From positions 29,959 through 93,958 of the forward strand of contig JAUWYR010000001.1 in NCBI GenBank assembly GCA_030615745.1: a stretch of DNA of 64,000 nt, read 5' to 3'. The position numbers were made by a program, and so were the translations under genes. Shown here piece after piece: positions 1 to 64,000 of this stretch. A model generated the notes under the pieces. The model did not search any database and had not been told where the DNA came from. It worked only from the letters and a program-made list of their open reading frames with translations. Source of the stretch: Candidatus Zixiibacteriota bacterium (lineage in GTDB: Bacteria > Zixibacteria > MSB-5A5 > SM23-73-2). Each line of letters starts with the position of its first letter. The first letter of the stretch is position 1.

Positions 1-139
1 ACACAATTTTATCTATGAGCCAGATCGTCCAATATCAAAAACAGAGGCCTTAAATTCAATTCAAAATGCGGAAAAGTTAGTGAAAGAGATTATAAAAATC
101 ATAAAAAAAGAAAATCCTCAGTATGAATTTAAATTTTAA
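1..139 (+). CDS. 3' end of an upstream gene (45 codons, ...NAEKLVKEIIKIIKKENPQYEFKF*). Product unknown; loosely HEPN-like C-terminal helix.
   Basis: Frame 2 is open from the window edge to TAA at 137-139. The family guess is weak. Confidence 0.3.
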   Translation, partial: HNFIYEPDRPISKTEALNSIQNAEKLVKEIIKIIKKENPQYEFKF

Positions 140-194
140 ATAGAAATTAATTAAAACAAGGAACGATTAATGAGCAACTATCCACGATTCACAG

Positions 195-530
195 ATGAGC
201 AGATGGCTGCTATTCCGTAAAGGAAAAACCGAAGGGTCATTCCGCATTCGTCTTGTTACTGAGGCCAGCTTACCACCTTCTTTTAGTAGTCCAACGTGTT
301 TCCCAACTTGCAAAATATGTGGTTGGGAAACTTCAAAGATGGGTAACCTAACAAATATGAGATTAGCGGACATGGATGATTCCCATCGATTTAATGAGGA
401 ATATGGTATGATGTGTACCGAGCATGCAGGTCAACTGACACAGAAGCTTGTAGCAGAAAAAGGAATCTCCAAAAGTCAACTAAAAAAAGCAGTGCAAAAG
501 GCTCGAAAAATTATGTATTCGCAGATGTAA
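195..530 (+). CDS. Hypothetical protein, possibly the frameshifted continuation of a short ORF starting at 170 (MSNYPRFTDEQMAAIP*).
   Basis: 111-aa tracked ORF. The second half is protein-like and contains CxxC (CKICGWE). No family recognised. Confidence 0.2.
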   Translation: MSRWLLFRKGKTEGSFRIRLVTEASLPPSFSSPTCFPTCKICGWETSKMGNLTNMRLADMDDSHRFNEEYGMMCTEHAGQLTQKLVAEKGISKSQLKKAVQKARKIMYSQM

Positions 531-817
531 AACTTTCTGCCATTTTTTTAAATTTCATTAATCTCGTAGCAAATCTTACTACATTCGTAGTGATTTTTAC
601 TACAAAGTGGTTTTCCTATCGCAATTTCAAAAGTTTTGTTTGCGTAGATTTTATCCCTTTAAAAAATGCACGAATAAATTTATATCCACAAGCATTTTCA
701 AAACCCTAAAGCAAAAATTTTGACTTCTCTATGAGTTGATACAATCTATTTAACTCTGTCAAAAAAATTAATATTCCCTTTACAATTTTAAGCTCAACTG
801 TTAAATTTACAAAGCTT

Positions 818-2014
818 ATGAAGATAAAAAGGGCTGTCCTTTTAGTTTTAGATTCCTGCGGAGTTGGAGAGTTACCTGATGCTTATCTATATGAAGATGA
901 GGGTTCAAATACCATTGTGAACACTGCTAAGGCAGTGGGAGGACTAAATCTTCCAAACCTCGAAAAACTCGGGCTGGGCAATATTACTGTAATTTTTGGA
1001 GTATCTAGAGCTAAAAATCCAATAGCTAACTTTGGCAAGATGGCGGAGAAATCTTTGGGAAAGGATAGCACCACAGGTCACTGGGAGATTTCTGGGGTTA
1101 TTTCTGAGAAACCTTTTCCAGTTTATCCAGATGGCTTTCCTGAAGAGATTATCAAAGAATTTGAGAAAAGAATCAAAAGAAAGATTTTATGGAACAAACC
1201 AGCTTCCGGAACTGAGATCATAAAAAAATTGGGAGAAAAGCATAAAAAGACTAAAAGACCAATAGTTTATACTTCAGCTGATAGTGTTTTCCAGATTGCT
1301 TGCCATAAGAATGTTGTTCCAGTTTCTGAACTTTACCAGATGTGTAAGGTTGCAAGAGAGATTTTGACTGGAAAACATAGTGTTGCTCGGGTGATTGCAA
1401 GACCATTTATAGGGGATAAGGGCAACTTCGTTCGCACCGAAAAAAGAAAAGATTTTTCTCTGGCTCCACCAGAACCTACCCTTCTGGACTTGATGAAAAA
1501 AAAGGGATTTGAAGTTGTGGGAATAGGTAAAATTGATGACCTTTTCGGAGGGAGGGGTTTAACTGAGGTTATCCACACTAAAAATAATATGGATGGTATG
1601 GATAAGTTGATAAAAATTATGGAGGGTGATATGAGTGGTTTGATATTTATTAATCTTATTGATTTCGATATGCTCTGGGGTCATCGTAATAATTTCAAAG
1701 ATTTTGCTTCCGGATTAGAAAGGTTCGATTCAAGATTACCTGAGTTTTTGAATAAAATGAGAAAAGAAGACATTTTGATAATCACTGCTGACCATGGTTG
1801 CGACCCCACTACTCCATCAACCGACCACTCAAGAGAATATGTTCCTCTTTTAGTTTATGGAGAATTATTAAAAAGTGGAATGAACTTGGGGACAAGGGAG
1901 ACTTTTTGTGATGTGGCGAAAACTTTAGATGAAATATTTAATTTGAAGGGAATAAAAAATGGTAAAAGCTTTTTAAAGGAGATGTCCGAAGGATTTTTCG
2001 AATATGAAGGATGA
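818..2014 (+). CDS. deoB: Phosphopentomutase
   Basis: 398 aa. The N-terminus [22 protein letters not shown] and ...TADHGCDPT... are typical of alkaline-phosphatase-superfamily DeoB. It overlaps cdd by 11 nt. Confidence 0.9.
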
Positions 2015-2390
2015 AAAACTCATAGAAGAGGCTAAAAAGGCAAGAGATTTAGCTTATGCTCCATATTCAAAATTTAAAGTGGGTGCGGCATTGTTGACCA
2101 AAGATGGTAAAGTATACAAAGGAGCTAATGTTGAGAACTCCTCCTATGGCCTTTCGATGTGTGCTGAGAGGGTGGCTTTGTTTTGTGCAGTTTCCTCAGG
2201 TGAAAAAGACTTTTCGAAAATTGCAATTGTCGCCGATTCAGAGCAACCGATTACTCCCTGCGGAGCATGCAGGCAAACCCTTTTGGAATTTAATGGGAAT
2301 CTTGAAATTATTTGCGCAACTACTAAAGGTAAGATTAAAAAATATAGGCTAAAAGAACTTTTGCCAGAGCCTTTTAAACTGAATAGATAG
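2004..2390 (+). CDS. cdd: Cytidine deaminase (homotetrameric type)
   Basis: 128 aa with the zinc motifs CAERVA and PCGACRQ. Confidence 0.9.
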
Positions 2391-2409
2391 TTTGTGGTAA
2401 TTTTTTTAC

Positions 2410-2440
2410 GCAACCTGCCTGCCCGGACAGGGAAGGTTGC
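2410..2440 (+). repeat. Hairpin GCAACCT / AGGTTGC enclosing the conserved loop GCCTGCCCGGACAGGGA (family copy 1).
   Basis: Read directly, 20 nt after the cdd stop. The same loop occurs with different stems at 15319-15354 and 29802-29841. Confidence 0.7.
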
Positions 2441-2452
2441 GGCTACTTTTTA

Positions 2453-2501
2453 GGTGAAAAAGAATTTTTTGGTATATTGACTGAGAATGTTCTTTTTCAC
2501 C
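2453..2501. repeat. Perfect 12-bp inverted repeat GGTGAAAAAGAA / TTCTTTTTCACC with a 25-nt loop, in the cdd-deoC spacer.
   Basis: Read directly. Confidence 0.6.
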
Positions 2502-2566
2502 CGGTGGTCATAATACACTTATAGGAGAAGTTCTTTTAGTTTTTAAGATTTAGGAGGAGAAATAAG

Positions 2567-3250
2567 ATGGACATCGCAAAACTAATAGACCATACTCTTT
2601 TGAAACCAGATGCGAAAGAAGAAGATATAAGAAAGCTTTGTGAAGAAGGAGAAAAATATGGATTTTGCTCAGTTTGTGTTAATCCCTTTTGGGTAAGCTT
2701 CTGTTATAAGTTCTTTTCAGAGTCTTGTGGGTCAAGGGTCAAGGTGTGTTCTGTTTCTGGTTTTCCTCTGGGCGCCACAAGCACTTTGATTAAATCCAAA
2801 GAGGCGGAATTGAATGTGAAAAATGGTGCGGATGAGGTTGATATGGTGATAAATATCGGAGCTTTGAAAGATAAAAACTTCAAACTTCTGGAGGATGAGA
2901 TCAAGTCGGTTAAAAGTGTGATAGGTGAGGATAAGATTTTAAAAGTGATCTTAGAGACCTGTGTTCTAACTGAAGAAGAAAAGATTGAGGGTGCAAAGAT
3001 TGTGTTGAGTTCGGGTGCGGATTTTGTCAAGACCTCAACTGGATTCGGTTCGGCTGGAGCTAAGATAGAGGATGTGAAACTTTTGAAAGAGGTTGTTGGA
3101 GATAAGATAAAAGTTAAGGCATCAGGAGGAATAAGGGATTATGAAACAGTTGTGAAGATGATAGAAGCAGGTGCTACAAGAATTGGAACTTCTTCTGGAG
3201 TGAAGATCATTGAAGAGAGAAAGAGATTTGAGAAAGAGAGATTTCAGTAG
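2567..3250 (+). CDS. deoC: Deoxyribose-phosphate aldolase
   Basis: 227 aa. IDHTLLKPDA, FVKTSTGF (Schiff-base Lys region) and KASGGIR are present. GGAGGAG RBS upstream. Confidence 0.9.
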   Translation: MDIAKLIDHTLLKPDAKEEDIRKLCEEGEKYGFCSVCVNPFWVSFCYKFFSESCGSRVKVCSVSGFPLGATSTLIKSKEAELNVKNGADEVDMVINIGALKDKNFKLLEDEIKSVKSVIGEDKILKVILETCVLTEEEKIEGAKIVLSSGADFVKTSTGFGSAGAKIEDVKLLKEVVGDKIKVKASGGIRDYETVVKMIEAGATRIGTSSGVKIIEERKRFEKERFQ

Positions 3251-3286
3251 GCAGTAAACAGTAGGCAGTAAACAGTAGCAGATAAA
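3245..3286 (+). repeat. Heptamer tandem array, 6 units CRGTARR (cagtagg cagtaaa cagtagg cagtaaa cagtagc agataaa).
   Basis: Read directly. It begins inside the last sense codon and TAG stop of deoC. Confidence 0.8.
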
Positions 3287-3373
3287 GATTTTTGGAGTGT
3301 CAAGCTTTAGCTTGACTGGATAGTGGTTCAACCCCTGTCCAAGCTGGTTAATGAATTTGAAAAAGAAAAGTTT

Positions 3374-3422
3374 CAGTAGGCAGATGACAGTAGACAGAAA
3401 ACAGAAAACGGGAAACGGAATT
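3374..3422 (+). repeat. Heptamer tandem array, 7 units (cagtagg cagatga cagtaga cagaaaa cagaaaa cgggaaa cggaatt).
   Basis: Read directly. It ends about 35 nt before the likely pdp start. Confidence 0.8.
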
Positions 3423-3457
3423 CTGAGAGAGATTTGAGAAAGAGATTTGAGAGAAGT

Positions 3458-4783
3458 ATGAGAGTCTACGATATAATTTCTAAAAAAAGAGACAGGGAAA
3501 AATTAAGTAAAGACGAAATAGATTTTTTTATAGATGGTTACACAAAAGAAAAGATACCCGATTATCAGATGTCAGCTTTTTTGATGGCTATATTTTTGAA
3601 TGGGATGGATATTGATGAGACAGCTAATTTAACTTTATCTATGATGAGAACAGGAAAAACCTTAGATTTAAGTGAAGTTCCTCAAGTGAAGGTTGATAAG
3701 CACTCAACTGGTGGTGTTGGTGATAAAGTATCTTTGATACTTGCACCTTTAGTTGCATCCTGCGGTTTGTGTGTTCCAATGCTTTCAGGAAGGGGATTGG
3801 GATATACTGGTGGGACTTTAGATAAATTGGAATCGATCTCTGGATTTAAGACCTCTTTTTCTCTGAAAAAGTTTGAAAAAAATCTAAAAGAGATCGGATT
3901 GTGTATAATAGGGCAGACCGAAGATATTGCACCTGCTGATAAAAAAATCTATGCTCTAAGGGATGTGACTGCAACTGTTGATTCCATTCCGTTGATAACC
4001 TCAAGCATCCTTTCAAAGAAATTAACTGAGGGAGCAGATGTGATTGTTTTCGATGTTAAGGTGGGTAATGGTGCCTTTATGAAAGATGAAGAGAAGGCGA
4101 TCTCTTTGGCTCAGACTTTAATCCAGGTGGGCAAGAGATTAAAAAAGAAAATGGTCGCGTTGATCACCGATATGAATGAGCCATTAGGGGAAGCAGTTGG
4201 AAATTCACTTGAGGTTATTGAGTCGATCGAAGCTTTGAAAGGGAATTTTCAAAAAGATTTGATGGAGGTTACTTTTGCTTTAGGTTCTTGTATGTTGATC
4301 TTGGGGAAAAGAGTAAAGAGATTTGAGAAAGCGAAAGAGATTTTAAACCAGGCGATTAAAGATGGAAAGGCTTTGGATAAGTTTAGACAGATGATTGAAA
4401 GACAGGGAGGGGATAAAAAGGTTATTGATAACTACGACCTTTTGCCCAAAGCTCAGTTTGAAATTTTAGTAAAATCTCCAAAATCTGGATATGTGAGGTC
4501 TGTTGATACTAAAAAAATTGGTTTTTCCGCAGTTGAATTAGGCGCTGGAAGGGAAAAAATTGGGGATAAAATTGATCCTGCAGTTGGATTTCTGATAAAG
4601 AAAAAAGTGGGTGATTATGTTAAAGAAGATGAGGTGATTGCTGAAATTTTTGCAAATGACAAAGAAAAAGGTGAGATTGCTAAAGAGAAGATTTTAAGTG
4701 CGTATGAAATAAGTAGGACTAAAAGTAAAAGATTAAAGAAAACACTTTATCTTGTTGATGAAAAAGGAGTTAGGAAGCTTTAA
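3458..4783 (+). CDS. pdp: Pyrimidine-nucleoside (thymidine) phosphorylase
   Basis: Tracked ORF 3434-4783. MRVYDIISKKRD..., HSTGGVGDK and SGRGLGYTGGTLDKLE are family hallmarks. The start was moved to the conserved MRVYD (3458); the 8 upstream codons lie in a repeat. Confidence 0.88.
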   Translation: MRVYDIISKKRDREKLSKDEIDFFIDGYTKEKIPDYQMSAFLMAIFLNGMDIDETANLTLSMMRTGKTLDLSEVPQVKVDKHSTGGVGDKVSLILAPLVASCGLCVPMLSGRGLGYTGGTLDKLESISGFKTSFSLKKFEKNLKEIGLCIIGQTEDIAPADKKIYALRDVTATVDSIPLITSSILSKKLTEGADVIVFDVKVGNGAFMKDEEKAISLAQTLIQVGKRLKKKMVALITDMNEPLGEAVGNSLEVIESIEALKGNFQKDLMEVTFALGSCMLILGKRVKRFEKAKEILNQAIKDGKALDKFRQMIERQGGDKKVIDNYDLLPKAQFEILVKSPKSGYVRSVDTKKIGFSAVELGAGREKIGDKIDPAVGFLIKKKVGDYVKEDEVIAEIFANDKEKGEIAKEKILSAYEISRTKSKRLKKTLYLVDEKGVRKL

Positions 4784-4861
4784 ATGTAAATCTTTTGGAG
4801 GTATTTTAATTTCCACACTAAATAGTAGGCCCACCTTGCCCTCAAGGTAGGGTAAAGATTC

Positions 4862-4994
4862 GGATGCCCCATGTTGAGGACAACATGGGGTTACCGATCA
4901 CGAGGCCATCCGTTCCTCAGGGATGTTATCATCCCCGAGAAAAAAGTTGAGTGGATGTCTACCTGGCCAGGGATATCATCTACCCCGAACAGTA
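4862..4994 (+). repeat. Mosaic intergenic repeat with modules M1-M2-M3. M1 is GGATGCCCCATGTTGAGGACAACATGGGGTTACCGAT (4862-4898), M2 is GTTCCTCAGGGATGTTATCATCCCCGAGA (4912-4940), M3 is ACCTGGCCAGGGATATCATCTACCCCGAACAGTA (4961-4994).
   Basis: Each module recurs elsewhere: M1 at 5986-6022, M2 at 15741-15770, M3 at 6048-6083 and 15788-15824. Confidence 0.8.
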
Positions 4995-5343
4995 GAAACC
5001 TTGAAAAGTTTATGAAGATAAGGCCTCAAAATGCAAACTTTAAGTTTGCTCAAAAGTTTTTTTATTTTTCAAATGTTACAGGTAAAGCTAAGACTTTTCC
5101 CTCCAGAAAAAATAGTATTGTAATCTGTTTTTCAAAGACTAATTTAAAAGGCTTGACTTTTCCTTATGAATATTTATATCATTATTTTGAGATATTGAAA
5201 ATTCTTGGATGTAAATAGAAACGACTGATTGGATATAAAAAAGATCTTATTAAAAAATTTTATTAAGGATTTTGATCTAAAGAGCACTTGAAAAAAGGCT
5301 TTTTGTCAATGTAAATTTTAAATTATAAAAAGAGGTAAACAGC

Positions 5344-5550
5344 ATGAACCAGATTATAGAAGGAATGCTTACAATTGTAAGTGGATTAAAAAAGAAAGAA
5401 CGACGCGAATTCCTTACTCGACTCATCACCTCAGGAGTTCTGAGCGAGGATGAACAGGACATATTAGTGATTGAATCGAGGAGAGGTGAACCAACTCGAC
5501 CATTAGATAAATTCGTGAAAGAGATGAGAAAGAAAGGTTGCCTCAGGTGA
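5344..5550 (+). CDS. Putative antitoxin of the RelE/ParE pair
   Basis: 68 aa. Its stop TGA (5548-5550) overlaps a GTG (5547) of the toxin frame (GTGA junction). AGAGGTAAACAGCATG RBS. Assigned from position; the family was not recognised by sequence. Confidence 0.5.
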   Translation: MNQIIEGMLTIVSGLKKKERREFLTRLITSGVLSEDEQDILVIESRRGEPTRPLDKFVKEMRKKGCLR

Positions 5551-5801
5551 GCTGGGAAGTTGAGCTTAATACTCATGCAGAACGGGAGCTCGAGAAACTT
5601 CCCGATATGATAATTCAACCGATAGTAGATCAACTAATTCGTTTAAAGAAAAATCCTTTTCCCAAAGGTGCCAGAAAACTTAAGGGACATACCGGGTACA
5701 GGCTAAGGATTGGTGAATACAGAGTCCTCTATGAGGTTGATCAAAAAGCGAAAAAAGTTATTATTTATTCCATCGGGCATCGAAGGCAAGTCTATCGATA
5801 A
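5538..5801 (+). CDS. Type II toxin, RelE/ParE family
   Basis: ...LPDMIIQPIVDQLIRLKKNPFPKGARKLKGHTGYRLRIGEYRVLYEVDQKAKKVIIYSIGHRRQVY matches the RelE/ParE pattern (R-x-R-x-G-x-YR-x-x-Y...I..I.HR). The start is TTG 5538 or GTG 5547. Confidence 0.8.
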   Translation: MPQVSWEVELNTHAERELEKLPDMIIQPIVDQLIRLKKNPFPKGARKLKGHTGYRLRIGEYRVLYEVDQKAKKVIIYSIGHRRQVYR

Positions 5802-5985
5802 TATCTGCTTTTTTTGAATTAAAAAATTTACAGCAAGCAGAGGATAAATAGCTTTAAGCGTTTTTGTAATTTTAAAGTTTTTTTTAAAAAGCCAAATTTA
5901 TAAGAGGAAACTTAGAAGTAGAAAGCTTCGGCTCTACCTTTAAGACCTTCAAAAAAGATTTCGTCTGGCAAACCTCAAAAGGTTT

Positions 5986-6083
5986 GGATGCCCCATGTTG
6001 AGGGCAACATGGGGTTACCGATAAGAATGGAAGATAGTTGCGCAACCTGCCTGCCCGGCCAGGGATAACATCTACCCCGAACA
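5986..6083 (+). repeat. Mosaic intergenic repeat with modules M1 (5986-6022) and CGCAACCTGCCTGCCCGGCCAGGGA + M3 (6041-6083).
   Basis: M1 differs from 4862-4898 at one base, in the hairpin loop (A to G). M3 is near-identical to 4961-4994. Confidence 0.8.
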
Positions 6084-6092
6084 GAAAAAAAA

Positions 6093-6398
6093 CTAAAGCC
6101 TCTGTTTATATTTTTCTGTCACAACAGGATTTTTTTTAATATCGATTATAGAGCAGAACTTTTCGAATAATTTTCCGATTTCTGGATTCTGGTCAACTTT
6201 TTTCCTTATCTTTTCAAAGTGCTTTTTATCTTTAAATTTATTGATCTCCATCCAGATATTTTCTCTTCCTTGTTTTTTGTAAACCTCATAGGCAATGCAT
6301 CCAGTTTTTACATAAATAGCTTTAACTGTTCTTTGTAATTTAATATAATCCTTTATCTTACTCTTGGGAACTTTATAAGTATATGTAACGATAAACAT
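6093..6398 (-). CDS. Small ABM-like (dimeric alpha/beta barrel) protein, last gene of the metal island.
   Basis: Tracked ORF 6093-6542 trimmed to the ATG at 6398, which is preceded by AAAGGAGAAAAT. The fold call comes from size and pattern only. Confidence 0.45.
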   Translation of the reverse strand: MFIVTYTYKVPKSKIKDYIKLQRTVKAIYVKTGCIAYEVYKKQGRENIWMEINKFKDKKHFEKIRKKVDQNPEIGKLFEKFCSIIDIKKNPVVTEKYKQRL

Positions 6399-6429
6399 AT
6401 TTTCTCCTTTTTGTCCCCGAAGCTTGAGC

Positions 6430-6591
6430 TTATTTTTTTCTTTTCTTATCAAAAATATACTTCTTAGGTTCTTTTTCAAACTCCGACTGACATAAAGGAC
6501 AACAGAGATAGTAGATCTCACCTTGATAAAAAATCTTAGCATAGGCTTTATTGGGATTCATTCTCCTTTTACAAACTGGATCATAGTGCAT
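6430..6591 (-). CDS. YHS-domain metal-binding mini-protein (53 aa), not in the ORF track.
   Basis: Hand translation: MHYDPVCKRRMNPNKAYAKIFYQGEIYYLCCPLCQSEFEKEPKKYIFDKKRKK*. The pattern DPVC-x-M...Y-x-G-x-x-YYFCC-x-x-C...F matches YHS/TRASH. GGAGAAAG RBS. Confidence 0.65.
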   Translation of the reverse strand: MHYDPVCKRRMNPNKAYAKIFYQGEIYYLCCPLCQSEFEKEPKKYIFDKKRKK

Positions 6592-6636
6592 AACTTTCTC
6601 CTTTAAGTTTTATTATGTAAGCTTACATCAAATATC

Positions 6637-6801
6637 TTAATCTTTTTGTTCTTTTGGTTTTTTCATATATTTCTCTGGCTCTTTCTCGAATTCAGATTTA
6701 CACAACGGACAGCAGGCTAAATAATCCTTTCCTTTATATTTCAGAGAAAGGTAAGCTTTCTCTTTATCAATCTGGGCATTGCAAACTATGCATCTATCCA
6801 T
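6637..6801 (-). CDS. Second YHS-domain mini-protein (54 aa), not in the ORF track.
   Basis: Hand translation: MDRCIVCNAQIDKEKAYLSLKYKGKDYLACCPLCKSEFEKEPEKYMKKPKEQKD*. AAGGAGGTG RBS upstream. Confidence 0.65.
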   Translation of the reverse strand: MDRCIVCNAQIDKEKAYLSLKYKGKDYLACCPLCKSEFEKEPEKYMKKPKEQKD

Positions 6802-6827
6802 AAAAATACACCTCCTTTCATTAAATA

Positions 6828-7166
6828 TCAGAGTGCGGCTTCGCCTTTTTCTCCAGTGCGGATTCGAATAGCTGTCTCCACCGGGGAGATAAAAATCATG
6901 CCATCTCCCTTAGAGCCGGTATAGGAACTACCGCTGATCACCTGCACCAGACGGTCAACATCTTTGTCCGCACAGACCACCTCTAACTTAGTTATATCCC
7001 AGTATCTTTTGGTGATACTCTCATCGGTGGTAAAATAGTTGGGATCGAATCCATAGCCCACAGGGTGCACGGTGACCACAGTGATTCCCGGCGCTTTTGC
7101 CTCCTCCAATGCCTTTACCGTTCTTTCTAAGACCTCTGTTCGGATATAGGCTTTTATCTCTTTCAT
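6828..7166 (-). CDS. P-II-like (GlnB-fold) protein of the kind found beside heavy-metal RND pumps.
   Basis: 112 aa. MKEIKAYIRTEVLERTVKALEEAKAPGITVVTV... has P-II beta-alpha-beta spacing but no canonical T-loop Tyr context. AGGAGGAACAA RBS. Confidence 0.65.
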   Translation of the reverse strand: MKEIKAYIRTEVLERTVKALEEAKAPGITVVTVHPVGYGFDPNYFTTDESITKRYWDITKLEVVCADKDVDRLVQVISGSSYTGSKGDGMIFISPVETAIRIRTGEKGEAAL

Positions 7167-7391
7167 TTGTTCCTCCTGTTAAAGCGTAATGTAAATTTTC
7201 ATCTTAACCATGATTTTGATTTCTGGTTTTTTCTTCTTTGAATCTTAAGCTACCAGAGGCTCAAATTTTTAGGTCGAAAGAGTAGGAAATGTTCAGAAAT
7301 ATTTTTTTTCAATCAATAGTTTTATCTGCTCCAAGCTCTTTCCCTGCACAAACCAGTTGAAGGCATCACGGCCCTCGTCATTACATTCTCT

Positions 7392-7691
7392 TCAGGTGGG
7401 AGGACATCTTCCCTTGTAGCAAACATCCAGATACTCTCCACAACAAGGGCAGGGAATCTCAGATACGATATCTGGAATCTCTTTTAGAAGGAAGCTATAT
7501 AGTTCTGAGCCATCCGGTGGAAGTGTCAATCGGGAGAGACGTTCCCTCCGGTTATCAAGACCGTCAGCATTTTGAAAAAGATACAGAGTTAAAATTACGA
7601 TCGCAAAAACTCCCAGAAGGCTCAATAGGGTAAACATTTTTCGCCTTTTCCCTTTTTTAAAGCCTTTCTTTTTTTCTTCTTTGAAATTCAT
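7392..7691 (-). CDS. Membrane-anchored Cys-rich protein (CPCCGEYLDVCYKGRCPPT). The frame continues past the TGA to 7293.
   Basis: 99-aa tracked ORF with one TM helix (FTLLSLLGVFAIVILTLYLF). 32 further stop-free codons follow the TGA in frame (see findings). Confidence 0.55.
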   Translation of the reverse strand: MNFKEEKKKGFKKGKRRKMFTLLSLLGVFAIVILTLYLFQNADGLDNRRERLSRLTLPPDGSELYSFLLKEIPDIVSEIPCPCCGEYLDVCYKGRCPPT

Positions 7692-7761
7692 TATAAAGAC
7701 AGTTCACTCCTTTCTTTGATGTCATCACAAAAGATAGATAAACAGATCCTAATTTGCCTTG

Positions 7762-7787
7762 AGGGAGGGTCGTTTCCGGCCCTCCCT
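7762..7787 (-). other. Intra-operon stem-loop AGGGAGGG(TC) / (GG)CCCTCCCT just 3' of the DUF3347 gene.
   Basis: Read directly. There is no U-tract, so it is more likely a processing or stability hairpin than a terminator. Confidence 0.4.
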
Positions 7788-7799
7788 TAAAGTCAAAAT

Positions 7800-8387
7800 C
7801 TATTTACCTTCCATTTCCTTCATATGCATTGCGGGCTCGGATTCGCCACCAGCTTCTTCGATGAATTTCCCGTTCTGCGTCATCCCGGTCATTTCTCCAC
7901 ACTTATACATCTTGGAGCCGTAGTAGGGGTTGCCTATCTGATCATTTTCCTGTAGCCAGCTTTCTTTTATCATGGAGCAGTGAAAACTGTAAGCTTTGCC
8001 TGAAAAACCGAACCATTTGACATAATCTATCGTAGCCTGTGAAAGGGAAGCAAATCCTTTACGCGCCTCTTCCAGATTACCAGCTTTCAAATTAGATGAG
8101 CTGGTTTGAATCCGCTCTAAAGCTTTAATCAGGTTTCCCAGCTGGACTGACATCTCCTGAGCATGGGTGCTCACCTGGTCGACTTTATCCTGGGCTAAAA
8201 GCTCCCGAATGGCAAAATAGTGTTTGAAAATTTCAGCCATCTCATCTGATGTGGTGACTTCTTCTTTTGCCGAAGCTTCCAAAGGCTTTTCCTCAGATTT
8301 CTGATCTGCCAAAACGGGACTTGAAAAAATTCCCAAAATGAATAAACCCAAGGTTAAAATGACGGTTAATTTAATCTGTTTTTTCAT
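7800..8387 (-). CDS. Secreted DUF3347-like metal-island protein
   Basis: 195 aa with a signal peptide. The C-terminal ...FHCSMIKESWLQENDQIGNPYYGSKMYKCGE resembles the DUF3347 signature (C-x-M...WLQ...I-x-NPYyG..M..CG). Confidence 0.6.
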   Translation of the reverse strand: MKKQIKLTVILTLGLFILGIFSSPVLADQKSEEKPLEASAKEEVTTSDEMAEIFKHYFAIRELLAQDKVDQVSTHAQEMSVQLGNLIKALERIQTSSSNLKAGNLEEARKGFASLSQATIDYVKWFGFSGKAYSFHCSMIKESWLQENDQIGNPYYGSKMYKCGEMTGMTQNGKFIEEAGGESEPAMHMKEMEGK

Positions 8388-8491
8388 CTTTTTTCCTCCA
8401 GGGATAAAAGATTAACGGTTTACATGCATTTAAGCGAGACAAAACTTCAGATATCTGCTTTGTTGATTTTCACATAGCACACCTCCTTGAT

Positions 8492-11400
8492 TTAATCAGA
8501 TTTAGTATCTTCTTTTTCTGTCTCCTCTTTTAAACTCCAGCCCTTGACAATTGCATATATGGCTGGGATTATTATCAAAGTCAGGACAGTGGAGCTAATT
8601 AGTCCCCCTACCATGGGAGAGGCCATTCGCTTCATCACCTGTGAGCCGGTGCCATGTCCGATCATTAAAGGAAGAAGACCGATCATGGTGGTAACCACAG
8701 TCATAAGCTTTGGTCTAACCCTTTCCACCGCTCCCTCGATTATGGCTGAATGTAAATTAGATAGGGTATTAAGTTTTCCTTGTCGCTTAAAACGATGATA
8801 AGCTTCTTCCAAATATACCAACATCACCACACCCGTCTCGGCTGCCAGTCCACCCAGAGCGATAAAACCCACATACACAGCTACACTGGTATTGAACCCC
8901 AAAAAATACAACAACCACACTCCACCCACCAGAGAAAAAGGTAAGGAAAGCATAACTGTCAGGCTGTTGGTCATATTTTTGAAATGGAAGAACAAAAGTA
9001 AAAAGATGATGATGATAGTAATAGGAATAACAATTCTGAAACGCTTAGCAGCTGCCTGCATATATTCGTATTGTCCACTCCAGATGATATTATAGCCGGC
9101 TGGGATGTCTATCTCTTGGGCTACCACCTGCTGAGCTCTTTTGACATAAGTTCCCACATCGATTCCCTTAATATCAACATAAACCCAGGCAGTTCGCCGG
9201 GCGTTTTCTGATTTGATAGCAGGTGGTCCCTTTTTTATCTCGATATCAGCTACCTGAGTGATGGGGATTTGTGCTCCGGTTAGCGTGGGTATTAAGATCC
9301 TTTTTAAGCTGTTGAGGTCGTCGCGCAGTTCTCGAGGGTAGCGAACGTTAACCGGGTAGCGTTCCAACCCCTCAATGGTATAGGTCACATTCATACCCCC
9401 AACCGCAGACATGATCACATCCTGAACATCCCCTACCGTCAGTCCATACCTCGCTGCCTCCTCCCTTTTGATCTTATAATCCAAATAATTGCCGCCCACT
9501 ACTCTTTCAGAGTAAACAGAAAGTGTCCCTGGGACTTTTCTCACTACGGCTTCTATTCGTTCCCCTATGGCGGATAGGGTGTCAAGGTTTGCGCCCATTA
9601 TCTTGATTCCCACAGGGGTCTTGATCCCAGTGGAAAGCATGTCAATCCTGGTTTTAATAGGCATAGTCCAGGCATTGGTTAGTCCCGGAAACTGTATAGC
9701 CTTATCCAGCTCATCCACCAATTTTTCTGGAGTCATCCCGGGACGCCACTCTTCCTCTGGCTTTAACATTATGGTAGTTTCAATCATGGTCAAAGGAGCT
9801 GGGTCGGTTGCAGTCTCTGCTCTTCCGATCTTGCCGAAAACAGTTTTTACCTCAGGAAATGAAGCAATGATTTTATCCGTCTGTTGGAGGAGTTCCTTTG
9901 CTTTGGTGATTGATATTCCGGGAAAAGTCGTAGGCATATAAAGTAAATCGCCCTCATAAAGTGGAGGCATGAATTCAGAGCCCAACTTGGAAGCGGGATA
10001 GAAGGTTATGCCTAAAATGATTATAGCCGCTAAAATGGTTAGCCACTTGAAACGTAGCACCAATTTGATGAAGGGCATATAAAGGGCTATGAAAAAACGG
10101 GAGATGGGATTTTTCTTCTCCGGCAGGATTTTCCCCTTTATCACCACCACCATCAGAGCAGGAATTACGGTGATGGCAAGCAGAGCTGCGGAAGCCATAG
10201 CAAAGGTCTTAGTATAAGCCAGCGGCTTGAACAGCCTTCCAGACTGCTCCCCTAAGGCAAAGACCGGGAAGAAGGAGACGGTTATAATTAAAAGTGCATA
10301 AAAAAGGGCTGGACCCACCTCTTTGGCCGCATCCATTATAATTTGCCAGTGCTCCTTTTTCCCCTTATCCCGTTCCAAATGTTTATGAGCATTTTCCACC
10401 ATCACCACTGAAGCATCCACCATCACTCCTATGGCAATGGCAATTCCTCCCAAGGACATGATGTTGGCATTTATTTTCAGATAGTTCATGACGATGAAAG
10501 ACATCAAGACCCCGGCTGGTAGGGTGAACATAGCTACTAAAGCGCTTCGGGCATGTAATAAGAAAATCATACAGATCAAGGCTACCACGAGGATCTCCTC
10601 GATCAGCTTTCCTTTCAAGTTGTTTATAGCCCGATATATGAGCCCGGAACGGTCATAAACCGGTTTGATCTTCACCCCAGGAGGCAAACCTGGTTTCAGT
10701 TCGTCTAACTTCTTTTTAACGTTTTTGATCACCTCTAAGGCGTTTTCGCCAAAGCGCATCACAATTATTCCCCCCACCACCTCCCCTAAGCCATCCTTTT
10801 CCGCAATTCCTCGACGAAGCTCAGGACCAATTTTGATCTGAGCAACGTTTCTTAATAGAATTGGGGTCCCGTCCTGGTCTATTCCCAAAGGAACATTTTT
10901 TAAATCCTCAATGGATTGAATATAGCCCAATCCTCTCACCATGAATTCGGCCTCGGCCATCTCTATCAAACGGCCGCCCACATCGCTGTTAGACCTCTTT
11001 ATAGCCATCTTCACTTTGGAAAGTGGAATGTTATATGCTAAAAGCTTGTTCGGATCAACCTCCACCTGGTATTGTTTAACATATCCCCCTACCGAGGCGA
11101 CCTCAGAAACACCTGGAACAGAGGTTAGCTCGTATTTTAAATACCAGTCCTGAATGCTGCGCAGATCAGAAAGATCCAGATTCCCGCTTTCATCCTCCAC
11201 CGTGTATTCATACACCCACCCCACCCCGGTAGCATCGGGTCCTAGCTGAGGAGTTACCCCTGGGGGCAGACGCCCAGAGATAAAGCTTAAATACTCCAAG
11301 ACCCGAGAGCGAGCCCAATAAAGATCGGTGCCATCCTCAAAGATGATATAGACAAATGAGAAACCAAAGAAGGAGTATCCTCTGACTACCTTGGCATAGG

Positions 11401-11629
11401 GAACAGAAAGCATAGCGGTGGTCAGAGGATAGGTAACTTGATCCTCCACCACCTGAGGAGCTTGACCCGGGTATTCGGTATAAATTATCACCTGCACATC
11501 CGAAAGGTCAGGGATGGCGTCTAAAGCGATGTTTTGGATTGCATACGCTCCTCCCAGAAAAACGAATATCGCTACAAGGAAGATGATATACTTATTCCTG
11601 ATCGAATATTCTATGACCTTTTCAACCAT
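8492..11629 (-). CDS. cusA: Heavy-metal efflux RND permease, CusA-like (monovalent Cu/Ag type)
   Basis: 1045 aa. TM4 reads GGIAIAIGVMVDASVVMVENAHKHL, which resembles CusA (AxxxMVDAxxVMxENA) rather than the CzcA D-x5-D-x6-E relay. Confidence 0.88.
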   Translation of the reverse strand: MVEKVIEYSIRNKYIIFLVAIFVFLGGAYAIQNIALDAIPDLSDVQVIIYTEYPGQAPQVVEDQVTYPLTTAMLSVPYAKVVRGYSFFGFSFVYIIFEDGTDLYWARSRVLEYLSFISGRLPPGVTPQLGPDATGVGWVYEYTVEDESGNLDLSDLRSIQDWYLKYELTSVPGVSEVASVGGYVKQYQVEVDPNKLLAYNIPLSKVKMAIKRSNSDVGGRLIEMAEAEFMVRGLGYIQSIEDLKNVPLGIDQDGTPILLRNVAQIKIGPELRRGIAEKDGLGEVVGGIIVMRFGENALEVIKNVKKKLDELKPGLPPGVKIKPVYDRSGLIYRAINNLKGKLIEEILVVALICMIFLLHARSALVAMFTLPAGVLMSFIVMNYLKINANIMSLGGIAIAIGVMVDASVVMVENAHKHLERDKGKKEHWQIIMDAAKEVGPALFYALLIITVSFFPVFALGEQSGRLFKPLAYTKTFAMASAALLAITVIPALMVVVIKGKILPEKKNPISRFFIALYMPFIKLVLRFKWLTILAAIIILGITFYPASKLGSEFMPPLYEGDLLYMPTTFPGISITKAKELLQQTDKIIASFPEVKTVFGKIGRAETATDPAPLTMIETTIMLKPEEEWRPGMTPEKLVDELDKAIQFPGLTNAWTMPIKTRIDMLSTGIKTPVGIKIMGANLDTLSAIGERIEAVVRKVPGTLSVYSERVVGGNYLDYKIKREEAARYGLTVGDVQDVIMSAVGGMNVTYTIEGLERYPVNVRYPRELRDDLNSLKRILIPTLTGAQIPITQVADIEIKKGPPAIKSENARRTAWVYVDIKGIDVGTYVKRAQQVVAQEIDIPAGYNIIWSGQYEYMQAAAKRFRIVIPITIIIIFLLLFFHFKNMTNSLTVMLSLPFSLVGGVWLLYFLGFNTSVAVYVGFIALGGLAAETGVVMLVYLEEAYHRFKRQGKLNTLSNLHSAIIEGAVERVRPKLMTVVTTMIGLLPLMIGHGTGSQVMKRMASPMVGGLISSTVLTLIIIPAIYAIVKGWSLKEETEKEDTKSD

Positions 11630-11631
11630 AG

Positions 11632-13386
11632 CTATTTGCTCCTTTTTTTAGATTCCAGTTTTATTAACTCCATGCCGCACTCCGGGCATTTCCCTGGCAC
11701 ATTAGAAAGGATATGATGATGCTCCTCCATGGGACAGGTATAAACATCTCTGTCCGTTTCGGTGATTGGCACCAAATCCATCCCGCATTCAGGACATTTA
11801 CCCGGTCCTACCTGAAGTATATGACTATGCTCATCCATTGGGCAGGTGTAGACCTCCTCGGCATACTCTGCCTTTTTTTCAGGGGTAAGATTCAGATTCT
11901 TGACCTCAAGCTGTGCACCCTCATGAACATGCTCCTCTTCTTTTTTTATAACCGGTATCCTTTCCACTTCAACCTCTTTTGAAGTGTCCATCTTAGCCTT
12001 AATCATCTTTTGAATTGCTTCTTGGGTCTTGCTTTCAGAATCGAGCATGAACTGAGCGGAGACTACCACCACTTCATTCGGAAGAAGTCCTTCTTTAACC
12101 GCCAGGACCCCTCCCTCACCACTAACTCCGGTTATGATTTCTCTGGGTGTATATTTCCCCTCACCTATATCCACAAAAACTATCTCCCTTTTACCTGACC
12201 GAATCACCGCCTCCTCGGGAATCAGAGTTCTTTCCCCGGAGAGCTCAGATTCAATTACCACATTAGTATACATATCCGGCTTGAGTTTGAATCCGGGATT
12301 GGAAAACTCCAGGCGCACCTTTACATCACGTGTCTTTTGACTTAAATAAGGATAGATGTAGGTTAATTTTCCCTCGAAGGTCTCACCTGGAACATAGGGC
12401 AAAGTTATGGTGGCTTTCTGTCCCAGCTTTATATAGGGGAGCTCATATTCATAGATCGTGGCTAACACCCAAACGGTTGAAAGATCAGCTATCCGGAAAA
12501 GATCTGATCCTGCTTTAACATAACCTCCTTCGATAGCGTTTTTATGGATCACTACCCCTTTTGTTAGTGAATAGATGGTCAAAGTTTTTTTGACCTCCCC
12601 GGTTTGTTCCAATCTTCTGATCTGGTCTTCATTGATATCCCAGTATTCTAACCGCCTGCGTGAGGAATTCAGAAGTTCTAAGGCACCCTCTCTGGCTTCC
12701 TTAAAGGGGCTATCTTTAAGTTCTTGATAGCCCTTCAAAGAGGTTAAATATTCTTCCTGAGTGCTGACCAACTCCGGTGAATATAATTCCAGAAGTGGTT
12801 GCCCTTTTTCCACCACCTCCCCAGTGGTGTTTACATAAAGTTTCTCGATCCAACCTGCGATTTTGGTGTTAATGATGTAAAGCTTCTTCTCATCGTAATC
12901 GATATGTCCCACAGTTCGGATGGTGCGGGTCAAATTACCGGTTTTAACCGGTGCAGTTCTGAGACCCATATTTTGAACAGTAACAGGGTCTATAAAGATA
13001 GCACCCTCTGCTATCTCATCTTCATAAACAGGTATCAAATCCATTCCCATGGGAGATTTGCCTGCCTTATCCGAAATATAAGTTGGGTCCATGGGCGCTC
13101 GCCAGTATTTGATTTTTCGCTCTCCTTTGGGTTTAGTGGTGCCAGCAGAGGCACTTTTAATGGGGGTCAACTTCATTCCACAGACAGGACAGTTCCCTGG
13201 TCCCTCTTGAATTATCTCTGGATGCATACCACAGGAATAAAGTTGCTTAACAGAAGCCTCTCCCATTTGGACCAAATCCTTCGGACCAGAGGATCTTTTT
13301 CCCATTAAGAAGCCTAAAGCAACCCCAACGGTCAAAGTTAGAATTGCCACCAAAATGATTGTAAGCAATTTTGTTTTCTTTTGCAT
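11632..13386 (-). CDS. cusB: RND periplasmic adaptor (CusB-like) carrying three heavy-metal-binding YxCxMH...CPxCGM modules
   Basis: Tracked ORF 11632-13434, start moved to ATG 13386 (AAAGGAGAGAG RBS). Modules: YSCGMHPEIIQEGPGNCPVCGMKL (N-terminal), YTCPMDEHSHILQVGPGKCPECGMDL and YTCPMEEHHHILSNVPGKCPECGMEL (C-terminal). Confidence 0.85.
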   Translation of the reverse strand: MQKKTKLLTIILVAILTLTVGVALGFLMGKRSSGPKDLVQMGEASVKQLYSCGMHPEIIQEGPGNCPVCGMKLTPIKSASAGTTKPKGERKIKYWRAPMDPTYISDKAGKSPMGMDLIPVYEDEIAEGAIFIDPVTVQNMGLRTAPVKTGNLTRTIRTVGHIDYDEKKLYIINTKIAGWIEKLYVNTTGEVVEKGQPLLELYSPELVSTQEEYLTSLKGYQELKDSPFKEAREGALELLNSSRRRLEYWDINEDQIRRLEQTGEVKKTLTIYSLTKGVVIHKNAIEGGYVKAGSDLFRIADLSTVWVLATIYEYELPYIKLGQKATITLPYVPGETFEGKLTYIYPYLSQKTRDVKVRLEFSNPGFKLKPDMYTNVVIESELSGERTLIPEEAVIRSGKREIVFVDIGEGKYTPREIITGVSGEGGVLAVKEGLLPNEVVVVSAQFMLDSESKTQEAIQKMIKAKMDTSKEVEVERIPVIKKEEEHVHEGAQLEVKNLNLTPEKKAEYAEEVYTCPMDEHSHILQVGPGKCPECGMDLVPITETDRDVYTCPMEEHHHILSNVPGKCPECGMELIKLESKKRSK

Positions 13387-13402
13387 AAAGCTCTCTCCTT
13401 TT

Positions 13403-14728
13403 TTATAGTAATGATTTGCCCACCATCTCCTCAAGTCTGGCGATGGTTTTGAAATAAGAACTCAAAGCCTGATGATGGGCTATCTCATAATTGAAAAGGG
13501 TCACCTGATTGTTTAGCAAAGTCAGAAAATCGACTTTATTCACCTGATAGCCAGACTTGGCGGACTCAAGGGACTGCCGAGCTTGAGGCAGGATAGCGGT
13601 CTGGTAAAGTTGGACTTCTTTTTTGAATTTGTTCAAGGAATAAAATAACTTCGACACCCCAAGCTTCACATAATTTTCGCCACCCTCATATTCTTGACGG
13701 GACGATTCTAAATCTAAAGATTTTTCCTGAACCTTTTTTTTCTGTTTAGACCAAAAGTAAAGCGGGATATTTATACCCGCAGAAAAAGAGACGAAATCCT
13801 TTCCTTTTACTGGATCCATCTTTACCTCATCTCTGATCCGGTAACTGGCTGATAAGGTGAAATCGGGCCAATACTCCCGGAGAGCTAAATCATAAGCTGA
13901 CTGAGATGCACTCACAAAAAACCCTTTTCCCTTTAAATAAGGATTGGTTTCTAAGGCTAAGCTTTGCAACTTCTCCTCGGAATAAGGGAATTCTTGGAAA
14001 GTTAAATCTGAAGCTTTCCCTAATGAATCCTGCGGATTCCGATTGAGCAGAATGTTTATCTTGGCCTGAATGATTTTTCTCATCTCCTCTAAGGAAATAA
14101 GTTTATCTATCATCTTGGAGACCTCCACTTGAGCTTTCAGAACATCCTGCTGGATTCCTCTGCCTACCGAATATTTGGTGGAAGCTATGCGAGCAAGATC
14201 TTCTATTAGCAATTTGTTCTTCTGGGTAATCTCAATCGATTTCTGCAATAGGTAAAGTTGATAGTAATTTTGTTTCAGTTCACTCAGGATGAAGTTTTTA
14301 GTGGATTTATAGCCTTCCTTTGTTTTTTGGGCTAAACTTCTGGTGGTTTTCTCGGCAAGCCCCAGCTTTCCCGGGAAGGGGATTTTCTGAGTTAGCATCA
14401 ACTCCAGTCCGCTCATGGGAGTCTGATCGAAAGACCAGGAATCTATGGGTAGATTGGAGCCTACCATTTTGAAAAAAGGATCGGGAAGTGATCCAGCCTG
14501 AGGCACCTTTGCCTCAAAGGCTTTGTAGCGAAGTTCAGCAGCTTTCAGGTCCGGATTGGCTCTGAGAGCTTCAGTGATCAGGGAATCTAAGATTAGCTCT
14601 TGTGCCAGGCTCGGCTGCGACATTAGTGTGAGAAGGCTCAAACAAATTGCCAGCCCACACCTAAAAAAAGATAGTCTCAATTTAACCTCCTTAAGTAAAA
14701 GACAAAAACACCCCCAAAGGGGCAACAA
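13403..14728 (-). CDS. cusC: TolC-family outer-membrane factor of the efflux pump
   Basis: 441 aa. Two-repeat OMF pattern (LSLDSLITEALRANPDLKAAE..., ...LALETNPYLK...) and a signal-like N-terminus. The exact start is uncertain. Confidence 0.8.
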   Translation of the reverse strand: MLPLWGCFCLLLKEVKLRLSFFRCGLAICLSLLTLMSQPSLAQELILDSLITEALRANPDLKAAELRYKAFEAKVPQAGSLPDPFFKMVGSNLPIDSWSFDQTPMSGLELMLTQKIPFPGKLGLAEKTTRSLAQKTKEGYKSTKNFILSELKQNYYQLYLLQKSIEITQKNKLLIEDLARIASTKYSVGRGIQQDVLKAQVEVSKMIDKLISLEEMRKIIQAKINILLNRNPQDSLGKASDLTFQEFPYSEEKLQSLALETNPYLKGKGFFVSASQSAYDLALREYWPDFTLSASYRIRDEVKMDPVKGKDFVSFSAGINIPLYFWSKQKKKVQEKSLDLESSRQEYEGGENYVKLGVSKLFYSLNKFKKEVQLYQTAILPQARQSLESAKSGYQVNKVDFLTLLNNQVTLFNYEIAHHQALSSYFKTIARLEEMVGKSLL

Positions 14729-14755
14729 AGCATTGCCTCTTAGCTTAAAGAGGTA

Positions 14756-15151
14756 TTAAATAAGAAAAGATGAATTAAGAAGATATAAGGGTGGGTCTCT
14801 GTTAAGGAGCACAAAAGGATAAGGATACAAGTTCGTAAGCTGGCTGGAATGATATTGGGTAATAAGTTCGACCTCCGATGTCAGCAAAATGGTCTTAGGT
14901 TTACCATCCTGGTGGGAAACAAGAACTGCAGGGGGACTCTCTTGTTTAGGATTTTCACTCATCTGACAGGGGCATTCGTTCTGCTCCATACCATTAGTTG
15001 GTGAGGGCTGAAAATAGCTCTCACAGCAGCAACAGGTGTTTTGCGATATGTCAGCTTTTTCGCAGGGGTCTCCAGAAACAGGTACAAAAAATAAAATGCT
15101 AACTATTAGAAGCAGTGCGATTTTTCCCACCATTTTTCTTTGTATCCTCAC
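14756..15151 (-). CDS. Secreted Cys-rich hypothetical protein, first gene of the efflux operon
   Basis: 131 aa with a signal or TM segment, then DPCEKADISQNTCCCCESYF...NECPCQM. No family recognised. It sits 27 nt upstream of cusC. Confidence 0.45.
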   Translation of the reverse strand: MRIQRKMVGKIALLLIVSILFFVPVSGDPCEKADISQNTCCCCESYFQPSPTNGMEQNECPCQMSENPKQESPPAVLVSHQDGKPKTILLTSEVELITQYHSSQLTNLYPYPFVLLNRDPPLYLLNSSFLI

Positions 15152-15318
15152 TTTCTATTCCCCGCTCTCAAAAAATTATCCTTGAACGTCAAAAACATAT
15201 ACCTATTCTATACGAAAAACTTCATCCTATTTGTTTGAAATATTGCTCATCTTGCAGAAATAGATTTTTTATTCTCATCGAAAAAGAAGGAATGCAAAAA
15301 CTTGTTTTTGCAATGTAG

Positions 15319-15354
15319 GGGAGCCCCTTGCCTGCCCGGCCAGGGTGGGCTCCC
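15319..15354 (+). repeat. Hairpin GGGAGCCC / GGGCTCCC enclosing the loop CTTGCCTGCCCGGCCAGGGT (family copy 2).
   Basis: Read directly. Confidence 0.7.
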
Positions 15355-15373
15355 TTGCAGAGTGATAAAAGAA

Positions 15374-15430
15374 GTAGGTCGAAATTCCAATTTCGACAAG
15401 ACAGATGTCGATTTTGGAAAATCGACCTAC
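15374..15430. repeat. Twin hairpins GTCGAAAT-tcca-ATTTCGAC and GTCGATTTT-gg-AAAATCGAC closed by GTAG/CTAC.
   Basis: Read directly; both stems are perfect. Confidence 0.6.
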
Positions 15431-15516
15431 GAACTTTTGGACGGGAGGGGTTCCCCCGCCAGAGGCGGGGGAATTCGCCAGGCTCAACAAGCCCCTCTCC
15501 TAATTGTTTTTGCATT

Positions 15517-15598
15517 GTCATTGCGAGGAACGAAGTAACGAAGCAATCTCATGAAATTTTCGCTACTTAGAGATTGCTTCGCTAACGCTCGCAATGAC
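15517..15598. repeat. 82-nt imperfect palindrome GTCATTGCGAG...GAAGCAATCTC / GAGATTGCTTC...CTCGCAATGAC.
   Basis: Read directly. A related copy lies at 18208-18276. This resembles a palindromic repeat I recall (unverified) from metagenomic candidate-phylum genomes. Confidence 0.7.
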
Positions 15599-15650
15599 GT
15601 TTCAAAAAGAAAGAGACGGGAGGGGATAAACCCCTCCCCTACAGTGTGCG

Positions 15651-15727
15651 TTTACTGTTTACCACCTACTGTTTACCGTTTACTGTTTTCTGTCTACCGT
15701 TTACCGTTTACTGTCCACTGTCTACTA
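15651..15727 (-). repeat. Heptamer tandem array, 11 units; it reads CRGTARR on the minus strand.
   Basis: The plus strand reads tttactg tttacca cctactg tttaccg tttactg ttttctg tctaccg tttaccg tttactg tccactg tctacta. The minus strand is the sense strand of both flanking genes. Confidence 0.8.
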
Positions 15728-15740
15728 ATCCGTTTCATCT

Positions 15741-15824
15741 GTTCCTCAAGGATGTTATCATCCTTGAGGAAATAGGTTGGGTGGGTACCTCTGCCTGGCC
15801 AGGGATAACATCCACTCTGAACGG
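15741..15824 (+). repeat. Mosaic repeat with modules M2 (15741-15770) and M3 (15788-15824).
   Basis: The M2 stem here is perfect (CCTCAAGGATG/CATCCTTGAGG), with changes in both arms relative to 4912-4940. Confidence 0.75.
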
Positions 15825-15879
15825 AAAACGTTCCGTTGGGGCAGAAGTTCAACTTCTGTCCTAACATATTTATTGATTT

Positions 15880-18015
15880 TTAAAAATGAATTCTTTCCTT
15901 TTTCTCAGGTTTTCTTTCCATAACCCGGAATTTTAATGTATCTGCTCCCTGAGCCAAAGGAGGTCCTGAATGAAGTCTGCAATACTCTTTGGGAACCGTC
16001 TGTTCGGTAAAGACCTCGGTGATCACCTTTGGGCACTCCTCGGTGGCAAGGTCTCCTGATTCTAAACATACTGTTCTGAAGACAATTCCAGGTGGAATCT
16101 CGAAATCTTTTTCGTCCAGACCAAGGTGGGCGAACTTCATGAACTCGGTCCACACAGGAAGTGCAGTTACTGCACCTGTTGAGTTTTCCCCGATTTTAGT
16201 TTTATCATCAAACCCTATCCATACACTGGAGGTTATCTGAGGTGTAAAGCCAATAAACCAGTTATCCATACATTCATCCGAGGTGCCGGTTTTTCCACCT
16301 GCGGTGCGATTAAACCCCCATAGCCTTACTCCCCTTCCAGTTCCAAAATCTATCACTGTCTGAAGCATCGTTGTTATTATGTAGGATGTCTGTGCAGACA
16401 ATATCTCTTCTTTTTTTGGGGTTGTGGTCTCCTCTAAGAGATTACCATATCTGTCAACCACCTTTAAAATGAATCTCGGTTCCACTCTGATCCCATGGTT
16501 GGGAAAGACTGAATAAGCATTGGTTATCTGAAGCAAAGTTACCTCAGAGGTTCCGATAGCTAAAGAGGGAACAGGTAAAAGAGGGGTCTTTATTCCCATC
16601 TTAGAGCCATAAAAAACAGCCTGCTGTGGACCTATTTTCTGAAGAAGCTTAATTGAGATCAGATTCCTTGAGACCCTTAAAGCTTCTCTTAAGGTCATTG
16701 GTCCTCTGAAGGTGTGGTCGAAATTCTCAGGTCGCCACTCCTTACCATCTCCCCCGATCAAGATTATCGGAGTATCGTAGATTATATCCACAGGTGTATA
16801 GCCATTTTCAATGGCAGCAGTGAAGACAAAAGGCTTGAATGCTGAGCCGGGCTGGCGAAGCGCCTGAACCGCTCTGTTGAATTCGCTCTCTTTAAAATCT
16901 CTGCCTCCAACCATTGCGATGATGTCGCCAGTCTCATTGTCTAAAGCAACTAAAGCACCTTGAATTTTTTTATACTCCCTTATCTCATTTGATAAACTGT
17001 CTTCATAAACTATGGTATAGTCCTCCTCATCGATTCCGTGGGTGTTTTCTATTTTCTTCTGGAGGGTATCAAGCTGAGTGGTTAATATTTTCTCCGCCTC
17101 ATTTTGCAGATTAGCCTTTAAGGTGGTGTAAACAGATAGTCCACCTGAATAGAGAATTTTCTCTCCATATTTTTCTAAAAGATATTGCCTTACCATCTCG
17201 GCGAAATATGGGGCATGATTAGAGGAGCCGATATTTAGGTTGATCTCGAGGGGAAGAGCTTTCAGGCTGTCGCACTGCTCTTTAGTCAGCTTCCCAAAAA
17301 TTTTTAAAGAATTCAAGACCAGATTCCTTCTATTCAAAGCCAACCTCGGATGATTAACAGGTGAGTAGCGACCTGGAGATTTCAAAAGTCCTATCAAAAG
17401 GGCACACTCAGAGAGGTTTAATTTGTCCACATTTTTGTTAAAATACATCTGAGCTGCTGCCTCAACACCATAGGTTCCTTTCCCAAAATAGCACTGATTC
17501 AGATACATCTCTAAAATCTCATCCTTGGAATAGTTCCTCTCGATCTTTATTGCTGTTAAAATCTCTTTGATCTTTCGTGCGATTGTTCTTTCCGGGGTTA
17601 AAAACAAAATCCTTGCGAGCTGTTGGGTGATTGTGCTTGTTGCTCTGATTTTCTTCATATTCACCAGGGCAACAAAGGATGCACGTGCTAAAGAGTAAAT
17701 ATTTACACCCCAGTGCGAATAGAATTTCCGGTCCTCTGTGGCTAAAAGTGCATCTAATAAATAGGGCGGCATATTTTTTAGAGGAACATAAATTCTCCTC
17801 TCAGAGAAAAATTCCTGCAAAAGCTCTCCATCAAAAGAATAGATTTTAGTGGATAAGCTGGGCTCAATATTTCTAAGTTGTGCTAATGATGGAAGGTCTT
17901 TTTTATAAACAGAATAGGTCTTTAAAACTGCAAAGACTGCAAGAGCAAAAAAAATAGAAAGAATTAAAATACTTAGCTTTCTTTTGCTTTTAAAAAAGGA
18001 TTTTTTTGAGTTCAT
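15880..18015 (-). CDS. mrcA: Penicillin-binding protein 1A (bifunctional glycosyltransferase/transpeptidase)
   Basis: 711 aa. GT51 motifs (EDRKFYSHWGV, TITQQLAR) and transpeptidase motifs (SAFKP, KTGTS). Confidence 0.9.
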   Translation of the reverse strand: MNSKKSFFKSKRKLSILILSIFFALAVFAVLKTYSVYKKDLPSLAQLRNIEPSLSTKIYSFDGELLQEFFSERRIYVPLKNMPPYLLDALLATEDRKFYSHWGVNIYSLARASFVALVNMKKIRATSTITQQLARILFLTPERTIARKIKEILTAIKIERNYSKDEILEMYLNQCYFGKGTYGVEAAAQMYFNKNVDKLNLSECALLIGLLKSPGRYSPVNHPRLALNRRNLVLNSLKIFGKLTKEQCDSLKALPLEINLNIGSSNHAPYFAEMVRQYLLEKYGEKILYSGGLSVYTTLKANLQNEAEKILTTQLDTLQKKIENTHGIDEEDYTIVYEDSLSNEIREYKKIQGALVALDNETGDIIAMVGGRDFKESEFNRAVQALRQPGSAFKPFVFTAAIENGYTPVDIIYDTPIILIGGDGKEWRPENFDHTFRGPMTLREALRVSRNLISIKLLQKIGPQQAVFYGSKMGIKTPLLPVPSLAIGTSEVTLLQITNAYSVFPNHGIRVEPRFILKVVDRYGNLLEETTTPKKEEILSAQTSYIITTMLQTVIDFGTGRGVRLWGFNRTAGGKTGTSDECMDNWFIGFTPQITSSVWIGFDDKTKIGENSTGAVTALPVWTEFMKFAHLGLDEKDFEIPPGIVFRTVCLESGDLATEECPKVITEVFTEQTVPKEYCRLHSGPPLAQGADTLKFRVMERKPEKKERIHF

Positions 18016-18207
18016 AATAAGAAAATTAACTTATCCATCTGAGGTGTCAAGGAAAATATTTTTGCACAGATGGATTCTATTTCTACAACTCTTCTGAAGT
18101 GCAAAGCTTCAGCTTTGCTTGTAAACCTGAAGGTTTATCGTCAAGATGCTTTGCACACTCCAAATTTTTTATCACTAGTGTAGTGTCTCACAAATAGCTT
18201 TACTATC

Positions 18208-18276
18208 CTGTCATTCCGGGCAAAGCGAGGAATCTCGGCAAGAGATTGCTTCGCCCACATGGGCTCGCAATGACAG
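18208..18276. repeat. Second copy of the GTCATT...GAGATTGCTTCGC...CTCGCAATGAC palindrome, nested inside AGTGTAGTGTCTC / GAGACACCACACT arms.
   Basis: Read directly. Confidence 0.65.
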
Positions 18277-18402
18277 TGTAAAGAAATGTTAGAGACACCA
18301 CACTATTTTTTAGGCACAAATTTATTCGTGCATTTTTTGCACAGATAGAATCTGTGCCTACAAGTTTTTCTCAACTCTGAGCGTTTTTAAATTAAAATTA
18401 GC

Positions 18403-18430
18403 TTGCATTTATAAGTTGAATAATTATAAT
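18403..18430 (+). promoter_or_regulatory. Sigma70-like promoter of tyrS: TTGCAT, 16 nt, TATAAT.
   Basis: Read directly. It lies inside the tracked 18416 start, which supports the 18464 start. Confidence 0.45.
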
Positions 18431-18463
18431 ATAATCAATATTTTTACGAATTTCGGAGGTTGG

Positions 18464-19678
18464 ATGTTAGGAGTAAAAGAGCAGATGGAAGTGATCAAAA
18501 GGGGAGCAGTGGAGATAATTCCAGAGGAGGAGCTTTTAAGGAAAATAAAAAATTCGATTAAAAGTGGAAAGCCCTTGAGGGTGAAACAGGGATTTGATCC
18601 GACTGCACCGGATATTCATCTTGGTCATACTGTGGGATTAAGGAAATTAAGGCAATTCCAGGAGCTGGGTCACAAGATTATTTTAATTATTGGTGATTAC
18701 ACCGGGATGGTTGGGGACCCATCGGGCAGGTCTATAACCCGACCTCAGCTCAGCTACAAGGAAGTGAGAGAAAATGCAGAGACTTACCAGAAGCAGTTTT
18801 TCAAGGTTATCGATAAGAGCAAAACCGAGGTTCATTTCAATGGCGAATGGTTCTCCAAGATGAGCTTTCAGGGAATCATCCAACTCGCTTCTAAATTCAC
18901 TTTGGCTCGAATGCTGGAAAGGGATGATTTCTCCAACCGATATTCTAAACAGGTCCCTATAAGTTTACATGAGCTTTTTTATCCTTTGATGCAAGGATAC
19001 GATTCAGTGGCTATCAAGGCTGATGTTGAAATAGGAGCAACAGAGCAAAAGTTCAATTTATTGACCGCAAGGCAAATTCAACAGGAGTATGGTGTGAAGC
19101 CTCAGGTTATTTTGACTTTACCGGTTTTGCCAGGAACTGATGGTGTGCAGAGGATGAGCAAATCAACTGGAAATTATATCGGTATCGATGAATCCCCAAA
19201 GCAAATCTTTGGAAAGATAATGTCAGTTCCGGATGATTTGATCTACCCCTATTTTGAGCTTTTGACAGATGTTTCATCTGAGGAGTTAAAAGAAATTAAG
19301 AATGATCTGGAGAAAAAAGAGAAAAATCCTATGGATTTTAAAAAGAGATTAGGAATAAAAATTGTTTCGATGTACCATTCAGAAAAAGAAGCTTTAGAAG
19401 CAAAAAAAGAATTTGAGAAAGTCTTTTCAAAAAAAGAGCTTCCAGAAGAAATTCCTATTTACGAATTGAGATATGAAAAGCCTAAGATCTGGATTGTAAA
19501 ACTTTTAACTATGACAGGATTGGTTTCCTCATCCAGTGAGGCCCGAAGGTTAATCAGACAGGGAGGAGTTTATTTGAATGGTAAAAGGGTGGATGATGAG
19601 AACTTGGAGATAAGTGTTGAAGAAGAAAAAGTTTTGAAGGTGGGGAAAAGGAAGTTTTTAAAGGTCATTAGTGCCTAA
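18464..19678 (+). CDS. tyrS: Tyrosine--tRNA ligase (type with a C-terminal S4 domain)
   Basis: HLGH (HIGH) and KMSKS motifs and an S4-like tail (ARRLIRQGGVYLNGKRV). The start was moved to the ATG 5 nt after GGAGG. Confidence 0.9.
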   Translation: MLGVKEQMEVIKRGAVEIIPEEELLRKIKNSIKSGKPLRVKQGFDPTAPDIHLGHTVGLRKLRQFQELGHKIILIIGDYTGMVGDPSGRSITRPQLSYKEVRENAETYQKQFFKVIDKSKTEVHFNGEWFSKMSFQGIIQLASKFTLARMLERDDFSNRYSKQVPISLHELFYPLMQGYDSVAIKADVEIGATEQKFNLLTARQIQQEYGVKPQVILTLPVLPGTDGVQRMSKSTGNYIGIDESPKQIFGKIMSVPDDLIYPYFELLTDVSSEELKEIKNDLEKKEKNPMDFKKRLGIKIVSMYHSEKEALEAKKEFEKVFSKKELPEEIPIYELRYEKPKIWIVKLLTMTGLVSSSSEARRLIRQGGVYLNGKRVDDENLEISVEEEKVLKVGKRKFLKVISA

Positions 19679-19745
19679 AGTAATAATTTAAGTCAATAAA
19701 CTAATTGCTTAGTGCATATAGCTTAAAAAATTTCCAATTTTTTCC

Positions 19746-19774
19746 TTGACAAAATAATTTTAACTTATTAATTT
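19746..19774 (+). promoter_or_regulatory. Possible promoter TTGACA, 17 nt, TAATTT, about 330 nt upstream of the giant ORF.
   Basis: Read directly. It would imply a long 5' leader. Confidence 0.3.
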
Positions 19775-20100
19775 AGTCTAAAATATTAGGGCAATGAGGG
19801 GGTACCCTATTTTTCAAGACCTTAAAATTTTCGTGATTTTGCATTATTTTAGGGATGATAATGATTTATTATCTTCCTTCTCTAAAAAAGTTAAATCTTT
19901 TTAACCAGGGGGTGAAATATGCATTCGCCTTAAGCTATTTTTTTTAAAGGTTTGAAGCTACCTGAAAACGCTTCAGGGAGTTAATCAGGGATGAGAAAAA
20001 TTCTTTTACTTAAGAAAGGAGGAATTGCCAAAAGTTACTATTATTAGGTTTCTCTTTTAATCCAAAATAAGAATTCAACTTTAAGTAGAAAGGAACTGAA

Positions 20101-23100
20101 ATGAACTGGAAAAAATTTAGGGCAATTATTTTATCCTGTTTTTTGGCTTTTCTTATTATTGGTTTGAATAGTGAGACTTTATCTGCTGAAGAGGAGGAGG
20201 TTTCGCCACCGCATGAAGCGGTGAATTTTCCAATGGATGAGGATCTGACCCTCCCATCTATTCTTTCCTCTCATAAGATCATAAAATCTCCTACCTCTGC
20301 TGAACTTTCCACCTGGCTTAAGGATTCGAAAGCTTCCCCTGTTACTCCTTTTGAGTTCCCCAGTATCCAGAAATTGGGCTTGGATACCTTCAAGCCACCA
20401 TCTGATAGAACCGGTGTTTCTGCTCCTAAAGTCTCGGTCACCTCCCCTGATTACACTTCGGCTCTTTCAGCTGGTGCCTATCGTCTGGTTGGACTTCAGG
20501 CTGATATAACCGAGGATAATGCTGGAAATGGTGACCCGGATGTGGACTTAGAGGATGGAGGCTGGGATTGGCAGGTCGATTCCACTATCACTGCACATAG
20601 TGGTTCACCAAGTCCTACCAACACCTATGGGGTAACTGCTGGAGGAGTTTTAGGTGCTTATATAGCACTGGGTGGAAAGCCTTTTCCTCCTGACCATAGC
20701 GTTCTTACTTCTTTGGAAGATGCCTATGCTGGAATGTTGGCTGATACCACAATTGATAGCGGTGGTGATTTTCAATTCTTGGTCAGGCTCTCAGAAAAAA
20801 CCGGGGACAGCAAATATGCCGATTTAGCTAAGGCGAGATATGATGCTAAAAAAACTCTATTGGGTGGTTCTAAAGCTTGGGCAGATAGTATTTTTGCCTG
20901 GAGAGCCGGACTACAAAATGGTATAATCCCTTTTGATATTAACTTATTGGCTGTGGGAGCTGCAAAACTAAATGATTATTTCCCAGGACAGGGGTATGAT
21001 TTCGATGCAGATACTTTCGCTCAAGCTATCTATGATGATATCTACAACGATACTCCCGGATATTTCGATGAGACCGATAAGACTGAATGGTGGTGGACTT
21101 TGGGTATTGCTGGAGCTTTGGAGGCTTTTACCGTTTCCGGAACTCACCCTACTGAAAGGGATGAACTGGCTGATACCCTTTTAAATTATCAGAATGATGG
21201 GATCACCAAAACACCCAAAGGCGCCTGGGACTGGAATGATACTTATACCGGTGGAGATTATCAGACCACAGCCTATGCTATTATGGCTCTTATGACTTAT
21301 GGAGGAACTCAAGCCGAATCTGCCTGTATAGAGGGTGTGAACTGGCTGGTGAGCGAGCAGAGGGCAAATGGCGGGTGGTATTGGGATGGTGGAAATGAAT
21401 GTACCGAAGAGGTAGGAGAGGTTCTCTGGGCTATCTCCCTTGTGGTTCCCACCGAAGTCTGGGTGGATGATGATTTTAATTCTTCCACTCCGGGATGGAG
21501 TTATGACCATTTTGATAAGATCCAGGATGGAGTGGATGCAGTTGCTGCTGGTGGAACTGTGCATGTGGCAGATGGAAACTACGATGCTACCACGAGTCCC
21601 TTTGTTAGAATCACTAAACCCTTGACCCTTCTTGGTGAGAGTCGGGATGGTGTCATCCTCGATGGCACAGGAACCAGCACAATTTCTTGGGCTAAAGGAA
21701 TCCACGTCACCGCAGATAGTGTTACTATCAAAAATCTCACAGTTCAGAACTTCGGTGCACCCGGCTATTGGGGATATGGAGTTTTGTTCCGCGATTATGC
21801 TCATGATACTCCTGGCGAAGGCTATATTTTCTATTATGGTTGTGTAGCAGAGAATGTCAAATCGCAAAATAATTGCTATCCTATGTATGCTTTGGTTAAT
21901 CGGAATTTAACGGTTCGTAACTGCCTTATTCAGGATAATCTTGGCGATGGGATGTTCATCGCGCGGGAATGCGATAACGTCATAATCACAGAGAACACGG
22001 TTTTGAATTCAGGAGATCATGGGATCTGGGTTGGAAAATGTTGGACGGGACTTGGTCCTTCTGATACTGCAACGATTACAGATAATTTCATAGATGGTGC
22101 ACGCGAGGGTGGAATCACCTTCTGTGCGAGCGATAGCGCTTTCATTTCAGGCAACGCCATCACCAATGTGAAGGGAGAAGAACCACCTGCCGGCTGGTCT
22201 GTGGGAGCTCTGAGCTTGAAGGACGGTGTGTCTAATGTGACCGTCTCCAATAACTATATCCATGGCAACGATGGTCTTGGCACTGGTTGCGGTCGTGGAG
22301 TTGGAGTGGATGGAACCTCATCTAATATCACTATTTTCGACAATATCATAAGTGATAACGCAGGTGAAGGTATCAAGGTGATTGGGTCTACTTCAGTTTG
22401 GAGTTGCAATTCTAACTATATCTGTTGCAATACCGGTTATGGAGCTGAGAACACTACTGGCACAACCTTGGATTTTGAGAACAACTGGTGGGGTGCATCT
22501 GATGGACCAAGTGGAGTAGGACCTGGCTCAGGTGATTCGGTCAGCACTAACGTGGATTATGACCCCTGGATGACTGTTTCTGTTGTCTGGGTGGATGATG
22601 ATTGGGCTGGAACTACTTGTGGTGATTCGGTTGGTGGACATCTTTTTGGCTATGATGCTTTTGCTACTATTCAAGATGGTATAGATGCGGAGGCTGTTGG
22701 TGGTGTTGTTTATGTGCATTTGGGCAACTATACCGAACAACTCATCATTCAAAAGGGTATAACTCTGGAAGGGATGACAAGCTCACCCAAGCCAAAGATT
22801 ATAGCACCAGCAGTTCGAGCCCCTGCTTTCCAGATCGCAGAATCTGGAAGGTGGTGGGATCCGGTTATCTTTATGGGTCTTAAAGCTGGGGCAGGAACTG
22901 CTAATATCACCGTTAAAGGATTTGAAATCGATGGACTTAACCTTGGGACAGCTGGCAACACTTTTGTTGCTATTTTGGCACGCAATGCCAATCCAGGCTT
23001 GATTAGAGACTGCGACATTCATGATTTTCACAACACGTTCAATTCTGATATGGGCAGTGGCATCATGATTTATGGCAACAGCAATGTGGCGGTGAAGAAT

Positions 23101-26100
23101 AATGGGGTGAGCGCTTTCTCCAAAAACGGAATCACCGCAAATGGTGATTTTGGTCCTTCAGTTGATCCAACGGTCACGATCGATAGCAACACCGTGATTG
23201 GGGACGGCTACATCACCACAGTGGCTCAGAACGGCATTCAGGTTGGGTTTGGAGCAGGAGGCGTGGTTCATGCAAATACTATTTCTGATATTGGATGGAT
23301 CTGGGATGGGACCGGAACCCATTGGGTATCATCTGGAATCTTACCAGCAGTATATAACAATTACTATGCTCCTGGCCCAGTTGTGCATTGCACTGATAAT
23401 ATTATCACCGATGTTCAGTGTGGGATATATTACTCTGATGGAAATGGGAATGCAATTGGAAATTCTTACACCATGACAAATTCTGATGGATTGGATGCTG
23501 GTGATCCAGCATATGCATATTATGTTGGTATTCTTGGATGTGACCCTGTAGAGGGTGCACCGATTCCTAAAGTTTCGCCTTTTGAGGATCAGGGCACAGG
23601 TGAAGGAGTTGGTCCTCCACCCCTTAGGAAGCCGGCAGCTATTTTGACCTATGATTTCAGCAATAATATATTGATTGGAGATTCCAAAAATACAAGTGAA
23701 GGAATATACTTTTACAATTGGTCAGGAGGTGCTCATACCTTAGTGGGGACTGCCACAAACAATACTGTAAAATACTTTAGCTGGGGATTGAGTAGCGATT
23801 CGGATGGATCAACTGTGAACGTAACGTTCAATGACAACACCGTAGCTTGCAACACTGTTTTGGGAATTTACATTGGTGGTGGAACCACAGCCAGCTTGCT
23901 CTACAATAACTCTCTTTTTGGTAATGCACAGAATGCCCAGGATGATGGAACTCCTCCAAATGCATGGGATGATGGCTCTGTTGGGAACTTCTGGGATGAC
24001 TGGGCTTCTAATTCCGGATATCCAACTATCTATAATGTCCCCGGAACAGCCGGCAGTGTGGACAATTATCCTCAAGCTCCTTCTGTTGTCTGGGTAGATG
24101 ATGATTGGGCAGGAACTGCTTGCGGTGATTCGGTTGGCGGACATCTTTTTGGCTATGATGCTTTTGCTACTATTCAAGATGGTATAGATGCGGTGGCTGA
24201 TGCTGGAATAGTCAAGGTCTTAGAAGGAACTTATAACCCATTCATTGTGGATGCCAAGTCGGTTACAGTGGAGGGGCAAAGCGATGTGATAGTAACCGGA
24301 AACCAGACCGTCACTACCGCCTATGGTGATAGGAGCACCATCATCTTCGTTAAGAGTTCTACTGATGTTACACTGAAAAATCTGAATGTTCAGGGACCAG
24401 TTAGTGGAACTCCTCGATACGGTATTATCTTCCAGGGTGTCACCGGAGAGTTTATCCAAGGAACTGTTTCCCCCAATAATGTGGATGAATGGAGTAATGG
24501 ATGCGGTATCGGGATTTGGGGAACCTCAGATGTGGATATAAAAGAGTCCACAGTGAGAAACTTCGGTAAGGTTGGAATTTTCTATTATGCTGCCAGCGGT
24601 CAGATTCTGGACTGCACCGTGGAGGGAGTAGTATTTAATGACTCTCTCAGGCTTACCAATGCTATTGAGCCAGATTATGGTTCGAGCGTTGATATTATTA
24701 ACACCGAGGTTTACAACAGCCGCAATCTCCATCCCAATCCTGCCTGGGCATCGATCGGTATTCTAAGTTATGGATGGGGTGTCCCCACGACTGTGAATGT
24801 CTACGATTGTAATATCCACGACAACGATTATGGGATATGGACTGCATTAGGTTCTGCAGCCAACAGTCACTTCAATTTCAACGACATTTTGGGAAATTAC
24901 CAATATGGCTTTTATAACGCTGAAGGAGTCTTGGCAGATGCTAATCTGAACTACTGGGGTGATTATAGTGGTCCAACTCTTCCTGGCGATGGAGATCTGA
25001 GAGGAACTTCTGTTTTGGCTTTGGCTTCACCAATGGTTCTTGAGAAGGGTTTAAAGAGCGGTTCTGTGACTCCTATTAACTCAAGCCAGACTGAGGGCGA
25101 TGTCACCTTGTCCAAAACCTCAGGGGTCTTGGGCACAGGTGATGCAATCAGCGATTCCGTAACTTATAGTCCCTGGCTAGGCTATCCTGTAGGGACTGTA
25201 CCTATGACCTATCATGTGGATACCACCGGTAAGATCCAATTAGCTATTGATACCAGCTCTGCTGGAGATACGGTTAAGGTGCATGAGGGTGCTTTCAACG
25301 AGAATCTGGTGATAAACCAATCGATTGCCCTTTTGGGCTCTGGTCAATCCACAACAACCATCTATCCGGATAGCTCAGACATAGGCATTCCAAATCCAGA
25401 GGTGGGACCTAGTTTTAGAGGTTCACAGATGGTTGTGGTTGAGGCTACTGACGTTTTAATTGATGGATTTATCTTCGACGGAGATAGTCCTACTTTAACC
25501 CCACCTGGAACCATAGATGCTCGCAATGGAATCATAACTAACTATAATACTGGAAACTGGAATAACCTAACTGTTCAGAATTGCACTGTTAAAAATATCT
25601 ATTTCAGAGGAATCTATGCTTCAGCTATGACAGCTAATAATCTCACCGGGATAAATTTCAACCACAACACAGTGGATAATGTAAATGGCTCGTCCTTTGA
25701 ATCCTTGGGTCTGATGTTCTGGGGTGCATCTGGAACCATAACCCATAACACCATCACCAATTCATCTATCGGTGCTATGTTTCACTGGTATTCGGATGGT
25801 AATCTGGATTCTAATATTGCTTCTGGTTGCGAACTCGGGTTTGCGGTGAACAGCAACGACCAAACTACCACCCTTTCTAGCAATACTATTACAGATTCAG
25901 ATCAAGGAATCCAAACAATTAGCGTAGATGCTTTAGCAACTGTTTCCGATAACATCATCACCGACTGTAAAGAGGGTATAGTATTGTATGGTGGAGGACC
26001 TGGATTAACTGATGTGGTGAATAACCTGATAGATGGTCCAGAGGCTTATCCTGCTATTGGTCTTTATGCATCCACTGATCTCGGCATCTGGGGAATGGGA

Positions 26101-26688
26101 GATGTATTTGCCACTCTCAGGAAAAACACCATCACAGGCAATTTCTATGGGATGGTCTTTAATGAGCCGGATACCATTAGAACTCAGTTGGTATCGATAA
26201 CTGTCAGCGGTTCTGCGGATGACCGAAACTTCATTTATGATAACAGCAGTTTTGAGCTTCTGATGGAATATTGCGATAATGATGTGAATGCTACTTATAA
26301 TTACTGGGGTAAATCTTTGCTTTCGCAAATTGAGGATGAGATCTACCATCAAGTGGATCAATCAGATCTTGGTCTGGTGGATTTTGGTAATCCACTACTG
26401 CACGGAGATGTGAACTTAGATGGAGAAATCAATCTTGGAGATGTGATCTATCTTGCAAATTACCTTCTTAAAAGTGGCCCAGAACCCCCAATCTTTTTAA
26501 TTGCAGATGTGAACTGCGATGACAAAATTAATTTGAGTGATGTCATCTATTTAGCAAATTATCTGCTCAAGGGTGGTCCTGCTCCATGTGGTGGCGCACT
26601 TGCAAAGGCTACTGTTCAGACTCAAAAGAAAGAGATGGAGAAGGTTGAAATTGTTAAACCTGCTTCAGTACATTCTCTCATTCAGTAA
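20101..26688 (+). CDS. Giant secreted multi-module protein. It has a signal peptide, a prenyltransferase/terpene-cyclase-like alpha-alpha repeat region, at least four right-handed parallel beta-helix (NosD/pectate-lyase-like) modules and a C-terminal type I dockerin.
   Basis: 2195 aa. GGWDW / GAWDWND / NGGWYWDGG repeats; many N-x-I-x-x-N beta-helix rungs; module heads VWVDDD...IQDGIDA; C-terminus GDVNLDGEINLGDVIYLANYLLKSGP...ADVNCDDKINLSDVIYLANYLLKGGPAP. Confidence 0.85.
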   Translation: MNWKKFRAIILSCFLAFLIIGLNSETLSAEEEEVSPPHEAVNFPMDEDLTLPSILSSHKIIKSPTSAELSTWLKDSKASPVTPFEFPSIQKLGLDTFKPPSDRTGVSAPKVSVTSPDYTSALSAGAYRLVGLQADITEDNAGNGDPDVDLEDGGWDWQVDSTITAHSGSPSPTNTYGVTAGGVLGAYIALGGKPFPPDHSVLTSLEDAYAGMLADTTIDSGGDFQFLVRLSEKTGDSKYADLAKARYDAKKTLLGGSKAWADSIFAWRAGLQNGIIPFDINLLAVGAAKLNDYFPGQGYDFDADTFAQAIYDDIYNDTPGYFDETDKTEWWWTLGIAGALEAFTVSGTHPTERDELADTLLNYQNDGITKTPKGAWDWNDTYTGGDYQTTAYAIMALMTYGGTQAESACIEGVNWLVSEQRANGGWYWDGGNECTEEVGEVLWAISLVVPTEVWVDDDFNSSTPGWSYDHFDKIQDGVDAVAAGGTVHVADGNYDATTSPFVRITKPLTLLGESRDGVILDGTGTSTISWAKGIHVTADSVTIKNLTVQNFGAPGYWGYGVLFRDYAHDTPGEGYIFYYGCVAENVKSQNNCYPMYALVNRNLTVRNCLIQDNLGDGMFIARECDNVIITENTVLNSGDHGIWVGKCWTGLGPSDTATITDNFIDGAREGGITFCASDSAFISGNAITNVKGEEPPAGWSVGALSLKDGVSNVTVSNNYIHGNDGLGTGCGRGVGVDGTSSNITIFDNIISDNAGEGIKVIGSTSVWSCNSNYICCNTGYGAENTTGTTLDFENNWWGASDGPSGVGPGSGDSVSTNVDYDPWMTVSVVWVDDDWAGTTCGDSVGGHLFGYDAFATIQDGIDAEAVGGVVYVHLGNYTEQLIIQKGITLEGMTSSPKPKIIAPAVRAPAFQIAESGRWWDPVIFMGLKAGAGTANITVKGFEIDGLNLGTAGNTFVAILARNANPGLIRDCDIHDFHNTFNSDMGSGIMIYGNSNVAVKNNGVSAFSKNGITANGDFGPSVDPTVTIDSNTVIGDGYITTVAQNGIQVGFGAGGVVHANTISDIGWIWDGTGTHWVSSGILPAVYNNYYAPGPVVHCTDNIITDVQCGIYYSDGNGNAIGNSYTMTNSDGLDAGDPAYAYYVGILGCDPVEGAPIPKVSPFEDQGTGEGVGPPPLRKPAAILTYDFSNNILIGDSKNTSEGIYFYNWSGGAHTLVGTATNNTVKYFSWGLSSDSDGSTVNVTFNDNTVACNTVLGIYIGGGTTASLLYNNSLFGNAQNAQDDGTPPNAWDDGSVGNFWDDWASNSGYPTIYNVPGTAGSVDNYPQAPSVVWVDDDWAGTACGDSVGGHLFGYDAFATIQDGIDAVADAGIVKVLEGTYNPFIVDAKSVTVEGQSDVIVTGNQTVTTAYGDRSTIIFVKSSTDVTLKNLNVQGPVSGTPRYGIIFQGVTGEFIQGTVSPNNVDEWSNGCGIGIWGTSDVDIKESTVRNFGKVGIFYYAASGQILDCTVEGVVFNDSLRLTNAIEPDYGSSVDIINTEVYNSRNLHPNPAWASIGILSYGWGVPTTVNVYDCNIHDNDYGIWTALGSAANSHFNFNDILGNYQYGFYNAEGVLADANLNYWGDYSGPTLPGDGDLRGTSVLALASPMVLEKGLKSGSVTPINSSQTEGDVTLSKTSGVLGTGDAISDSVTYSPWLGYPVGTVPMTYHVDTTGKIQLAIDTSSAGDTVKVHEGAFNENLVINQSIALLGSGQSTTTIYPDSSDIGIPNPEVGPSFRGSQMVVVEATDVLIDGFIFDGDSPTLTPPGTIDARNGIITNYNTGNWNNLTVQNCTVKNIYFRGIYASAMTANNLTGINFNHNTVDNVNGSSFESLGLMFWGASGTITHNTITNSSIGAMFHWYSDGNLDSNIASGCELGFAVNSNDQTTTLSSNTITDSDQGIQTISVDALATVSDNIITDCKEGIVLYGGGPGLTDVVNNLIDGPEAYPAIGLYASTDLGIWGMGDVFATLRKNTITGNFYGMVFNEPDTIRTQLVSITVSGSADDRNFIYDNSSFELLMEYCDNDVNATYNYWGKSLLSQIEDEIYHQVDQSDLGLVDFGNPLLHGDVNLDGEINLGDVIYLANYLLKSGPEPPIFLIADVNCDDKINLSDVIYLANYLLKGGPAPCGGALAKATVQTQKKEMEKVEIVKPASVHSLIQ

Positions 26689-26703
26689 AGGGATTATGAT
26701 CTG

Positions 26704-26740
26704 AAAAAGCCCCGCCTTCTGGGCGGGGCTTTTTTATTTT
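26704..26740 (+). terminator. Rho-independent terminator GCCCCGCC-ttctg-GGCGGGGC + TTTTTTATTTTT.
   Basis: Read directly, 16 nt after the giant ORF stop. Confidence 0.85.
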
Positions 26741-26837
26741 TAAACTTAAGTTTTTTATCACTTGACTCCCACTTTTTTAAGCGTAATATTATTGGAAAGT
26801 TTTCTGTTAAACCTTCCAGATAGCGAGTTATCTAATT

Positions 26838-28841
26838 ATGGCTAAATTCAGATTGGTTTCAGACTACAAACCCACAGGCGACCAGCCCAAGGCGATTAAG
26901 GATTTGACTGAGGGGATAAAGCAAAAGGAGAAATTTCAAACTCTTCTGGGCGTTACCGGGTCCGGGAAAACTTTTACTATGGCTAATGTTATAACTAACT
27001 GCGGAAAACCAGCTCTGGTTATCTCTCATAATAAAACACTGGCAGCTCAGCTTTACGGAGAGCTCAAAGGATTTTTTCCAGAAAATGCAGTGGAGTTCTT
27101 TATCTCCTATTATGATTACTATCAGCCAGAAGCTTATGTTCCGGTAACAGATACCTATATTGAAAAAGATACCTCGATAAACGATGATATCGATAGACTG
27201 AGGCTAAGGGCAACTTCATCTCTCTTGGAAAGGAATGATGTGGTTATAGTTGCATCTGTGTCCTGCATTTATGGAATAGGTTCTCCTAAGGATTATCAGG
27301 AGCTTATGGCTTTTATTCAAACAGGAGAAAAAATAGAAAGGGATAAACTTTTAAAACAATTAATAGATATTCACTATACCAGAAACGATATCGATTTTGG
27401 CAGAGGAACATTCAGGGTTAGAGGTGATGTGGTTGAGATTCACCCTGCTTATGAGGAAACAGGAATAAGAATTGAACTTTTCGGAGATGGGGTTGAGAGG
27501 ATAACAGAAATAAATATCCTTACCGGTGAGATTTTGGAAGAGAAAAAAAAGATCGCTATCTATCCTGCCAAGCATTTTGTAACCTCATATCCGAGACTGG
27601 AACAGGCGATAAAAAATATTGAGAAGGAGCTTGAGCAGAGGTTGAAATGGTTCAGGTCACAGAATAAACTCTTAGAGGCTCAAAGATTGGAATCAAGAAC
27701 CAGATATGACATCGAGATGATGAGGGAGATCGGGTATTGTCCGGGAATAGAGAACTATTCCAGACATCTTTCCGGAAGAAAGCCAGGGGAAAGACCTTAT
27801 ACTTTGATTGACTTTTTTCCGAAAGACTATTTGGTAATAATCGATGAATCCCATCAGACAGTCCCTCAGATCAGGGGGATGTATGCAGGAGATCGTTCAA
27901 GAAAAGAGACTCTGGTTGAATATGGTTTCAGATTACCCTCTGCTCTGGATAACCGTCCACTTTTTTTTGAAGAGTTTGAGTCACTTATAAATAAGGTGAT
28001 TTTTGTCTCAGCAACTCCTGCTGAATATGAGCTGAAAAAGTCCAAAGGGGTGGTGGTTGAACAGCTAATTAGACCAACTGGCTTGATCGACCCTAAGATC
28101 ACGGTAAAGTCATCAGCTCACCAGGTGGATGACCTTTTAGATGAGATAAAAATTCGAGCACAAAGAAAAGAGAGAGTTTTAATCACTACTTTGACTAAAA
28201 GGATGGCTGAGGATTTAGCTGATTATCTTTCCCAGATGAATATCAGGGTGAGATACCTTCACTCGGAGATAGATGCGATTGATAGGGTGGATATATTAAG
28301 GGATCTGAGGTTAGCTGAGTTCGATGTCCTGGTAGGGATAAATCTCTTAAGAGAGGGATTGGATCTCCCTGAGGTATCTTTGGTTGCTATTCTGGATGCA
28401 GATAAGGAGGGGTTTTTAAGATCTGAGACATCCTTGGTTCAGGTAGCGGGAAGGGCAGCAAGAAATTTAGCTGGCGAGGTGATAATGTATGCTGATAATA
28501 TCACCGATTCGATGAGAAAGGCTATTGAGGAGACAGAGAGAAGAAGGAGAATTCAAAAAGAATATAATGAAAAGCATAAGATCAAACCAAGAACAATATA
28601 TAAATCAAGAGAGGAGATATTAAAGGCCACCACTTTTGCAGACTCAAGGTCCACACCACAAGTTAAAGAGGAGAGGATGGACTATCTAAAGGAGATGGGT
28701 ATAGAGGATCAGGTATCCTATTTAAAAAAAGCCATGAGGGAAGCAGTAAAAAACTTAGAATTCGAGAAAGCAGCTTTTTATCGAGATGAAATACAAAAGA
28801 TTAAAAAGAAAAGGCAGAGAAAAAGGTCAAGATATAGATGA
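26838..28841 (+). CDS. uvrB: Excinuclease ABC subunit B
   Basis: 667 aa. GVTGSGKT Walker A, DESH box, the beta-hairpin region [10 protein letters not shown] and a C-terminal UVR motif. Confidence 0.95.
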
Positions 28842-29659
28842 GAGCAAACAAAATGGGAAAAACTTTTAAAGTTTTTATCTTTATTCTCCTTATCTCAATC
28901 TTAACAGGTTGTGAGGAGAAGATAATCAAATCTGAAAGTGATTTTGAGGCAATAAGAGCTATAACCTTGGATGAGAATCCAAGCATTTTCAAAAGCGACA
29001 TCTTCGATACTTTACAGGATACGCTATTTTACAGGGAGATAACAAAAAGAGACTTTTGGATCAGTCATCCTATTACCGAAGCACCACCCGAATCAAATTA
29101 TACTCATGAGGTTAATGTTGAGATCGTGGATAGCATTAAGGGTGTTTTTCACCATTTTTTAAATGGGGTAGAATATGTTGATAGTTTTGAAGCCACATCT
29201 ATAACAAAAGGGTATTTAGTTAGATGGCCAGAGATTCCTCGCCACCGCGGCTGGATTTTGAAAAAAGTATCAGGTAATAAAATTTTCACCATACCTGGTG
29301 CATCTAGTTTTTCTAGCGTAATTATTACCTCTCCTGCTGGAAAAAATACTTTGCTTCGCTCAGGGATAACATCTTTAAAATCTTTTAAAGACATCTTAAG
29401 TTTTAACTCAGGCGACTCCATCACTCTGGAGTTAAGTCCGACGAAATCCACTGACTACTTATATCTCCATTATGATGATGGAACAAATTACATAAAGCGT
29501 CCATTTATTAAAGAAAATGGGAAATTTATATCTGGCTGTAAAATTGATGGAAAAGGATACCAGCACATTTTCATCGATATCATTGACAAAAGCTCGATAG
29601 ATGATAGCACAGCTTCTTATAAATCTAACGCATGGGGGATTTTGATTCAGGTTGAATGA
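28838..29659 (+). CDS. Hypothetical lipoprotein
   Basis: 273 aa with the lipobox ILTGC. ATGA overlap with the uvrB stop. No family recognised. Confidence 0.55.
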
Positions 29660-29801
29660 TGAATTTAGGTGGATGATATTTAAAAAATAGTTTAGAGGAG
29701 GAACTTCCAGCTGCGACGAGCCCCGACTTATTTTTTAAAGTTCGAGGTAAGGTACCCCGAACTAACGGAAGTCTTTTCTCTATTTGGGTTAATCTTTGTT
29801 T

Positions 29802-29841
29802 AGCACAGGTTGCTTGCCCGGCCAGGGGGATGACCTGTGCT
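29802..29841 (+). repeat. Hairpin AGCACAGGT / ACCTGTGCT enclosing the loop TGCTTGCCCGGCCAGGGGGATG (family copy 3).
   Basis: Read directly. Confidence 0.7.
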
Positions 29842-30088
29842 ACCTGTTATTTATGACATTATTCAGTTGATAAAAAAATGTCTTGGGATAACGTAAATAG
29901 CTTTCTCTTTTCAAAAAATTCTGATTTATACCGATAAGAAAAATAATGAAAAAGCTTATGGATTTATAAAGCTCTGTAAAGAGGTTGAACTTTCTGAAAT
30001 TCTCCAGTTTGGTTTGAAAAAATGTTTGTTTTAATTTTACCCTCAAATATTTCAGTTTAGCTTTCGTTTAGAGGAAAAGGAGAGTGAA

Positions 30089-30289
30089 TTGATCTCGACA
30101 GAAAAATTATTTATCGAGGGAATCAAAGCTTTGGAGGATGAGAATTATTCTGAGGCTGAAGAGAAATTAAAAAAAGTTGCTAAAACTAAAACTGACAAAT
30201 CAAAAAAAGCTCAAGTTATCTTAGCTGCTCTGTCTTTGAAAGAGGAGTGTGAGAATTTATTAAAAAAGCTCAAAAGCTCTGGAGGTTAA
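30089..30289 (+). CDS. Small helical hypothetical protein (TTG start)
   Basis: 66 aa with an AAGGAGAG RBS. Charged helical sequence; no family recognised. Confidence 0.35.
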   Translation: MISTEKLFIEGIKALEDENYSEAEEKLKKVAKTKTDKSKKAQVILAALSLKEECENLLKKLKSSGG

Positions 30290-30290
30290 A

Positions 30291-30482
30291 ATGGCAAGGA
30301 AAAAAAGAACTTTTGCAGATAAGATGAAGAGAGAGAAAAAGGTGATGGTGTGTCCGGTTTGTAATAGCCCGATTCAAAATATTTTTCTTGTGAAGTCGGT
30401 TAAGACAGATAACGGTTTTTGGAAATTTAAGCAAAGGCATATATCCGTTTGTAAGTGTAATCAGAAAGAAGTTTACTCTTGA
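30291..30482 (+). CDS. Small zinc-ribbon-like hypothetical protein
   Basis: 63 aa with CPVC ... CKC. It begins 1 nt after the previous stop and is followed by a terminator. Confidence 0.4.
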   Translation: MARKKRTFADKMKREKKVMVCPVCNSPIQNIFLVKSVKTDNGFWKFKQRHISVCKCNQKEVYS

Positions 30483-30513
30483 TTTTAATAAAATTTAGCT
30501 GAAACTTTTTGAA

Positions 30514-30553
30514 AAAGCCGACGCAAAAACTTGATTGTGCCGGCTTTTTTTCT
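30514..30553 (+). terminator. Rho-independent terminator AAAAAGCCGAC...TGCCGGCTTTTTTT.
   Basis: Read directly; the stem has one mismatch. Confidence 0.6.
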
Positions 30554-30848
30554 GTAAAAATCGAAGCGACCAAGTTATATAAGCTAACAAAAGGTTAAAA
30601 ATTAGTTAAATTTAAATTTTCACCTGTCTGAGACCCAAGGGAGAGGTTACTCTACCATCCTGCAAAGGGGGGATAAAGATGTTGAAAATCTCAACAAAGA
30701 TGGATTCATGGAACCCTTTGACTGAAAGGGGAAAACAGAGGAGCCATTCATCTCTGAAGCTCGGATACTAAAATATGATCCAAAAACAGAGGGTGAGTTT
30801 TGGAAAATTAGCAATATTGCAAAAGTGGAAAGAAAATGAAAAAAATCC

Positions 30849-30876
30849 TTGACAATTATTTATATATAATTATATT
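30849..30876 (+). promoter_or_regulatory. Possible promoter TTGACA, 16 nt, TATATT, upstream of the repeat-adhesin gene.
   Basis: Read directly. Confidence 0.3.
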
Positions 30877-31144
30877 AGGAGTAGAAAATAAGTGGAGTTT
30901 ACCCCTTCGCTTAAGGTAAAGAATATATCATCCATATTAAATTTTAAATGGGTGAAATACATCTTGTTTTGCATTAGGAAGGATTCCTCTTGGAGGGGGG
31001 AATTACAGAGTAGATTTTTGATTTTGTACGGTAGGAAGAGTTAAAAACTTCTTCCTTATCTAAAAATGTTTAGAATACTAAAGTGCACACAAGAAAAGTG
31101 GCAGAAGCCAATAGTTCCAAAAAATCCAGAATAAAGGAGCGTAT

Positions 31145-33730
31145 ATGGGCATAAAAAAGGTCTGCTTTTTTCTTTTGATATTTTCAACTATTTTGAGTCT
31201 TCCTGTAAGTGGTTTAGCCCAGGTTGACAGCACTTCGGAATTTGACTTGAAGTTCACTGAATTCACGCAGGCGGCAAACGAAGACCCCACCATGGGCGCC
31301 ATCCACTGGATCGGTTCCATCCTCCAGCAGAGCAACTCAAGGTACTACGAGGGTATGTCCGTGTGCCAACGGCTTATATTTAACGATATTCCTTCTACCC
31401 CAGGGGACACCCATACATTGACGCTGAGCCATGAGGCGACAAAAGGTGGTGTTCACGCCTATGATTTTCTTACCTCCTGGGACAATGCCATACCAGCTGC
31501 AGATTCGATAGCTCCCGGGCAGAATCTTCTCGTGGATTTGTTTTCCGACAAGTGTGGTCCCGAATTTTGGGGGTCAACTCAGGCAATTTGTGATTCCATC
31601 CACAACCTGGGGCTTTACGACGAGGCTGATTTAGCAGTTCTGGATATGGACAGTGTAGGCGGGCATAACGTAAAACTCAGAGCCGATAACTATGATACTT
31701 TTTTTGGAATCCCCCGCACGATCAAGATTTGGGGTAGCGACTCAGTTTTTTCAGCATATGTAACATTTGATGGCTACACCGGGAGTGCCGACAATAAGTA
31801 TGCCAACTACACCCTCCACTGGACCTCAGCTTCGGATACCGTAATAATCGAGATGGCTGGTCACCTTTCGGTTGGCGTAGATCCTTTGGAGGCTGGTATT
31901 GGTTATGGCGAAGGCTTCGGGGCTGCTGACATCAGTGGCGGACCATACCATTTCAAGCTGTCCAAACTTGATGGTTCTTCTTTGGGTTCACAAGATAACC
32001 AGATAAAAGGTGCGGATGTCCTTTTGCCAGCCTTAGAATGTCGTGTAATTCCTGACAGTCAGGCGGTATGTGTTGGAGGTTCAGCCACCTTTACAGACAG
32101 CAGCAGGGGCGGCACACCGCCCTACAGTTGGTCTTGGACAGGGCCTAATGGTTTTACAGCCAGTACTCAATCCATTACCATTAACAATGCCCAGCTTGTT
32201 AATGCGGGCACATATCAGGTAATAGTGACGGATGATAATGGTTTAGCAGATACTTGTTATGGGGAGTTAGTGGTCTGGTTGCCACCGGTATGTTCCATAG
32301 ATCCGGCCAGTGCTGAGATTTGCCAGGGAGATTCAGCGGAGTTCTGTGTGGTACCCAGTGGTGGGACTGCACCTTATACTTATCAATGGAATCATGGTCC
32401 TACGGATTCCTGCGTGTGGATAAGTACTGCTGGTACCTATCCAGTTTTAGTAACCGATGCCAAGGGTTGTACCACCAGCTGTCAGGCAACTTTGACCGTT
32501 AATCCTGTTCCAAGCTGTTCCATAGAGCCACCCAGTGCTGAGATTTGTGATGGTGATTCCCAGAAGTTCTGTGTGGCTCCCAGTGGCGGAACTCCGCCAT
32601 ATACTTACCAGTGGAGTCACGGACCCACCGATTCCTGCATCTGGGCAAGTGACACTGGCACCTATACAGTTGTGGTCACTGATGACAAAGGGTGCACCAC
32701 CAGTTGCCAGGCGACTTTGACCGTACATCCGCCACCGGACTGTTATATTACCGGGGATAGTGTAATTTGTGAAGGATCTACTGCAGAGTTTTGTGCCACA
32801 CCAGGTATGGCCAGTTATTCTTGGACTGGACCGGGAGGATTCAGTGCCAGTACTCAGTGTACAGGTGCGATAGGGGATTCCGGATATTATCAGGTAGTCA
32901 TCACCGATACCAATGGATGTGTGGACAGTTGTGGACGGACATTGGTGGTTAATGACAAGCCGGACTGTTCTATTACCGGGGATAGTGTGGTATGTGAGGG
33001 CTTTACTGCGGACTTTTGTGCTACTCCGGGTATGGCCAGTTATACCTGGACTGGGCCAGGAGGATTCAGTGCTAATACTCGTTGTACAGGTGCGATAGGG
33101 GATTCCGGATATTATCAGGTAGTCATCACCGATACCAATGGATGTGTGGACAGCTGTGGACGGACATTGGTGGTTTATCCTCAGCCGGCATGTTCCATAG
33201 ATCCACCCAGTGCCGAGATCTGTCAGGGCGAGTCCCAAGAGTTCTGTGTGATCCCCAGTGGTGGGACTCCTCCATATACCTACCAGTGGAACCATGGGCC
33301 TACGGATTCATGTGTGTGGGTGAGTGTGGCTGGCCTATACTCAGTTGTAGTCACGGATGCCAAAGGATGCGCGAACACTTGCGGTCGGACATTGGTGGTT
33401 TATCAACCGGACTGTTATATTACCGGGGAAAATGTAATACCTGTAGGATCCACCACGGAGTTTTGTGCTCCCCCTGGTATGGCCAGCTATTCCTGGACTG
33501 GACCAGGAGGATTCAGTGCTGATACTCGTTGTACAGGTCAGATAGGAGAGGAAGGGTGGTATACGGTGACTATCACGGATGAGAATGGATGTGAGAACAC
33601 CTGTAGTCTGAAATTGACGGTGACGGATCATGTTTCTTCAATGACCCGGTTGGGCCTGGTTCTCTTAATACTTGCTATGGCTGGTGTCTCCATATATCTG
33701 ATCTCTAAGAGAAGGAGAGCTGCGGCGTAA
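31145..33730 (+). CDS. Cell-surface repeat protein: signal peptide, unknown ~300-aa N-domain, about nine Cys-containing SprB-type / Ig-like repeats, and a C-terminal TM anchor + KRRRAAA.
   Basis: 861 aa. Type A repeats read CSI(D/E)PxSAEIC-GDS-FCV-PSGGT-PYTYQW-HGPTDSC...VTD-KGCT. Type B repeats read PDC(Y/S)ITGDSV-CEG-TA-FCATPGMASY-WTGPGGFSA-T-CTGAIGDSGYYQVVITDTNGCVDSCGRTLVV. Confidence 0.8.
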   Translation: MGIKKVCFFLLIFSTILSLPVSGLAQVDSTSEFDLKFTEFTQAANEDPTMGAIHWIGSILQQSNSRYYEGMSVCQRLIFNDIPSTPGDTHTLTLSHEATKGGVHAYDFLTSWDNAIPAADSIAPGQNLLVDLFSDKCGPEFWGSTQAICDSIHNLGLYDEADLAVLDMDSVGGHNVKLRADNYDTFFGIPRTIKIWGSDSVFSAYVTFDGYTGSADNKYANYTLHWTSASDTVIIEMAGHLSVGVDPLEAGIGYGEGFGAADISGGPYHFKLSKLDGSSLGSQDNQIKGADVLLPALECRVIPDSQAVCVGGSATFTDSSRGGTPPYSWSWTGPNGFTASTQSITINNAQLVNAGTYQVIVTDDNGLADTCYGELVVWLPPVCSIDPASAEICQGDSAEFCVVPSGGTAPYTYQWNHGPTDSCVWISTAGTYPVLVTDAKGCTTSCQATLTVNPVPSCSIEPPSAEICDGDSQKFCVAPSGGTPPYTYQWSHGPTDSCIWASDTGTYTVVVTDDKGCTTSCQATLTVHPPPDCYITGDSVICEGSTAEFCATPGMASYSWTGPGGFSASTQCTGAIGDSGYYQVVITDTNGCVDSCGRTLVVNDKPDCSITGDSVVCEGFTADFCATPGMASYTWTGPGGFSANTRCTGAIGDSGYYQVVITDTNGCVDSCGRTLVVYPQPACSIDPPSAEICQGESQEFCVIPSGGTPPYTYQWNHGPTDSCVWVSVAGLYSVVVTDAKGCANTCGRTLVVYQPDCYITGENVIPVGSTTEFCAPPGMASYSWTGPGGFSADTRCTGQIGEEGWYTVTITDENGCENTCSLKLTVTDHVSSMTRLGLVLLILAMAGVSIYLISKRRRAAA
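32735..33184 (+). repeat. Two adjacent, near-identical 225-bp units (type B domain) inside the adhesin gene; a more diverged unit starts at 33408.
   Basis: The nucleotide strings starting at 32735 and 32960 match over most positions. Confidence 0.75.
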
Positions 33731-33891
33731 GATGAGCCTGCAGTGACCTGAAGTTATAAACACATCCTCTGGATTCTATACCCAGGGGAGGTGTTAAAAT
33801 TATTTAAGTTCTTATAGAAAATATTCCGCTACCAAAAAGATGCTTCTGGGGAAATAGAGATAAGTAACTTAAAACAAAAGCTTTGAGAGTT

Positions 33892-33926
33892 AAAAACATG
33901 GAGAGAAATCTCCGTGTTTTTTTTAT
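33892..33926 (+). terminator. Hairpin ACATGGAGA-gaaa-TCTCCGTGT + TTTTTTTT.
   Basis: Read directly, about 165 nt downstream of the adhesin gene. A second imperfect hairpin lies at 33770-33806. Confidence 0.55.
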
Positions 33927-34230
33927 TTTCGAAACTTAAGGGATGAGAGTATCTGTAGTCATCAGACGTTTTAAATAAATATCCAGTAATTATCCCTCTT
34001 GCTTGATCTTTTAACTTTTCAGGGAAAATCATCGCTGGAGTTAAAGCCCCCCGCAAAATGCGGGGAATCTACGACTTCAGCTTTACTTAAAAGCGACTGA
34101 AAAGAGATAAAAAAAATAATGTTGAAAAATAACCATTATAAAAGTGGATGTAATTAAAAGAGGATAAAGAATTGAGATAATTGGGTCGATTATTTTATAG
34201 AGGCGATTCTGATTTAAGCAAGGGAGGAAA

Positions 34231-35463
34231 ATGAAGGTCAAAAGTTTGTTTTTTGGATATTTTTTTTGTTTATTGTTTTTTTGGTTTAATTTGGGGTTAT
34301 GTTTTGATCCATGTGATTTAGGTCAGCCAGACACAGTTTATTTCACACCGTTCAGTCCCCATTCCGAGAATGAGGAGACTTTATATATATCCTGCAATGT
34401 CGATTCAGCTTTTGTGATAATAGACCTTAATTTTTGGAACGATTATGAATTTCAGGGTTTTTTTATCCCCTTGGTGGATCTTTGTTACTATGGAAGTGCA
34501 AAAGCTTATTTGGATTCAGCCAAAAATGAAAGTTGTTTTGTGGGATCGAGGGTAGAGGACTTCGATATTCTTTCTCTGAATTTAGAAGGCGATTCTATTA
34601 AATCACCGATACCTCCCAATTTCTTAGCAGGAGGAGTGGACTTCACAGATAGTATTCCCGGTGGAAATGGACTTCTATGCAGATTGAAATTCACAGTGGA
34701 AGATACGGGTTCTATTAGTTTGGATACTTTACATGGTTTCTATCCACCCATAGATGGTGCCTATTATTCATTTACTCGACCAGATGCGTTCACCTACTAT
34801 CCGGTATTTCAAGCCAAAACCTTTATTGTAGCATACTTTCCGAATAATCCTCCTTTAGTTTCAGCTCCAGGACAAGATTCTGGTTATGTTGGAGATACTA
34901 TAAAATATCTCTTTTTTGCATCTGACCCGGATAGTGATGTTTTGCTGAATGAGGCTTTAGCCCAGTTGGTTCCGGATTGTGGGGTCTATTCTGCTTTGAG
35001 AACCACTGGCGCAGGAACTGATACCGGAACCTGGGAGGTTACTTTTGATGCCTCAGGATGCTCCGGAGGTTCATATTCTTTGATAGTAGGAGTAAAGGAT
35101 AGCTGTGAAAATACAGGATATGATACTACTGTTATAGACCTAAAAGAGGTCTCAGGAACAGCTGAGCAAGAAAAAAAGAACTCTTTTAGATTCTCGTTAT
35201 CCCAGAACTATCCTAACCCTTTTAATCTTGGCACTCAGATTCTGGTTGAACTTCCAAAAAGCTGTGAAGTCAGTTTAAAAATCTATAACTTGGTTGGACA
35301 GGTGGTAAACACTTTGGTTGAGGGGAGGATGAGAGAAGGTGTGTGGGTTCTTTTCTGGAATGGAGAGGATGAATCCGGAAGGGAAGTTGCTTCAGGGATA
35401 TATTTCATCAAGCTTACGACCAAAGATTATGTCAGCACAAAAAAGATGCTTTTGATCAAATAA
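34231..35463 (+). CDS. T9SS cargo protein: signal peptide, cohesin-like N-module, Ig-like (putative-Ig/cadherin-like) module and a type A Por/T9SS C-terminal sorting domain.
   Basis: 410 aa. The C-terminus FSLSQNYPNPFNLGTQILVELPKSCEVSLKIYNLVGQVV...GIYFIKLTT....KKMLLIK is a classic T9SS CTD. GGNGLLCRLKFTVEDTGSISLD is cohesin-like. NNPPLVSAP...ASDPDSD is Ig-like. Confidence 0.8.
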   Translation: MKVKSLFFGYFFCLLFFWFNLGLCFDPCDLGQPDTVYFTPFSPHSENEETLYISCNVDSAFVIIDLNFWNDYEFQGFFIPLVDLCYYGSAKAYLDSAKNESCFVGSRVEDFDILSLNLEGDSIKSPIPPNFLAGGVDFTDSIPGGNGLLCRLKFTVEDTGSISLDTLHGFYPPIDGAYYSFTRPDAFTYYPVFQAKTFIVAYFPNNPPLVSAPGQDSGYVGDTIKYLFFASDPDSDVLLNEALAQLVPDCGVYSALRTTGAGTDTGTWEVTFDASGCSGGSYSLIVGVKDSCENTGYDTTVIDLKEVSGTAEQEKKNSFRFSLSQNYPNPFNLGTQILVELPKSCEVSLKIYNLVGQVVNTLVEGRMREGVWVLFWNGEDESGREVASGIYFIKLTTKDYVSTKKMLLIK

Positions 35464-35490
35464 ACTCAGTTGCTCAGCAAAAAAAAGCAA

Positions 35491-35521
35491 AAAAAACCGC
35501 CTTTTTGAGGCGGTTTTTTTT
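35491..35521 (+). terminator. Rho-independent terminator AAAAAACCGCCT-ttttg-AGGCGGTTTTTTTT.
   Basis: Read directly. Confidence 0.85.
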
Positions 35522-35559
35522 CTTTCCTTTTAGATTCTATCAGTTTATTTTAGATTAAA

Positions 35560-37035
35560 ATGAAAAGGGCATTCACTAAAAGAAAAGTTTTGTTTTTTAT
35601 CGGTCTGGTAGGAGTGATTTGTTTTCTACCATCACTTTTCTTCTTTTTTTGTGCAGACGATTTTGTCTGGATAGAGAAGTCTAGAAATATTTGCCTATCC
35701 ACGATTCCCGATCTGGTTAAGGAGTATAATTTCACACTAAGATTCAGGCCAGTGATAAATTTAGTCTTTAGGCTTAATTATTACATCTTTAGTCTAAAAC
35801 CATTATGTTATCATCTCATTAATGTGATACTCCACATATTCAATGCTTTTTTTCTATATCTTCTTCTCTCTCATTTTAGCAAAGATTCTAAGTTCAATTT
35901 ATTTATCACTTTTGTTTTCTTGAGCCATTTTATCCATGAGGAATCGGTCTTTTGGATTTCATCTTTGTCCACCTTATTGGGTGCCTTTCTTTATCTTGCT
36001 TCACTTCTTCTTTTTATGAATTATCAAGACAAAAGAAGAAAAAAATCAATTTACTTTCTTTCGATTTTTTTATTTACAATCGCTCTTTTTTCAAGAGAGG
36101 ATAGCTTCACCTTACCTTGTGTTATTTTAATCTTTTTTTATTTAAAATCTGCTAATTGGTCAAACTCTATTACTAAGTTAAAAAAGCAGATAGGTTGTCT
36201 TTCCCCTTTCATTATTATTTCAATTCTTTATTTGATTTTCCAACTTTTTATTTTTCAGCGTCCTTTATTTTCGAAAATGTTTACCACAAGCCCTTCGATC
36301 TGGATGAAAAATCTATTTTACTTTCTCGGCAATTATCTGTTTCCAGTAAGATTGATTTTTGACCTTTCCGAATATAAACTGCATAGTTTTCTTCTGAATT
36401 TTTTTGAACAGAACTTGAAATTTTCTCTTTTGGGTCTGATCTTTTTAGTTTTGAGTATTGGTTTTCTGATTTTCATAATAAGATTATTTAGAAGAAAAAA
36501 TCCACTTTTTAATTTTGGTATTTTATTTTCTTTTTTAACTATTCTACCTTATCTTTTCTTAAACGCAAACGGTCAGAGGTTTTGCTATCTTCCAGCTATT
36601 GGATTTTCCTTATCCTTAATGGGTGTTATACAAATGTTTTTTCAAAAAAGAGAAAAAGGATATCTTGCGAAAGTATATAAACGTTTGACTTTAGTGATTA
36701 GCACAATAATTATTCTTAATTTTTTAATACTTTATGAAAGAGGGTATTGGTGGTATAAAGGAGGAAACATAGTTAAAAATATTGTTAAACAGACAGAGGG
36801 AACATTATCCAAGGTTCCGCAAAAAGAGACTGTTTATTTTGTGGATTTGCCCAGAAGAATTCATGGGGCTTATATTTTTCACTTAGGCTTTTCTGAGGCA
36901 ATTAAGTTATTCTATCCAGAATTAGAATTTGAGATTAAAGAGATCGATCAATCCGATCTAAAGAAAATAGGGGGGTTAGCGGATAAATATGTTTTCATAT
37001 ATGAAAATGGGAAGTTAATTAAGCTTGATGATTAA
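35560..37035 (+). CDS. Polytopic GT-C-type glycosyltransferase (PMT/TMTC/ArnT-like), without a TPR tail
   Basis: 491 aa with more than 10 TM helices. First-loop acidic motif CADDFVWIE and the pattern RFRPVINLVF...YHLINVILHIFNA are typical of TMTC/PMT_2-like proteins. Confidence 0.6.
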   Translation: MKRAFTKRKVLFFIGLVGVICFLPSLFFFFCADDFVWIEKSRNICLSTIPDLVKEYNFTLRFRPVINLVFRLNYYIFSLKPLCYHLINVILHIFNAFFLYLLLSHFSKDSKFNLFITFVFLSHFIHEESVFWISSLSTLLGAFLYLASLLLFMNYQDKRRKKSIYFLSIFLFTIALFSREDSFTLPCVILIFFYLKSANWSNSITKLKKQIGCLSPFIIISILYLIFQLFIFQRPLFSKMFTTSPSIWMKNLFYFLGNYLFPVRLIFDLSEYKLHSFLLNFFEQNLKFSLLGLIFLVLSIGFLIFIIRLFRRKNPLFNFGILFSFLTILPYLFLNANGQRFCYLPAIGFSLSLMGVIQMFFQKREKGYLAKVYKRLTLVISTIIILNFLILYERGYWWYKGGNIVKNIVKQTEGTLSKVPQKETVYFVDLPRRIHGAYIFHLGFSEAIKLFYPELEFEIKEIDQSDLKKIGGLADKYVFIYENGKLIKLDD

Positions 37036-37191
37036 GATATTTTGCGTTGTGTCAAGACCTCAGTCCTGACGCAACTATTTAAAATCGAAGAAGCTAATCA
37101 ACTTGCTCTTAAGATAATTGGAAACTTAAGCAAGAGATATGTTTTCAAATATGAAAATGAAAAGTCAATTAAGCTCGATGATTAAGATATT
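36985..37191 (+). repeat. 57-nt direct duplication of the 3' end of the GT-C gene (36985-37041 and 37135-37191).
   Basis: Copy 1 encodes KYVFIYENGKLIKLDD*. Copy 2 encodes RYVFKYENEKSIKLDD*. Two hairpins lie between them. Confidence 0.7.
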
Positions 37192-37203
37192 ATTATCCTG
37201 TAG

Positions 37204-38946
37204 TTACACCACCTGCGAGGGTATCTTTTTTTCCTTTTCCACCTTATACTTCTTAAAATAGACAACAAAAACAGAACCTTTGCCTAACTCAGATGTGAAT
37301 TCGATTTTTCCACCTAAATTGTTAACCAACCTCTGGACAATTGGTAATCCTAATCCTGTCCCGTCCTTTTTAGTAGAATAAAATGGATAAAAAAGCCTTT
37401 CCTTTTGCTCTCTGTTCATCCCCTTACCGTTGTCAACAACAGCCATGGGAATCCAATCATCATCTTCCTCATCCACCTCATCTTCAAAATAAAATTCCTT
37501 TAACTTTTTCAAACTTTTTTTAGCAATAATAAGTCTGTTCCCCTTTTCCTCCATCGCCTCCAAAGCATTAACTAAAAGGTTTAAAAGAAGCTGTTTTATC
37601 TGATTTTCCTCACCCCAAACCCACAGTGATTGGTCGGGTAGTTCTTTTTCTATTTTGACCCCCTCTCTGAAGGAAGGATGTTTTTTCACTATCTCGATCC
37701 CTTCATTTATGATAGATGTAAGCTCAACTTTGGACAAAGTGGTCTGTTTTATTTTTGCATATTGTAAAAACTCATTTAGTATCGAATTTAGCCTTGATGA
37801 TTCTTTTAAAATTAGCTCCATAAGTTTTTGATTCTTATCGGTGAGTTTAAGCTCCCCTTTTAAAACTTCAACTGAGCCGGAGATAGAAGCTAATGGATTA
37901 CGTATCTCATGTGCAATTCCAGCTGAGAGTTCACCCACAGCAGCAAGTCTATCCTTAATCCTCATCTCCTCTTCTATTTTTTTAACACCAGTTAAATCCT
38001 GAAAAATTGCGATCAATCCTCTCTTGCTTCCATCTTTGTCAATCAATATTGATGTACTCATTCCGATAGGGAACTTTCTTTTGTTCAAAGAGGTAATATA
38101 AAGCTCATAGCGGGAATGCATCTTCTCAGATTCTAACGCTTCAGAGAACCTCTCCGCAAACTCCGGCATTCTATTAAAAAAAACCTCTGTGAATTTCTTT
38201 CCCTTTATATCTTTTTCCTTATAGCCTAAGATCTCTTCTGCTGCTTTGTTAAAATATATTACATTTCCATAGTTGTCCACTGTCAGCACTCCAGACCTTA
38301 AATGTCTTAAGATGTCATCTGTGTCCATCTTCACTCGATCCAGCTCAGCAGAGGTGGACAAAAGCTTTTCACCTTCCTTTTTTAACCTCTGCGCCAGATA
38401 ACCGCTGATAAAAGCTATTAAATAAAAAGAACAGAAAAACAAAAAAAGCTTGTAAAAAGATGCTTCATCTAAACTGTTAAGAGCTGAAAAAACCTTTCTA
38501 AAAGAAACAAAGGTAAGCTCTTTTCCTTCCAAAAGAAAAGCCCATGAGCAAAAAAAACTTGCCAATGTGGCTACCAAGACTGTGCCGGATAGATGATAAA
38601 TGAGGCTGGCTGAGACGATGGTGATTAGGAAAAGGAGAAAAAATTCACTTGCCTGTCCTCCGGTTGAGTGAACAATTTCGCTCTCTATATATAGTTCGCA
38701 GATTATCTGTAATGCAATAATTGTATTGAAAAGCAAAGGGAGCTGAAGGTGAGTTCTTAAAAGAAAAAAGATAAGAAATCCTAAGGTTAAAAAACCATAG
38801 ATTAAAAAGGAGGGGATTAAAAAGTCAGGACTTTTCAGAATAAAAAGGACGATAGATAAAAGGAGTAAAAAGACCAAAAGCTTCAAAAATAAAAGCCAGT
38901 AGATCTTGGATGGTCTTTTTGGGCTATCTTCTAAAGAGATCTCCAT
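37204..38946 (-). CDS. PilS-like sensor histidine kinase (polytopic N-terminus, PAS, HisKA, HATPase)
   Basis: 580 aa. H-box AHEIRNPLASISG, N-box LLNLLVNALEA and G-boxes DNGKGM / GTGLGLPIV. No response regulator is adjacent. Confidence 0.85.
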   Translation of the reverse strand: MEISLEDSPKRPSKIYWLLFLKLLVFLLLLSIVLFILKSPDFLIPSFLIYGFLTLGFLIFFLLRTHLQLPLLFNTIIALQIICELYIESEIVHSTGGQASEFFLLFLITIVSASLIYHLSGTVLVATLASFFCSWAFLLEGKELTFVSFRKVFSALNSLDEASFYKLFLFFCSFYLIAFISGYLAQRLKKEGEKLLSTSAELDRVKMDTDDILRHLRSGVLTVDNYGNVIYFNKAAEEILGYKEKDIKGKKFTEVFFNRMPEFAERFSEALESEKMHSRYELYITSLNKRKFPIGMSTSILIDKDGSKRGLIAIFQDLTGVKKIEEEMRIKDRLAAVGELSAGIAHEIRNPLASISGSVEVLKGELKLTDKNQKLMELILKESSRLNSILNEFLQYAKIKQTTLSKVELTSIINEGIEIVKKHPSFREGVKIEKELPDQSLWVWGEENQIKQLLLNLLVNALEAMEEKGNRLIIAKKSLKKLKEFYFEDEVDEEDDDWIPMAVVDNGKGMNREQKERLFYPFYSTKKDGTGLGLPIVQRLVNNLGGKIEFTSELGKGSVFVVYFKKYKVEKEKKIPSQVV

Positions 38947-38986
38947 TAGGTCGTGGATTTTTTTTCAGATTCTCGATTTTTAACTT

Positions 38987-40186
38987 TTAGCCGATCTTTC
39001 CGATGATATCGAACATTGGAAGATACATAGCAATAAGAATTCCACCTATGACAGCCCCCATCACCACGATAATTACCGGCTCGATAATCGAAGTTAAAGC
39101 AGATACTGCTGCATCCACTTCCTCCTCATAGAAGTCAGCAATTTTTTGTAGCATCTCATCTAATCCTCCGGTCTTTTCACCAACTGAGATCATCTGACAG
39201 ACCATTGGTGGAAAGACCCCGGTCTCTTTTAGAGGTTGGGTGATGGTTTCTCCCTCAGCTATGGAGACCACTGATTTGCGGATAGCATCCTGAATCACTC
39301 TGTTGCCCGATGTTTTCGCTGTGATCTCGAGGGCGTCCAAAATGGAGACCCCGGAAGAGATCAAAGTGCCTAATGTACGAGTGAACCTCGCGATGGCACT
39401 CTTTCTTATGAGGTTTCCGAGCAAAGGAGCTTTTAATTTGAGTTTATCAATGGTCAACCTTCCACGGGGTGTTTTGGAGTAATAACGGTAGAAAATAAAA
39501 AGACCGATCAAAAGAATAAATCCGGTAAGAATATTGTGCCTAAGAAAAGCACTTATGCCTAAGACTATCTGAGTCGGTCCAGGAAGTTCAGCACCTAATC
39601 CCTCAAACATTTTGGCAAACACAGGAACAATATAGGTGAGCATAACAAAGGTGACTAAAGCAGCAACGGCGACAATAACTGAGGGATAGACTAAAGCCCC
39701 TTTTACTTTTCGGGCTAAAGCATCTGCTTTTTCTCTGTAAGTAGCTAATCTTGAAAGAATCTGGTCTAATGCTCCACCAATTTCTCCTGCATTAACCATG
39801 CTGACATATAGGTCATCAAAGGCTTTTTTATGCCGAGACAATGCATCAGCTAATGTGCTACCTGACTGAACGCTATCCTTTACTTTTTCAATCACCTCTT
39901 TGAATTGAGGAGTTTCTGCCTGCTGAGCCAATATCTCAAGACATTGAATCATTGGAAGCCCAGCTCCTATCATAGTGGAAAACTGACGGGTGAATCTCGA
40001 GATATGGATTTTTTTGATTCTCCTACCAAATCTGATATTTATCTGAGAGGGCTTGCTGGAAACTGATGTAACTAATATCTTATTTTGTCTTAAAATCCTT
40101 TCAAGCTCGGCTCTATTTTTCGCCTTCAGCTCTCCTGAGACCATAGCTCCTGCTAAGGTCTTACCTTGGTATTCGAATAAAGGCAA
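38987..40186 (-). CDS. pilC: Type IV pilus platform protein PilC (GspF family)
   Basis: 399 aa with two T2SSF repeats. Confidence 0.9.
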   Translation of the reverse strand: MPLFEYQGKTLAGAMVSGELKAKNRAELERILRQNKILVTSVSSKPSQINIRFGRRIKKIHISRFTRQFSTMIGAGLPMIQCLEILAQQAETPQFKEVIEKVKDSVQSGSTLADALSRHKKAFDDLYVSMVNAGEIGGALDQILSRLATYREKADALARKVKGALVYPSVIVAVAALVTFVMLTYIVPVFAKMFEGLGAELPGPTQIVLGISAFLRHNILTGFILLIGLFIFYRYYSKTPRGRLTIDKLKLKAPLLGNLIRKSAIARFTRTLGTLISSGVSILDALEITAKTSGNRVIQDAIRKSVVSIAEGETITQPLKETGVFPPMVCQMISVGEKTGGLDEMLQKIADFYEEEVDAAVSALTSIIEPVIIVVMGAVIGGILIAMYLPMFDIIGKIG

Positions 40187-40200
40187 TTTCTACCTCCTTT

Positions 40201-41280
40201 TTAACTTGAGGAGACAAGCTGTTTTTTTCTGGATAGGATCTCATTTAACTCCTGGATATTAGTGCTTCTGCCCAAGGCATCGCCCAAGGTGATTTTGTGG
40301 GATAGATATAAATCAGCTAAGGATTGGTTCATGGTTTTCATACCATACTTTTGTCCGGCTTGAATCATCGAGTAAATCTGGTGAATTTTGTCATCTCTTA
40401 TTAGAGCACGGATTGCTGGAGTGCAGATCATTAACTCCAAAGCTAATAGCCTTCCTCCTCCGATTTTTGGGACCAGCTGCTGGGTTGCCACTGCTTGAAT
40501 CACGAAGGAAAGTGTTACCCTTATCTGTTCCTGCTGGTGTACTGGAAAGATATCTATAATCCTATTTATTGACTCAGCGCATGAGTTGGTATGTAGGGTG
40601 GCAAAGACTAAATGGCCAGTCTCTGATATATTCAATGCTGCCTCAGTAGTCTCAAGATCCCTCATCTCACCTATAAGCACCACATCTGGATCTTCCCTTA
40701 AGGCATATTTTAATGCTGATGCAAAAGAAGATGTATCTGAATAGACCTCCCTCTGGTTAATAAGGGAACAGTTATGTCGGTGAAGATATTCGATGGGATC
40801 CTCAACTGTTAAGATGTGATCATGTCTGGTTTGATTTATTCTGTTGATTATAGATGCCAGAGTTGTTGATTTACCACTTCCAGTAGGACCGGTTATCAAA
40901 ACCAGACCTTGAGGTAGCTTAGCAAAGTCAGCTACTACCTTGGGAAGACCTAATTCTTCAAAGCTTCTGATTTTGAAAGGGATCATCCTGATTGCTACTG
41001 CGACATTCCCCCTTTGCATAAAGACGTTGCATCTGAATCTGGAGAGATTCTCAATTCCAAAAGATAAATCAAGCTCACTTATTTCCTCAAATTTCTGTCT
41101 TTGCCTTTCATTCATAATACTATAAGCCAACTTTCTTGTGTCCTCTGGGGTCAAAGGCTCATAATCTGCGCGAGTCAATTTCCCATCAATCCTTAGTTGA
41201 GGTGGAGTTCCCACTGTCAGGTGAAGGTCCGAGGCGTTCTTTTTCACCATTAATTCTAAAAGTTCTCTAAGGGTAACCAT
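40201..41280 (-). CDS. pilT: Type IV pilus retraction ATPase PilT
   Basis: 359 aa. GPTGSGKST Walker A, the AIRALIRDDKIHQI motif and His box. Confidence 0.9.
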   Translation of the reverse strand: MVTLRELLELMVKKNASDLHLTVGTPPQLRIDGKLTRADYEPLTPEDTRKLAYSIMNERQRQKFEEISELDLSFGIENLSRFRCNVFMQRGNVAVAIRMIPFKIRSFEELGLPKVVADFAKLPQGLVLITGPTGSGKSTTLASIINRINQTRHDHILTVEDPIEYLHRHNCSLINQREVYSDTSSFASALKYALREDPDVVLIGEMRDLETTEAALNISETGHLVFATLHTNSCAESINRIIDIFPVHQQEQIRVTLSFVIQAVATQQLVPKIGGGRLLALELMICTPAIRALIRDDKIHQIYSMIQAGQKYGMKTMNQSLADLYLSHKITLGDALGRSTNIQELNEILSRKKQLVSSS

Positions 41281-41664
41281 ATCTCTTGATGCTTCCGCAT
41301 TTCCTTTCGAGTAGTTTTAAAGAAACTTTTGAACCAAAGAGTTTCTATAATATTATCGACTTTAAAATGAAATTCTTAAATTAGAGAGATAAAAAGAGTT
41401 TTTTAATAGATAAAAGATTTTATCGAGATTAATTATCCGCAGCGAACTTTTTTAGTTAAGAAAATAATTTGCAATATCAGAACTATTGGAGTATTCAAGA
41501 AACAGAATTCAAAGTTGGATAAGTCTTTGGAAATCAATGCAATATGTTTTAAGTTTAAAGTCTTCGCCTGCCTGATTTGAATTTTTTTAAAAAACTTGTT
41601 AAATATGTCTGAACTAAGATACTAAAAATAAAAGGGAAGATCAAATTCTTAATATCCATATAAA

Positions 41665-43359
41665 TTACAGATTGGTCTCAGCCAAGACCTCCTCAACTGT
41701 GGCTATTCCTGCTTTTATCTTCTCTATCCCTGCATCTCTTAATGTTAGCATTCCATCTTCTACAGCTTTTTCTTTTATCATCTGGCTGGAGGCACCATCT
41801 AAGATCATCTTCTCTATCTCCGGGATAATGGGCAATACCTCAAAAAGACCAGTCCTTCCGGAAAAGCCTGAGTTGTTGCATTCAGAACACCCTTTTCCAC
41901 GAAAAAACTTCATTTTCTTCGCTTCCTCTTCAGATAACCCTAACATCTCTATTGTAGCAGGAAGAACTTTCACCTCCTCTTTGCACGCGCTGCAGATTTT
42001 ACGAACTATCCTTTGAGCCATAATTAATCTGACCGCAGAAGCAACCAGATAATGTGGAATTCCCATGTCGACCAACCTGTTTATAGTGCTCGATGCGTCG
42101 TTGGTGTGTAGTGTAGAAAAGACTAAATGTCCTGTTAAAGCAGCACGAATCGCTATCTCAGCGGTCTCCTCATCTCTTATCTCCCCAACCATTATTATGT
42201 CGGGGTCCTGACGCAAAAAAGATCTTAAACAGGTGGCAAAAGTGCGTCCGATATCTGATTTGACCTGAACCTGATTGATACCATCGAAGTTGAACTCCAC
42301 CGGGTCTTCAGCTGTGAGAATATTGACATCTATGCTGTTGAGCTGTTTTAAAGCGGAATATAGGGTAGTGGTCTTGCCACTTCCAGTTGGTCCGGTTACA
42401 AGAATCATTCCATAGGGGAGTTTGATAGCTTTTGTGAACTTCCCCAGTCCCCTTTCAGGAAAACCGAGTCTGGTCAAATCGACCATCAAGCTTTTAGGGT
42501 CAAGTATTCGCATGACAACTTTTTCACCATATATAGTGGGTAAAATCGAGAGCCGAATATCAATAGCACGATCTCCTATTTTAACCTTGATTCTTCCATC
42601 CTGAGGCAATCTCCTTTCTGAGATATCTAAGTCCGCCATTATCTTCACCCTCGAGATAATAGCAGCACGGTATTTGAAAGGTAGAGGAGCCATCTCATGA
42701 AGGATTCCATCTATTCTATACCGCACCCTTATCCTCTTTTCATAGCATTCGATGTGAATATCAGATGAGCCCCTTCTGATTGCATCTGTGATAATTCCAT
42801 CAACTAATTTGACCAAGGGTTTGTCCTGAACCTGAGATTGAAGGTCTTGCTCAGAAGGGGTGTCTTCTTTTTCCTCGATAACTTCCAATTCCTCATCCTC
42901 CAATCCCTTTAAAATCTCACTTATTCCAGAAGTATCTCGATAGTGGGTATTTATTGCTTTCTGGATTGCTTTTTCCGGACTGATAACTGGTTGGATACCG
43001 CAGCTGGTTATAAATTTAATTGCATCCAGAACATAAATATTATTTGGGTCGGATATAGCCACCACCAGGGTTTTTCCTAATTTGGTGATCGGGATGACAT
43101 TGAACTTTCTGGCTATATCTAATGGAATGGTTTTGATCACCTCGGGATTGAGCTCTATATCAGAAAGGCGTAGGGTCCCGATGTTAAGCTGTTTTCCAAC
43201 GAATTCTGAAAGCTCCTCCTCACCCCCTAAAGCACCTATCTCGATCAAGATATCACCGAGCTTGGAATTCGCCCTCTTCTGTAGCTCTAAAGCTTTGTCC
43301 AGCTGGTCCTGGGTGATTTTGCCAGCTTTGACCAGCATCTTCCCGAGTTCAGTGCTCAT
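41665..43359 (-). CDS. pilB: Type IV pilus assembly ATPase PilB (GspE family with T2SSE_N domain and a tetra-Cys zinc site)
   Basis: 564 aa. GPTGSGKTTT, CSACK...CSECNNSG. Confidence 0.9.
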   Translation of the reverse strand: MSTELGKMLVKAGKITQDQLDKALELQKRANSKLGDILIEIGALGGEEELSEFVGKQLNIGTLRLSDIELNPEVIKTIPLDIARKFNVIPITKLGKTLVVAISDPNNIYVLDAIKFITSCGIQPVISPEKAIQKAINTHYRDTSGISEILKGLEDEELEVIEEKEDTPSEQDLQSQVQDKPLVKLVDGIITDAIRRGSSDIHIECYEKRIRVRYRIDGILHEMAPLPFKYRAAIISRVKIMADLDISERRLPQDGRIKVKIGDRAIDIRLSILPTIYGEKVVMRILDPKSLMVDLTRLGFPERGLGKFTKAIKLPYGMILVTGPTGSGKTTTLYSALKQLNSIDVNILTAEDPVEFNFDGINQVQVKSDIGRTFATCLRSFLRQDPDIIMVGEIRDEETAEIAIRAALTGHLVFSTLHTNDASSTINRLVDMGIPHYLVASAVRLIMAQRIVRKICSACKEEVKVLPATIEMLGLSEEEAKKMKFFRGKGCSECNNSGFSGRTGLFEVLPIIPEIEKMILDGASSQMIKEKAVEDGMLTLRDAGIEKIKAGIATVEEVLAETNL

Positions 43360-43369
43360 TTTAACCTTT

Positions 43370-43858
43370 TTAATCTTTGAAGATGTCGTCCAGCTTGTCT
43401 TCAGCTGATTGGGTGAACTCAGTTCCGAGACTCAAATTTTCCTTATCTTCGGATTTTTTTGCTTGAGAGAGAATCGAGACTATACTTTCTCCTATCTCTT
43501 TGGCATATAGCCTGACCATCCCAATGGTAGTGCGATCATCGAAGATCACAGCTAAGATGGTTCTATCACCTACCAGGGTGAGATGGATATGGTCTCTTTT
43601 TCCCTGATGGAAAAGGATTGAGAACTCCGGCTCCCCTACAAGCCTAGCTATCTCTTTAGTGGATGCGAAGCTTCCAGCTAAAAGCGCAGCCAAAGCAGTT
43701 GTATCAAGAGTATGAGTAAAGCCCTGACGGGTGATGAGATAACCATCTTTGTCTACCAGAAGAGCACATTTCGCCTCAGCTCCCTTGATGAGCTTTTGAA
43801 GGGTTTGATTAATCCTCTCGATCTGCTCCTCGTAAATTATGAGTTTGTCATCGCTCAA
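43370..43858 (-). CDS. mglB: MglB (Roadblock/LC7 GTPase-activating partner of MglA)
   Basis: 162 aa. LIIYEEQIERINQTLQKLIKGAEAKCALLVDKDGYLI...FHQGKRDHIHLTLVGDRTILAVIFDDRTTIGMVRLY closely parallels the Myxococcus MglB sequence as I recall it. Confidence 0.8.
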   Translation of the reverse strand: MSDDKLIIYEEQIERINQTLQKLIKGAEAKCALLVDKDGYLITRQGFTHTLDTTALAALLAGSFASTKEIARLVGEPEFSILFHQGKRDHIHLTLVGDRTILAVIFDDRTTIGMVRLYAKEIGESIVSILSQAKKSEDKENLSLGTEFTQSAEDKLDDIFKD

Positions 43859-43875
43859 TTTTTTTCCCTCCCTAT

Positions 43876-44820
43876 CTATTTGAAAACATTTTTTATCCAG
43901 CGTAAAAGAAAGAAATCCTTGTTTTTTTTTGCTTTTGCTACTATTATCTTTTCTTTTTCAAAAGAGGGCTTTTTAATTTCAGGGGTAGTCTTTTTTTTCT
44001 TTTCAATTTCTTCTTTTTGTTTTTTTATATCATCCTCTTGAATTTGAGTTTTTGCTTTAGGAGATACCTCCATTACTGCTACTTCCTGTTGCTTTTGTTT
44101 GTATTTCACTTCTTTCTTTTCTTCTGGCTTCTCAAATACTACCGGGGATAAGACTTTCCTTTTTTCCTCTAAGGTTTTTATCATCTTTTTTTCTTCAACA
44201 ACTTCTTGGTAGAGTTTTTCCTTCTTTTTTATCTCAGGTTTTCCTTTTGCTTTATCCAAAACCTGTTTGATTATACATTTTAGCGTATCAAATACACCCT
44301 CTCCTTTTATGGCAACAGCCTCGAAATAGGGTAATTTTCGAGGATTCAAAACATTTTCCAATTCCTCAATCTCGAATATCTCTAAAAGATCTCTTTTGTT
44401 ATATTGGAAGACCATTGGAAGGTTTTCTAACACATACCCATACTCATTCAGATTTTCTATCAAGTTATTCAGGCTTTCGATATTTTCATCCATCTTTGAT
44501 CTCTGTGAATCAGCCACGAAAACCAGCCCGTCTACTCCTCTTAAAACCAGCTTCCTTGTAGCATTGTAAAAGACCTGACCCGGAACAGTATAAAGTTGAA
44601 ATTTGGTAGAAAAACCGTGGATCTCACCTATGTTTAAAGGCAAAAAATCGAAATATAAAGTTCTATCAGTATCTGTTGCCAAAGAGATCAATTCTCCTTT
44701 GGAGGTATTTGGGATTTTTTTGTGCACATATTGTAGATTAGAGGTCTTGCCACTCATACCCGGTCCATAATAGATGATCTTACACGAGATCTCTTTAAAC
44801 GCGTAGTTTATCGATACCAT
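43876..44820 (-). CDS. mglA: MglA-type Ras-like GTPase with a ~120-aa Lys/Glu-rich C-terminal extension ending in an amphipathic helix
   Basis: MVSINYAFKEISCKIIYYGPGMSGKTSNLQYV...TDRTLYFDFLPL...LYTVPGQVFY...YNKRDL matches MglA motif for motif (P-loop, switch I Arg/Thr, PGQ, NKRD). Canonical MglA is about 195 aa; this ORF is 314 aa. Confidence 0.85.
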   Translation of the reverse strand: MVSINYAFKEISCKIIYYGPGMSGKTSNLQYVHKKIPNTSKGELISLATDTDRTLYFDFLPLNIGEIHGFSTKFQLYTVPGQVFYNATRKLVLRGVDGLVFVADSQRSKMDENIESLNNLIENLNEYGYVLENLPMVFQYNKRDLLEIFEIEELENVLNPRKLPYFEAVAIKGEGVFDTLKCIIKQVLDKAKGKPEIKKKEKLYQEVVEEKKMIKTLEEKRKVLSPVVFEKPEEKKEVKYKQKQQEVAVMEVSPKAKTQIQEDDIKKQKEEIEKKKKTTPEIKKPSFEKEKIIVAKAKKNKDFFLLRWIKNVFK

Positions 44821-44829
44821 TTTTTCTTC

Positions 44830-45177
44830 TTATAAGGATTCTTTAGCTTTTATCCTCTGAGCTGCATTTTTTATCTCCAATCTTACCAACCCGATGTTAA
44901 CCGTTGGCTCAGCAGTTACCACAATTATACCTATCCCAGCATCCGCCATAAAAATTTTTCCCTTCTCCGCCTCAATTGTCACTTGTTTGAGAGGAGAGCT
45001 TTTGAGTTTCTTTAAAGATTTTTCCACGGTTGAAGTTATCGAGGCTGCTATTGCCCCCACTGTCTCTTCATGGAAACGGGTATCGAGGTCAGCGGCAATG
45101 ATTATGCCATCTTCCCCTACAATAAGACTTCCCGTAACCCCTGTGGTCTTGTTAAGCTCCTCTAAGATTTGATACAT
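44830..45177 (-). CDS. Roadblock/LC7 domain protein (MglC-like paralogue)
   Basis: Tracked ORF trimmed to ATG 45177 (GAGGAGGAAAAAT RBS). GVTGSLIVGEDGIIIAADL...IFMADAGIGIIVVTAEPTVNIGLVRLEI. Confidence 0.7.
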   Translation of the reverse strand: MYQILEELNKTTGVTGSLIVGEDGIIIAADLDTRFHEETVGAIAASITSTVEKSLKKLKSSPLKQVTIEAEKGKIFMADAGIGIIVVTAEPTVNIGLVRLEIKNAAQRIKAKESL

Positions 45178-46099
45178 ATTTTTCCTCCTCGGGTAATAAA
45201 ATCTTTTGACCGTATCTTTGTTCAAGATATTTTTTAATGTTCTCTTGCGCTTTTGATATTCGGATATTCAAAAGCTCATCGGTATGACGATCAGCCAAAG
45301 TTAGAAGACAAAACTTTCCAATACTTGTAAGATTAATCCACAACTTATCTGATAAGATCTGTATTCTTTCTATTTTTTCTTCATTTAATCTTTTAAGTAG
45401 CTGAGTGTTGACCTCTCTGAAGGTCACTCCAAAAGGTGCGAGTTCATCCTCATCTAAACTTTGCGAAAGGCTTTTTGCCACAACTAATCCATCAGAGTCA
45501 ACAAGAATTACCCCAAAAACCCCAGGATACTCCTTTAAATAGTGGATCGCATCCTCGATAGAGACCTCCAAGGATATCTCCTTGCCTTTTTGGATAGGTT
45601 TTTCTTTCCCAACTTTTTTAGCTAAAGTTTTTTTGCTTTCCTTGTAGCTAACTTCACCTATCTGACCAAGAAAGCTCGGTTTTTGCCTTTTTTCCCTCCT
45701 GAAACTTTTAAGTGTATCTCCTAAGGAGTGTCTAACTATAAATGGGAGCAAAGATACCTGAAATATAAAAGCTGGAAAATAATTTAGGACTCCTAAACTA
45801 AAAGCTTTTCCTATCTCAATTGGAAACATAACGAAAAGGAAAAATCCAAACACAAGCCCCAAGGTTAATCTGAACAAAAATGTTGAAAAACTATAAAGAA
45901 CCAGTAAAGCGGAAGGAAGGGAAGGAAAAAGGAAAGATAAAGCTAAAAAATACCAAACAAGTTCAAAAAGAAAAATAAAAAAAGGGTTAAACTCAACTCT
46001 TACCCCGAAATTTTTTGGGAAAAAGACCAATGGAACAATAGCTAAAAAAAAGCCTAAAAGAATAAGCTGTCTTATCTCTTTAGTATGGGAGGGGATCAT
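45152..46099 (-). CDS. Polytopic membrane protein with a cytoplasmic C-terminal Roadblock/LC7-like domain
   Basis: 315 aa with about 4 TM helices. After a linker: AIHYLKEYPGVFGVILVDSDGLVVAKSL...KFCLLTLADRHTDELLNIRI. Confidence 0.6.
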   Translation of the reverse strand: MIPSHTKEIRQLILLGFFLAIVPLVFFPKNFGVRVEFNPFFIFLFELVWYFLALSFLFPSLPSALLVLYSFSTFLFRLTLGLVFGFFLFVMFPIEIGKAFSLGVLNYFPAFIFQVSLLPFIVRHSLGDTLKSFRREKRQKPSFLGQIGEVSYKESKKTLAKKVGKEKPIQKGKEISLEVSIEDAIHYLKEYPGVFGVILVDSDGLVVAKSLSQSLDEDELAPFGVTFREVNTQLLKRLNEEKIERIQILSDKLWINLTSIGKFCLLTLADRHTDELLNIRISKAQENIKKYLEQRYGQKILLPEEEKYVSNLRGA

Positions 46100-46102
46100 T
46101 TT

Positions 46103-46954
46103 CTACTCCTCATCTATTTTTTCTAAAAGCTTGTTAATTCGTATCCTCAGATATCCGAAATTTATCTTTTCTTTACATCTTAAAACCAAAAAATTTTTCT
46201 TAAGCTTTATTATCCATAATAAGAAATCTTCGGACTCAATTATAACCTGTGAGAGATTACCGAATTCAACTTTTGAAAGCTCTTTTTGTATGGAGGTAAA
46301 GATATAGGTTGAAGATGGACCAACTGCTTCATCTTCTTTTTCTGCGGAAGCATCAAGAGATTTTGACCTTCTTTGCGTGACAAGGTCATCCATTCCAACC
46401 ACTGAAGCATTCATTATATTTGGGAAAAGGATTAGTTCTTCCAAAGCAGAGGAGAAGGTGACTTTTTCCTCAGGCTTTTTACCTTTGTCAGCAATTGGCG
46501 GTGGTATAAATGAAACGGATTCTTTTTTTGCCTCTTTTAACTTCTCACCAGCTTCCTTTAGTAATTTTTTAACCAAAGAGCTCTGAGGATCTGTGGAATA
46601 GAGTTTTTTAAGAATAGATTCTGCTTTTTTGATTTCACCTTTTTTTAAAAGTATTTGAGACAATAAAAGTTCAATTGCTCTTGTCCTTCCATCAGCTTGA
46701 ATGGCTAACATAAGTTCCTTTTCTGCTTCAGAATATAATTTTTTATCGAAGTTTATCTTAGCCATAATCAGATGTGCTGGACCATAGTCATGATGTTTGG
46801 CTAATCCCCTCTGGCAAACAAAACTTGCTTTGTCCAAATCTCTCTTTCTCCTTAAAGCTTCAGATAAAGCTGCAAAAAGTTTAGAATCAGGGTCTTTTTC
46901 CAATATTTTTAGGCACTTAATTATTCTCTCATCCAAATCTTGTAGGTCTACCAT
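46103..46954 (-). CDS. TPR-repeat protein with a C-terminal Roadblock/LC7-like domain
   Basis: 283 aa. TPR-like helices in residues 1-140; the C-terminal pattern LILFPNIMNASVVGMDDLV...FLLWIIKLKKNFLVLRCKEKINFGYLRIRI. Confidence 0.55.
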   Translation of the reverse strand: MVDLQDLDERIIKCLKILEKDPDSKLFAALSEALRRKRDLDKASFVCQRGLAKHHDYGPAHLIMAKINFDKKLYSEAEKELMLAIQADGRTRAIELLLSQILLKKGEIKKAESILKKLYSTDPQSSLVKKLLKEAGEKLKEAKKESVSFIPPPIADKGKKPEEKVTFSSALEELILFPNIMNASVVGMDDLVTQRRSKSLDASAEKEDEAVGPSSTYIFTSIQKELSKVEFGNLSQVIIESEDFLLWIIKLKKNFLVLRCKEKINFGYLRIRINKLLEKIDEE

Positions 46955-47036
46955 ATCTTTTCCGAAAGTAAGGTTATTTTTAATTATATCGACAAAAAAT
47001 ACAAATTTTCAACTTTTACTTATCTTGATTTTTAGC

Positions 47037-47297
47037 TTAACTCAAAGCTTTTTTTATATATAAAAAACCTAAGGCTAAAAGAGACAACCCTCCGAGCTTC
47101 AAAAGCCCAACTAAAGTTTGACTTATTTGAGTAAAAAGGTCAAAAATAAAACCTAAGCTTAATAATCCAAAAGATATTGAAATCAAAAGCCAAGGAGAGG
47201 AGAGCTCCCCTCCTTTGACCAAAGAGTTTATTTTAAATGCGAGAAATAAACATCCCCAAACCACAATCACAATCAATACGTTAATCAAGGTGCTCAA
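47037..47297 (-). CDS. Small three-TM membrane protein
   Basis: 86 aa, hydrophobic, co-directional within the cluster. Confidence 0.4.
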   Translation of the reverse strand: MSTLINVLIVIVVWGCLFLAFKINSLVKGGELSSPWLLISISFGLLSLGFIFDLFTQISQTLVGLLKLGGLSLLALGFLYIKKALS

Positions 47298-47357
47298 AAA
47301 ACCCCCTAATCTTTAAAATTTCCTCATTGTTTTTCTTTTAGCTTTTTTCTAAAAAAT

Positions 47358-48542
47358 TTATTGAATTTCCCTTAATGTTCTATAAAAATCCTGGTCGAGA
47401 TTATATTTTTTTACCACATACTTATTTTGATCAAAGACAAGTGCTGTCTCTTTTTTTATTAAAAATATAGTTTTTTTTGTTATGTTTTTCCCTAAAAATG
47501 CTTCTACATTTTTCAGATGAGTTAAAAGCAATGCATTTAGCCCTTCTAAGACCTGATGTAATCTTGTTTCTTTTGGAATGGAGAAACAAGCTTTTAAAAA
47601 ATTCTTTCTGTTGAATATCCCATCGTGCATTAAATCAGCTAAGATAGGATATTGTGTCTTTTTAGAAATAAAGCCCTGGTTAAAAATCTTCTCTTTGCTT
47701 TTCCCTAATTTTCTTTCCAAGATATCCTCGATTAGAAGAAAAGAGGTTGAAAAGATTTTATAAGAATTCTCAAATAAAAGCTCCTCCTCTTTTTTCTTCT
47801 CAAGAACAGTTTTTTTCTTTTCACCGGTAAGAACAAGCTTATCCGTTAGAAGACGGTGTAACGATTTATAAGTAGCAAATTCACCTAAAGGGGTTAGCTC
47901 TACTATTTCTGGAAGTGTTCTTTCGCCATTAACCAACAAAAAAGTCTGCAACTCTTCTGAGAAAAACTCTATTTTATTCGAAATCACCTGTGCACTCAAA
48001 AAGAGAGGAAAGGGATTGACCTTCAAAGCTACATCATCTGGAGGCAGAAGTTTTTGCATCTGGGTCAACTCATCTATTCTTCTTACCCCCTCCATTATCA
48101 TGTTCATTGTATTCAATTCAGTTATCAGTTGATCTTTATCCGGAAGTCGTCCATCCAGAAATTCAAAATCTCCTTGGTTCCAGCTGAATATACTATATAC
48201 TATCTCCTCCGCCTGTAACTTAATTACGCCAACAAACTCAAGTTGTGTAAGAACTCCTAACTCCAACAATGTCTTTGTTATTTTTTTCTTCTGTGCTTTA
48301 TACAAAAACAAAGCCCTTTCAAAATCCTTTTGGGAGATTTTGCCCTTTTTTAAAAACAACTTACCCAAAAGCTCCTCCCACTTGTCTCCAGAGGAGGCGA
48401 AGACGATATTCCCCTCAACAAAATAAATCCTTTTTTGTTGAGTCTGTCTTTTCAACTGCAGGAGCCCGGTCTTTTTTCCAGTGAAAATAAGTTGCAAAAG
48501 ATCAGAAAAGGGAACAGTTTTTAAATTTCCAGTGAAGCTCAT
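47358..48542 (-). CDS. DUF4388 (PATAN-type) domain protein
   Basis: 394 aa. The N-terminus GNLKTVPFSDLLQLIFTGKKTGLLQLKR...IYFVEGNIVFASS...FSWNQGDFEF matches the DUF4388 pattern. Confidence 0.7.
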   Translation of the reverse strand: MSFTGNLKTVPFSDLLQLIFTGKKTGLLQLKRQTQQKRIYFVEGNIVFASSGDKWEELLGKLFLKKGKISQKDFERALFLYKAQKKKITKTLLELGVLTQLEFVGVIKLQAEEIVYSIFSWNQGDFEFLDGRLPDKDQLITELNTMNMIMEGVRRIDELTQMQKLLPPDDVALKVNPFPLFLSAQVISNKIEFFSEELQTFLLVNGERTLPEIVELTPLGEFATYKSLHRLLTDKLVLTGEKKKTVLEKKKEEELLFENSYKIFSTSFLLIEDILERKLGKSKEKIFNQGFISKKTQYPILADLMHDGIFNRKNFLKACFSIPKETRLHQVLEGLNALLLTHLKNVEAFLGKNITKKTIFLIKKETALVFDQNKYVVKKYNLDQDFYRTLREIQ

Positions 48543-48763
48543 TTTACCTAAACTTTATCTTTTAAATTTTCTCAGATAAAATCCACACCCACTATGCCTT
48601 AAAAAGGCGAAAAAATTTCTATACGTTTTCCTCACTTCTTAAAAGATTTTTCTTTTACCATCCACCTTTTTTTATCGGGACAATGATGTGAAATCTTTAC
48701 AAGACTTAAATTAAGGGGTATTTTACTTGTCGGAACGATCAAGAGATTAGAAAATAATCTTTT

Positions 48764-50371
48764 TTAAAAATTAAGCGTAAGTTTTAAGAAAAGATAAATT
48801 CCTAAAATAAATAGAGTTAAAAATCCAAATCTTTTTGTTTTTTGGTTTTTCCATCCAGCAAAAAAAGATAGTATAAAAAGGTAAAAAAAGATTAAAAATA
48901 AATAAGTAGGGGAGCTAACTTTAACTGTTGAATAAGGAAGATTGGAAAAGAAGCTGACTGATTTCAAAGTTAAACTTAAACAAAGCCAGTTAAATGCGGA
49001 AAATAATCCTGAAAGGGTGGAGCTTAGAAGGGCTACTATCACAGTGGTGCTTCCAACGATGACTGATAGACTCACCAAAGGGACCATAATCAAATTAGCC
49101 GAAAATGTATAGATGCTTATTTGATTAAAGTAATATGCGATTATGGGATAGGTTGAAAGTGTTGCTGTTAAAGAGACCAGTGAGGGCAAAACAACCCAGT
49201 TTTTTATAATCCCTTTGAATCTGTTAACTATTTGAGAAAATAGGCTATCCGGATTAACGATAAGAAGTATAATCCCAGCGGTGGCGGCATAAGAGAGCTG
49301 GAAACCAACATCAAAAAGGCTCAAAGGAGAGAATAATAATATTAAAAGGGCGGAGAAGGCTAAGATATTAATTAATTCTTTTTCTTTCTCCCAGAAAAAA
49401 GCTAAAAGAAAACAACTCGCCATAACAGATGCACGCACAACTGAGGGCTCGTTGTTGGTTATATAGGAGAAGATCACTACAGCTGGAATAGTTAGAATGT
49501 AGCTTGATTTTCGAGGAATCCTTAATAGGAGGAAAAAATAAAAACAGAAAAGCACCACTAATCCCACATTGGAACCAGATATAGCCAGGAGATGGAGAGT
49601 CCCGGTGTTGGTGAACATCTGATAGATTTCTTTGGGGATTCCCCTCCTTTCTCCCAAGACAAATCCCGAGAGTAGGGCATGATGTGGGTCTTTTAAATTT
49701 GAGCCGAATACTTTCAGAATAAAATACTTTACAGGAAGGACTATTTTAGAGACAAAGATACTTTTATTTTCCTGAAAAAGAATATTTATATATTTAGGGG
49801 ATCTTATGCTCATAAGAGCAAAAATATCCTTTCTCTCAAGATATTTTCTGTAATCGAATGCCTTCGGGTCTTGAGGAATAAATGGCTGGTACAAAAATCC
49901 TCTTACTCTGATGAAATCTCCATAGTTGAAAAGGTTGGTCTGCCTTCTTATCTTCAAAAGGATTTTGCCTGAAGTTAGGAGTGATTTTTCATCTAGTATG
50001 ATGCTTTTTGTCTCAACTGTAAGGAAAGTTTTGTCCTTTCGGATGTCTGGAGCTTTTATCAGATTCCCGCTAATTATAACTGACTTTTTTAGATTTGCGT
50101 ATGCATCAAGAGATAAGAAATTTTTGATATGGTTTGGAGGAAAAACCTTTGTTTTTAACTCATACTGGAAAAAACCAGCTACCACCAAAGTTGAGATTAT
50201 AACCAGACTGGATGCAGAATGTCTTTTGATAATAAGAAAAATAAGGCAGAGAAAAAATCCAAAGAGTAAAAGGATGAGAAGTAGAGTTAAAGATAAATCA
50301 AAGTGGTTACCCAAGACGATACCAAAAATATAAGCTATGCACACAAAAAGAGCTGGTCTTCTTTTTGCCAT
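48764..50371 (-). CDS. comEC: ComEC/Rec2-family DNA internalisation channel (DUF4131 + Competence domains; no metallo-beta-lactamase domain)
   Basis: 535 aa, polytopic, with LLAISGSNVG and the conserved core. Confidence 0.75.
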   Translation of the reverse strand: MAKRRPALFVCIAYIFGIVLGNHFDLSLTLLLILLLFGFFLCLIFLIIKRHSASSLVIISTLVVAGFFQYELKTKVFPPNHIKNFLSLDAYANLKKSVIISGNLIKAPDIRKDKTFLTVETKSIILDEKSLLTSGKILLKIRRQTNLFNYGDFIRVRGFLYQPFIPQDPKAFDYRKYLERKDIFALMSIRSPKYINILFQENKSIFVSKIVLPVKYFILKVFGSNLKDPHHALLSGFVLGERRGIPKEIYQMFTNTGTLHLLAISGSNVGLVVLFCFYFFLLLRIPRKSSYILTIPAVVIFSYITNNEPSVVRASVMASCFLLAFFWEKEKELINILAFSALLILLFSPLSLFDVGFQLSYAATAGIILLIVNPDSLFSQIVNRFKGIIKNWVVLPSLVSLTATLSTYPIIAYYFNQISIYTFSANLIMVPLVSLSVIVGSTTVIVALLSSTLSGLFSAFNWLCLSLTLKSVSFFSNLPYSTVKVSSPTYLFLIFFYLFILSFFAGWKNQKTKRFGFLTLFILGIYLFLKLTLNF

Positions 50372-50376
50372 TTAAC

Positions 50377-51945
50377 TTATTTCCCTTTTAAGCTCTTAAA
50401 GATATCTAAGACCTTTTTGAGCTCCTCAGCCTTAAAAACTAAGGAAGCTAAGATGTAAGATAAAAGGCCGCTCAAAAGCATTCCTGACAAAAGAAAAACT
50501 TTTTGTTGTAAACTCGCTATTTGCAAATCGAATTTAAGAAGAAATTGTGCAATAAATACAACTCCCCCCATAAAAAGGGAGGCAAGAAGGAATTTGAAAA
50601 AAGAACTTGTTAAATTTTTTCTTTCCAATGGACCAATTTTTTTGTCAATCATAAACAAAAGCAAAGACATATTAACCATTCCGGCTAAAGAGTTAGCTAA
50701 GGCTAAGCCTTTATATCCTAAAGGTCCCATTAAAATCAGATTCAAAATGATGTTTATGACTACAGATATGGCGGTTATTTTAACAGGTGTTTTAGCATCC
50801 CCTAAGGTATAAAAAATAGGTGCGGTCACCCTGACCACAGCAAATGCAAGAAGACCAAAAGCATAAAGGACTAAAGCATTTGAGGTAGCCTGGGTATCGA
50901 GATATGTGAATTTGCCATACTGGTAAATAACAGAGATGATAGGTTCAGCTCCTACAATCAAAAAAACAGATGAGGGAATCACCAAGAATAAAACCAGTTT
51001 TAAAGATGAACAGAGCGTTGAGACAACTTTTTTCATTTCCTTTTGAGCGACATATAAGGAGACAGCTGGCAGGGTTACAGTAGCAACTGCAACTCCGAAG
51101 ACCCCTAAGGGAAGGTGCATTAATCTGTAGCTATAATTGAGATAGGAGACGCTTCCTTGAGGAAGGAGTGAGGCTAAGTTTGTGGTTACGAAAATATTTA
51201 TCTGGGTTGAAGCAACGCCAAAGATGGCCGGGGTCATTAAAAGAAGGATTTTCTTTACCCCGGAATGATGGAGATCCAAAACGGGCTTATAAGTAAACCC
51301 ACGCTTTTTCACTTGCGGAATTTGAATTATAAGTTGCCCCAATCCACCTAAAAGTGCTCCAATTGCCATTCCGATTATAGGAGGGTTAAAAAAAGGGCAG
51401 ATAAAAAATCCGGAAAGTATCATCCCGGTATTAAAAAGGGTGGGTGCCAAAGCCGGTGTTGCAAAATGTCCAAATGAGTGTAAAATTCCCATTGTCACAG
51501 CTGCCAGAGAGACTAAAAGAAGAAAAGGGAACAGTATTTGTGCTAAAAGAGTGGTGAGCTCCAACTTGCCCGGAACCTCATCAAATCCGGGCGCTATCAA
51601 TTTAGCTAAAAAAGGTGATAAAAATATACCAATTATGATAATAAGAGACAAAACTATAAGGAGAAGGTTTATCACTAAATTAGCTAAATGAAATGCCTTC
51701 TCTTTCCCCTGATTAGTCATATGATTTGTGAAAACAGGGATAAAGGATGTAGCCATCACCCCTTCAGCGAAAAGCTCTCTTAAAAGATTAGGAATTCTGA
51801 AAGCGGCAACAAAAGCGTCAGTGTAAAGCCCTGCTCCAAAAAGGTAGGCGAATACCTGCTCCCTTACCAATCCGAATATCCGCGAAAGCATAATAGAGGA
51901 GCTTACTATCCCGGTCGATTTGACTATTTTATCCTGCTGACTCAT
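50377..51945 (-). CDS. murJ: Lipid II flippase MurJ
   Basis: 522 aa. N-terminus SSSIMLSRIFGLVREQVFAYLFGAG..DAF..AFRIPNLLRELFAEG. Confidence 0.9.
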   Translation of the reverse strand: MSQQDKIVKSTGIVSSSIMLSRIFGLVREQVFAYLFGAGLYTDAFVAAFRIPNLLRELFAEGVMATSFIPVFTNHMTNQGKEKAFHLANLVINLLLIVLSLIIIIGIFLSPFLAKLIAPGFDEVPGKLELTTLLAQILFPFLLLVSLAAVTMGILHSFGHFATPALAPTLFNTGMILSGFFICPFFNPPIIGMAIGALLGGLGQLIIQIPQVKKRGFTYKPVLDLHHSGVKKILLLMTPAIFGVASTQINIFVTTNLASLLPQGSVSYLNYSYRLMHLPLGVFGVAVATVTLPAVSLYVAQKEMKKVVSTLCSSLKLVLFLVIPSSVFLIVGAEPIISVIYQYGKFTYLDTQATSNALVLYAFGLLAFAVVRVTAPIFYTLGDAKTPVKITAISVVINIILNLILMGPLGYKGLALANSLAGMVNMSLLLFMIDKKIGPLERKNLTSSFFKFLLASLFMGGVVFIAQFLLKFDLQIASLQQKVFLLSGMLLSGLLSYILASLVFKAEELKKVLDIFKSLKGK

Positions 51946-52079
51946 TTGCGTTCAAAAAGCTCTGAGTAAGAAAACTTTTCTCTATACGTTATCCAGCAGA
52001 GAAAATCTTCCAACTTAAGAAAGCTTTTAGTAGTATATTTATTTTAAAGTTTTTATAGTTAAAATTAAAAAAACTACTA

Positions 52080-52108
52080 TTGACAAAAAAAGGATTTTGG
52101 CTTAAATT
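52080..52108 (+). promoter_or_regulatory. Possible rpsT promoter TTGACA, 17 nt, TAAATT.
   Basis: Read directly. Confidence 0.35.
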
Positions 52109-52135
52109 GCAAAAGTTAAGAAAAGGAGATAAAAT

Positions 52136-52396
52136 TTGCCAATTCATCTTTCAGCAAAGAAAAGATTAAAACAATCCCAAAAGGCTAAACTTCGAAATAA
52201 AGCTATAAAATCCAATCTTAAAAGTTTGATAAAAAAAGTAAAACGCTCAACTGATCCCAAGGAGGCTGAGTCTAATTTCAAAGCCATGCAAAGTCTTTTG
52301 GATAGAGCTACAAGATTTAAGATTATTCATAAGAACAAAGCCTCCAGGCAAAAGGAAAAATTAGCCAAACTGATTAACCAAAAATTCAAAACTTAA
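52136..52396 (+). CDS. rpsT: 30S ribosomal protein S20 (TTG start)
   Basis: 86 aa. PIHLSAKKRLKQSQKAKLRNKAIKS.... AAAGGAGAT RBS. Confidence 0.9.
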   Translation: MPIHLSAKKRLKQSQKAKLRNKAIKSNLKSLIKKVKRSTDPKEAESNFKAMQSLLDRATRFKIIHKNKASRQKEKLAKLINQKFKT

Positions 52397-52399
52397 GTT

Positions 52400-53584
52400 T
52401 TACCATATCACGTTCTTTAAAATTCTTAAAAGAAAAGGATTTTGTTTTAAGATAACTTTTACCAAACCAATTATATCTATTTTTTCCACTTTTTTGCTTC
52501 CGAAATAGTCTTTGAGAAATAGGACTATCGAGTCATAATCTGAGTCCGACATCTTTAAAAAAACTTTTCTACAGAATGAGAAAAATCTTAAGTATCTCCC
52601 CCTTTTTCCCATAAATTTTTTTTCATATTCTTTTAAATACTTTTGTGGATGGTTTTTTTTAATAAACTCACTTGTTACCTCACCAGCGATTTTACCAGAA
52701 AGTATAGCATTAGCTATTCCTGCTCCGGATAAAGGGTCAGCTAACCTGGCTGCATCCCCGACCAAAAGTAAATTATCTTTTACCAAAATACTTTTTCTCG
52801 AAAAGAATGGAACTCCTCCTGACATCATCTCGACTTTGCTGTATTTAGAAAATCTTTTCAGAATGAACGAGTCCAGAAAATCTTTGGCTTTTTTACCATC
52901 AGCTAAATTGGGAGTTATACCTAAACCGACATTAGCACAGTCTTTCCCTTTAGGAAAAATCCAGGCATACCCTCCCGGAGCTAATTTTTTTCCTACCCAG
53001 AACTCCACACAATCGGGCACAATTTCTATTCCTGCTAAAAGGTATTGGGCGCAGGAAGAAACTTGGTTTAATTCCAGAGTTGTATCAACTCCTGCAAATT
53101 TTGCAGTTTTGGATTCAATCCCATCAGCGCAGATTATCATCTTTGCTTTGTATTCAATTTCTTTTCCATCCTCTTTTACCTTGACTCCGTAAACTTTGTT
53201 TTTTTTATCCTTTAGTATTCCGACTACACAAGCATTTACATTCACCTCTGCCCCTTCAGAGGATGCTGAAATCGCCAAGTCTTTGTCAAATATCTTCCTT
53301 TCCAAAACCACAGCACAATCAGGATGAAAAAGGTTAAATCTGGTGCTTTCTGGGCTTACCAGAACTACCTTGTGGATAAGATTTGAGATCCACTTTGGGT
53401 TTAAATCAAAATGTTGGGAGAAGAAAAAAAGACTTACAGCTTCTGCACAACACAAAGGAGAGCCGACCACCGGAGCTTTTTCCAAAAGGAGAACGTTGAG
53501 CTTGTTTTTAGCCATTACCTTCGCGGCAGAGCACCCGGCAGGACCTGCTCCTACAACTATCGAGTCATAATCATCTTTTTTCAT
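52400..53584 (-). CDS. Geranylgeranyl reductase family flavoprotein (archaeal-DGGGPL-reductase-like)
   Basis: Start moved to ATG 53584. VVGAGPAGCSAA FAD fold, the PLCCAEAVS catalytic-Cys region and GDAARLADPLSGAGIANAILSG. Confidence 0.8.
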   Translation of the reverse strand: MKKDDYDSIVVGAGPAGCSAAKVMAKNKLNVLLLEKAPVVGSPLCCAEAVSLFFFSQHFDLNPKWISNLIHKVVLVSPESTRFNLFHPDCAVVLERKIFDKDLAISASSEGAEVNVNACVVGILKDKKNKVYGVKVKEDGKEIEYKAKMIICADGIESKTAKFAGVDTTLELNQVSSCAQYLLAGIEIVPDCVEFWVGKKLAPGGYAWIFPKGKDCANVGLGITPNLADGKKAKDFLDSFILKRFSKYSKVEMMSGGVPFFSRKSILVKDNLLLVGDAARLADPLSGAGIANAILSGKIAGEVTSEFIKKNHPQKYLKEYEKKFMGKRGRYLRFFSFCRKVFLKMSDSDYDSIVLFLKDYFGSKKVEKIDIIGLVKVILKQNPFLLRILKNVIW

Positions 53585-53750
53585 CTTGCTCCAATGCACC
53601 CATTGGACAAAACTTAACACATTTATCACACAAAATGCACAATTCTTTTTTAATCAAAAGGCTATTAGAAAAAAGCTCCAAGGCATCAGATTGACATAAT
53701 GCTACACAACCACCACATTTTAGACAGAGAGTTTTTTTCAACCTGAGCAT
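53571..53750 (-). CDS. 2x[4Fe-4S] ferredoxin (59 aa), not in the ORF track
   Basis: Hand translation: MLRLKKTLCLKCGGCVALCQSDALELFSNSLLIKKELCILCDKCVKFCPMGALEQDEKR*. Two CxxCxxCxxxC(P) motifs. It overlaps the reductase start by 14 nt. Confidence 0.7.
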   Translation of the reverse strand: MLRLKKTLCLKCGGCVALCQSDALELFSNSLLIKKELCILCDKCVKFCPMGALEQDEKR

Positions 53751-53961
53751 ATCGAAAAAAAATGCTGGAGTAATTTAACCCCAGCAGAAAAAATTTTCAA
53801 GTCTTTTTTTGAAATGCTTTCCATATTTATTGCCTTGATATAAGTCCAAGTTAAATTTTTAAGTCTTAAAGTAATATATTTTCCAAAATTAGCAAAAACT
53901 ATTTTAATTCATTGGTTTTTCATTATCTAAAAATTGGAAAAGGAATTGGAGAAGAATTGTG

Positions 53962-53989
53962 TTGACAATTTTTCTTAATTTGTTATTTT
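53962..53989 (+). promoter_or_regulatory. Possible nuo promoter TTGACA, 16 nt, TATTTT.
   Basis: Read directly. Confidence 0.3.
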
Positions 53990-54031
53990 TTTCACAAATT
54001 TTTTAAATGCTTTTTAAAATAGTTTTCACTT

Positions 54032-54388
54032 ATGTTCAAGACGTATTTTCCAATAGCTTTGCTTTTGATTTTGGTTTTGGGGATGGCTTTTGTGATTGTT
54101 CTTTTATCGAGGTTTTTAGGAAGAAGAATTCCTTCAAAGGATAAACTTTCAACTTATGAATGTGGGATCGAACCAACAGGGGATGCCCGAGGTAGATTTC
54201 CTGTTAAATTTTTCCTGATCGCCATTCTTTTCATCATCTTCGATATTGAGATTGTATTTTTATATCCCTGGGCAGTGGTTTTTAAAAAATTAAAAGTTTT
54301 TGGTTTAATTGAGATGGGTATTTTTCTTTTTATCCTTTTAATAGGATATTTTTATATCGTTAAAAAGGGAGCATTGAGATGGGAATAG
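54032..54388 (+). CDS. nuoA: NADH-quinone oxidoreductase subunit A
   Basis: 118 aa, 3 TM helices, YECG motif. Confidence 0.9.
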
Positions 54389-54855
54389 AGGAATATCTTA
54401 AACGGGGAATACTTTTTACCAATTTGGAGAAGATGGTTAACTGGTCTCGGAAGTCCTCTATGTGGCCTTTACTTTTTGGATTAGCCTGTTGTGCGGTGGA
54501 GATGATGTGCACATTTGCCTCGAGGTTTGATTTAGCAAGGTTCGGGATGGAAGTTTACCGCGCTTCTCCTCGTCAGGCTGATCTGATGATTGTTTCTGGA
54601 AGGGTTTCGACTAAGATGGCACCTGTTTTAAGAAAGCTTTACGACCAGATGCCTGAGCCAAAATGGGTTATCGCTATGGGCGCCTGTGCCTCTTCTGGAG
54701 GGGTTTTTAATAATTATGCTGTGGTGCAAGGGGTGGATAAAATAGTCCCGGTTGACATCTATATTCCCGGATGTCCTCCCCGACCTGAACAGCTAATTGA
54801 GGGAATTATGAAATTACACCAGAAGGTGATGAAAGAATCTTTGGTAAAAAAATAA
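54379..54855 (+). CDS. nuoB: NADH-quinone oxidoreductase subunit B
   Basis: 158 aa. N2-cluster ligands [20 protein letters not shown]. Confidence 0.92.
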
Positions 54856-54952
54856 AGGAGTGTGCGAAGTCTTTTGACCTTCGGCATCTTGATGATAAAG
54901 CTTTAACTTTACCAATTGAACAAACTTAAAAGTTTACAACCCAAAATTGCCC

Positions 54953-55453
54953 ATGGATAGCGTCACTTTAAAAAAACTTAAAGAAAAATTCTCGGATTTG
55001 ATACTGGAGGTAATTGAGTTTCGAGGTGAGCTCACATTTATAATAAAAAAAGAGGATTTGATTAAGGTCTGTCAATTCCTGAAATCCGACCCAGAACTAA
55101 AATATAATTTTCTCTCAGATGTTTGTGGGGTAGATTTTCCTCAAAAAGAGAAAAGGTTTGAAGTTGTTTATAATTTATATTCTGTTCCCAACAGATGGAG
55201 GGTCAGGCTCAAAGTTAGGGTAAGGGAGGGTGAATCTGTTCCCTCAGCAACCTCTGTTTGGAGCGCTGCTAATTGGATGGAGAGGGAGGTTTATGATATG
55301 TTCGGGGTCAAATTCGACAATCATCCGGACTTAAGAAGGATACTTATGCCCGATGACTGGATAGGTCACCCTTTGAGAAAGGATTTTCCCCTGACTAAAG
55401 AGGAGATAACCTTCGGTTATAACAAGGATGAAAAACCTGAGATTTTGGAGTAG
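54953..55453 (+). CDS. nuoC: NADH-quinone oxidoreductase subunit C
   Basis: ANWMEREVYDMFGVKFDNHPDLRRIL. ATG 54953 is preferred over the tracked TTG 54947. Confidence 0.88.
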   Translation: MDSVTLKKLKEKFSDLILEVIEFRGELTFIIKKEDLIKVCQFLKSDPELKYNFLSDVCGVDFPQKEKRFEVVYNLYSVPNRWRVRLKVRVREGESVPSATSVWSAANWMEREVYDMFGVKFDNHPDLRRILMPDDWIGHPLRKDFPLTKEEITFGYNKDEKPEILE

Positions 55454-56653
55454 ATGAAAACAAAACAATATGAAATTGAGCCAATCTCAGAGGATACCTT
55501 AATTGTAAATATGGGTCCTCAACACCCTGCTACACACGGAGTTTTAAGGGTCGTTGTGGAATTAGATGGTGAGACTGTGGTTAAGGCTACTCCGGTTATA
55601 GGGTATCTGCATACCGGTATCGAAAAAACCATGGAAAGCAAAACCTATTCTCAGGTGATTCCTTTGACCGACAGGATGGATTATGTTGCAAATCTATCCA
55701 ACAATTTAGGATATTGTCTGGCAGTGGAGAAACTCTTAGATATTGAGTCTCCTCCTAAAGCTCAATTCGTGAGAGTATTATTAACTGAGCTAACCAGAAT
55801 AGCAAGCCATTTGGTCTGGGTAGGTTCACACGCTCATGATATCGGTGTGGCAACTATGTTTTTATATGCTTTTAGGGAAAGGGAGCTCCTTTTAGATTTA
55901 TTTGAGCTGGTCTCCGGACAGAGGATGATGACCTCCTATTTCAGGATAGGAGGTTTGGCAAAAGATATTCCAGATGGTTTTGATTCAAAAGTAAAAGAGA
56001 TTTCGAGAGTTTTTCCTGAAAAAATCGACGATTATGAGTCCCTTTTAACTAAAAACAGGATATGGCTTATGAGGACAAAAGGTGTGGGAGTGATCTCAAA
56101 GGAGGATGCTTTAGATTGTGGCTTATCAGGACCTATTTTGAGAGGTTGCGGAGTGAGATGGGATTTGAGAAAATCAAATCCATATTCTGGTTATGAAAGA
56201 TTTGAATTCGATGTCCCAACAGGGACAAGTGGAGACATTTTCGACCGGTATTTGGTGAGAGTTAATGAGATGAGGCAGAGTTTAAGAATTGTCAAGCAGG
56301 CTCTGGAAGGAATCCCGGAAGGAGATTTCATAGCAAGAGTTCCCGGAGTAACCTTGCCTCCAAAAGAGGAGGTCTTCGAGAGTATGGAGGCTTTGATCTT
56401 TCATTTCAAGACTATCGTAGATGGTTTCTGTGCACCAAGAGGAGAGGTTTACCATTCGATTGAATCGCCAAAAGGTGAATTAGGCTTTTATATAGTTTCA
56501 GATGGGACACCCAAGCCCTATCGGGTGAAGGTGAGACCTCCGTGTTTTGTTAATTTAAGTGCTTTAAATAAGTTAGTTTCTGGAAGGCTTCTTGCTGATA
56601 TGGTTGCAACGATCGGGAGTATTGATATTGTCTTAGGAGAGATTGATAGGTGA
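55454..56653 (+). CDS. nuoD: NADH-quinone oxidoreductase subunit D
   Basis: 399 aa. NMGPQHPATHGVLR, ...IDIVLGEIDR C-terminus. Confidence 0.93.
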   Translation: MKTKQYEIEPISEDTLIVNMGPQHPATHGVLRVVVELDGETVVKATPVIGYLHTGIEKTMESKTYSQVIPLTDRMDYVANLSNNLGYCLAVEKLLDIESPPKAQFVRVLLTELTRIASHLVWVGSHAHDIGVATMFLYAFRERELLLDLFELVSGQRMMTSYFRIGGLAKDIPDGFDSKVKEISRVFPEKIDDYESLLTKNRIWLMRTKGVGVISKEDALDCGLSGPILRGCGVRWDLRKSNPYSGYERFEFDVPTGTSGDIFDRYLVRVNEMRQSLRIVKQALEGIPEGDFIARVPGVTLPPKEEVFESMEALIFHFKTIVDGFCAPRGEVYHSIESPKGELGFYIVSDGTPKPYRVKVRPPCFVNLSALNKLVSGRLLADMVATIGSIDIVLGEIDR

Positions 56654-56658
56654 GAAAA

Positions 56659-56763
56659 CGGTAAACGGTAAACAGTAGACAGAAAACAGTAAACGGAAAA
56701 CAGTAAACGGTAAACAGTAAGCAGAAAACTGTAAACGGAAAACGGTAAACAGTAAACAGAAAT
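56659..56763 (+). repeat. Heptamer tandem array of 15 units CRGTARR that fills the nuoD-nuoE spacer.
   Basis: cggtaaa cggtaaa cagtaga cagaaaa cagtaaa cggaaaa cagtaaa cggtaaa cagtaag cagaaaa ctgtaaa cggaaaa cggtaaa cagtaaa cagaaat. It starts 6 nt after the nuoD stop and ends 5 nt before the nuoE ATG. Confidence 0.9.
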
Positions 56764-56768
56764 AAATA

Positions 56769-57245
56769 ATGATTTCGAAAAAGATAAAAGGTCGGATCGT
56801 TGAATTGAAGGAAAAGTTTCCACAGAGGAAATCTGCTATTTTACCAGCTCTGCATTTGGTTTTAAAGGAGAAAAATTATGTGGAAAAAGAAAGCCTAAAA
56901 GAGATTGCCGGGCTTTTGGAATTGCCACCAATTGAGGTTTTCGAGACTGCATCATTTTACACAATGTTTCCTCAAAAAAAAGTTGGCAAATATCATATTC
57001 AAGTTTGCACTAATTTGTCTTGTTCTCTTCTTGGAGCAGAGGAATTAGTCAAATATCTTGAAGAAAAGTTGAAGATAAAGGTAGGAGAGACCACACCTAA
57101 CGGGATGTTCACTTTAAGCACAGTTGAATGTTTAGGCTCCTGCGGAACCGCACCTATGATGCAGATTAATGAAGATTATTATGAGAACTTAACAAAAGAA
57201 AAAGTAGACAGAATACTTGATGATCTGTTAAAAAAACAAATCTAA
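56769..57245 (+). CDS. nuoE: NADH-quinone oxidoreductase subunit E
   Basis: 158 aa. [2Fe-2S] ligands C-x4-C ... C-x3-C (VCTNLSC ... CLGSCGTAP). Confidence 0.9.
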   Translation: MISKKIKGRIVELKEKFPQRKSAILPALHLVLKEKNYVEKESLKEIAGLLELPPIEVFETASFYTMFPQKKVGKYHIQVCTNLSCSLLGAEELVKYLEEKLKIKVGETTPNGMFTLSTVECLGSCGTAPMMQINEDYYENLTKEKVDRILDDLLKKQI

Positions 57246-57288
57246 CTATAGAGACGGTTCAAAATACCTGTCCCTGCTATAATCAAAT

Positions 57289-58569
57289 ATGGAGAAGATA
57301 TTATTTAAACACATCGATTTTCCTGAGCAATACAAAATCGATGTTTATATAAAAAATGGCGGTTATATTGCTCTATCTAAAGCATTAAAAGAATTTACTC
57401 CGGATGATTTAATTGAGATGGTCAAAAAATCCAATCTGAGGGGAAGAGGAGGAGCTGGATTTCCCACCGGGGTTAAATGGGGATTTGTGCCCAAGGATTC
57501 TCCAAAGGCAAAATATCTAATCTGCAATGCAGATGAGGGGGAGCCCGGGACTTTTAAGGATAGGTGGCTTTTAGAAAAAGACCCTCATCAACTTTTGGAA
57601 GGTATTATTATCTCAAGCTACGCCACAGGAGCACATCTTTGTTTTATCTATATTCGAGGAGAGTTTTCCTTTGGAGCAAAAAGACTTAAAGGTGCGATTG
57701 AAGAGGCTTACCAAAAGGGATTTTTAGGTAAAAATATATTGGGCACCGGTTTTGATCTGGATATAATCTTATATCGAGGTGGTGGGGCTTATATCTGCGG
57801 AGAGGAGACATCCTTAATGAACTCGATCCAGGGAGAAAGAGGTCTAACCAGGCTGAAGCCTCCTTTTCCTACTTCTGCGGGTGTTTATGAGTGTCCCACT
57901 GTAATAAACAATGTGGAGACATTATCCAATATCCCACATATCGTTTTGAATGGTCCGGAATGGTTTTCCAGCATTGGAACACCGACATCTCCAGGACCCA
58001 AGATATATTCTGTTTCAGGGCATGTTAAAAAACCCGGAAATTATGAGCTTCCCATGGGAACTACTTTAAAAGAGATCATTTATGAGCATGCTGGCGGAAT
58101 AAAAGATAACAAAAATTTGAAAGCGGTCATCCCGGGTGGAATATCAACCCCGGTTCTGACCCCGGATAAGCTCTTTGCTAAGATGGATTTTGACTCGATG
58201 TGCGATGTGGGGTCGATGTTGGGAAGTGGTGCGGTGATTGTGATGGATGAGACAACCTGCATGGTGAAATCAGCACAGAGGATGGTTAAATTTTTTGAAC
58301 ATGAATCCTGTGGAAAGTGCACTCCTTGTAGAGAGGGAACCTATTGGCTTTCGAGAATACTCGAAAGGATTGAAAATGGAGGTGGAGAAGAAGGGGATAT
58401 CCAACTTCTTCTGGATATCTGTGATAATATCTGTGGAAAAACTTTATGCCCTATGGGTGATGGTGCAATTATTCCGGTTTTAAGCACTATCGAAAACTTC
58501 AGAGAGGAATACGAGTACCATATCAAAAACAAAAAATGCATGGTAACTCCTGTGAGAAGGTTTGATTAA
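57289..58569 (+). CDS. nuoF: NADH-quinone oxidoreductase subunit F
   Basis: 426 aa. GRGGAGFPTG FMN site; ESCGKCTPCREG N3 cluster. Confidence 0.93.
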   Translation: MEKILFKHIDFPEQYKIDVYIKNGGYIALSKALKEFTPDDLIEMVKKSNLRGRGGAGFPTGVKWGFVPKDSPKAKYLICNADEGEPGTFKDRWLLEKDPHQLLEGIIISSYATGAHLCFIYIRGEFSFGAKRLKGAIEEAYQKGFLGKNILGTGFDLDIILYRGGGAYICGEETSLMNSIQGERGLTRLKPPFPTSAGVYECPTVINNVETLSNIPHIVLNGPEWFSSIGTPTSPGPKIYSVSGHVKKPGNYELPMGTTLKEIIYEHAGGIKDNKNLKAVIPGGISTPVLTPDKLFAKMDFDSMCDVGSMLGSGAVIVMDETTCMVKSAQRMVKFFEHESCGKCTPCREGTYWLSRILERIENGGGEEGDIQLLLDICDNICGKTLCPMGDGAIIPVLSTIENFREEYEYHIKNKKCMVTPVRRFD

Positions 58570-58572
58570 AAG

Positions 58573-61164
58573 ATGAAGATAACAATTGATAACAAAGAAG
58601 TTGAGGTAGACCCTGGCACTACCATATTAGAGACGGCAAAAAAAGCAGGGATTGAAATCCCTACTTTTTGCTGGCATGAGAAGTTGGATGTTTATGGAGG
58701 ATGCAGGCTGTGTCTGGTAGAAGTTGACGATCTGCCCAAATTACAGCTTGCCTGCGCAACCTATGTTTGCGATGGTATGAGGGTGAAGACCAATTCACCT
58801 AAGGTGATTAAGGCAAGAAAAGGGAATTTGGAGTTTTTGTTGATAAATCATCCCTTGGATTGCCCCACCTGTGATAAGGCTGGTGAATGTGAGCTTCAGG
58901 ATTACGTTTTCAAATATGGCTCGGATAAAAAAAGATTTAAAGAGAAAAAGAGAAGATTTATAGTTGATAGGTCCCAGACATTTGATGATTTAAAAATTGG
59001 TCCCCAGATAATAAGGAATCAGAATCGATGCATTATTTGTGCGAGGTGTATAAGGTTTATAAAAGATATTGCAGGAGAAGATGAACTTGGAGATTTTAAC
59101 AAGGGATACAGATCTGAGATAAATTCTTTGCCTGAAATACCCATTGCCAATCAATATGCAGGGAATGTTGTTGAGCTCTGCCCGGTTGGAGCTTTAACCT
59201 CAAAAGCTTTCAGATACAAGATCAGGGTCTGGCTTACTAAAAAAATTGAGAGTGTCTGTCCTTTTTGCGGTGATGGATGTAATCTTTTCTTGTGGGTTAA
59301 GGATAATAGGATTTACAGAGTTACATCGAGAAGAAATGATAAAATAGATGAAGGTTTTTTGTGCGATAGGGGGAGATTCGGATATGATTTTGTCAATCAT
59401 CCGGATAGGTTGAAAACTCCCTTGTTAAAAGAAAACAATGATTTTATCCCAGTTAGCTGGGAGGAGGCATTTGAGACAATAGCAAAGAGATTTGAGAAGA
59501 TAAAAAAAGATTATGGACCAGATTTTTTAGCTGGTGTAGGCTCACCTAAATTAGCCAATGAGGATAATTATATTTTCCAGAAGTTTTTCAGAACTGTTAT
59601 TGGAACAAATAATATTGACCATCGAGTGAATATTAAAAATCCCTTGCCCGGCTCTGATTTTAAAGATTATAAGAATTTCTTTGGAATGAGCGACTCGATT
59701 GAGGATTTGGAGAACTCTGATTTGATTTTCATCTTAGGTTGCGATATGAATTTGGAACATCCAATAATCGCTTTAAGAATCAGAAAAACACAGAGAAAAA
59801 ATGGCACTTTTGTTATTTTAGCGAATCCAAAAAGGACTAAACTGAAAAATATTGCTACCTATGAGCTTTTGTATAAATATGGAACTGAGGTGGCTTTTTT
59901 AAACGGGATTTTGAATCAGATAATTGATGAAAAGCTTTATAGAATAGAAGAAAATAAAATAAGAGAATTGAAAGATTGGGTCAAAGAATATGATTTGGAT
60001 AAAGTGAGTGATATTACTGGAGTACCTGCTGAGAAGATAAAAACAGTGGCTAAATTTATTTCTCAAAAAGAAAGAGTGATTTTCCTTCTTGGCAGGGAGA
60101 TAATTCTGCATCATCAAACTCAGGATGTTGTTGATTCGGTAAATAATTTAATTCTTCTTTTAGGGAATGGGAGAAAAGGCAGTTTGAATCTTTTATGGGA
60201 ATATAATAATTCTTGCGGAGCTTTAGATATAGGAATTTTGCCTGATAGACTCCCTGGTTATTTGCCTGTAAATGATTTGGAATCCAAAAAAAGATTTGAA
60301 AATTTCTGGAAAGAAAAATTGTCTGAAAAGCCTGGCAAAAGTTTTAATAAGATGCTTGAAGCTATACTTCAGGGCAGTTTAAAAGCTATGTATATAATGG
60401 GTTCTGACCCTGTAAGAGAGTTTCCTGATAGGAATTTTGGCTTGAAAGCTTTGAAGAAACTCGATTTTTTAGTGGTTCAGGATATTTTCTTAACTGAAAC
60501 CGCTAAAATAGCAGATGTAGTCCTACCAGGTGCATCTTTTGCTGAAAAGGATGGGACTTTTACCAACTGTGAAAGAAGGGTTCAAAAGTTAAAAAGAGGA
60601 TTTAAGCCTCTTTATGACTCAAAAGCTGATTGGGAGATAATCTGTGAATTAGCGAATTATTGGGGATCCGATTTCGATTACCCTCAGGCAAAAGATATAA
60701 CTTCTGAGATAGCGGAAGTCGTTCCAATTTACTCAGGCTTCAAGTGCGAACAAATAGATGAAAATAGAAAACGATTAGATTTGAGTTTTGAGAAAGAGAA
60801 AGTGAGATTTAAAAGAGCAGATTATAAAAAAATACCGGATGATAAGGAGTATCCGTTTGTTTTGATAACTGGAAATACTTATTATCATTTTGGAACATTG
60901 ACTCAAAAAGGAGAAAACTTAAATTCGATCGTTTCTGAAGGATTCTGTGAAATCAACCCTGAGGATGCAAAAAATCTCGATATTTTTGATGGAGATTTAA
61001 TTAAATTGGAGTCTTTATCCGGAAAAATTGAGATTAAGGCAAAGCTTAAGGGAAATATTCAAAAGGGGACGGTTTTTGTTCCCATAAACTTCGAAAAGAT
61101 AAGATATAATCTTCTAATGGATAAGGATAAGTTAGTTGATAGAGTTAGAATAAGAAAATCATGA
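58573..61164 (+). CDS. nuoG: NADH-quinone oxidoreductase subunit G (long form with a molybdopterin-oxidoreductase-like domain)
   Basis: 863 aa. N-terminal [2Fe-2S] and [4Fe-4S] Cys motifs (CRLC, HPLDCPTCDKAGEC, CIICARC). Confidence 0.9.
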   Translation: MKITIDNKEVEVDPGTTILETAKKAGIEIPTFCWHEKLDVYGGCRLCLVEVDDLPKLQLACATYVCDGMRVKTNSPKVIKARKGNLEFLLINHPLDCPTCDKAGECELQDYVFKYGSDKKRFKEKKRRFIVDRSQTFDDLKIGPQIIRNQNRCIICARCIRFIKDIAGEDELGDFNKGYRSEINSLPEIPIANQYAGNVVELCPVGALTSKAFRYKIRVWLTKKIESVCPFCGDGCNLFLWVKDNRIYRVTSRRNDKIDEGFLCDRGRFGYDFVNHPDRLKTPLLKENNDFIPVSWEEAFETIAKRFEKIKKDYGPDFLAGVGSPKLANEDNYIFQKFFRTVIGTNNIDHRVNIKNPLPGSDFKDYKNFFGMSDSIEDLENSDLIFILGCDMNLEHPIIALRIRKTQRKNGTFVILANPKRTKLKNIATYELLYKYGTEVAFLNGILNQIIDEKLYRIEENKIRELKDWVKEYDLDKVSDITGVPAEKIKTVAKFISQKERVIFLLGREIILHHQTQDVVDSVNNLILLLGNGRKGSLNLLWEYNNSCGALDIGILPDRLPGYLPVNDLESKKRFENFWKEKLSEKPGKSFNKMLEAILQGSLKAMYIMGSDPVREFPDRNFGLKALKKLDFLVVQDIFLTETAKIADVVLPGASFAEKDGTFTNCERRVQKLKRGFKPLYDSKADWEIICELANYWGSDFDYPQAKDITSEIAEVVPIYSGFKCEQIDENRKRLDLSFEKEKVRFKRADYKKIPDDKEYPFVLITGNTYYHFGTLTQKGENLNSIVSEGFCEINPEDAKNLDIFDGDLIKLESLSGKIEIKAKLKGNIQKGTVFVPINFEKIRYNLLMDKDKLVDRVRIRKS

Positions 61165-61254
61165 ATGATAGAGCTGGACATTTAGTCCAACTTTTAAGCG
61201 GAGCTAAAAGCTCTGCCTATCAAAGGTTGAACATATAGAGAGTATCTTGATTTT

Positions 61255-62238
61255 ATGCTGACTGTTGTAATCATAGCTTTGATCAAAGTGGCTGTGGTTC
61301 TTGTCGTTTTGCTTTTGATGATAGCCTATCTCACCTGGCTTGAGAGAAAGCTTTTAGCTCATTTTCAGGTGCGGTTAGGTCCAATGAGAGTGGGACCTCA
61401 TGGGCTTTTGCAACCTATTGCAGATGGACTGAAGCTTTTATTCAAGGAGGATGTTACACCATCTGGTGTTAACAAAGTGATCTACACTTTAGCTCCGATC
61501 CTCTCATTTGTTCCAGCTTTTATGGTTTTCGCTGTTATTCCGTTTGGAGATAAAATATTCCTTTTCGGACGCTCCATCGATTTAGTTATATCAGATTTCA
61601 ATATGGGTATTTTATACATCTTTGCTGTTGCCTCCTTAGGGGTGTATGGCATAGTTTTAGCTGGATGGTCTTCGAACAATAAATACTCTCTTTTAGGTGG
61701 ACTTCGCTCCTCTGCGCAGATGGTAAGCTATGAGGTTTCTTTGGGTCTATCTGTAATTGGGGTTTTGATGTTATCTGAGAGTTTAAGCCTTGTGGATATA
61801 GTAAGATCACAGGACACAATCTTCAACTGGTATATCTTTCGTCAGCCCTTAGGTTTTATAATCTTTTTAATCTGCGCCATAGCAGAGACCAATCGTTTGC
61901 CCTTCGACCTTCCAGAGGCGGATAATGAGCTGGTAGCTGGATATTATACTGAGTATTCGAGCATGAAGTTCGCAATGTTTTACTTAGGTGAGTATGCTAA
62001 TATGATCAATGCCTCAGCTATTGCCACCACCCTGTTTTTAGGAGGATGGCAGGGACCCTGGTTACCACCGGTGGTATGGTTTTTCTTGAAACTTTTTACT
62101 TTTCTTTTCCTTTTCATCTGGTTAAGAGCAACCTTACCCAGATTTCGATATGACCAGCTGATGAGATTCGGCTGGGGTATTTTATTGCCTTTAGCCCTTT
62201 TAAATATTTTCATCACCGGAATTGTCATGGTCTGGTGA
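61255..62238 (+). CDS. nuoH: NADH-quinone oxidoreductase subunit H
   Basis: 327 aa. [21 protein letters not shown]. Confidence 0.92.
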
Positions 62239-62257
62239 TTCGAAGAATGTTTCGCAT

Positions 62258-62695
62258 ATGTTTAGATATTTAAACACAATATTTGCCATACCCAAAGGGT
62301 TGTGGGTCACTTTCAAACACCTGTTCAAAAAAACTGTTACCTTGAGGTATCCTGATGTTAAAAGAGAAACACCAGAAAGGTATCGGGGTCTTCACTATCT
62401 TTTAAGGGACGAGAATGGAAAAGAGAAGTGCGTTTGTTGTGGTCTGTGTGCATTAGCTTGTCCATCTGGATGTATATATATGGAGCCAGAAGAAAATGAA
62501 AGAGGAGAAAGATACGCAAAAGTTTATGAGATAAATGAATTAAGGTGCATTTTTTGTGGTTTTTGTGAGGAAGCCTGCCCGGTTGGCGCGATATTTTTAG
62601 GTAAAGAATATGAATTCTCAAAAGATAAAAGGGAGAAGTTTATCTATACCAAAGAGGATTTGTTAGTTCCCTTTCTACAAAATGTGAAAAAATAG
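62258..62695 (+). CDS. nuoI: NADH-quinone oxidoreductase subunit I
   Basis: Two CxxCxxCxxxCP motifs. ATG 62258 is preferred over the tracked TTG 62222. Confidence 0.88.
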   Translation: MFRYLNTIFAIPKGLWVTFKHLFKKTVTLRYPDVKRETPERYRGLHYLLRDENGKEKCVCCGLCALACPSGCIYMEPEENERGERYAKVYEINELRCIFCGFCEEACPVGAIFLGKEYEFSKDKREKFIYTKEDLLVPFLQNVKK

Positions 62696-62708
62696 GTAAA
62701 GAAACTTT

Positions 62709-63212
62709 ATGCAGTTTTTTATTTTCTTAATAGTATCAATTATTTTGGTGGTTGCCTCAATTCTGGTGATTGTTCAAAGAAATCCTGTGGTCTCAGCTTT
62801 GTTTTTGATAGCAGCTTTGTGCGCCCAGGCAATTTTGTATTTGCTTTTAAATGCTACATTTTTGGCTGTTATCCAAATAATAGTTTATGCTGGTGCAATA
62901 ATGGTTTTATTTTTGTTTGTGATAATGCTTTTGAATCTAAGAAAAGATGAGTTCGGTTTTGAGAAAAGAAAAGCTCAGAGGTTTTTCGGAATTTTGTTTG
63001 CAATTTTATTATTGGTGGAGTTAGGTGTGGTGATTAAAATTGGTTTGTCAAAAATACCGTCTACTGAATTTAGTTTGGACCCAGATTTTGGAGGCGTTCA
63101 GTCGATAGGAAAAGCGCTTTTTACCGATTACCTTCTTCCTTTTGAATTAACGTCTGTCCTTTTGCTGGTGGCGATGGTAGGAGCGATAGTTCTGGCGAAG
63201 AAAAAGTTATAA
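62709..63212 (+). CDS. nuoJ: NADH-quinone oxidoreductase subunit J
   Basis: 167 aa, 5 TM helices, VYAGAIMVLFLFVIM. Confidence 0.88.
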   Translation: MQFFIFLIVSIILVVASILVIVQRNPVVSALFLIAALCAQAILYLLLNATFLAVIQIIVYAGAIMVLFLFVIMLLNLRKDEFGFEKRKAQRFFGILFAILLLVELGVVIKIGLSKIPSTEFSLDPDFGGVQSIGKALFTDYLLPFELTSVLLLVAMVGAIVLAKKKL

Positions 63213-63281
63213 CAGAATGCATAGCCTGTGATTTATGACTCCAAAAAGGAAAAACGTTTAACTTAAGCGAGAATATAAATT

Positions 63282-63584
63282 ATGGTTCCTTTATCATATT
63301 ATCTTTTTTTGAGCGGTTTGATTTTTTCCATAGGAGTTTTAGGCTTTCTTATCAGAAGAAATCTTTTGGTGATGTTTATGTGCATTGAGCTGATGTTAAA
63401 CGGTGTAAATTTATTTTTAGTCACTTTTGCTAAAAAGTTCAGCTCTCTGGATGGTCAGATATTCGTTTTTTTGATTATGACTGTTGCTGCTGCTGAGGCA
63501 GCAGTTGGACTTGCTATTATTATCGCTTTTTTCAGAAATAAAAAATCAGCTAATGTGGATGACTTGAACTTGATGAAATGGTGA
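63282..63584 (+). CDS. nuoK: NADH-quinone oxidoreductase subunit K
   Basis: 100 aa. [12 protein letters not shown] ... [11 protein letters not shown]. Confidence 0.9.
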
Positions 63585-63586
63585 GG

Positions 63587-63628
63587 CGGTATTCAGTAGG
63601 CAGTATTCAGTAGGCAGAAAATGGTAAA
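63587..63628 (+). repeat. Heptamer tandem array, 6 units (cggtatt cagtagg cagtatt cagtagg cagaaaa tggtaaa).
   Basis: Read directly. It starts 2 nt after the nuoK stop. Confidence 0.8.
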
Positions 63629-63646
63629 ATATTAGGGTAAATAAAT

Positions 63647-64000
63647 ATGATCGATTATTGTTGGTTGGTTCCATTTTTACCCCTTTTAGGTTTTTTACTT
63701 AATGGTCTTTTAGGAAAGAAGATAGGAAAAAAGTTAGCTGGGTGGGTTGGGTGTGGTAGTGTTTTTTTCTCATTCCTTGTTGCTTTAAAAATATTTTCTG
63801 AGCTTTTAAGTTATCCAGCCTCCGAGAGATTTTTCCAGAAAACTCTTTTCACCTGGGTTGTCTCAGGTAATTTCAATATAAATATAGGGTTTCAGATAGA
63901 CCCTCTTTCGACTGTGATGATGCTGGTTGTCTCAGGTGTCGGATTTGTGATTCACCTCTATTCTGTCGGTTATATGGGAAAAGACCCGGGGTATTTTCGA
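63647..64000 (+). CDS. nuoL: NADH-quinone oxidoreductase subunit L (5' part, truncated by the window end)
   Basis: Hand translation: MIDYCWLVPFLPLLGFLLNGLLGKKIGKK...DPLSTVMMLVVSGVGFVIHLYSVGYM. Not in the ORF track because it has no stop. Confidence 0.85.
   Translation, partial: MIDYCWLVPFLPLLGFLLNGLLGKKIGKKLAGWVGCGSVFFSFLVALKIFSELLSYPASERFFQKTLFTWVVSGNFNINIGFQIDPLSTVMMLVVSGVGFVIHLYSVGYMGKDPGYFR

What the first reader, a model, noticed from the sequence alone, without database searches (positions are those of the whole stretch)
7293..7691. In-frame TGA giving a UxxC motif in a Cys-rich membrane protein of the copper island: candidate selenoprotein, readthrough or pseudogene
Seen: the tracked ORF ends ...IPCPCCGEYLDVCYKGRCPPT at TGA (7392-7394). 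The same frame stays open for 32 more codons (RECNDEGRDAFNWFVQGKSLEQIKLLIEKKYF, stop at 7293-7295). Reading TGA as Sec gives ...CPPT-U-R-E-C..., a UxxC motif. A small hairpin GAGGGC-CGUGAU-GCCUUC (7359-7376, minus-strand sense) begins 15 nt after the UGA. Known: bacterial Sec insertion uses a SECIS stem-loop immediately 3' of UGA, and UxxC/CxxU motifs typify thiol-oxidoreductase-like selenoproteins. From memory (unverified), the tail GKSxEQI...KKY and the Cys pattern resemble CcmH-like or PCYCGC-motif proteins, which have a CxxC at this position. Inference: the true product may be a 131-residue periplasm-facing redox or metal-handling selenoprotein. Thirty-two stop-free codons in AT-rich DNA is suggestive only, and the hairpin is short.
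Basis: partly seen in the sequence, partly recalled or inferred. Interest (0 to 1): 0.65.

Follow-up and report, generated by a model that had tools for sequence, protein, structure and literature searches.

The report
Selenocysteine protein in copper-efflux operon
The apparent stop codon inside this small membrane-anchored, cysteine-rich gene of a copper/silver efflux operon is almost certainly read as selenocysteine, giving a 132-residue protein of a selenoprotein family that is already catalogued but whose branch here is annotated as truncated in public databases.

Summary

- **Recoding:** The minus-strand gene 7691..7296 has an in-frame TGA at 7394-7392. In 15 distinct homologous DNA sequences the same codon is always TGA. 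It is always followed by 32 codons under purifying selection (dN/dS about 0.07-0.10).
- **Cys homologues:** full-length homologues carry Cys at that column (CPxxCxxCN).
- **SECIS:** a hairpin (GARGGC-CGKGAY-GCCUUC, 7376-7359) meets the published bacterial SECIS rules. Its stem is frozen at synonymous sites while surrounding codons drift.
- **Machinery:** the genome carries selC-selD-selA-selB on one contig.
- **Family:** the protein is a remote member of the CYCXC / OS_HP4 / PCYCGC superfamily. It scores 31 bits against NF041379 (cut-off 90) and does not hit PF13798. That superfamily is already listed as a UxxC selenoprotein family.
- **Fold:** profile comparison and a confident AlphaFold model suggest a CcmH-like helical core, with the Sec motif in an inserted segment.
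- **Context:** the gene travels with CusA/CusB-type efflux genes in two different gene orders.

The likely role is periplasmic Cu(I)/Ag(I) handling or copper-linked thiol redox chemistry; this is inferred, not shown. The result corrects an annotation and is not a new kind of system.

The parts
7296..7691 (-). Full selenoprotein coding sequence: 132 codons including Sec100. The true stop is TGA 7295-7293.
   Evidence: The full-length reading is conserved in 15 homologous DNA sequences.
7392..7394 (-). Sec codon UGA (residue 100), first position of the U-R-E-C (UxxC) motif.
   Evidence: TGA in 15 of 15 homologues. Cys at this column in all full-length homologues. No variant in public contigs.
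7359..7376 (-). SECIS hairpin: 5' arm GAGGGC (7376-7371), loop CGUGAU (7370-7365), 3' arm GCCUUC (7364-7359). There are 21 nt between the UGA and the loop.
   Evidence: MFE -8.7 kcal/mol. It meets the bSECIS rules quoted in PMC13188914. Stem codons are frozen (GGC 15/15, TTC 15/15, GCC 14/15), and every change seen either keeps pairing or lies in the loop.
7575..7637 (-). Single N-terminal transmembrane anchor (residues about 19-39), preceded by a Lys/Arg-rich cytoplasmic tail (residues 1-18).
   Evidence: Sequence read directly. AlphaFold helix 15-53. Homologues replace the anchor by lipoprotein signal peptides.
7296..7520 (-). Extracytoplasmic Cys/Sec-rich helical domain (residues 58-132) with C81, C83, C84, C91, C96, U100 and C103.
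   Evidence: pLDDT 96-98 over this part. Cys invariant at 81, 83, 84, 91, 100 and 103; position 96 is Cys, Met or His only. hhalign to CcmH.
7707..7713 (-). Shine-Dalgarno-like AAAGGAG, 15 nt upstream of the ATG.
   Evidence: Read. Not tested further.
7800..8387 (-). Upstream neighbour: DUF3347 protein with a signal peptide. Conserved partner in the cluster.
   Evidence: Pfam PF11827, 28.6 bits. Adjacent in 9 homologous loci.
8492..11629 (-). CusA/CzcA-family heavy-metal RND pump.
   Evidence: TIGR00914, 1246 bits.
11632..13434 (-). CusB-like adaptor with four HMBD metal-binding modules.
   Evidence: PF16576, PF19335 in 4 stretches, NF007303.
13403..14728 (-). Outer-membrane efflux factor.
   Evidence: PF02321.
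6828..7166 (-). Downstream neighbour: P-II-fold protein. Conserved partner, 85-89% identical across loci.
   Evidence: PF00543, 61.8 bits.
6430..6801 (-). Two small YHS-domain (metal-binding) genes.
   Evidence: PF04945.

Best explanation
The gene at 7691-7296 (minus strand) encodes a 132-residue selenoprotein. UGA 7394-7392 is decoded as selenocysteine by SelB and tRNA-Sec, directed by the hairpin at 7376-7359, which lies inside the coding sequence. The product has a cytoplasmic Lys/Arg tail, one membrane anchor and an extracytoplasmic helical domain. That domain is a divergent member of the CYCXC / OS_HP4 / PCYCGC superfamily and has a CcmH-like core. It carries six Cys plus Sec100, and Sec100 sits at the N-cap of a helix in a UxxC motif. 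The gene is an accessory of a CusCBA-type Cu(I)/Ag(I) efflux operon. Its most likely job (inferred, about 45%) is to bind periplasmic Cu(I)/Ag(I) through the selenolate/thiolate site (U100, C103, C96 and the C81/C83/C84 loop) and pass the metal to, or buffer it for, the pump. In that role it would stand in for a CusF-type chaperone, which this genome lacks. Shown here: the recoding signature, family membership at superfamily level, the export topology by homology, and the gene linkage. Inferred: metal binding and hand-over.
For: **Recoding**
- TGA at the same codon in 15 of 15 distinct homologues, including ones only 45-60% identical.
- The tail has dN/dS 0.07-0.10, like the upstream part.
- Cys homologues carry CPxxCxxCN.
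- Of the 50%-identity clusters of this clade, 23 end exactly at the Sec column and about 12 are full-length Cys forms.

**SECIS**
- 6-bp stem, 6-nt loop with G at position 2 followed by U or G, 21 nt from the UGA, MFE -8.7 kcal/mol. This fits the bSECIS model.
- Synonymous sites are frozen in the stem, whereas 20 of 20 other invariant residues drift (Fisher p = 0.033). GAA/GAG and GCC/GUC changes keep pairing.

**Machinery**
- tRNA-Sec, selD (itself with a UGA), selA and selB lie on contig C32.

**Family**
- NF041379 'CYCXC family (seleno)protein', E 1.9e-7.
- The A1 profile reaches PF13798 members.
- The review PMC13188914 lists this family as UxxC with one Sec.

**Fold**
- AlphaFold pLDDT 91.
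- hhalign to E. coli CcmH gives 78-93% probability, against at most 0.6% for reversed or shuffled controls.
- CcmH 2kw0 is the only compact Foldseek match, and it is a weak one.

**Copper link**
- CusA/CusB/OMF, DUF3347, P-II-fold and YHS neighbours.
- Cus genes are adjacent in 14 of 17 loci, in two different gene orders, and also next to a Cys form in a Deltaproteobacteria MAG beside a multicopper oxidase.
- Position 96 is only Cys, Met or His across 42 superfamily members.
- No CusF is present in the genome.
Against: - No protein-level evidence exists (no Se labelling, no peptide).
- The hairpin alone is not statistically unusual (z = -0.9). It shows only one-sided changes and no double compensatory changes, because the sequences are close.
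- The protein is below the curated cut-offs of NF041379 (31 bits against 90) and PF13798 (no hit). Its first motif is CxCC, not CxCxC.
- Metal binding is inferred only from residue types and neighbours.
- The CcmH relationship, a UxxC at a helix N-cap and the general rule that Sec sits in redox sites fit a thiol/selenol oxidoreductase equally well.
- Model coordinates could not be inspected, so the geometry of the seven Cys/Sec residues is unknown.
- Two loci (L007, L032) show no Cus gene within the sequence available.
Confidence: 0.85

Rival explanations
1. It is a real selenoprotein, but its chemistry is redox and not metal carriage. It would be a membrane-tethered periplasmic thiol/selenol-disulfide oxidoreductase. 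This would resemble CcmH, or the Scs/DsbC-type proteins needed for copper tolerance. It would reduce Cu(II) to Cu(I) for the pump, or repair copper-induced non-native disulfides and Cu-thiolate adducts on envelope proteins.
For: Homology to the CcmH core. The UxxC sits at the N-cap of helix 101-115, the classic position for a redox-active pair. Most bacterial selenoproteins with UxxC are redox proteins, as stated in PMC13188914 and PMC2398784. About two-thirds of this clade uses Sec, which suggests a catalytic advantage.
Against: CcmH's own CxxC aligns with C81xxC84, not with the Sec motif. Seven conserved chalcogen or His/Met positions are more than a dithiol oxidoreductase needs. Position 96 alternates among Cys, Met and His, which cannot all form disulfides but all bind Cu(I). 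No thioredoxin-like reductant partner (DsbD/ScsB/CcdA) was seen in the cluster.
Confidence: 0.3
2. The TGA is a genuine stop. The product would be the 99-residue protein, and the downstream 32 codons would be a separate small gene or non-coding sequence.
For: Gene callers and GenBank annotate it that way (P0003 is a 100-aa 'hypothetical protein'; one JGI contig calls the tail as a separate 32-aa ORF). Some termination at UGA is expected when selenium is scarce.
Against: The tail has no conserved start codon: its first codon is R, I, M, K, Q, V or L. It stays in frame in 15 of 15 sequences and is under purifying selection at the protein level. In Cys homologues it is contiguous with the upstream part, and it holds two of the three core helices and two invariant Cys columns.
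Confidence: 0.03
3. The UGA is read through as another residue (Trp, Cys or Gly by near-cognate or suppressor decoding, or an alternative genetic code), not as Sec.
For: Sequence alone cannot distinguish the inserted residue. One fragmentary relative (P0043) has Gly at this column.
Against: The same gene ends in TGA in 10 of the first 11 homologues tabulated (the other ends in TAA), so TGA is a normal stop in these organisms. The column is Cys in all non-TGA full-length homologues. A conserved SECIS-type hairpin lies at the right distance, and a complete sel gene set is present.
Confidence: 0.03

Closest known systems
CYCXC family (seleno)protein = 'hypothetical protein OS_HP4' (NCBIfam NF041379; listed under Pfam PF13798 PCYCGC in PMC13188914 and PMC9312934)
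   Same: A small exported Cys-rich domain with six invariant Cys columns and the C-terminal G-K-S-x-x-E-I...Y helix pair. One Sec sits in a UxxC motif at the second Cys pair. Function is unknown.
   Different: It scores 31 bits against a 90-bit cut-off and gives no PF13798 hit. Its first motif is C-x-C-C instead of C-x-C-x-C. It lacks the G-H-x-S segment. It has Cys (CPxT) where classic members have His or Met four residues before the Sec/Cys column. It has a membrane anchor and is fixed inside Cus-type efflux operons. This clade is mostly Sec forms and is annotated as truncated in public records.
CcmH (Pfam PF03918; E. coli N-terminal domain, PDB 2kw0), the periplasmic thiol reductant of apocytochrome c
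   Same: A membrane-tethered periplasmic small helical bundle. A CxxC lies in the loop after helix 1, and the following helices share the G-K-S-x-x-E-I...R-Y-G signature. hhalign probability is 78-93%.
   Different: It is not part of a Ccm system: no PF03918 hit in this genome, and the neighbours are Cus genes. It carries an inserted segment with C91, C96 and U100xxC103 that CcmH lacks. Foldseek similarity is not significant (E 4.5).
CusF (PF11604), the periplasmic Cu(I)/Ag(I) chaperone of E. coli CusCFBA
   Same: A small periplasmic accessory protein encoded within a CusCBA-type operon. This genome has no CusF, so it is a candidate functional analogue.
   Different: There is no sequence or fold relationship. 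CusF is a beta-barrel using Met/His/Trp ligands, whereas this is a helical Cys/Sec protein. The analogy is inference only.
Other predicted metal-related bacterial selenoproteins (YHS-domain, CopZ-like, MerP/MerT-like, HMA-domain; table in PMC13188914)
   Same: Sec replaces a Cys in a probable soft-metal ligand set, in genes associated with heavy-metal resistance.
   Different: They have different folds and families. None has been characterised biochemically either.

Membership tests
Bacterial selenoprotein gene (SelB/SECIS-dependent UGA decoding) | In-frame UGA conserved among orthologues, with a conserved coding sequence after it | tested here: met
   TGA in 15 of 15 sequences. The 32-codon tail is conserved, with dN/dS 0.07-0.10.
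Bacterial selenoprotein gene (SelB/SECIS-dependent UGA decoding) | Cys-containing homologues aligned at the UGA column | tested here: met
   P0012, P0014-18, P0024, P0037 and others. The column is Cys in all 33 rows of A3 that are not UGA forms; the 9 UGA-form rows (window and loci) were entered with UGA read as Cys.
Bacterial selenoprotein gene (SelB/SECIS-dependent UGA decoding) | bSECIS stem-loop: 4-16 bp stem, 3-9 nt loop with G in its first two positions, 16-37 nt from UGA to loop, MFE at or below -7.5 kcal/mol (PMC13188914) | tested here: met
   6 bp, 6 nt (CGUGAU), G at position 2, 21 nt, -8.7 kcal/mol. Conserved with frozen synonymous sites. The single-sequence z-score is only -0.9, and no double compensatory change is seen.
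Bacterial selenoprotein gene (SelB/SECIS-dependent UGA decoding) | selA, selB, selC and selD present in the genome | tested here: met
   Contig C32: tRNA-Sec 3203-3300, selD 3594-4520 (with its own UGA), selA 4856-5938, selB wing domain 7725-7862.
Bacterial selenoprotein gene (SelB/SECIS-dependent UGA decoding) | Selenium demonstrated in the protein | not testable with these tools
   Needs 75Se labelling or mass spectrometry.
NCBIfam NF041379 OS_HP4_CYCXC (CYCXC family (seleno)protein) | Score at or above the curated cut-off of 90 bits | tested here: not met
   31.1 bits, E 1.9e-7, residues 70-131 against model positions 22-89. 26.6 bits in the six-frame search. Classic member P0066 scores 90 bits.
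NCBIfam NF041379 OS_HP4_CYCXC (CYCXC family (seleno)protein) | C-Y-C-x-C first motif | tested here: not met
   The window has C81-P-C83-C84. The third Cys aligns only with a one-residue gap.
NCBIfam NF041379 OS_HP4_CYCXC (CYCXC family (seleno)protein) | Sec/Cys in a UxxC/CxxC motif before the G-K-S...E-I...Y helices | tested here: met
   U100-R-E-C103. These columns are invariant Cys in the superfamily alignment. That the catalogued family's Sec is this same column is inferred: it is the only CxxC of the domain, and the review gives the motif as UxxC.
Pfam PF13798 PCYCGC | Score at or above the gathering threshold of 25 bits | tested here: not met
   No hit at E up to 10 for the window protein. 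26 of 42 members of the superfamily alignment hit it. Intermediates P0024 and P0037 link the two groups.
CcmH (PF03918) | Match to the family model | tested here: not met
   No PF03918 hit for the window protein; 3 of 42 relatives hit, at E 0.18 or weaker. Only profile-level similarity is seen: hhalign 78-93% against controls of at most 0.6%.
CcmH (PF03918) | Part of a Ccm (system I) cytochrome c maturation gene set | tested here: not met
   The neighbours are Cus, DUF3347, P-II-fold and YHS genes. No PF03918 match anywhere in the genome. Other ccm genes were not searched.
CusF-type periplasmic metallochaperone (functional class) | Binds Cu(I)/Ag(I) and transfers it to CusB/CusA | not testable with these tools
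   Only context supports it: Cus linkage in 14 of 17 loci, no CusF in the genome, and ligand-type residues.

The most novel reading that the evidence does not exclude
This mostly Sec-using clade would be a selenolate-based periplasmic Cu(I)/Ag(I) carrier built on a CcmH-like fold. It would be a functional replacement for CusF that feeds or buffers metal for CusCBA-type pumps, with Sec100, Cys103 and Cys96 as direct metal ligands. That would make it one of the first bacterial selenoproteins in which selenium serves as a transport ligand for copper, not as a redox catalyst. It would also link the unexplained PCYCGC/CYCXC superfamily to both copper homeostasis and the CcmH lineage.
Probability: 0.3. 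Interest if true: 0.6.

Novelty: new member of a known kind. Interest (0 to 1): 0.33.

Why it matters
**Annotation.** The gene and all its close relatives are called as roughly 100-residue truncated hypothetical proteins. The curated NF041379 and PF13798 models miss this clade. Selenoproteome counts therefore miss it, and a rebuilt model would recover at least about 23 sequence clusters.

**Biology.** The fixed association of a mostly Sec-using, exported Cys-rich protein with Cu/Ag RND efflux genes gives a concrete, testable function to a family that has none. The profile-level link to CcmH suggests where the fold came from.

None of this changes the known picture of selenocysteine decoding.

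Tried and rejected
- **Rfam.** A scan of 7200-7500 at a permissive threshold gave only chance-level hits and no SECIS family.
- **Foldseek.** A search of the confident model against the PDB gave nothing significant, with best E 4.2. CcmH 2kw0 appeared only as a weak second match.
- **PDB sequence-profile search.** It gave only a designed zinc fibre (E 4.9e-4, short helix) and CcmH at E 0.62.
- **Single-sequence fold statistics.** These do not support the hairpin (z = -0.9), so the argument rests on comparative data.
- **More divergent DNA for true covariation.** The first attempt failed because the alignment was too diverse. The second attempt gave 6 loci, in which the stem is still nearly identical, so no double compensatory change could be shown.
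- **A curated-family Sec member for direct column comparison.** None exists in this phylum.
- **Origin of the name OS_HP4.** The GOS paper (PMC2398784) and the Olavius symbiont paper (PMC1976440) do not mention OS_HP4 in their main text. The family-level claim therefore rests on the two review tables and the NCBIfam name.
- **CcmH-model hits with an in-frame TGA in the same class (L034, L036).** In L034, the only one in which my check found the ORF, the TGA lies after the domain, so it is simply the stop codon; the check found nothing in L036.
- **Pseudogene, separate small ORF and non-Sec readthrough.** All were considered and rejected for the reasons given under the rival explanations.
Full report
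**1. The observation**

On the minus strand an ORF starts at ATG 7691-7689. It reads MNFKEEKKKGFKKGKRRKMFTLLSLLGVFAIVILTLYLF...IPCPCCGEYLDVCYKGRCPPT and meets TGA at 7394-7392. The same frame continues for 32 codons (RECNDEGRDAFNWFVQGKSLEQIKLLIEKKYF) to a second TGA at 7295-7293. Folded alone it has an MFE of -8.7 kcal/mol, but this is not unusual for the composition (z = -0.9; 42 of 200 shuffles fold as well).

**2. Comparative evidence for recoding**

A search of 5.8 billion proteins returned ten close homologues of 100-105 residues. All of them end at the same place (...CPPT, CPFT, CPHT, CPPA, CAPT). One 123-residue homologue reads CPPT-C-GP-C-N at that place.

I fetched the DNA of the truncated ones, plus further loci from genome and metagenome collections.
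- In 15 distinct sequences the codon is always TGA.
- It is always followed, in frame, by xECN[DQE]EGRDAFxW[FY]xxGKSLxEIKxLIxxKYF and a stop.
- Identity to the window protein goes down to 45%.
- For pairs where dS can be estimated, the tail has dN/dS of 0.07-0.10, the same as the 29 codons upstream of the TGA. It is therefore translated.
- Its first codon varies (R, I, M, K, Q, V, L), so it is not a separate gene with its own start.
- The gene's real terminator is also TGA in 10 of the first 11 homologues tabulated (the other uses TAA), so TGA is an ordinary stop in these organisms.
- Contigs of public runs, including the probable source sample and a related strain, show no variant at 7392-7394. 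The variants they do show in the hairpin are GAG to GAA and CGT to CGG, both structure-neutral.

**3. The SECIS element**

[quoted passage not shown] Here the stem is 6 bp, the loop is C-G-U/G-G-A-U/C, the spacing is 21 nt and the MFE is -8.7 kcal/mol.

The stem is encoded by Glu-Gly and Ala-Phe codons.
- Across the 15 sequences Gly is GGC 15/15 and Phe is TTC 15/15.
- Ala is GCC 14/15. The one exception is a non-synonymous GUC, which turns a G-C pair into G-U.
- Glu alternates between GAA and GAG, giving A-U or G-U.
- The only other changes lie in the loop (CGU/CGG, GAU/GAC).
- By contrast, all 20 other degenerate codons with an invariant amino acid show synonymous variation (Fisher p = 0.033).

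This is nucleotide-level constraint on top of protein constraint. There are no double compensatory changes, so this is conservation evidence and not covariation evidence. Rfam has no matching family.

**4. Sec machinery**

The genome is 2.28 Mb and 98.6% complete. Contig C32 carries:
- tRNA-Sec (anticodon tca) at 3203-3300;
- selD at 3594-4520, which itself has an in-frame UGA in the usual G-U-x-x-K position with a downstream hairpin;
- selA at 4856-5938 (470 bits);
- a SelB winged-helix domain at 7725-7862

.

**5. What the protein is**

Pfam gives nothing for the window protein. NCBIfam gives one hit: NF041379 'OS_HP4_CYCXC, CYCXC family (seleno)protein', E 1.9e-7, 31 bits against a cut-off of 90.

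A profile of the clade searched against 1.84 billion representatives found 58 proteins.
- 23 clusters stop exactly at the Sec column.
- About 12 are Cys forms of the same clade.
- The more distant hits are classic PCYCGC proteins (PF13798 up to 80 bits, NF041379 up to 90 bits) and a 'GIRCxCGCA...SLLSCYE...GMAxxCxxCQGEGR' group.

In a 42-sequence alignment the Cys columns 81, 83, 84, 91, 100 (the Sec column) and 103 are invariant. Position 96, four residues before Sec, is Cys in 22 sequences, Met in 12 and His in 8, and nothing else.

[quoted passage not shown] The only CxxC in the classic domain is the one aligned with U100-x-x-C103. The Sec position here is therefore, by inference, the catalogued one. 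The gene is a sub-threshold, divergent member of a known selenoprotein family. In this clade the first motif is CxCC and not CxCxC, and Cys replaces His/Met at position 96.

**6. Fold and relationship to CcmH**

AlphaFold2 with the 42-sequence alignment gave pLDDT 91 (96-98 over residues 50-132). The model has a long helix 15-53 (anchor plus stalk) and helices 62-71, 73-76, 88-95, 101-115 and 120-131. Sec100 sits at the N-cap of helix 101-115.

- Foldseek against the PDB found nothing significant. The only compact match was the E. coli CcmH N-terminal domain, 2kw0 (target-normalised TM 0.51, rmsd 2.8 Å over 60 columns, E 4.5).
- Profile comparison of the alignment with E. coli CcmH residues 1-126 gave probability 93.4% and E 2.5e-7.
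- My local rerun gave 78%, against 0.2% for the reversed sequence and at most 0.6% for 30 shuffles.

The alignment puts CcmH's C43-P-K-C46 on C81-P-C83-C84, and CcmH's GKSKKEIVDYMVARYG on GKSLEQIKLLIEKKYF. The segment C91...C96-P-P-T-U100-R-E-C103 is an insertion relative to CcmH. The protein is not a CcmH: there is no PF03918 hit, no CcmH anywhere in this genome, and no ccm neighbours.

**7. Topology**

The first 18 residues carry ten Lys/Arg. Residues 19-39 are hydrophobic. The flank after the helix is nearly neutral, which predicts an N-in, C-out orientation. In homologues the anchor is replaced by lipoprotein signal peptides (for example ...MLTNC in L033 and ...SLTAC in P0036). In the distant group it is replaced by twin-arginine signals (for example LSRRRFL in P0059). 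The domain is therefore extracytoplasmic throughout the family.

**8. Context**

The window's gene string on the minus strand is: Cys-rich ORF, OMF (PF02321), CusB-like adaptor with four HMBD modules, CusA/CzcA RND pump (TIGR00914, 1246 bits), DUF3347, the selenoprotein, a P-II-fold protein, two YHS proteins, and an ABM-like protein. No terminator-like site lies between 6000 and 8500.

tblastn of these neighbours against 17 homologous loci found Cus-cluster genes next to the gene in 14 of them, and in two different arrangements:
- CusB-CusA-DUF3347-gene-P-II;
- gene-OMF-CusB-CusA, in the divergent marine loci L030, L031 and L033.

A Cys form in a Deltaproteobacteria MAG sits after a multicopper oxidase, CusB and CusA. 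Linkage that survives rearrangement and crosses phyla argues for a functional tie.

The gene is rare in its own phylum: 3 of 285 genomes hold it, all with the TGA. This fits an accessory, probably mobile, island. The genome has no CusF.

**9. Mechanism**

Shown here: UGA recoding signals, an exported Cys/Sec-rich domain, and linkage to the Cu/Ag efflux operon.

Inferred: the domain handles periplasmic Cu(I)/Ag(I). Two readings compete.
- **Metal carrier or buffer (about 45%).** Seven conserved soft-ligand positions are far more than a dithiol enzyme needs. Position 96 is restricted to Cys, Met or His, which are all Cu(I) ligands but not all disulfide partners. YHS and HMBD neighbours are present, and CusF is absent.
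- **Thiol/selenol oxidoreductase (about 30%).** This is supported by CcmH ancestry, a UxxC at a helix N-cap, and the general use of Sec in redox catalysis. It also fits the known need for periplasmic disulfide repair under copper stress; that last point is established knowledge of DsbC/Scs systems and was not tested here.

The two readings are not exclusive.

**10. Comparison and novelty**

Family-level selenoprotein status is already published and has a curated NCBI model. Earlier notes of this scan reached the same verdict for relatives in at least eight other genomes. Those are AI notes and not independent evidence.

What is modestly new here:
- this clade falls below both curated thresholds and is mis-annotated as truncated (for example P0003, a GenBank 'hypothetical protein' of 100 aa);
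- it is mostly Sec-using;
- it is fixed in Cus operons;
- the superfamily shows a profile-level link to CcmH, which I did not find mentioned in the searched literature.

Verdict: a real selenoprotein gene, a new member of a known kind, of moderate-to-low interest.

Noticed in passing
window 7760-7786 (minus strand), between the DUF3347 stop (7800) and the selenoprotein start (7691): A strong G+C-rich hairpin, GGGAGGG-CCGGAAACGA-CCCTCCC, sits in the 108-nt spacer and is not followed by a T run. The terminator scan did not call it. It may be an mRNA-processing or stability element, or one of the repeat modules other first-stage notes describe around the island.
   Followed up: no
window 6828-7166 (minus strand) and loci L003, L006, L008, L010, L012, L020, L021, L028: The P-II-fold protein downstream is 85-89% identical across loci in which the selenoprotein is only 62-84% and DUF3347 only 62-69% identical. 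It is the most conserved accessory gene of the cluster, and its role in a metal-efflux operon is unexplained.
   Followed up: partly
proteins P0054, P0059, P0060, P0062, P0063, P0068, P0069 (distant 'GIRCxCGCA...GMAxxCxxCQGEGR' clade): These distant superfamily members carry twin-arginine (Tat) signal peptides, whereas the window's clade uses membrane anchors or lipoboxes. Tat export implies folding, and possibly cofactor or metal loading, in the cytoplasm.
   Followed up: no
G000 contig C32: 3203-7862: The Sec machinery is one compact cluster, tRNA-Sec, selD, selA, selB. SelD is itself a selenoprotein (UGA at C32:3624) with a GUU-loop hairpin about 26 nt downstream.
   Followed up: partly
protein P0043 (56-aa fragment from the representative library): A close relative reads ...GGCPFT-G-RECNDEGRDAF..., with Gly at the Sec column (GGA instead of TGA would be a single-base change). 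It could be a sequencing error, a decayed copy or a real Gly variant.
   Followed up: no
window 6093-6542 versus 6430-6591 (minus strand): The longest ORF call for the ABM/DUF1428-like gene (149 aa) overlaps the second YHS gene. The ABM domain starts at residue 49 (MFIVTYTYK...), so the real start is probably near 6398.
   Followed up: no
phylum-wide search; loci L024, L025 (also fetched as L020, L021): Only 3 of 285 genomes of the phylum carry the gene, while near-identical Cus clusters (CusA up to 92% identical) occur on unrelated metagenome contigs. The island looks horizontally mobile.
   Followed up: partly
window 14756-15151 (minus strand): The operon-leading 131-aa Cys-rich ORF has no hit in Pfam or NCBIfam, and no tblastn match to it appeared in any homologous locus at E <= 1e-4. 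It remains unassigned.
   Followed up: partly

Follow-up and report, generated by a model that had tools for sequence, protein, structure and literature searches.

In Myxococcus the polarity genes are scattered, and mglBA does not adjoin pilB. Unipolar pili in Thermus are set by MglA/MglB, and a M. xanthus screen for regulators of type IV pili yielded PATAN proteins. In M. xanthus, none of PilB, PilT and PilM is bound directly by MglA-GTP, which acts through the TPR protein SgmX; in Bdellovibrio, MglA has a TPR protein, Bd2492, as a binding partner (PMC7519303). In Synechocystis the PATAN domain by itself binds the N-terminal domains of PilB1 and PilC and sets pilus polarity (bioRxiv 10.1101/2021.06.11.447907). 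Group 1 and Group 5 mglA genes "occasionally" adjoin PATAN genes (Wuichet and Sogaard-Andersen 2014, PMC4316618; Makarova et al. 2006).

We analyzed a gene cluster from an uncultured Zixibacteria-type bacterium within a 64-kb stretch of DNA, hereafter the window. The whole set, centered on the Ras-like GTPase MglA, reads as an expanded, apparently membrane-anchored form of the known polarity switch and not as a new kind of system. Our preferred reading, to which we give a probability of roughly 0.55, is that it represents a lineage-specific expansion of the MglA/MglB module, most likely for spatial control of the extension motor PilB.

Composition of the locus

An earlier note on this DNA had described seven minus-strand ORFs beside pilB, comprising a single MglA, MglB, three additional Roadblock proteins (one with TPR repeats), a DUF4388/PATAN protein and a small TM protein. 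All seven were found in place, and recomputed gaps, Pfam and hhalign bore out the gaps, the domains and the composition (Table 1). The short or overlapping gaps suggest co-expression and stoichiometric assembly; the overlap between the TM-Roadblock and single-domain Roadblock genes is kept among relatives (median -17 nt).

Table 1. Features of the module and its neighbors, in order of transcription from the minus strand; gaps are to the next gene of the cluster.
Feature	Position	Strand	Basis or remark	Gap
murJ	50377-51945		upstream neighbor of comEC	
ComEC DNA-uptake channel	48764..50371	-	Competence 7.4e-62	
PATAN (DUF4388/PatA_N) protein, 394 aa	47358..48542	-	Pfam PF14332 E 7.5e-31	60 nt
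Four-helix PATAN insert, residues 55-119, MshEN/GSPII-like	48186..48380	-	24+5+24 motif spacing	
Small membrane protein, 86 aa, three hydrophobic segments	47037..47297	-	no Pfam family	82 nt
Promoter-like site TTGAAA-18-TATAAT, 11/12	46983..47012	-	5' of TPR-Roadblock gene, inside cluster	
TPR-Roadblock fusion, 283 aa	46103..46954	-	TPR_19 2.5e-09 (Pfam)	3 nt
Membrane-anchored (TM-) Roadblock protein, 315 aa	45152..46099	-	Pfam Robl_LC7 9.1e-07	26-nt overlap, taking ATG at 45177 after GAGGAGG
Single-domain Roadblock, 115 aa	44830..45177	-	Pfam Robl_LC7 5.5e-15	9 nt
MglA gene	43876-44820	-	Pfam Ras/Arf/Gtr1	17 nt
MglA GTPase domain, residues 1-193, Group-1 type	44242..44820	-	phmmer vs PDB, motifs	
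MglA C-terminal low-complexity K/E-rich linker, residues 194-300	43921..44241	-	comparison of orthologues	
MglA C-terminal basic amphipathic tail KDFFLLRWIKNVFK	43879..43920	-	predicted membrane-targeting sequence	
MglB, 162 aa, TTG start after GGGAGGG	43370..43858	-	Pfam Robl_LC7 2.8e-14	10 nt
PilB extension ATPase, N-terminal MshEN	41665..43359	-	T2SSE 9.4e-140, MshEN 8.6e-18	
PilT retraction ATPase	40201..41280	-	T2SSE 3.7e-45	
PilC platform protein	38987..40186	-	T2SSF 8.3e-71	
PilS-like sensor histidine kinase	37204..38946	-	6TM_PilS, PAS, HisKA, HATPase	

The MglA translation contains the P-loop GPGMSGKT, R53-T54, TVPGQ (T78, Q82) and NKRD. Phmmer searches of the PDB matched it to M. xanthus MglA (6h17, E 1.8e-74) and to the T. 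thermophilus structure 3t12 (3.4e-70), with an alignment collinear over residues 3-192. Identity to M. xanthus MglA, counted from the phmmer alignment, is ~68%, and R53, T54, T78 and Q82 occupy the same positions in that protein. By sequence, MglA is a true orthologue of Myxococcus MglA and, by the Group-1 criteria of PMC4316618, a Group-1 GTPase predicted to be catalytically intact. MglB matches M. xanthus MglB (6izw_B, phmmer E 4.7e-36 over residues 5-161) and has the same Roadblock core and C-terminal extension; by sequence it is a true Myxococcus MglB orthologue and the predicted cognate Roadblock GAP of MglA.

Beyond its GTPase domain, MglA continues into a disordered linker 105-240 aa long among 67 orthologues, with a mean identity of 12% versus 73% for the GTPase domain. 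A basic amphipathic tail ends the protein in 67/67 orthologues and reads ...RGFFKRLFGIK in 40 of them; it is predicted to be a membrane anchor from its near-match to the membrane-targeting sequence of E. coli MinD (KGFLKRLFGG; PMC5471200). Across the 67 orthologues, hydrophobic residues make up 41% of the final 14 positions, K/R 38% and D/E 1%, and only 37% of the tails have a hydrophobic moment above the 95th percentile of the linker. This long extension with its MinD-like anchor had been overlooked in the earlier note.

All three extra ORFs proved to be Roadblock proteins, as had been proposed, by HMM and structure comparisons (Pfam, hhalign, AF2 with Foldseek, and PDB profiles). In the TPR-Roadblock protein, residues 1-140 form some three TPR repeats, which a linker connects to the Roadblock domain at the C-terminus (about 165-283). 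A Pfam search of the window's own copy detected no Roadblock domain; the L001 orthologue has a precomputed PF03259 match, and the C-terminal 124 residues align with the Roadblock family at 99.0% in hhalign (E 6.6e-18). In the PDB the profile of this C-terminal region matches the Asgard Roadblock 7yh1 (1.7e-11) and LAMTOR2 (3e-05), and a search of 1.84 billion representatives found the fusion in ~34 clusters (E<=1e-30). In the TM-Roadblock protein (Robl_LC7 score 29 bits, cut-off 23), residues 5-125 form four TM helices, and a disordered stretch (140-180) links them to the Roadblock domain (181-296), modeled by AF2 as alpha-beta-beta-alpha-beta-beta-beta-alpha; Foldseek aligned the model with 7yh1_A (E 1e-07, TMt 0.85, rmsd 1.4 Å) and with M. 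xanthus MglB (TMt 0.87). For the single-domain Roadblock, the family profile matched 7yh1 at 5.7e-13, LAMTOR2 at 8e-03 and MglB at only 3e-03, and had no MglC match in the PDB. The three accessory domains form one paralogue group apart from MglB, with hhalign values of 95-99% to one another and only 60-86% to MglB. MglC was considered as their counterpart, and the PDB profile search gave no detectable orthology.

The small membrane protein retains the signature KGGELSxxW...KKxLS among orthologues, and in 68/79 loci the interval between the PATAN and TPR genes contains an ORF with two or more hydrophobic segments (three to four in 62). The module conserves two integral membrane components, and we considered a conservon-like device in which the 4TM-Roadblock and small TM proteins would respond to a cue from the envelope or a surface by controlling the nucleotide state of MglA, PilB being switched cell-wide. 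A Streptomyces conservon also joins a membrane protein and a Roadblock protein to a GTPase of the MglA family (PMC4316618), the accessory Roadblock profiles match CvnB5 (3leq) at ~1e-4, and a PilS-like kinase lies after pilC. However, this MglA is of Group 1 (TVPGQ, Arg finger) and not the conservon-type Group 2, the module contains no histidine kinase or CvnC/DUF742 homologue, and the TM segments are nearly without extracytoplasmic loops fit for sensing; we regard such cell-wide signaling as quite unlikely.

The PATAN protein, whose orthologues head the cluster in all loci, was modeled by AF2 with a mean pLDDT of 84. The PATAN domain lies at the N-terminus; it is followed by a winged-helix-like segment (~195-242) and, at the C-terminus, by a bundle of helices (246-391), and the protein has no receiver domain. 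Outside the insert, Foldseek gave no PDB fold match, and the bundle has no family assignment. The insert itself, also overlooked previously, superimposes on MshE with c-di-GMP (5htl_B, Foldseek prob 1.00, rmsd 1.3 Å over 52 columns, 29% identity) and matches PilF GSPII-A (9g1w, prob 0.95). The motif Arg reads Leu in 106/119 sequences and Gln in 95/119. The insert resembles the MshEN module at the N-terminus of the neighboring PilB: a local alignment to PilB residues 4-55 reaches a score of 85, where shuffled sequences give 27 ± 5, and the PATAN HMM matches PilB ORFs at E<1e-5.

Conservation of gene order

We compared ~160 related loci, mostly from Zixibacteria metagenome-assembled genomes, with synteny assessed in 82 non-redundant genome loci and ~45 long metagenome loci. 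The order PATAN, small TM, TPR-Roadblock, 4TM-Roadblock, Roadblock, MglA, MglB, PilB is invariant in the ~160 loci; an arrangement shared by all related loci of testable length is far beyond chance. It persists at accessory-protein identities down to 26-29%. pilB follows mglB in 63/63 testable genome loci (median gap 71.5 nt) and in all the long metagenome loci, which refutes a chance juxtaposition and establishes that the proposed linkage of module and pilB recurs in relatives.

The wider claim of a head-to-tail fusion to pilB-pilT-pilC-pilS stands for the genes and for the mglB-pilB junction; pilB and pilT, however, are separated by 384 AT-rich nt. pilT follows pilB in 47/58 loci, with other genes there in 11/58, and pilC follows pilT in 47/47. 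The promoter-like site within the cluster is a possible internal promoter, a consensus match only, as such sites in the region are no more numerous than in shuffles. Given this site, the 384-nt interval and the loci in which pilT does not follow pilB, a single transcription unit reaching pilT, pilC and pilS is doubtful. The tight coupling of the module is to the extension ATPase only.

On the other side of the module, comEC lies directly 5' of the PATAN gene in 57/67 loci, at a median gap of 113 nt and down to 0 nt (L004), a conserved neighbor missed in the earlier note. The same molecular logic could have a competence pilus as its output, in place of motility or front-rear polarity, with PilB extension coupled to ComEC at one site. 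The Thermus type IV pilus machinery serves DNA uptake, and a study by Salzer et al. in 2015 reportedly, from its title, dealt with Thermus MglA/MglB in pilus functions and competence. Against this, the gap is 221 nt in the window, a subclade with the full module lacks the upstream comEC (e.g. L003, L016, L023 and L028), and murJ, which is unrelated to competence, is kept with comEC in 52/57 loci having comEC upstream, suggesting plain gene-order conservation. We judge a competence output unlikely, and it is compatible with spatial control of PilB.

Because comEC and murJ are also conserved upstream, part of the synteny could reflect lineage-wide gene order and not function. Taken further, the pilB adjacency would be inherited order throughout, and the module would control a gliding machine, cell division or envelope growth. 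Nearly all loci belong to one broad lineage, Zixibacteria and relatives, so that conservation could be partly phylogenetic inertia; Group 1 MglA neighborhoods elsewhere "vary widely" (PMC4316618), and the window also encodes T9SS-type cargo and an SprB-repeat protein. Yet pilB is retained in every testable locus while pilT is replaced in some, the mglB-pilB link outlasts the divergence of the accessory proteins to as little as 22-29% identity, independent experiments in three other phyla link MglA, TPR and PATAN proteins to PilB, and the PATAN insert is specifically similar to the PilB N-terminus. We consider a target other than the pilus highly unlikely.

Proposed control of pilus extension

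Under spatial control of PilB, the basic amphipathic tail on its flexible linker would tether MglA to the inner membrane, as its sequence suggests, and MglA would therefore act in two dimensions near the pilus base, by analogy with lipid-anchored eukaryotic Ras and Rho. As Roadblock domains are dimers, the 4TM-Roadblock and soluble Roadblock proteins, encoded by overlapping genes, may pair, with the TPR-Roadblock protein perhaps joining. Such a membrane-bound platform could place MglA-GTP or MglB, the role played by MglC and RomR/RomX in Myxococcus. At MglB-rich sites MglA-GTP would be hydrolysed, limiting active MglA to one site or pole. By analogy with SgmX and Bd2492, MglA-GTP may signal through the TPR protein and also through the PATAN protein, with no direct contact to PilB; the PATAN protein could then bind the PilB N-terminal region and PilC, as in cyanobacteria, and control whether PilB engages the pilus machine. 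In this way the switch would set the place and timing of type IV pilus extension, serving twitching and possibly DNA uptake. To speak of polarity in this uncultured lineage is an extrapolation.

Comparison with known systems

The literature search found no paper describing this composition and none combining "Zixibacteria" and "MglA". The fixed seven-gene combination, which the earlier note too did not recognize as a described system, and the tethered MglA appear undescribed; the elements are known singly, since MglA-PATAN neighborhoods, PATAN-PilB binding and TPR effectors of MglA are covered by PMC4316618, bioRxiv 10.1101/2021.06.11.447907 and PMC7519303, respectively. The suggestion of a minimal, self-contained reversal device is not supported: the module is expanded, and no reversal input is visible in the window.

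The M. xanthus polarity module (MglA, MglB, MglC, RomR/RomX, RomY, SgmX) shares the MglA catalytic residues and MglB orthology including the C-terminal region; it too has an extra Roadblock paralogue (MglC), and a TPR protein, SgmX, that links MglA-GTP to PilB-dependent pilus formation. Here, in contrast, one invariant cluster abuts pilB where the Myxococcus genes are scattered, the order is mglA-mglB and not mglB-mglA, and MglA has 314-449 aa with linker and MinD-like tail instead of being a soluble protein of 195 aa. Of the accessory Roadblocks, one spans the membrane and another is TPR-fused, none being a detectable MglC orthologue, and the TPR protein has 283 aa against 1,060 aa for SgmX. 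Myxococcus has RomR/RomX and Frz genes, whereas neither these nor a Frz-like chemosensory system is visible within the window. The Bdellovibrio bacteriovorus system (MglA, Bd2492, RomR) shares a TPR-binding MglA needed for type IV pilus formation but lacks the Roadblock expansion and PATAN, and its genes are not clustered with pilB. Bdellovibrio is not known to have an MglB.

The cyanobacterial PATAN-REC regulators PixG, PixE, PilG and LsiR share the PATAN domain with its two-repeat helical insert. They have a receiver domain where the protein described here has the winged-helix-like segment and helical bundle, and the input to PatA-type regulators is a chemosensory phosphorelay, compared with a proposed GTPase module here. 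The MglA-PATAN surveys (1,611 genomes) found variable neighborhoods in place of a fixed seven-gene module, and do not report a 1:4 GTPase:Roadblock ratio, TPR- or TM-Roadblock fusions, a tailed MglA or an obligatory pilB neighbor. The Streptomyces conservon (CvnA-D) likewise places its membrane protein, Roadblock and MglA-family GTPase in one operon; its Group 2 GTPase, histidine kinase and CvnC are all missing here. Two eukaryotic likenesses are analogies only: Ragulator-Rag, in which several membrane-tethered Roadblock dimers scaffold a small GTPase, as they may do here, and lipid-anchored Ras/Rho, with a variable linker and basic membrane anchor on the GTPase. The closest solved Roadblock relatives are Asgard archaeal (7yh1) and not LAMTORs, and the predicted anchors are TM helices and an amphipathic helix, as opposed to the lipid modifications of Ragulator, Ras and Rho.

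The seven-gene module and its linkage to pilB

An earlier note on this region had described seven co-directional ORFs on the minus strand that run into pilus motor genes, and both the ORF list and the sequence bear out their positions. Its domain assignments held as well, with a Pfam search matching PatA_N/DUF4388 (the PATAN domain), Robl_LC7 in three proteins, TPR_19, and Ras/Arf/Gtr1. The intergenic distances from the PATAN gene to mglB are, in order, 60, 82, 3, -26, 9, and 17 nt. Downstream of mglB, Pfam identifies pilB, pilT, pilC, and a PilS-like kinase; comEC and murJ lie upstream of the PATAN gene.

Features of the window, with positions and best supporting matches
Feature	Position	Strand	Match or remark
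PATAN (DUF4388) protein, 394 aa	47358-48542	-	PF14332, E 7.5e-31 (Pfam)
Small TM protein, 86 aa	47037-47297	-	
TPR-Roadblock protein, 283 aa	46103-46954	-	TPR_19, 2.5e-09 (Pfam)
TM-Roadblock protein, 315 aa	45152-46099	-	Robl_LC7, 9.1e-07 (Pfam)
Roadblock protein, 115 aa	44830-45177	-	Robl_LC7, 5.5e-15; from ATG with GAGGAGG ahead
MglA-like GTPase, 314 aa	43876-44820	-	Ras/Arf/Gtr1 (Pfam)
MglB-like protein, 162 aa	43370-43858	-	Robl_LC7, 2.8e-14 (Pfam); start codon TTG
pilB	41665-43359	-	Start 10 nt past the mglB stop
pilB-pilT gap	41281-41664		384 nt, AT-rich
PilS-like kinase	37204-38946	-	
murJ and comEC	48764-51945	-	Directly upstream of the module
491-aa ORF	35560-37035	+	
SprB-repeat/Ig protein (861 aa), then FlgD-Ig protein (410 aa)	31145-35463	+	T9SS C-terminal sorting domain (Por_Secre_tail) in the second
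273-aa ORF	28838-29659	+	
Giant protein, 2,195 aa	20101-26688	+	Right-handed β-helix/NosD repeats; C-terminal dockerin type I domain
CusCBA-type heavy-metal efflux operon	8492-14728	-	Outer-membrane factor, membrane-fusion protein, AcrB-family pump

Homologs of MglA at 54-76% identity lie in neighborhoods with the same gene order, one of them on a complete Zixibacteria chromosome. Searching species-representative genomes for the PATAN protein gave 129 relatives and 80 loci; of these, nearly all lie in Zixibacteria metagenome-assembled genomes, and some are labeled Ignavibacteria, Calditrichota, GN15, or Terriglobales. Zixibacteria bacterium SM23_73_2 is the closest named relative (69% identity for the TM-Roadblock protein). 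The loci from the genome scan were annotated with the window's proteins, and contigs were counted only when long enough to tell. The next gene was TPR-Roadblock after PATAN in 72/72 loci, TM-Roadblock after TPR-Roadblock in 68/68, Roadblock after TM-Roadblock in 66/66 (with the two genes overlapping in most loci, median -17 nt), MglA after Roadblock in 66/66, and MglB after MglA in 64/64. The adjacency to pilB, on which the earlier note had built its case, recurs among relatives, PilB being next after MglB in 63/63 loci (median gap 71.5 nt). The proposed tie to the retraction ATPase proved looser: PilT follows PilB in 47 of 58 loci and is not next in the other 11, and PilC follows PilT in 47/47. 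An independent survey of metagenome contigs, for which six sequences from the most divergent TPR-Roadblock proteins served as seed, yielded 260 relatives. Gene order was identical in all loci above 9 kb, including those whose accessory proteins were only 22-29% identical to those of the window. Synteny across about 160 loci excludes a chance juxtaposition with pilB. Given the invariant next-gene counts, the conserved unit consists of the seven genes plus pilB, and pilT, pilC, and pilS are usual yet dispensable neighbors.

Several contigs carrying the module bear the record labels Terriglobales, Ignavibacteria, Calditrichota, or Deferrimicrobium (the related loci L006, L010, L035, L058, and others). 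Their proteins cluster with the Zixibacteria versions, and L006 and L005 are one contig; the odd phylum labels are probably binning or labeling artifacts and not true cross-phylum spread.

The MglA/MglB pair and the MglA tail

Residues 1-193 of MglA, the GTPase domain, align gap-free with the M. xanthus protein (E 1.8e-74); T. thermophilus MglA is matched with E 3.4e-70 (both PDB sequence searches). The G3 motif TVPGQ is present (Y77-T78-V79-P80-G81-Q82), so that Thr stands where Ras has Asp and the catalytic Gln is kept. An intrinsic arginine finger is found in D52-R53-T54, where R53 stands beside the conserved G2 Thr and is aligned with M. xanthus R53. A TVPGQ motif, an Arg finger, and coupling to mglB define Group 1 MglA (Wuichet and Sogaard-Andersen 2014, PMC4316618), and here mglB begins 17 nt past mglA. 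The GTPase domain belongs to Group 1, but the architecture of the whole protein is a variant, with 314 aa in the window and 313-449 aa in relatives as opposed to a single domain of ∼195 aa.

In a PDB search, MglB matches its M. xanthus counterpart over the full length (6izw_B, E 4.7e-36, residues 5-161), including the C-terminal extension, and T. thermophilus 1j3w with E 2.7e-21. Of the M. xanthus residues A64 and G68, which we take to be GAP-critical, the first is kept and the second is Glu in the window MglB (residue count from the alignment). Fold and full-length similarity predict MglB to be the Roadblock GAP of MglA, and the two are true orthologs of the M. xanthus pair, in the gene order mglA-mglB.

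Behind the GTPase domain, the 67 MglA orthologs carry a low-complexity linker of 105-240 aa, with a mean identity among them of 12% versus 73% for the GTPase domain. In all 67, this linker is followed by a basic, aromatic, acid-free C-terminal tail, the last 14 residues being 41% hydrophobic, 38% K/R, and 1% D/E. The tail reads ...RGFFKRLFGIK in 40/67 orthologs, a close match to KGFLKRLFGG, the membrane-targeting sequence of E. coli MinD (PMC5471200), and the window MglA ends in the variant KDFFLLRWIKNVFK. A hydrophobic-moment test discriminated weakly; the case for the tail as an anchor is one of conservation, composition, and likeness to MinD. MglA may thus be membrane-tethered through a MinD-like tail, which would suggest that some bacterial Ras-like GTPases stay permanently anchored at the membrane, like eukaryotic ones.

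Accessory Roadblock proteins and the PATAN protein

The Roadblock domain that the earlier note placed in the TPR protein gave no Pfam match in the window copy, but three independent results establish it: a precomputed PF03259 match for an ortholog, hhalign of the C-terminal region to the Roadblock family (99.0%, E 6.6e-18, 109 columns), and a profile search of the PDB (Asgard Roadblock 7yh1 at 1.7e-11, LAMTOR2 at 3e-05). The TPR part matches only generic TPR entries in the PDB, and at 283 aa the protein differs from SgmX, the TPR effector of M. xanthus, which has 1,060 aa. The TM-Roadblock protein is modeled with four TM helices, a linker without ordered structure, and a Roadblock domain of canonical fold, α-β-β-α-β-β-β-α. 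Foldseek superposes this fold on known Roadblock structures and on that of MglB from M. xanthus (E 1e-07, TMt 0.85-0.87, rmsd ∼1.4 Å).

All three accessory proteins belong to Roadblock/LC7 (PF03259). With hhalign probabilities of 95-99% among themselves and 60-86% against MglB, their Roadblock domains form one paralog group, with Asgard Roadblocks and LAMTOR2 as closer relatives than MglB in PDB profile searches. We considered whether they could be MglC orthologs, but no MglC chain appeared among PDB matches at E<=1 for the Roadblock and TPR C-terminus profiles; this presumes that MglC structures are among the PDB entries searched. A functional analogy to MglC may still hold. The gap between the PATAN and TPR genes is occupied by a small hydrophobic ORF in 68/79 loci, with the conserved signature KGGELSxxW...KKxLS.

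The PF14332 match covers residues 4-159 of the PATAN protein against model positions 1-121. Within it, residues 55-119 form a four-helix insert (AF2 model) that fits the structure of the MshE N-domain, which binds c-di-GMP (5htl; Foldseek probability 1.00, rmsd 1.3 Å, 52 columns, 29% identity), and also that of Thermus PilF GSPII-A. Aligned with the N terminus of the adjacent PilB, the insert scores 85 versus 27 +/- 5 in shuffles, and the PATAN family HMM is matched even by PilB ORFs of other loci; a likeness of this insert to ATPase N termini has been reported before (bioRxiv 10.1101/2021.06.11.447907). MshEN domains carry two tandem 24-residue motifs, RLGxx(L/V/I)(L/V/I)xxG(L/V/I)(L/V/I)xxxxLxxxLxxQ, with a 5-residue spacer (PMC5013675). 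The insert keeps the fold and the 24+5+24 spacing, but the Arg at position one is replaced, by Leu in 106/119 sequences in motif 1 and by Gln in 95/119 in motif 2. Motif 1 ends in His instead of Gln in 106/119, and Gln110 of motif 2 is invariant. With the motif arginines replaced, binding of c-di-GMP by the insert is doubtful, and its likeness to the PilB N terminus suggests a concrete mechanism, competition or mimicry.

The remainder of the PATAN protein comprises a winged-helix-like segment and a long helical bundle (AF2 pLDDT 84), for which Foldseek against the PDB gave no credible fold match. A PatA-type response regulator was rejected, as Pfam gave no CheY-like receiver and no Response_reg match and the C-terminal part is helical. 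Kinship of either terminus with Roadblock proteins was likewise dismissed (hhalign probability <1%).

Pilus genes, proposed mechanism, and known systems

By Pfam, PilB combines T2SSE with an MshEN N terminus, PilT is a short T2SSE protein, and PilC has two T2SSF repeats. Pfam turned up no pilM, pilN, pilO, pilP, pilQ, or pilin gene in the window ORFs that were scanned, and the genes for the pilus structure therefore probably lie at another place in the genome. The PilS-like kinase gene adjoins no pilR or pilA, and the next genes lie on the opposite strand, the 491-aa ORF directly beside it; at the thresholds applied, neither this ORF nor the 273-aa ORF matched a Pfam family.

Tight spacing and overlaps from the TPR gene to pilB are compatible with co-transcription, and no intrinsic terminator was found between mglB and pilB. 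The best promoter-like site of the region (TTGAAA-18-TATAAT, 11 of 12) falls between the small TM and TPR genes, and the pilB-pilT gap holds several promoter-like hexamer pairs, with no ORF of at least 60 aa and no Rfam match. Since promoter and terminator counts were no higher than in shuffles, these scans are weak evidence either way. A single transcription unit through pilS is therefore unproven.

The gene next to PATAN on its upstream side is comEC in 57/67 loci, with murJ present too in 52 of those, which may reflect a link of the module to DNA uptake or simple gene-order conservation. The same module with DNA uptake as its output would accord with the comEC adjacency, and since gene-order conservation would account for that adjacency too, we consider this output unlikely. 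Synteny without functional coupling could likewise be supposed for pilB itself, but this is very unlikely. The whole parts list in one invariant cluster ending at pilB is strong comparative evidence for a single pathway.

Elsewhere in the window, the β-helix/dockerin protein is probably located at the cell surface. The SprB-repeat and Por_Secre_tail proteins look like type IX secretion cargo, in agreement with an FCB-group organism, and prompt one to ask whether a gliding-type surface system exists alongside the pili. The membrane-fusion protein of the efflux operon has four heavy-metal-binding HMBD repeats. G+C ranges from 0.32 to 0.48 across 2-kb bins, peaking in the efflux operon and the β-helix gene and lowest (0.32-0.36) over the MglA module and pilS region. 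No tRNA, rRNA, or other structured RNA reached the Rfam gathering threshold anywhere in positions 1-64000.

In Myxococcus, Thermus, Bdellovibrio, and cyanobacteria, MglA/MglB, Roadblock paralogs, TPR adaptors, and PATAN proteins are found piecemeal, in scattered loci, and the route from these parts to PilB is still under debate. The leading pole of M. xanthus is marked by MglA-GTP, which promotes the formation of pili; MglB keeps it off the opposite pole, and MglA-GTP works via the TPR protein SgmX without directly binding PilB, PilT, or PilM; MglA of Bdellovibrio binds the TPR protein Bd2492 (PMC7519303). Thermus MglA/MglB restrict pili to one pole. The PATAN domain of Synechocystis alone binds the N-terminal domains of PilB1 and PilC, is membrane-located, and sets the direction of movement (bioRxiv 10.1101/2021.06.11.447907).

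Because the hosts of the module are uncultured, we infer all of its function, from interactions and membrane anchoring to polar output. On the observed identities, folds, conservation, and gene order, our preferred reading (probability roughly 0.55) is a MglA/MglB switch anchored at the membrane, where the 4TM-Roadblock, Roadblock, and TPR-Roadblock proteins would form a platform fixing its location, and the TPR and PATAN proteins would read the GTP state of MglA and gate PilB at the pilus base. The module could also be a conservon-like signaling device that is non-spatial, which is quite unlikely.

The earlier note had not recognized the composition as a described system. This stands for the fixed combination and falls away for several of the individual links: PATAN-PilB and MglA-TPR-PilB connections are experimentally known in other organisms, and MglA-PATAN neighborhoods and 1:2 MglA:MglB coupling occur occasionally in Group 1 (PMC4316618). 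A literature search found no paper with Zixibacteria and MglA together, and neighborhood queries gave Myxococcus work only. The fixed eight-gene design thus appears undescribed, as do its 1:4 GTPase:Roadblock ratio, its TPR-Roadblock and 4TM-Roadblock architectures, its MglA with a MinD-like tail, and its obligatory pilB neighbor. The module also names candidates for model organisms, such as the PATAN proteins MXAN_3211 and MXAN_4965, which surfaced in a screen for regulators of type IV pili in M. xanthus and are unstudied there, and it serves as a natural "Rosetta stone" joining parts studied apart in myxobacteria and cyanobacteria.

A bolder reading, tentative and somewhat unlikely, likens the module to Rag-Ragulator, a multi-Roadblock membrane scaffold for small GTPases. 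The three accessory Roadblocks and the small TM protein would form a membrane-embedded platform at the pilus base, one Roadblock with its own 4-TM anchor and one with TPR repeats, on which MglA, anchored by its MinD-like tail, is loaded and unloaded, with PATAN as a decoy or partner of the MshEN N terminus of PilB. If true, a small GTPase of bacteria would do its switching on a scaffold of several Roadblocks while bound to the membrane at all times. This would be the closest prokaryotic analog of Rag-Ragulator or lipid-anchored Ras signaling, and it would also physically join the MglA-TPR route to pilus control of myxobacteria and the PATAN-PilB route of cyanobacteria.
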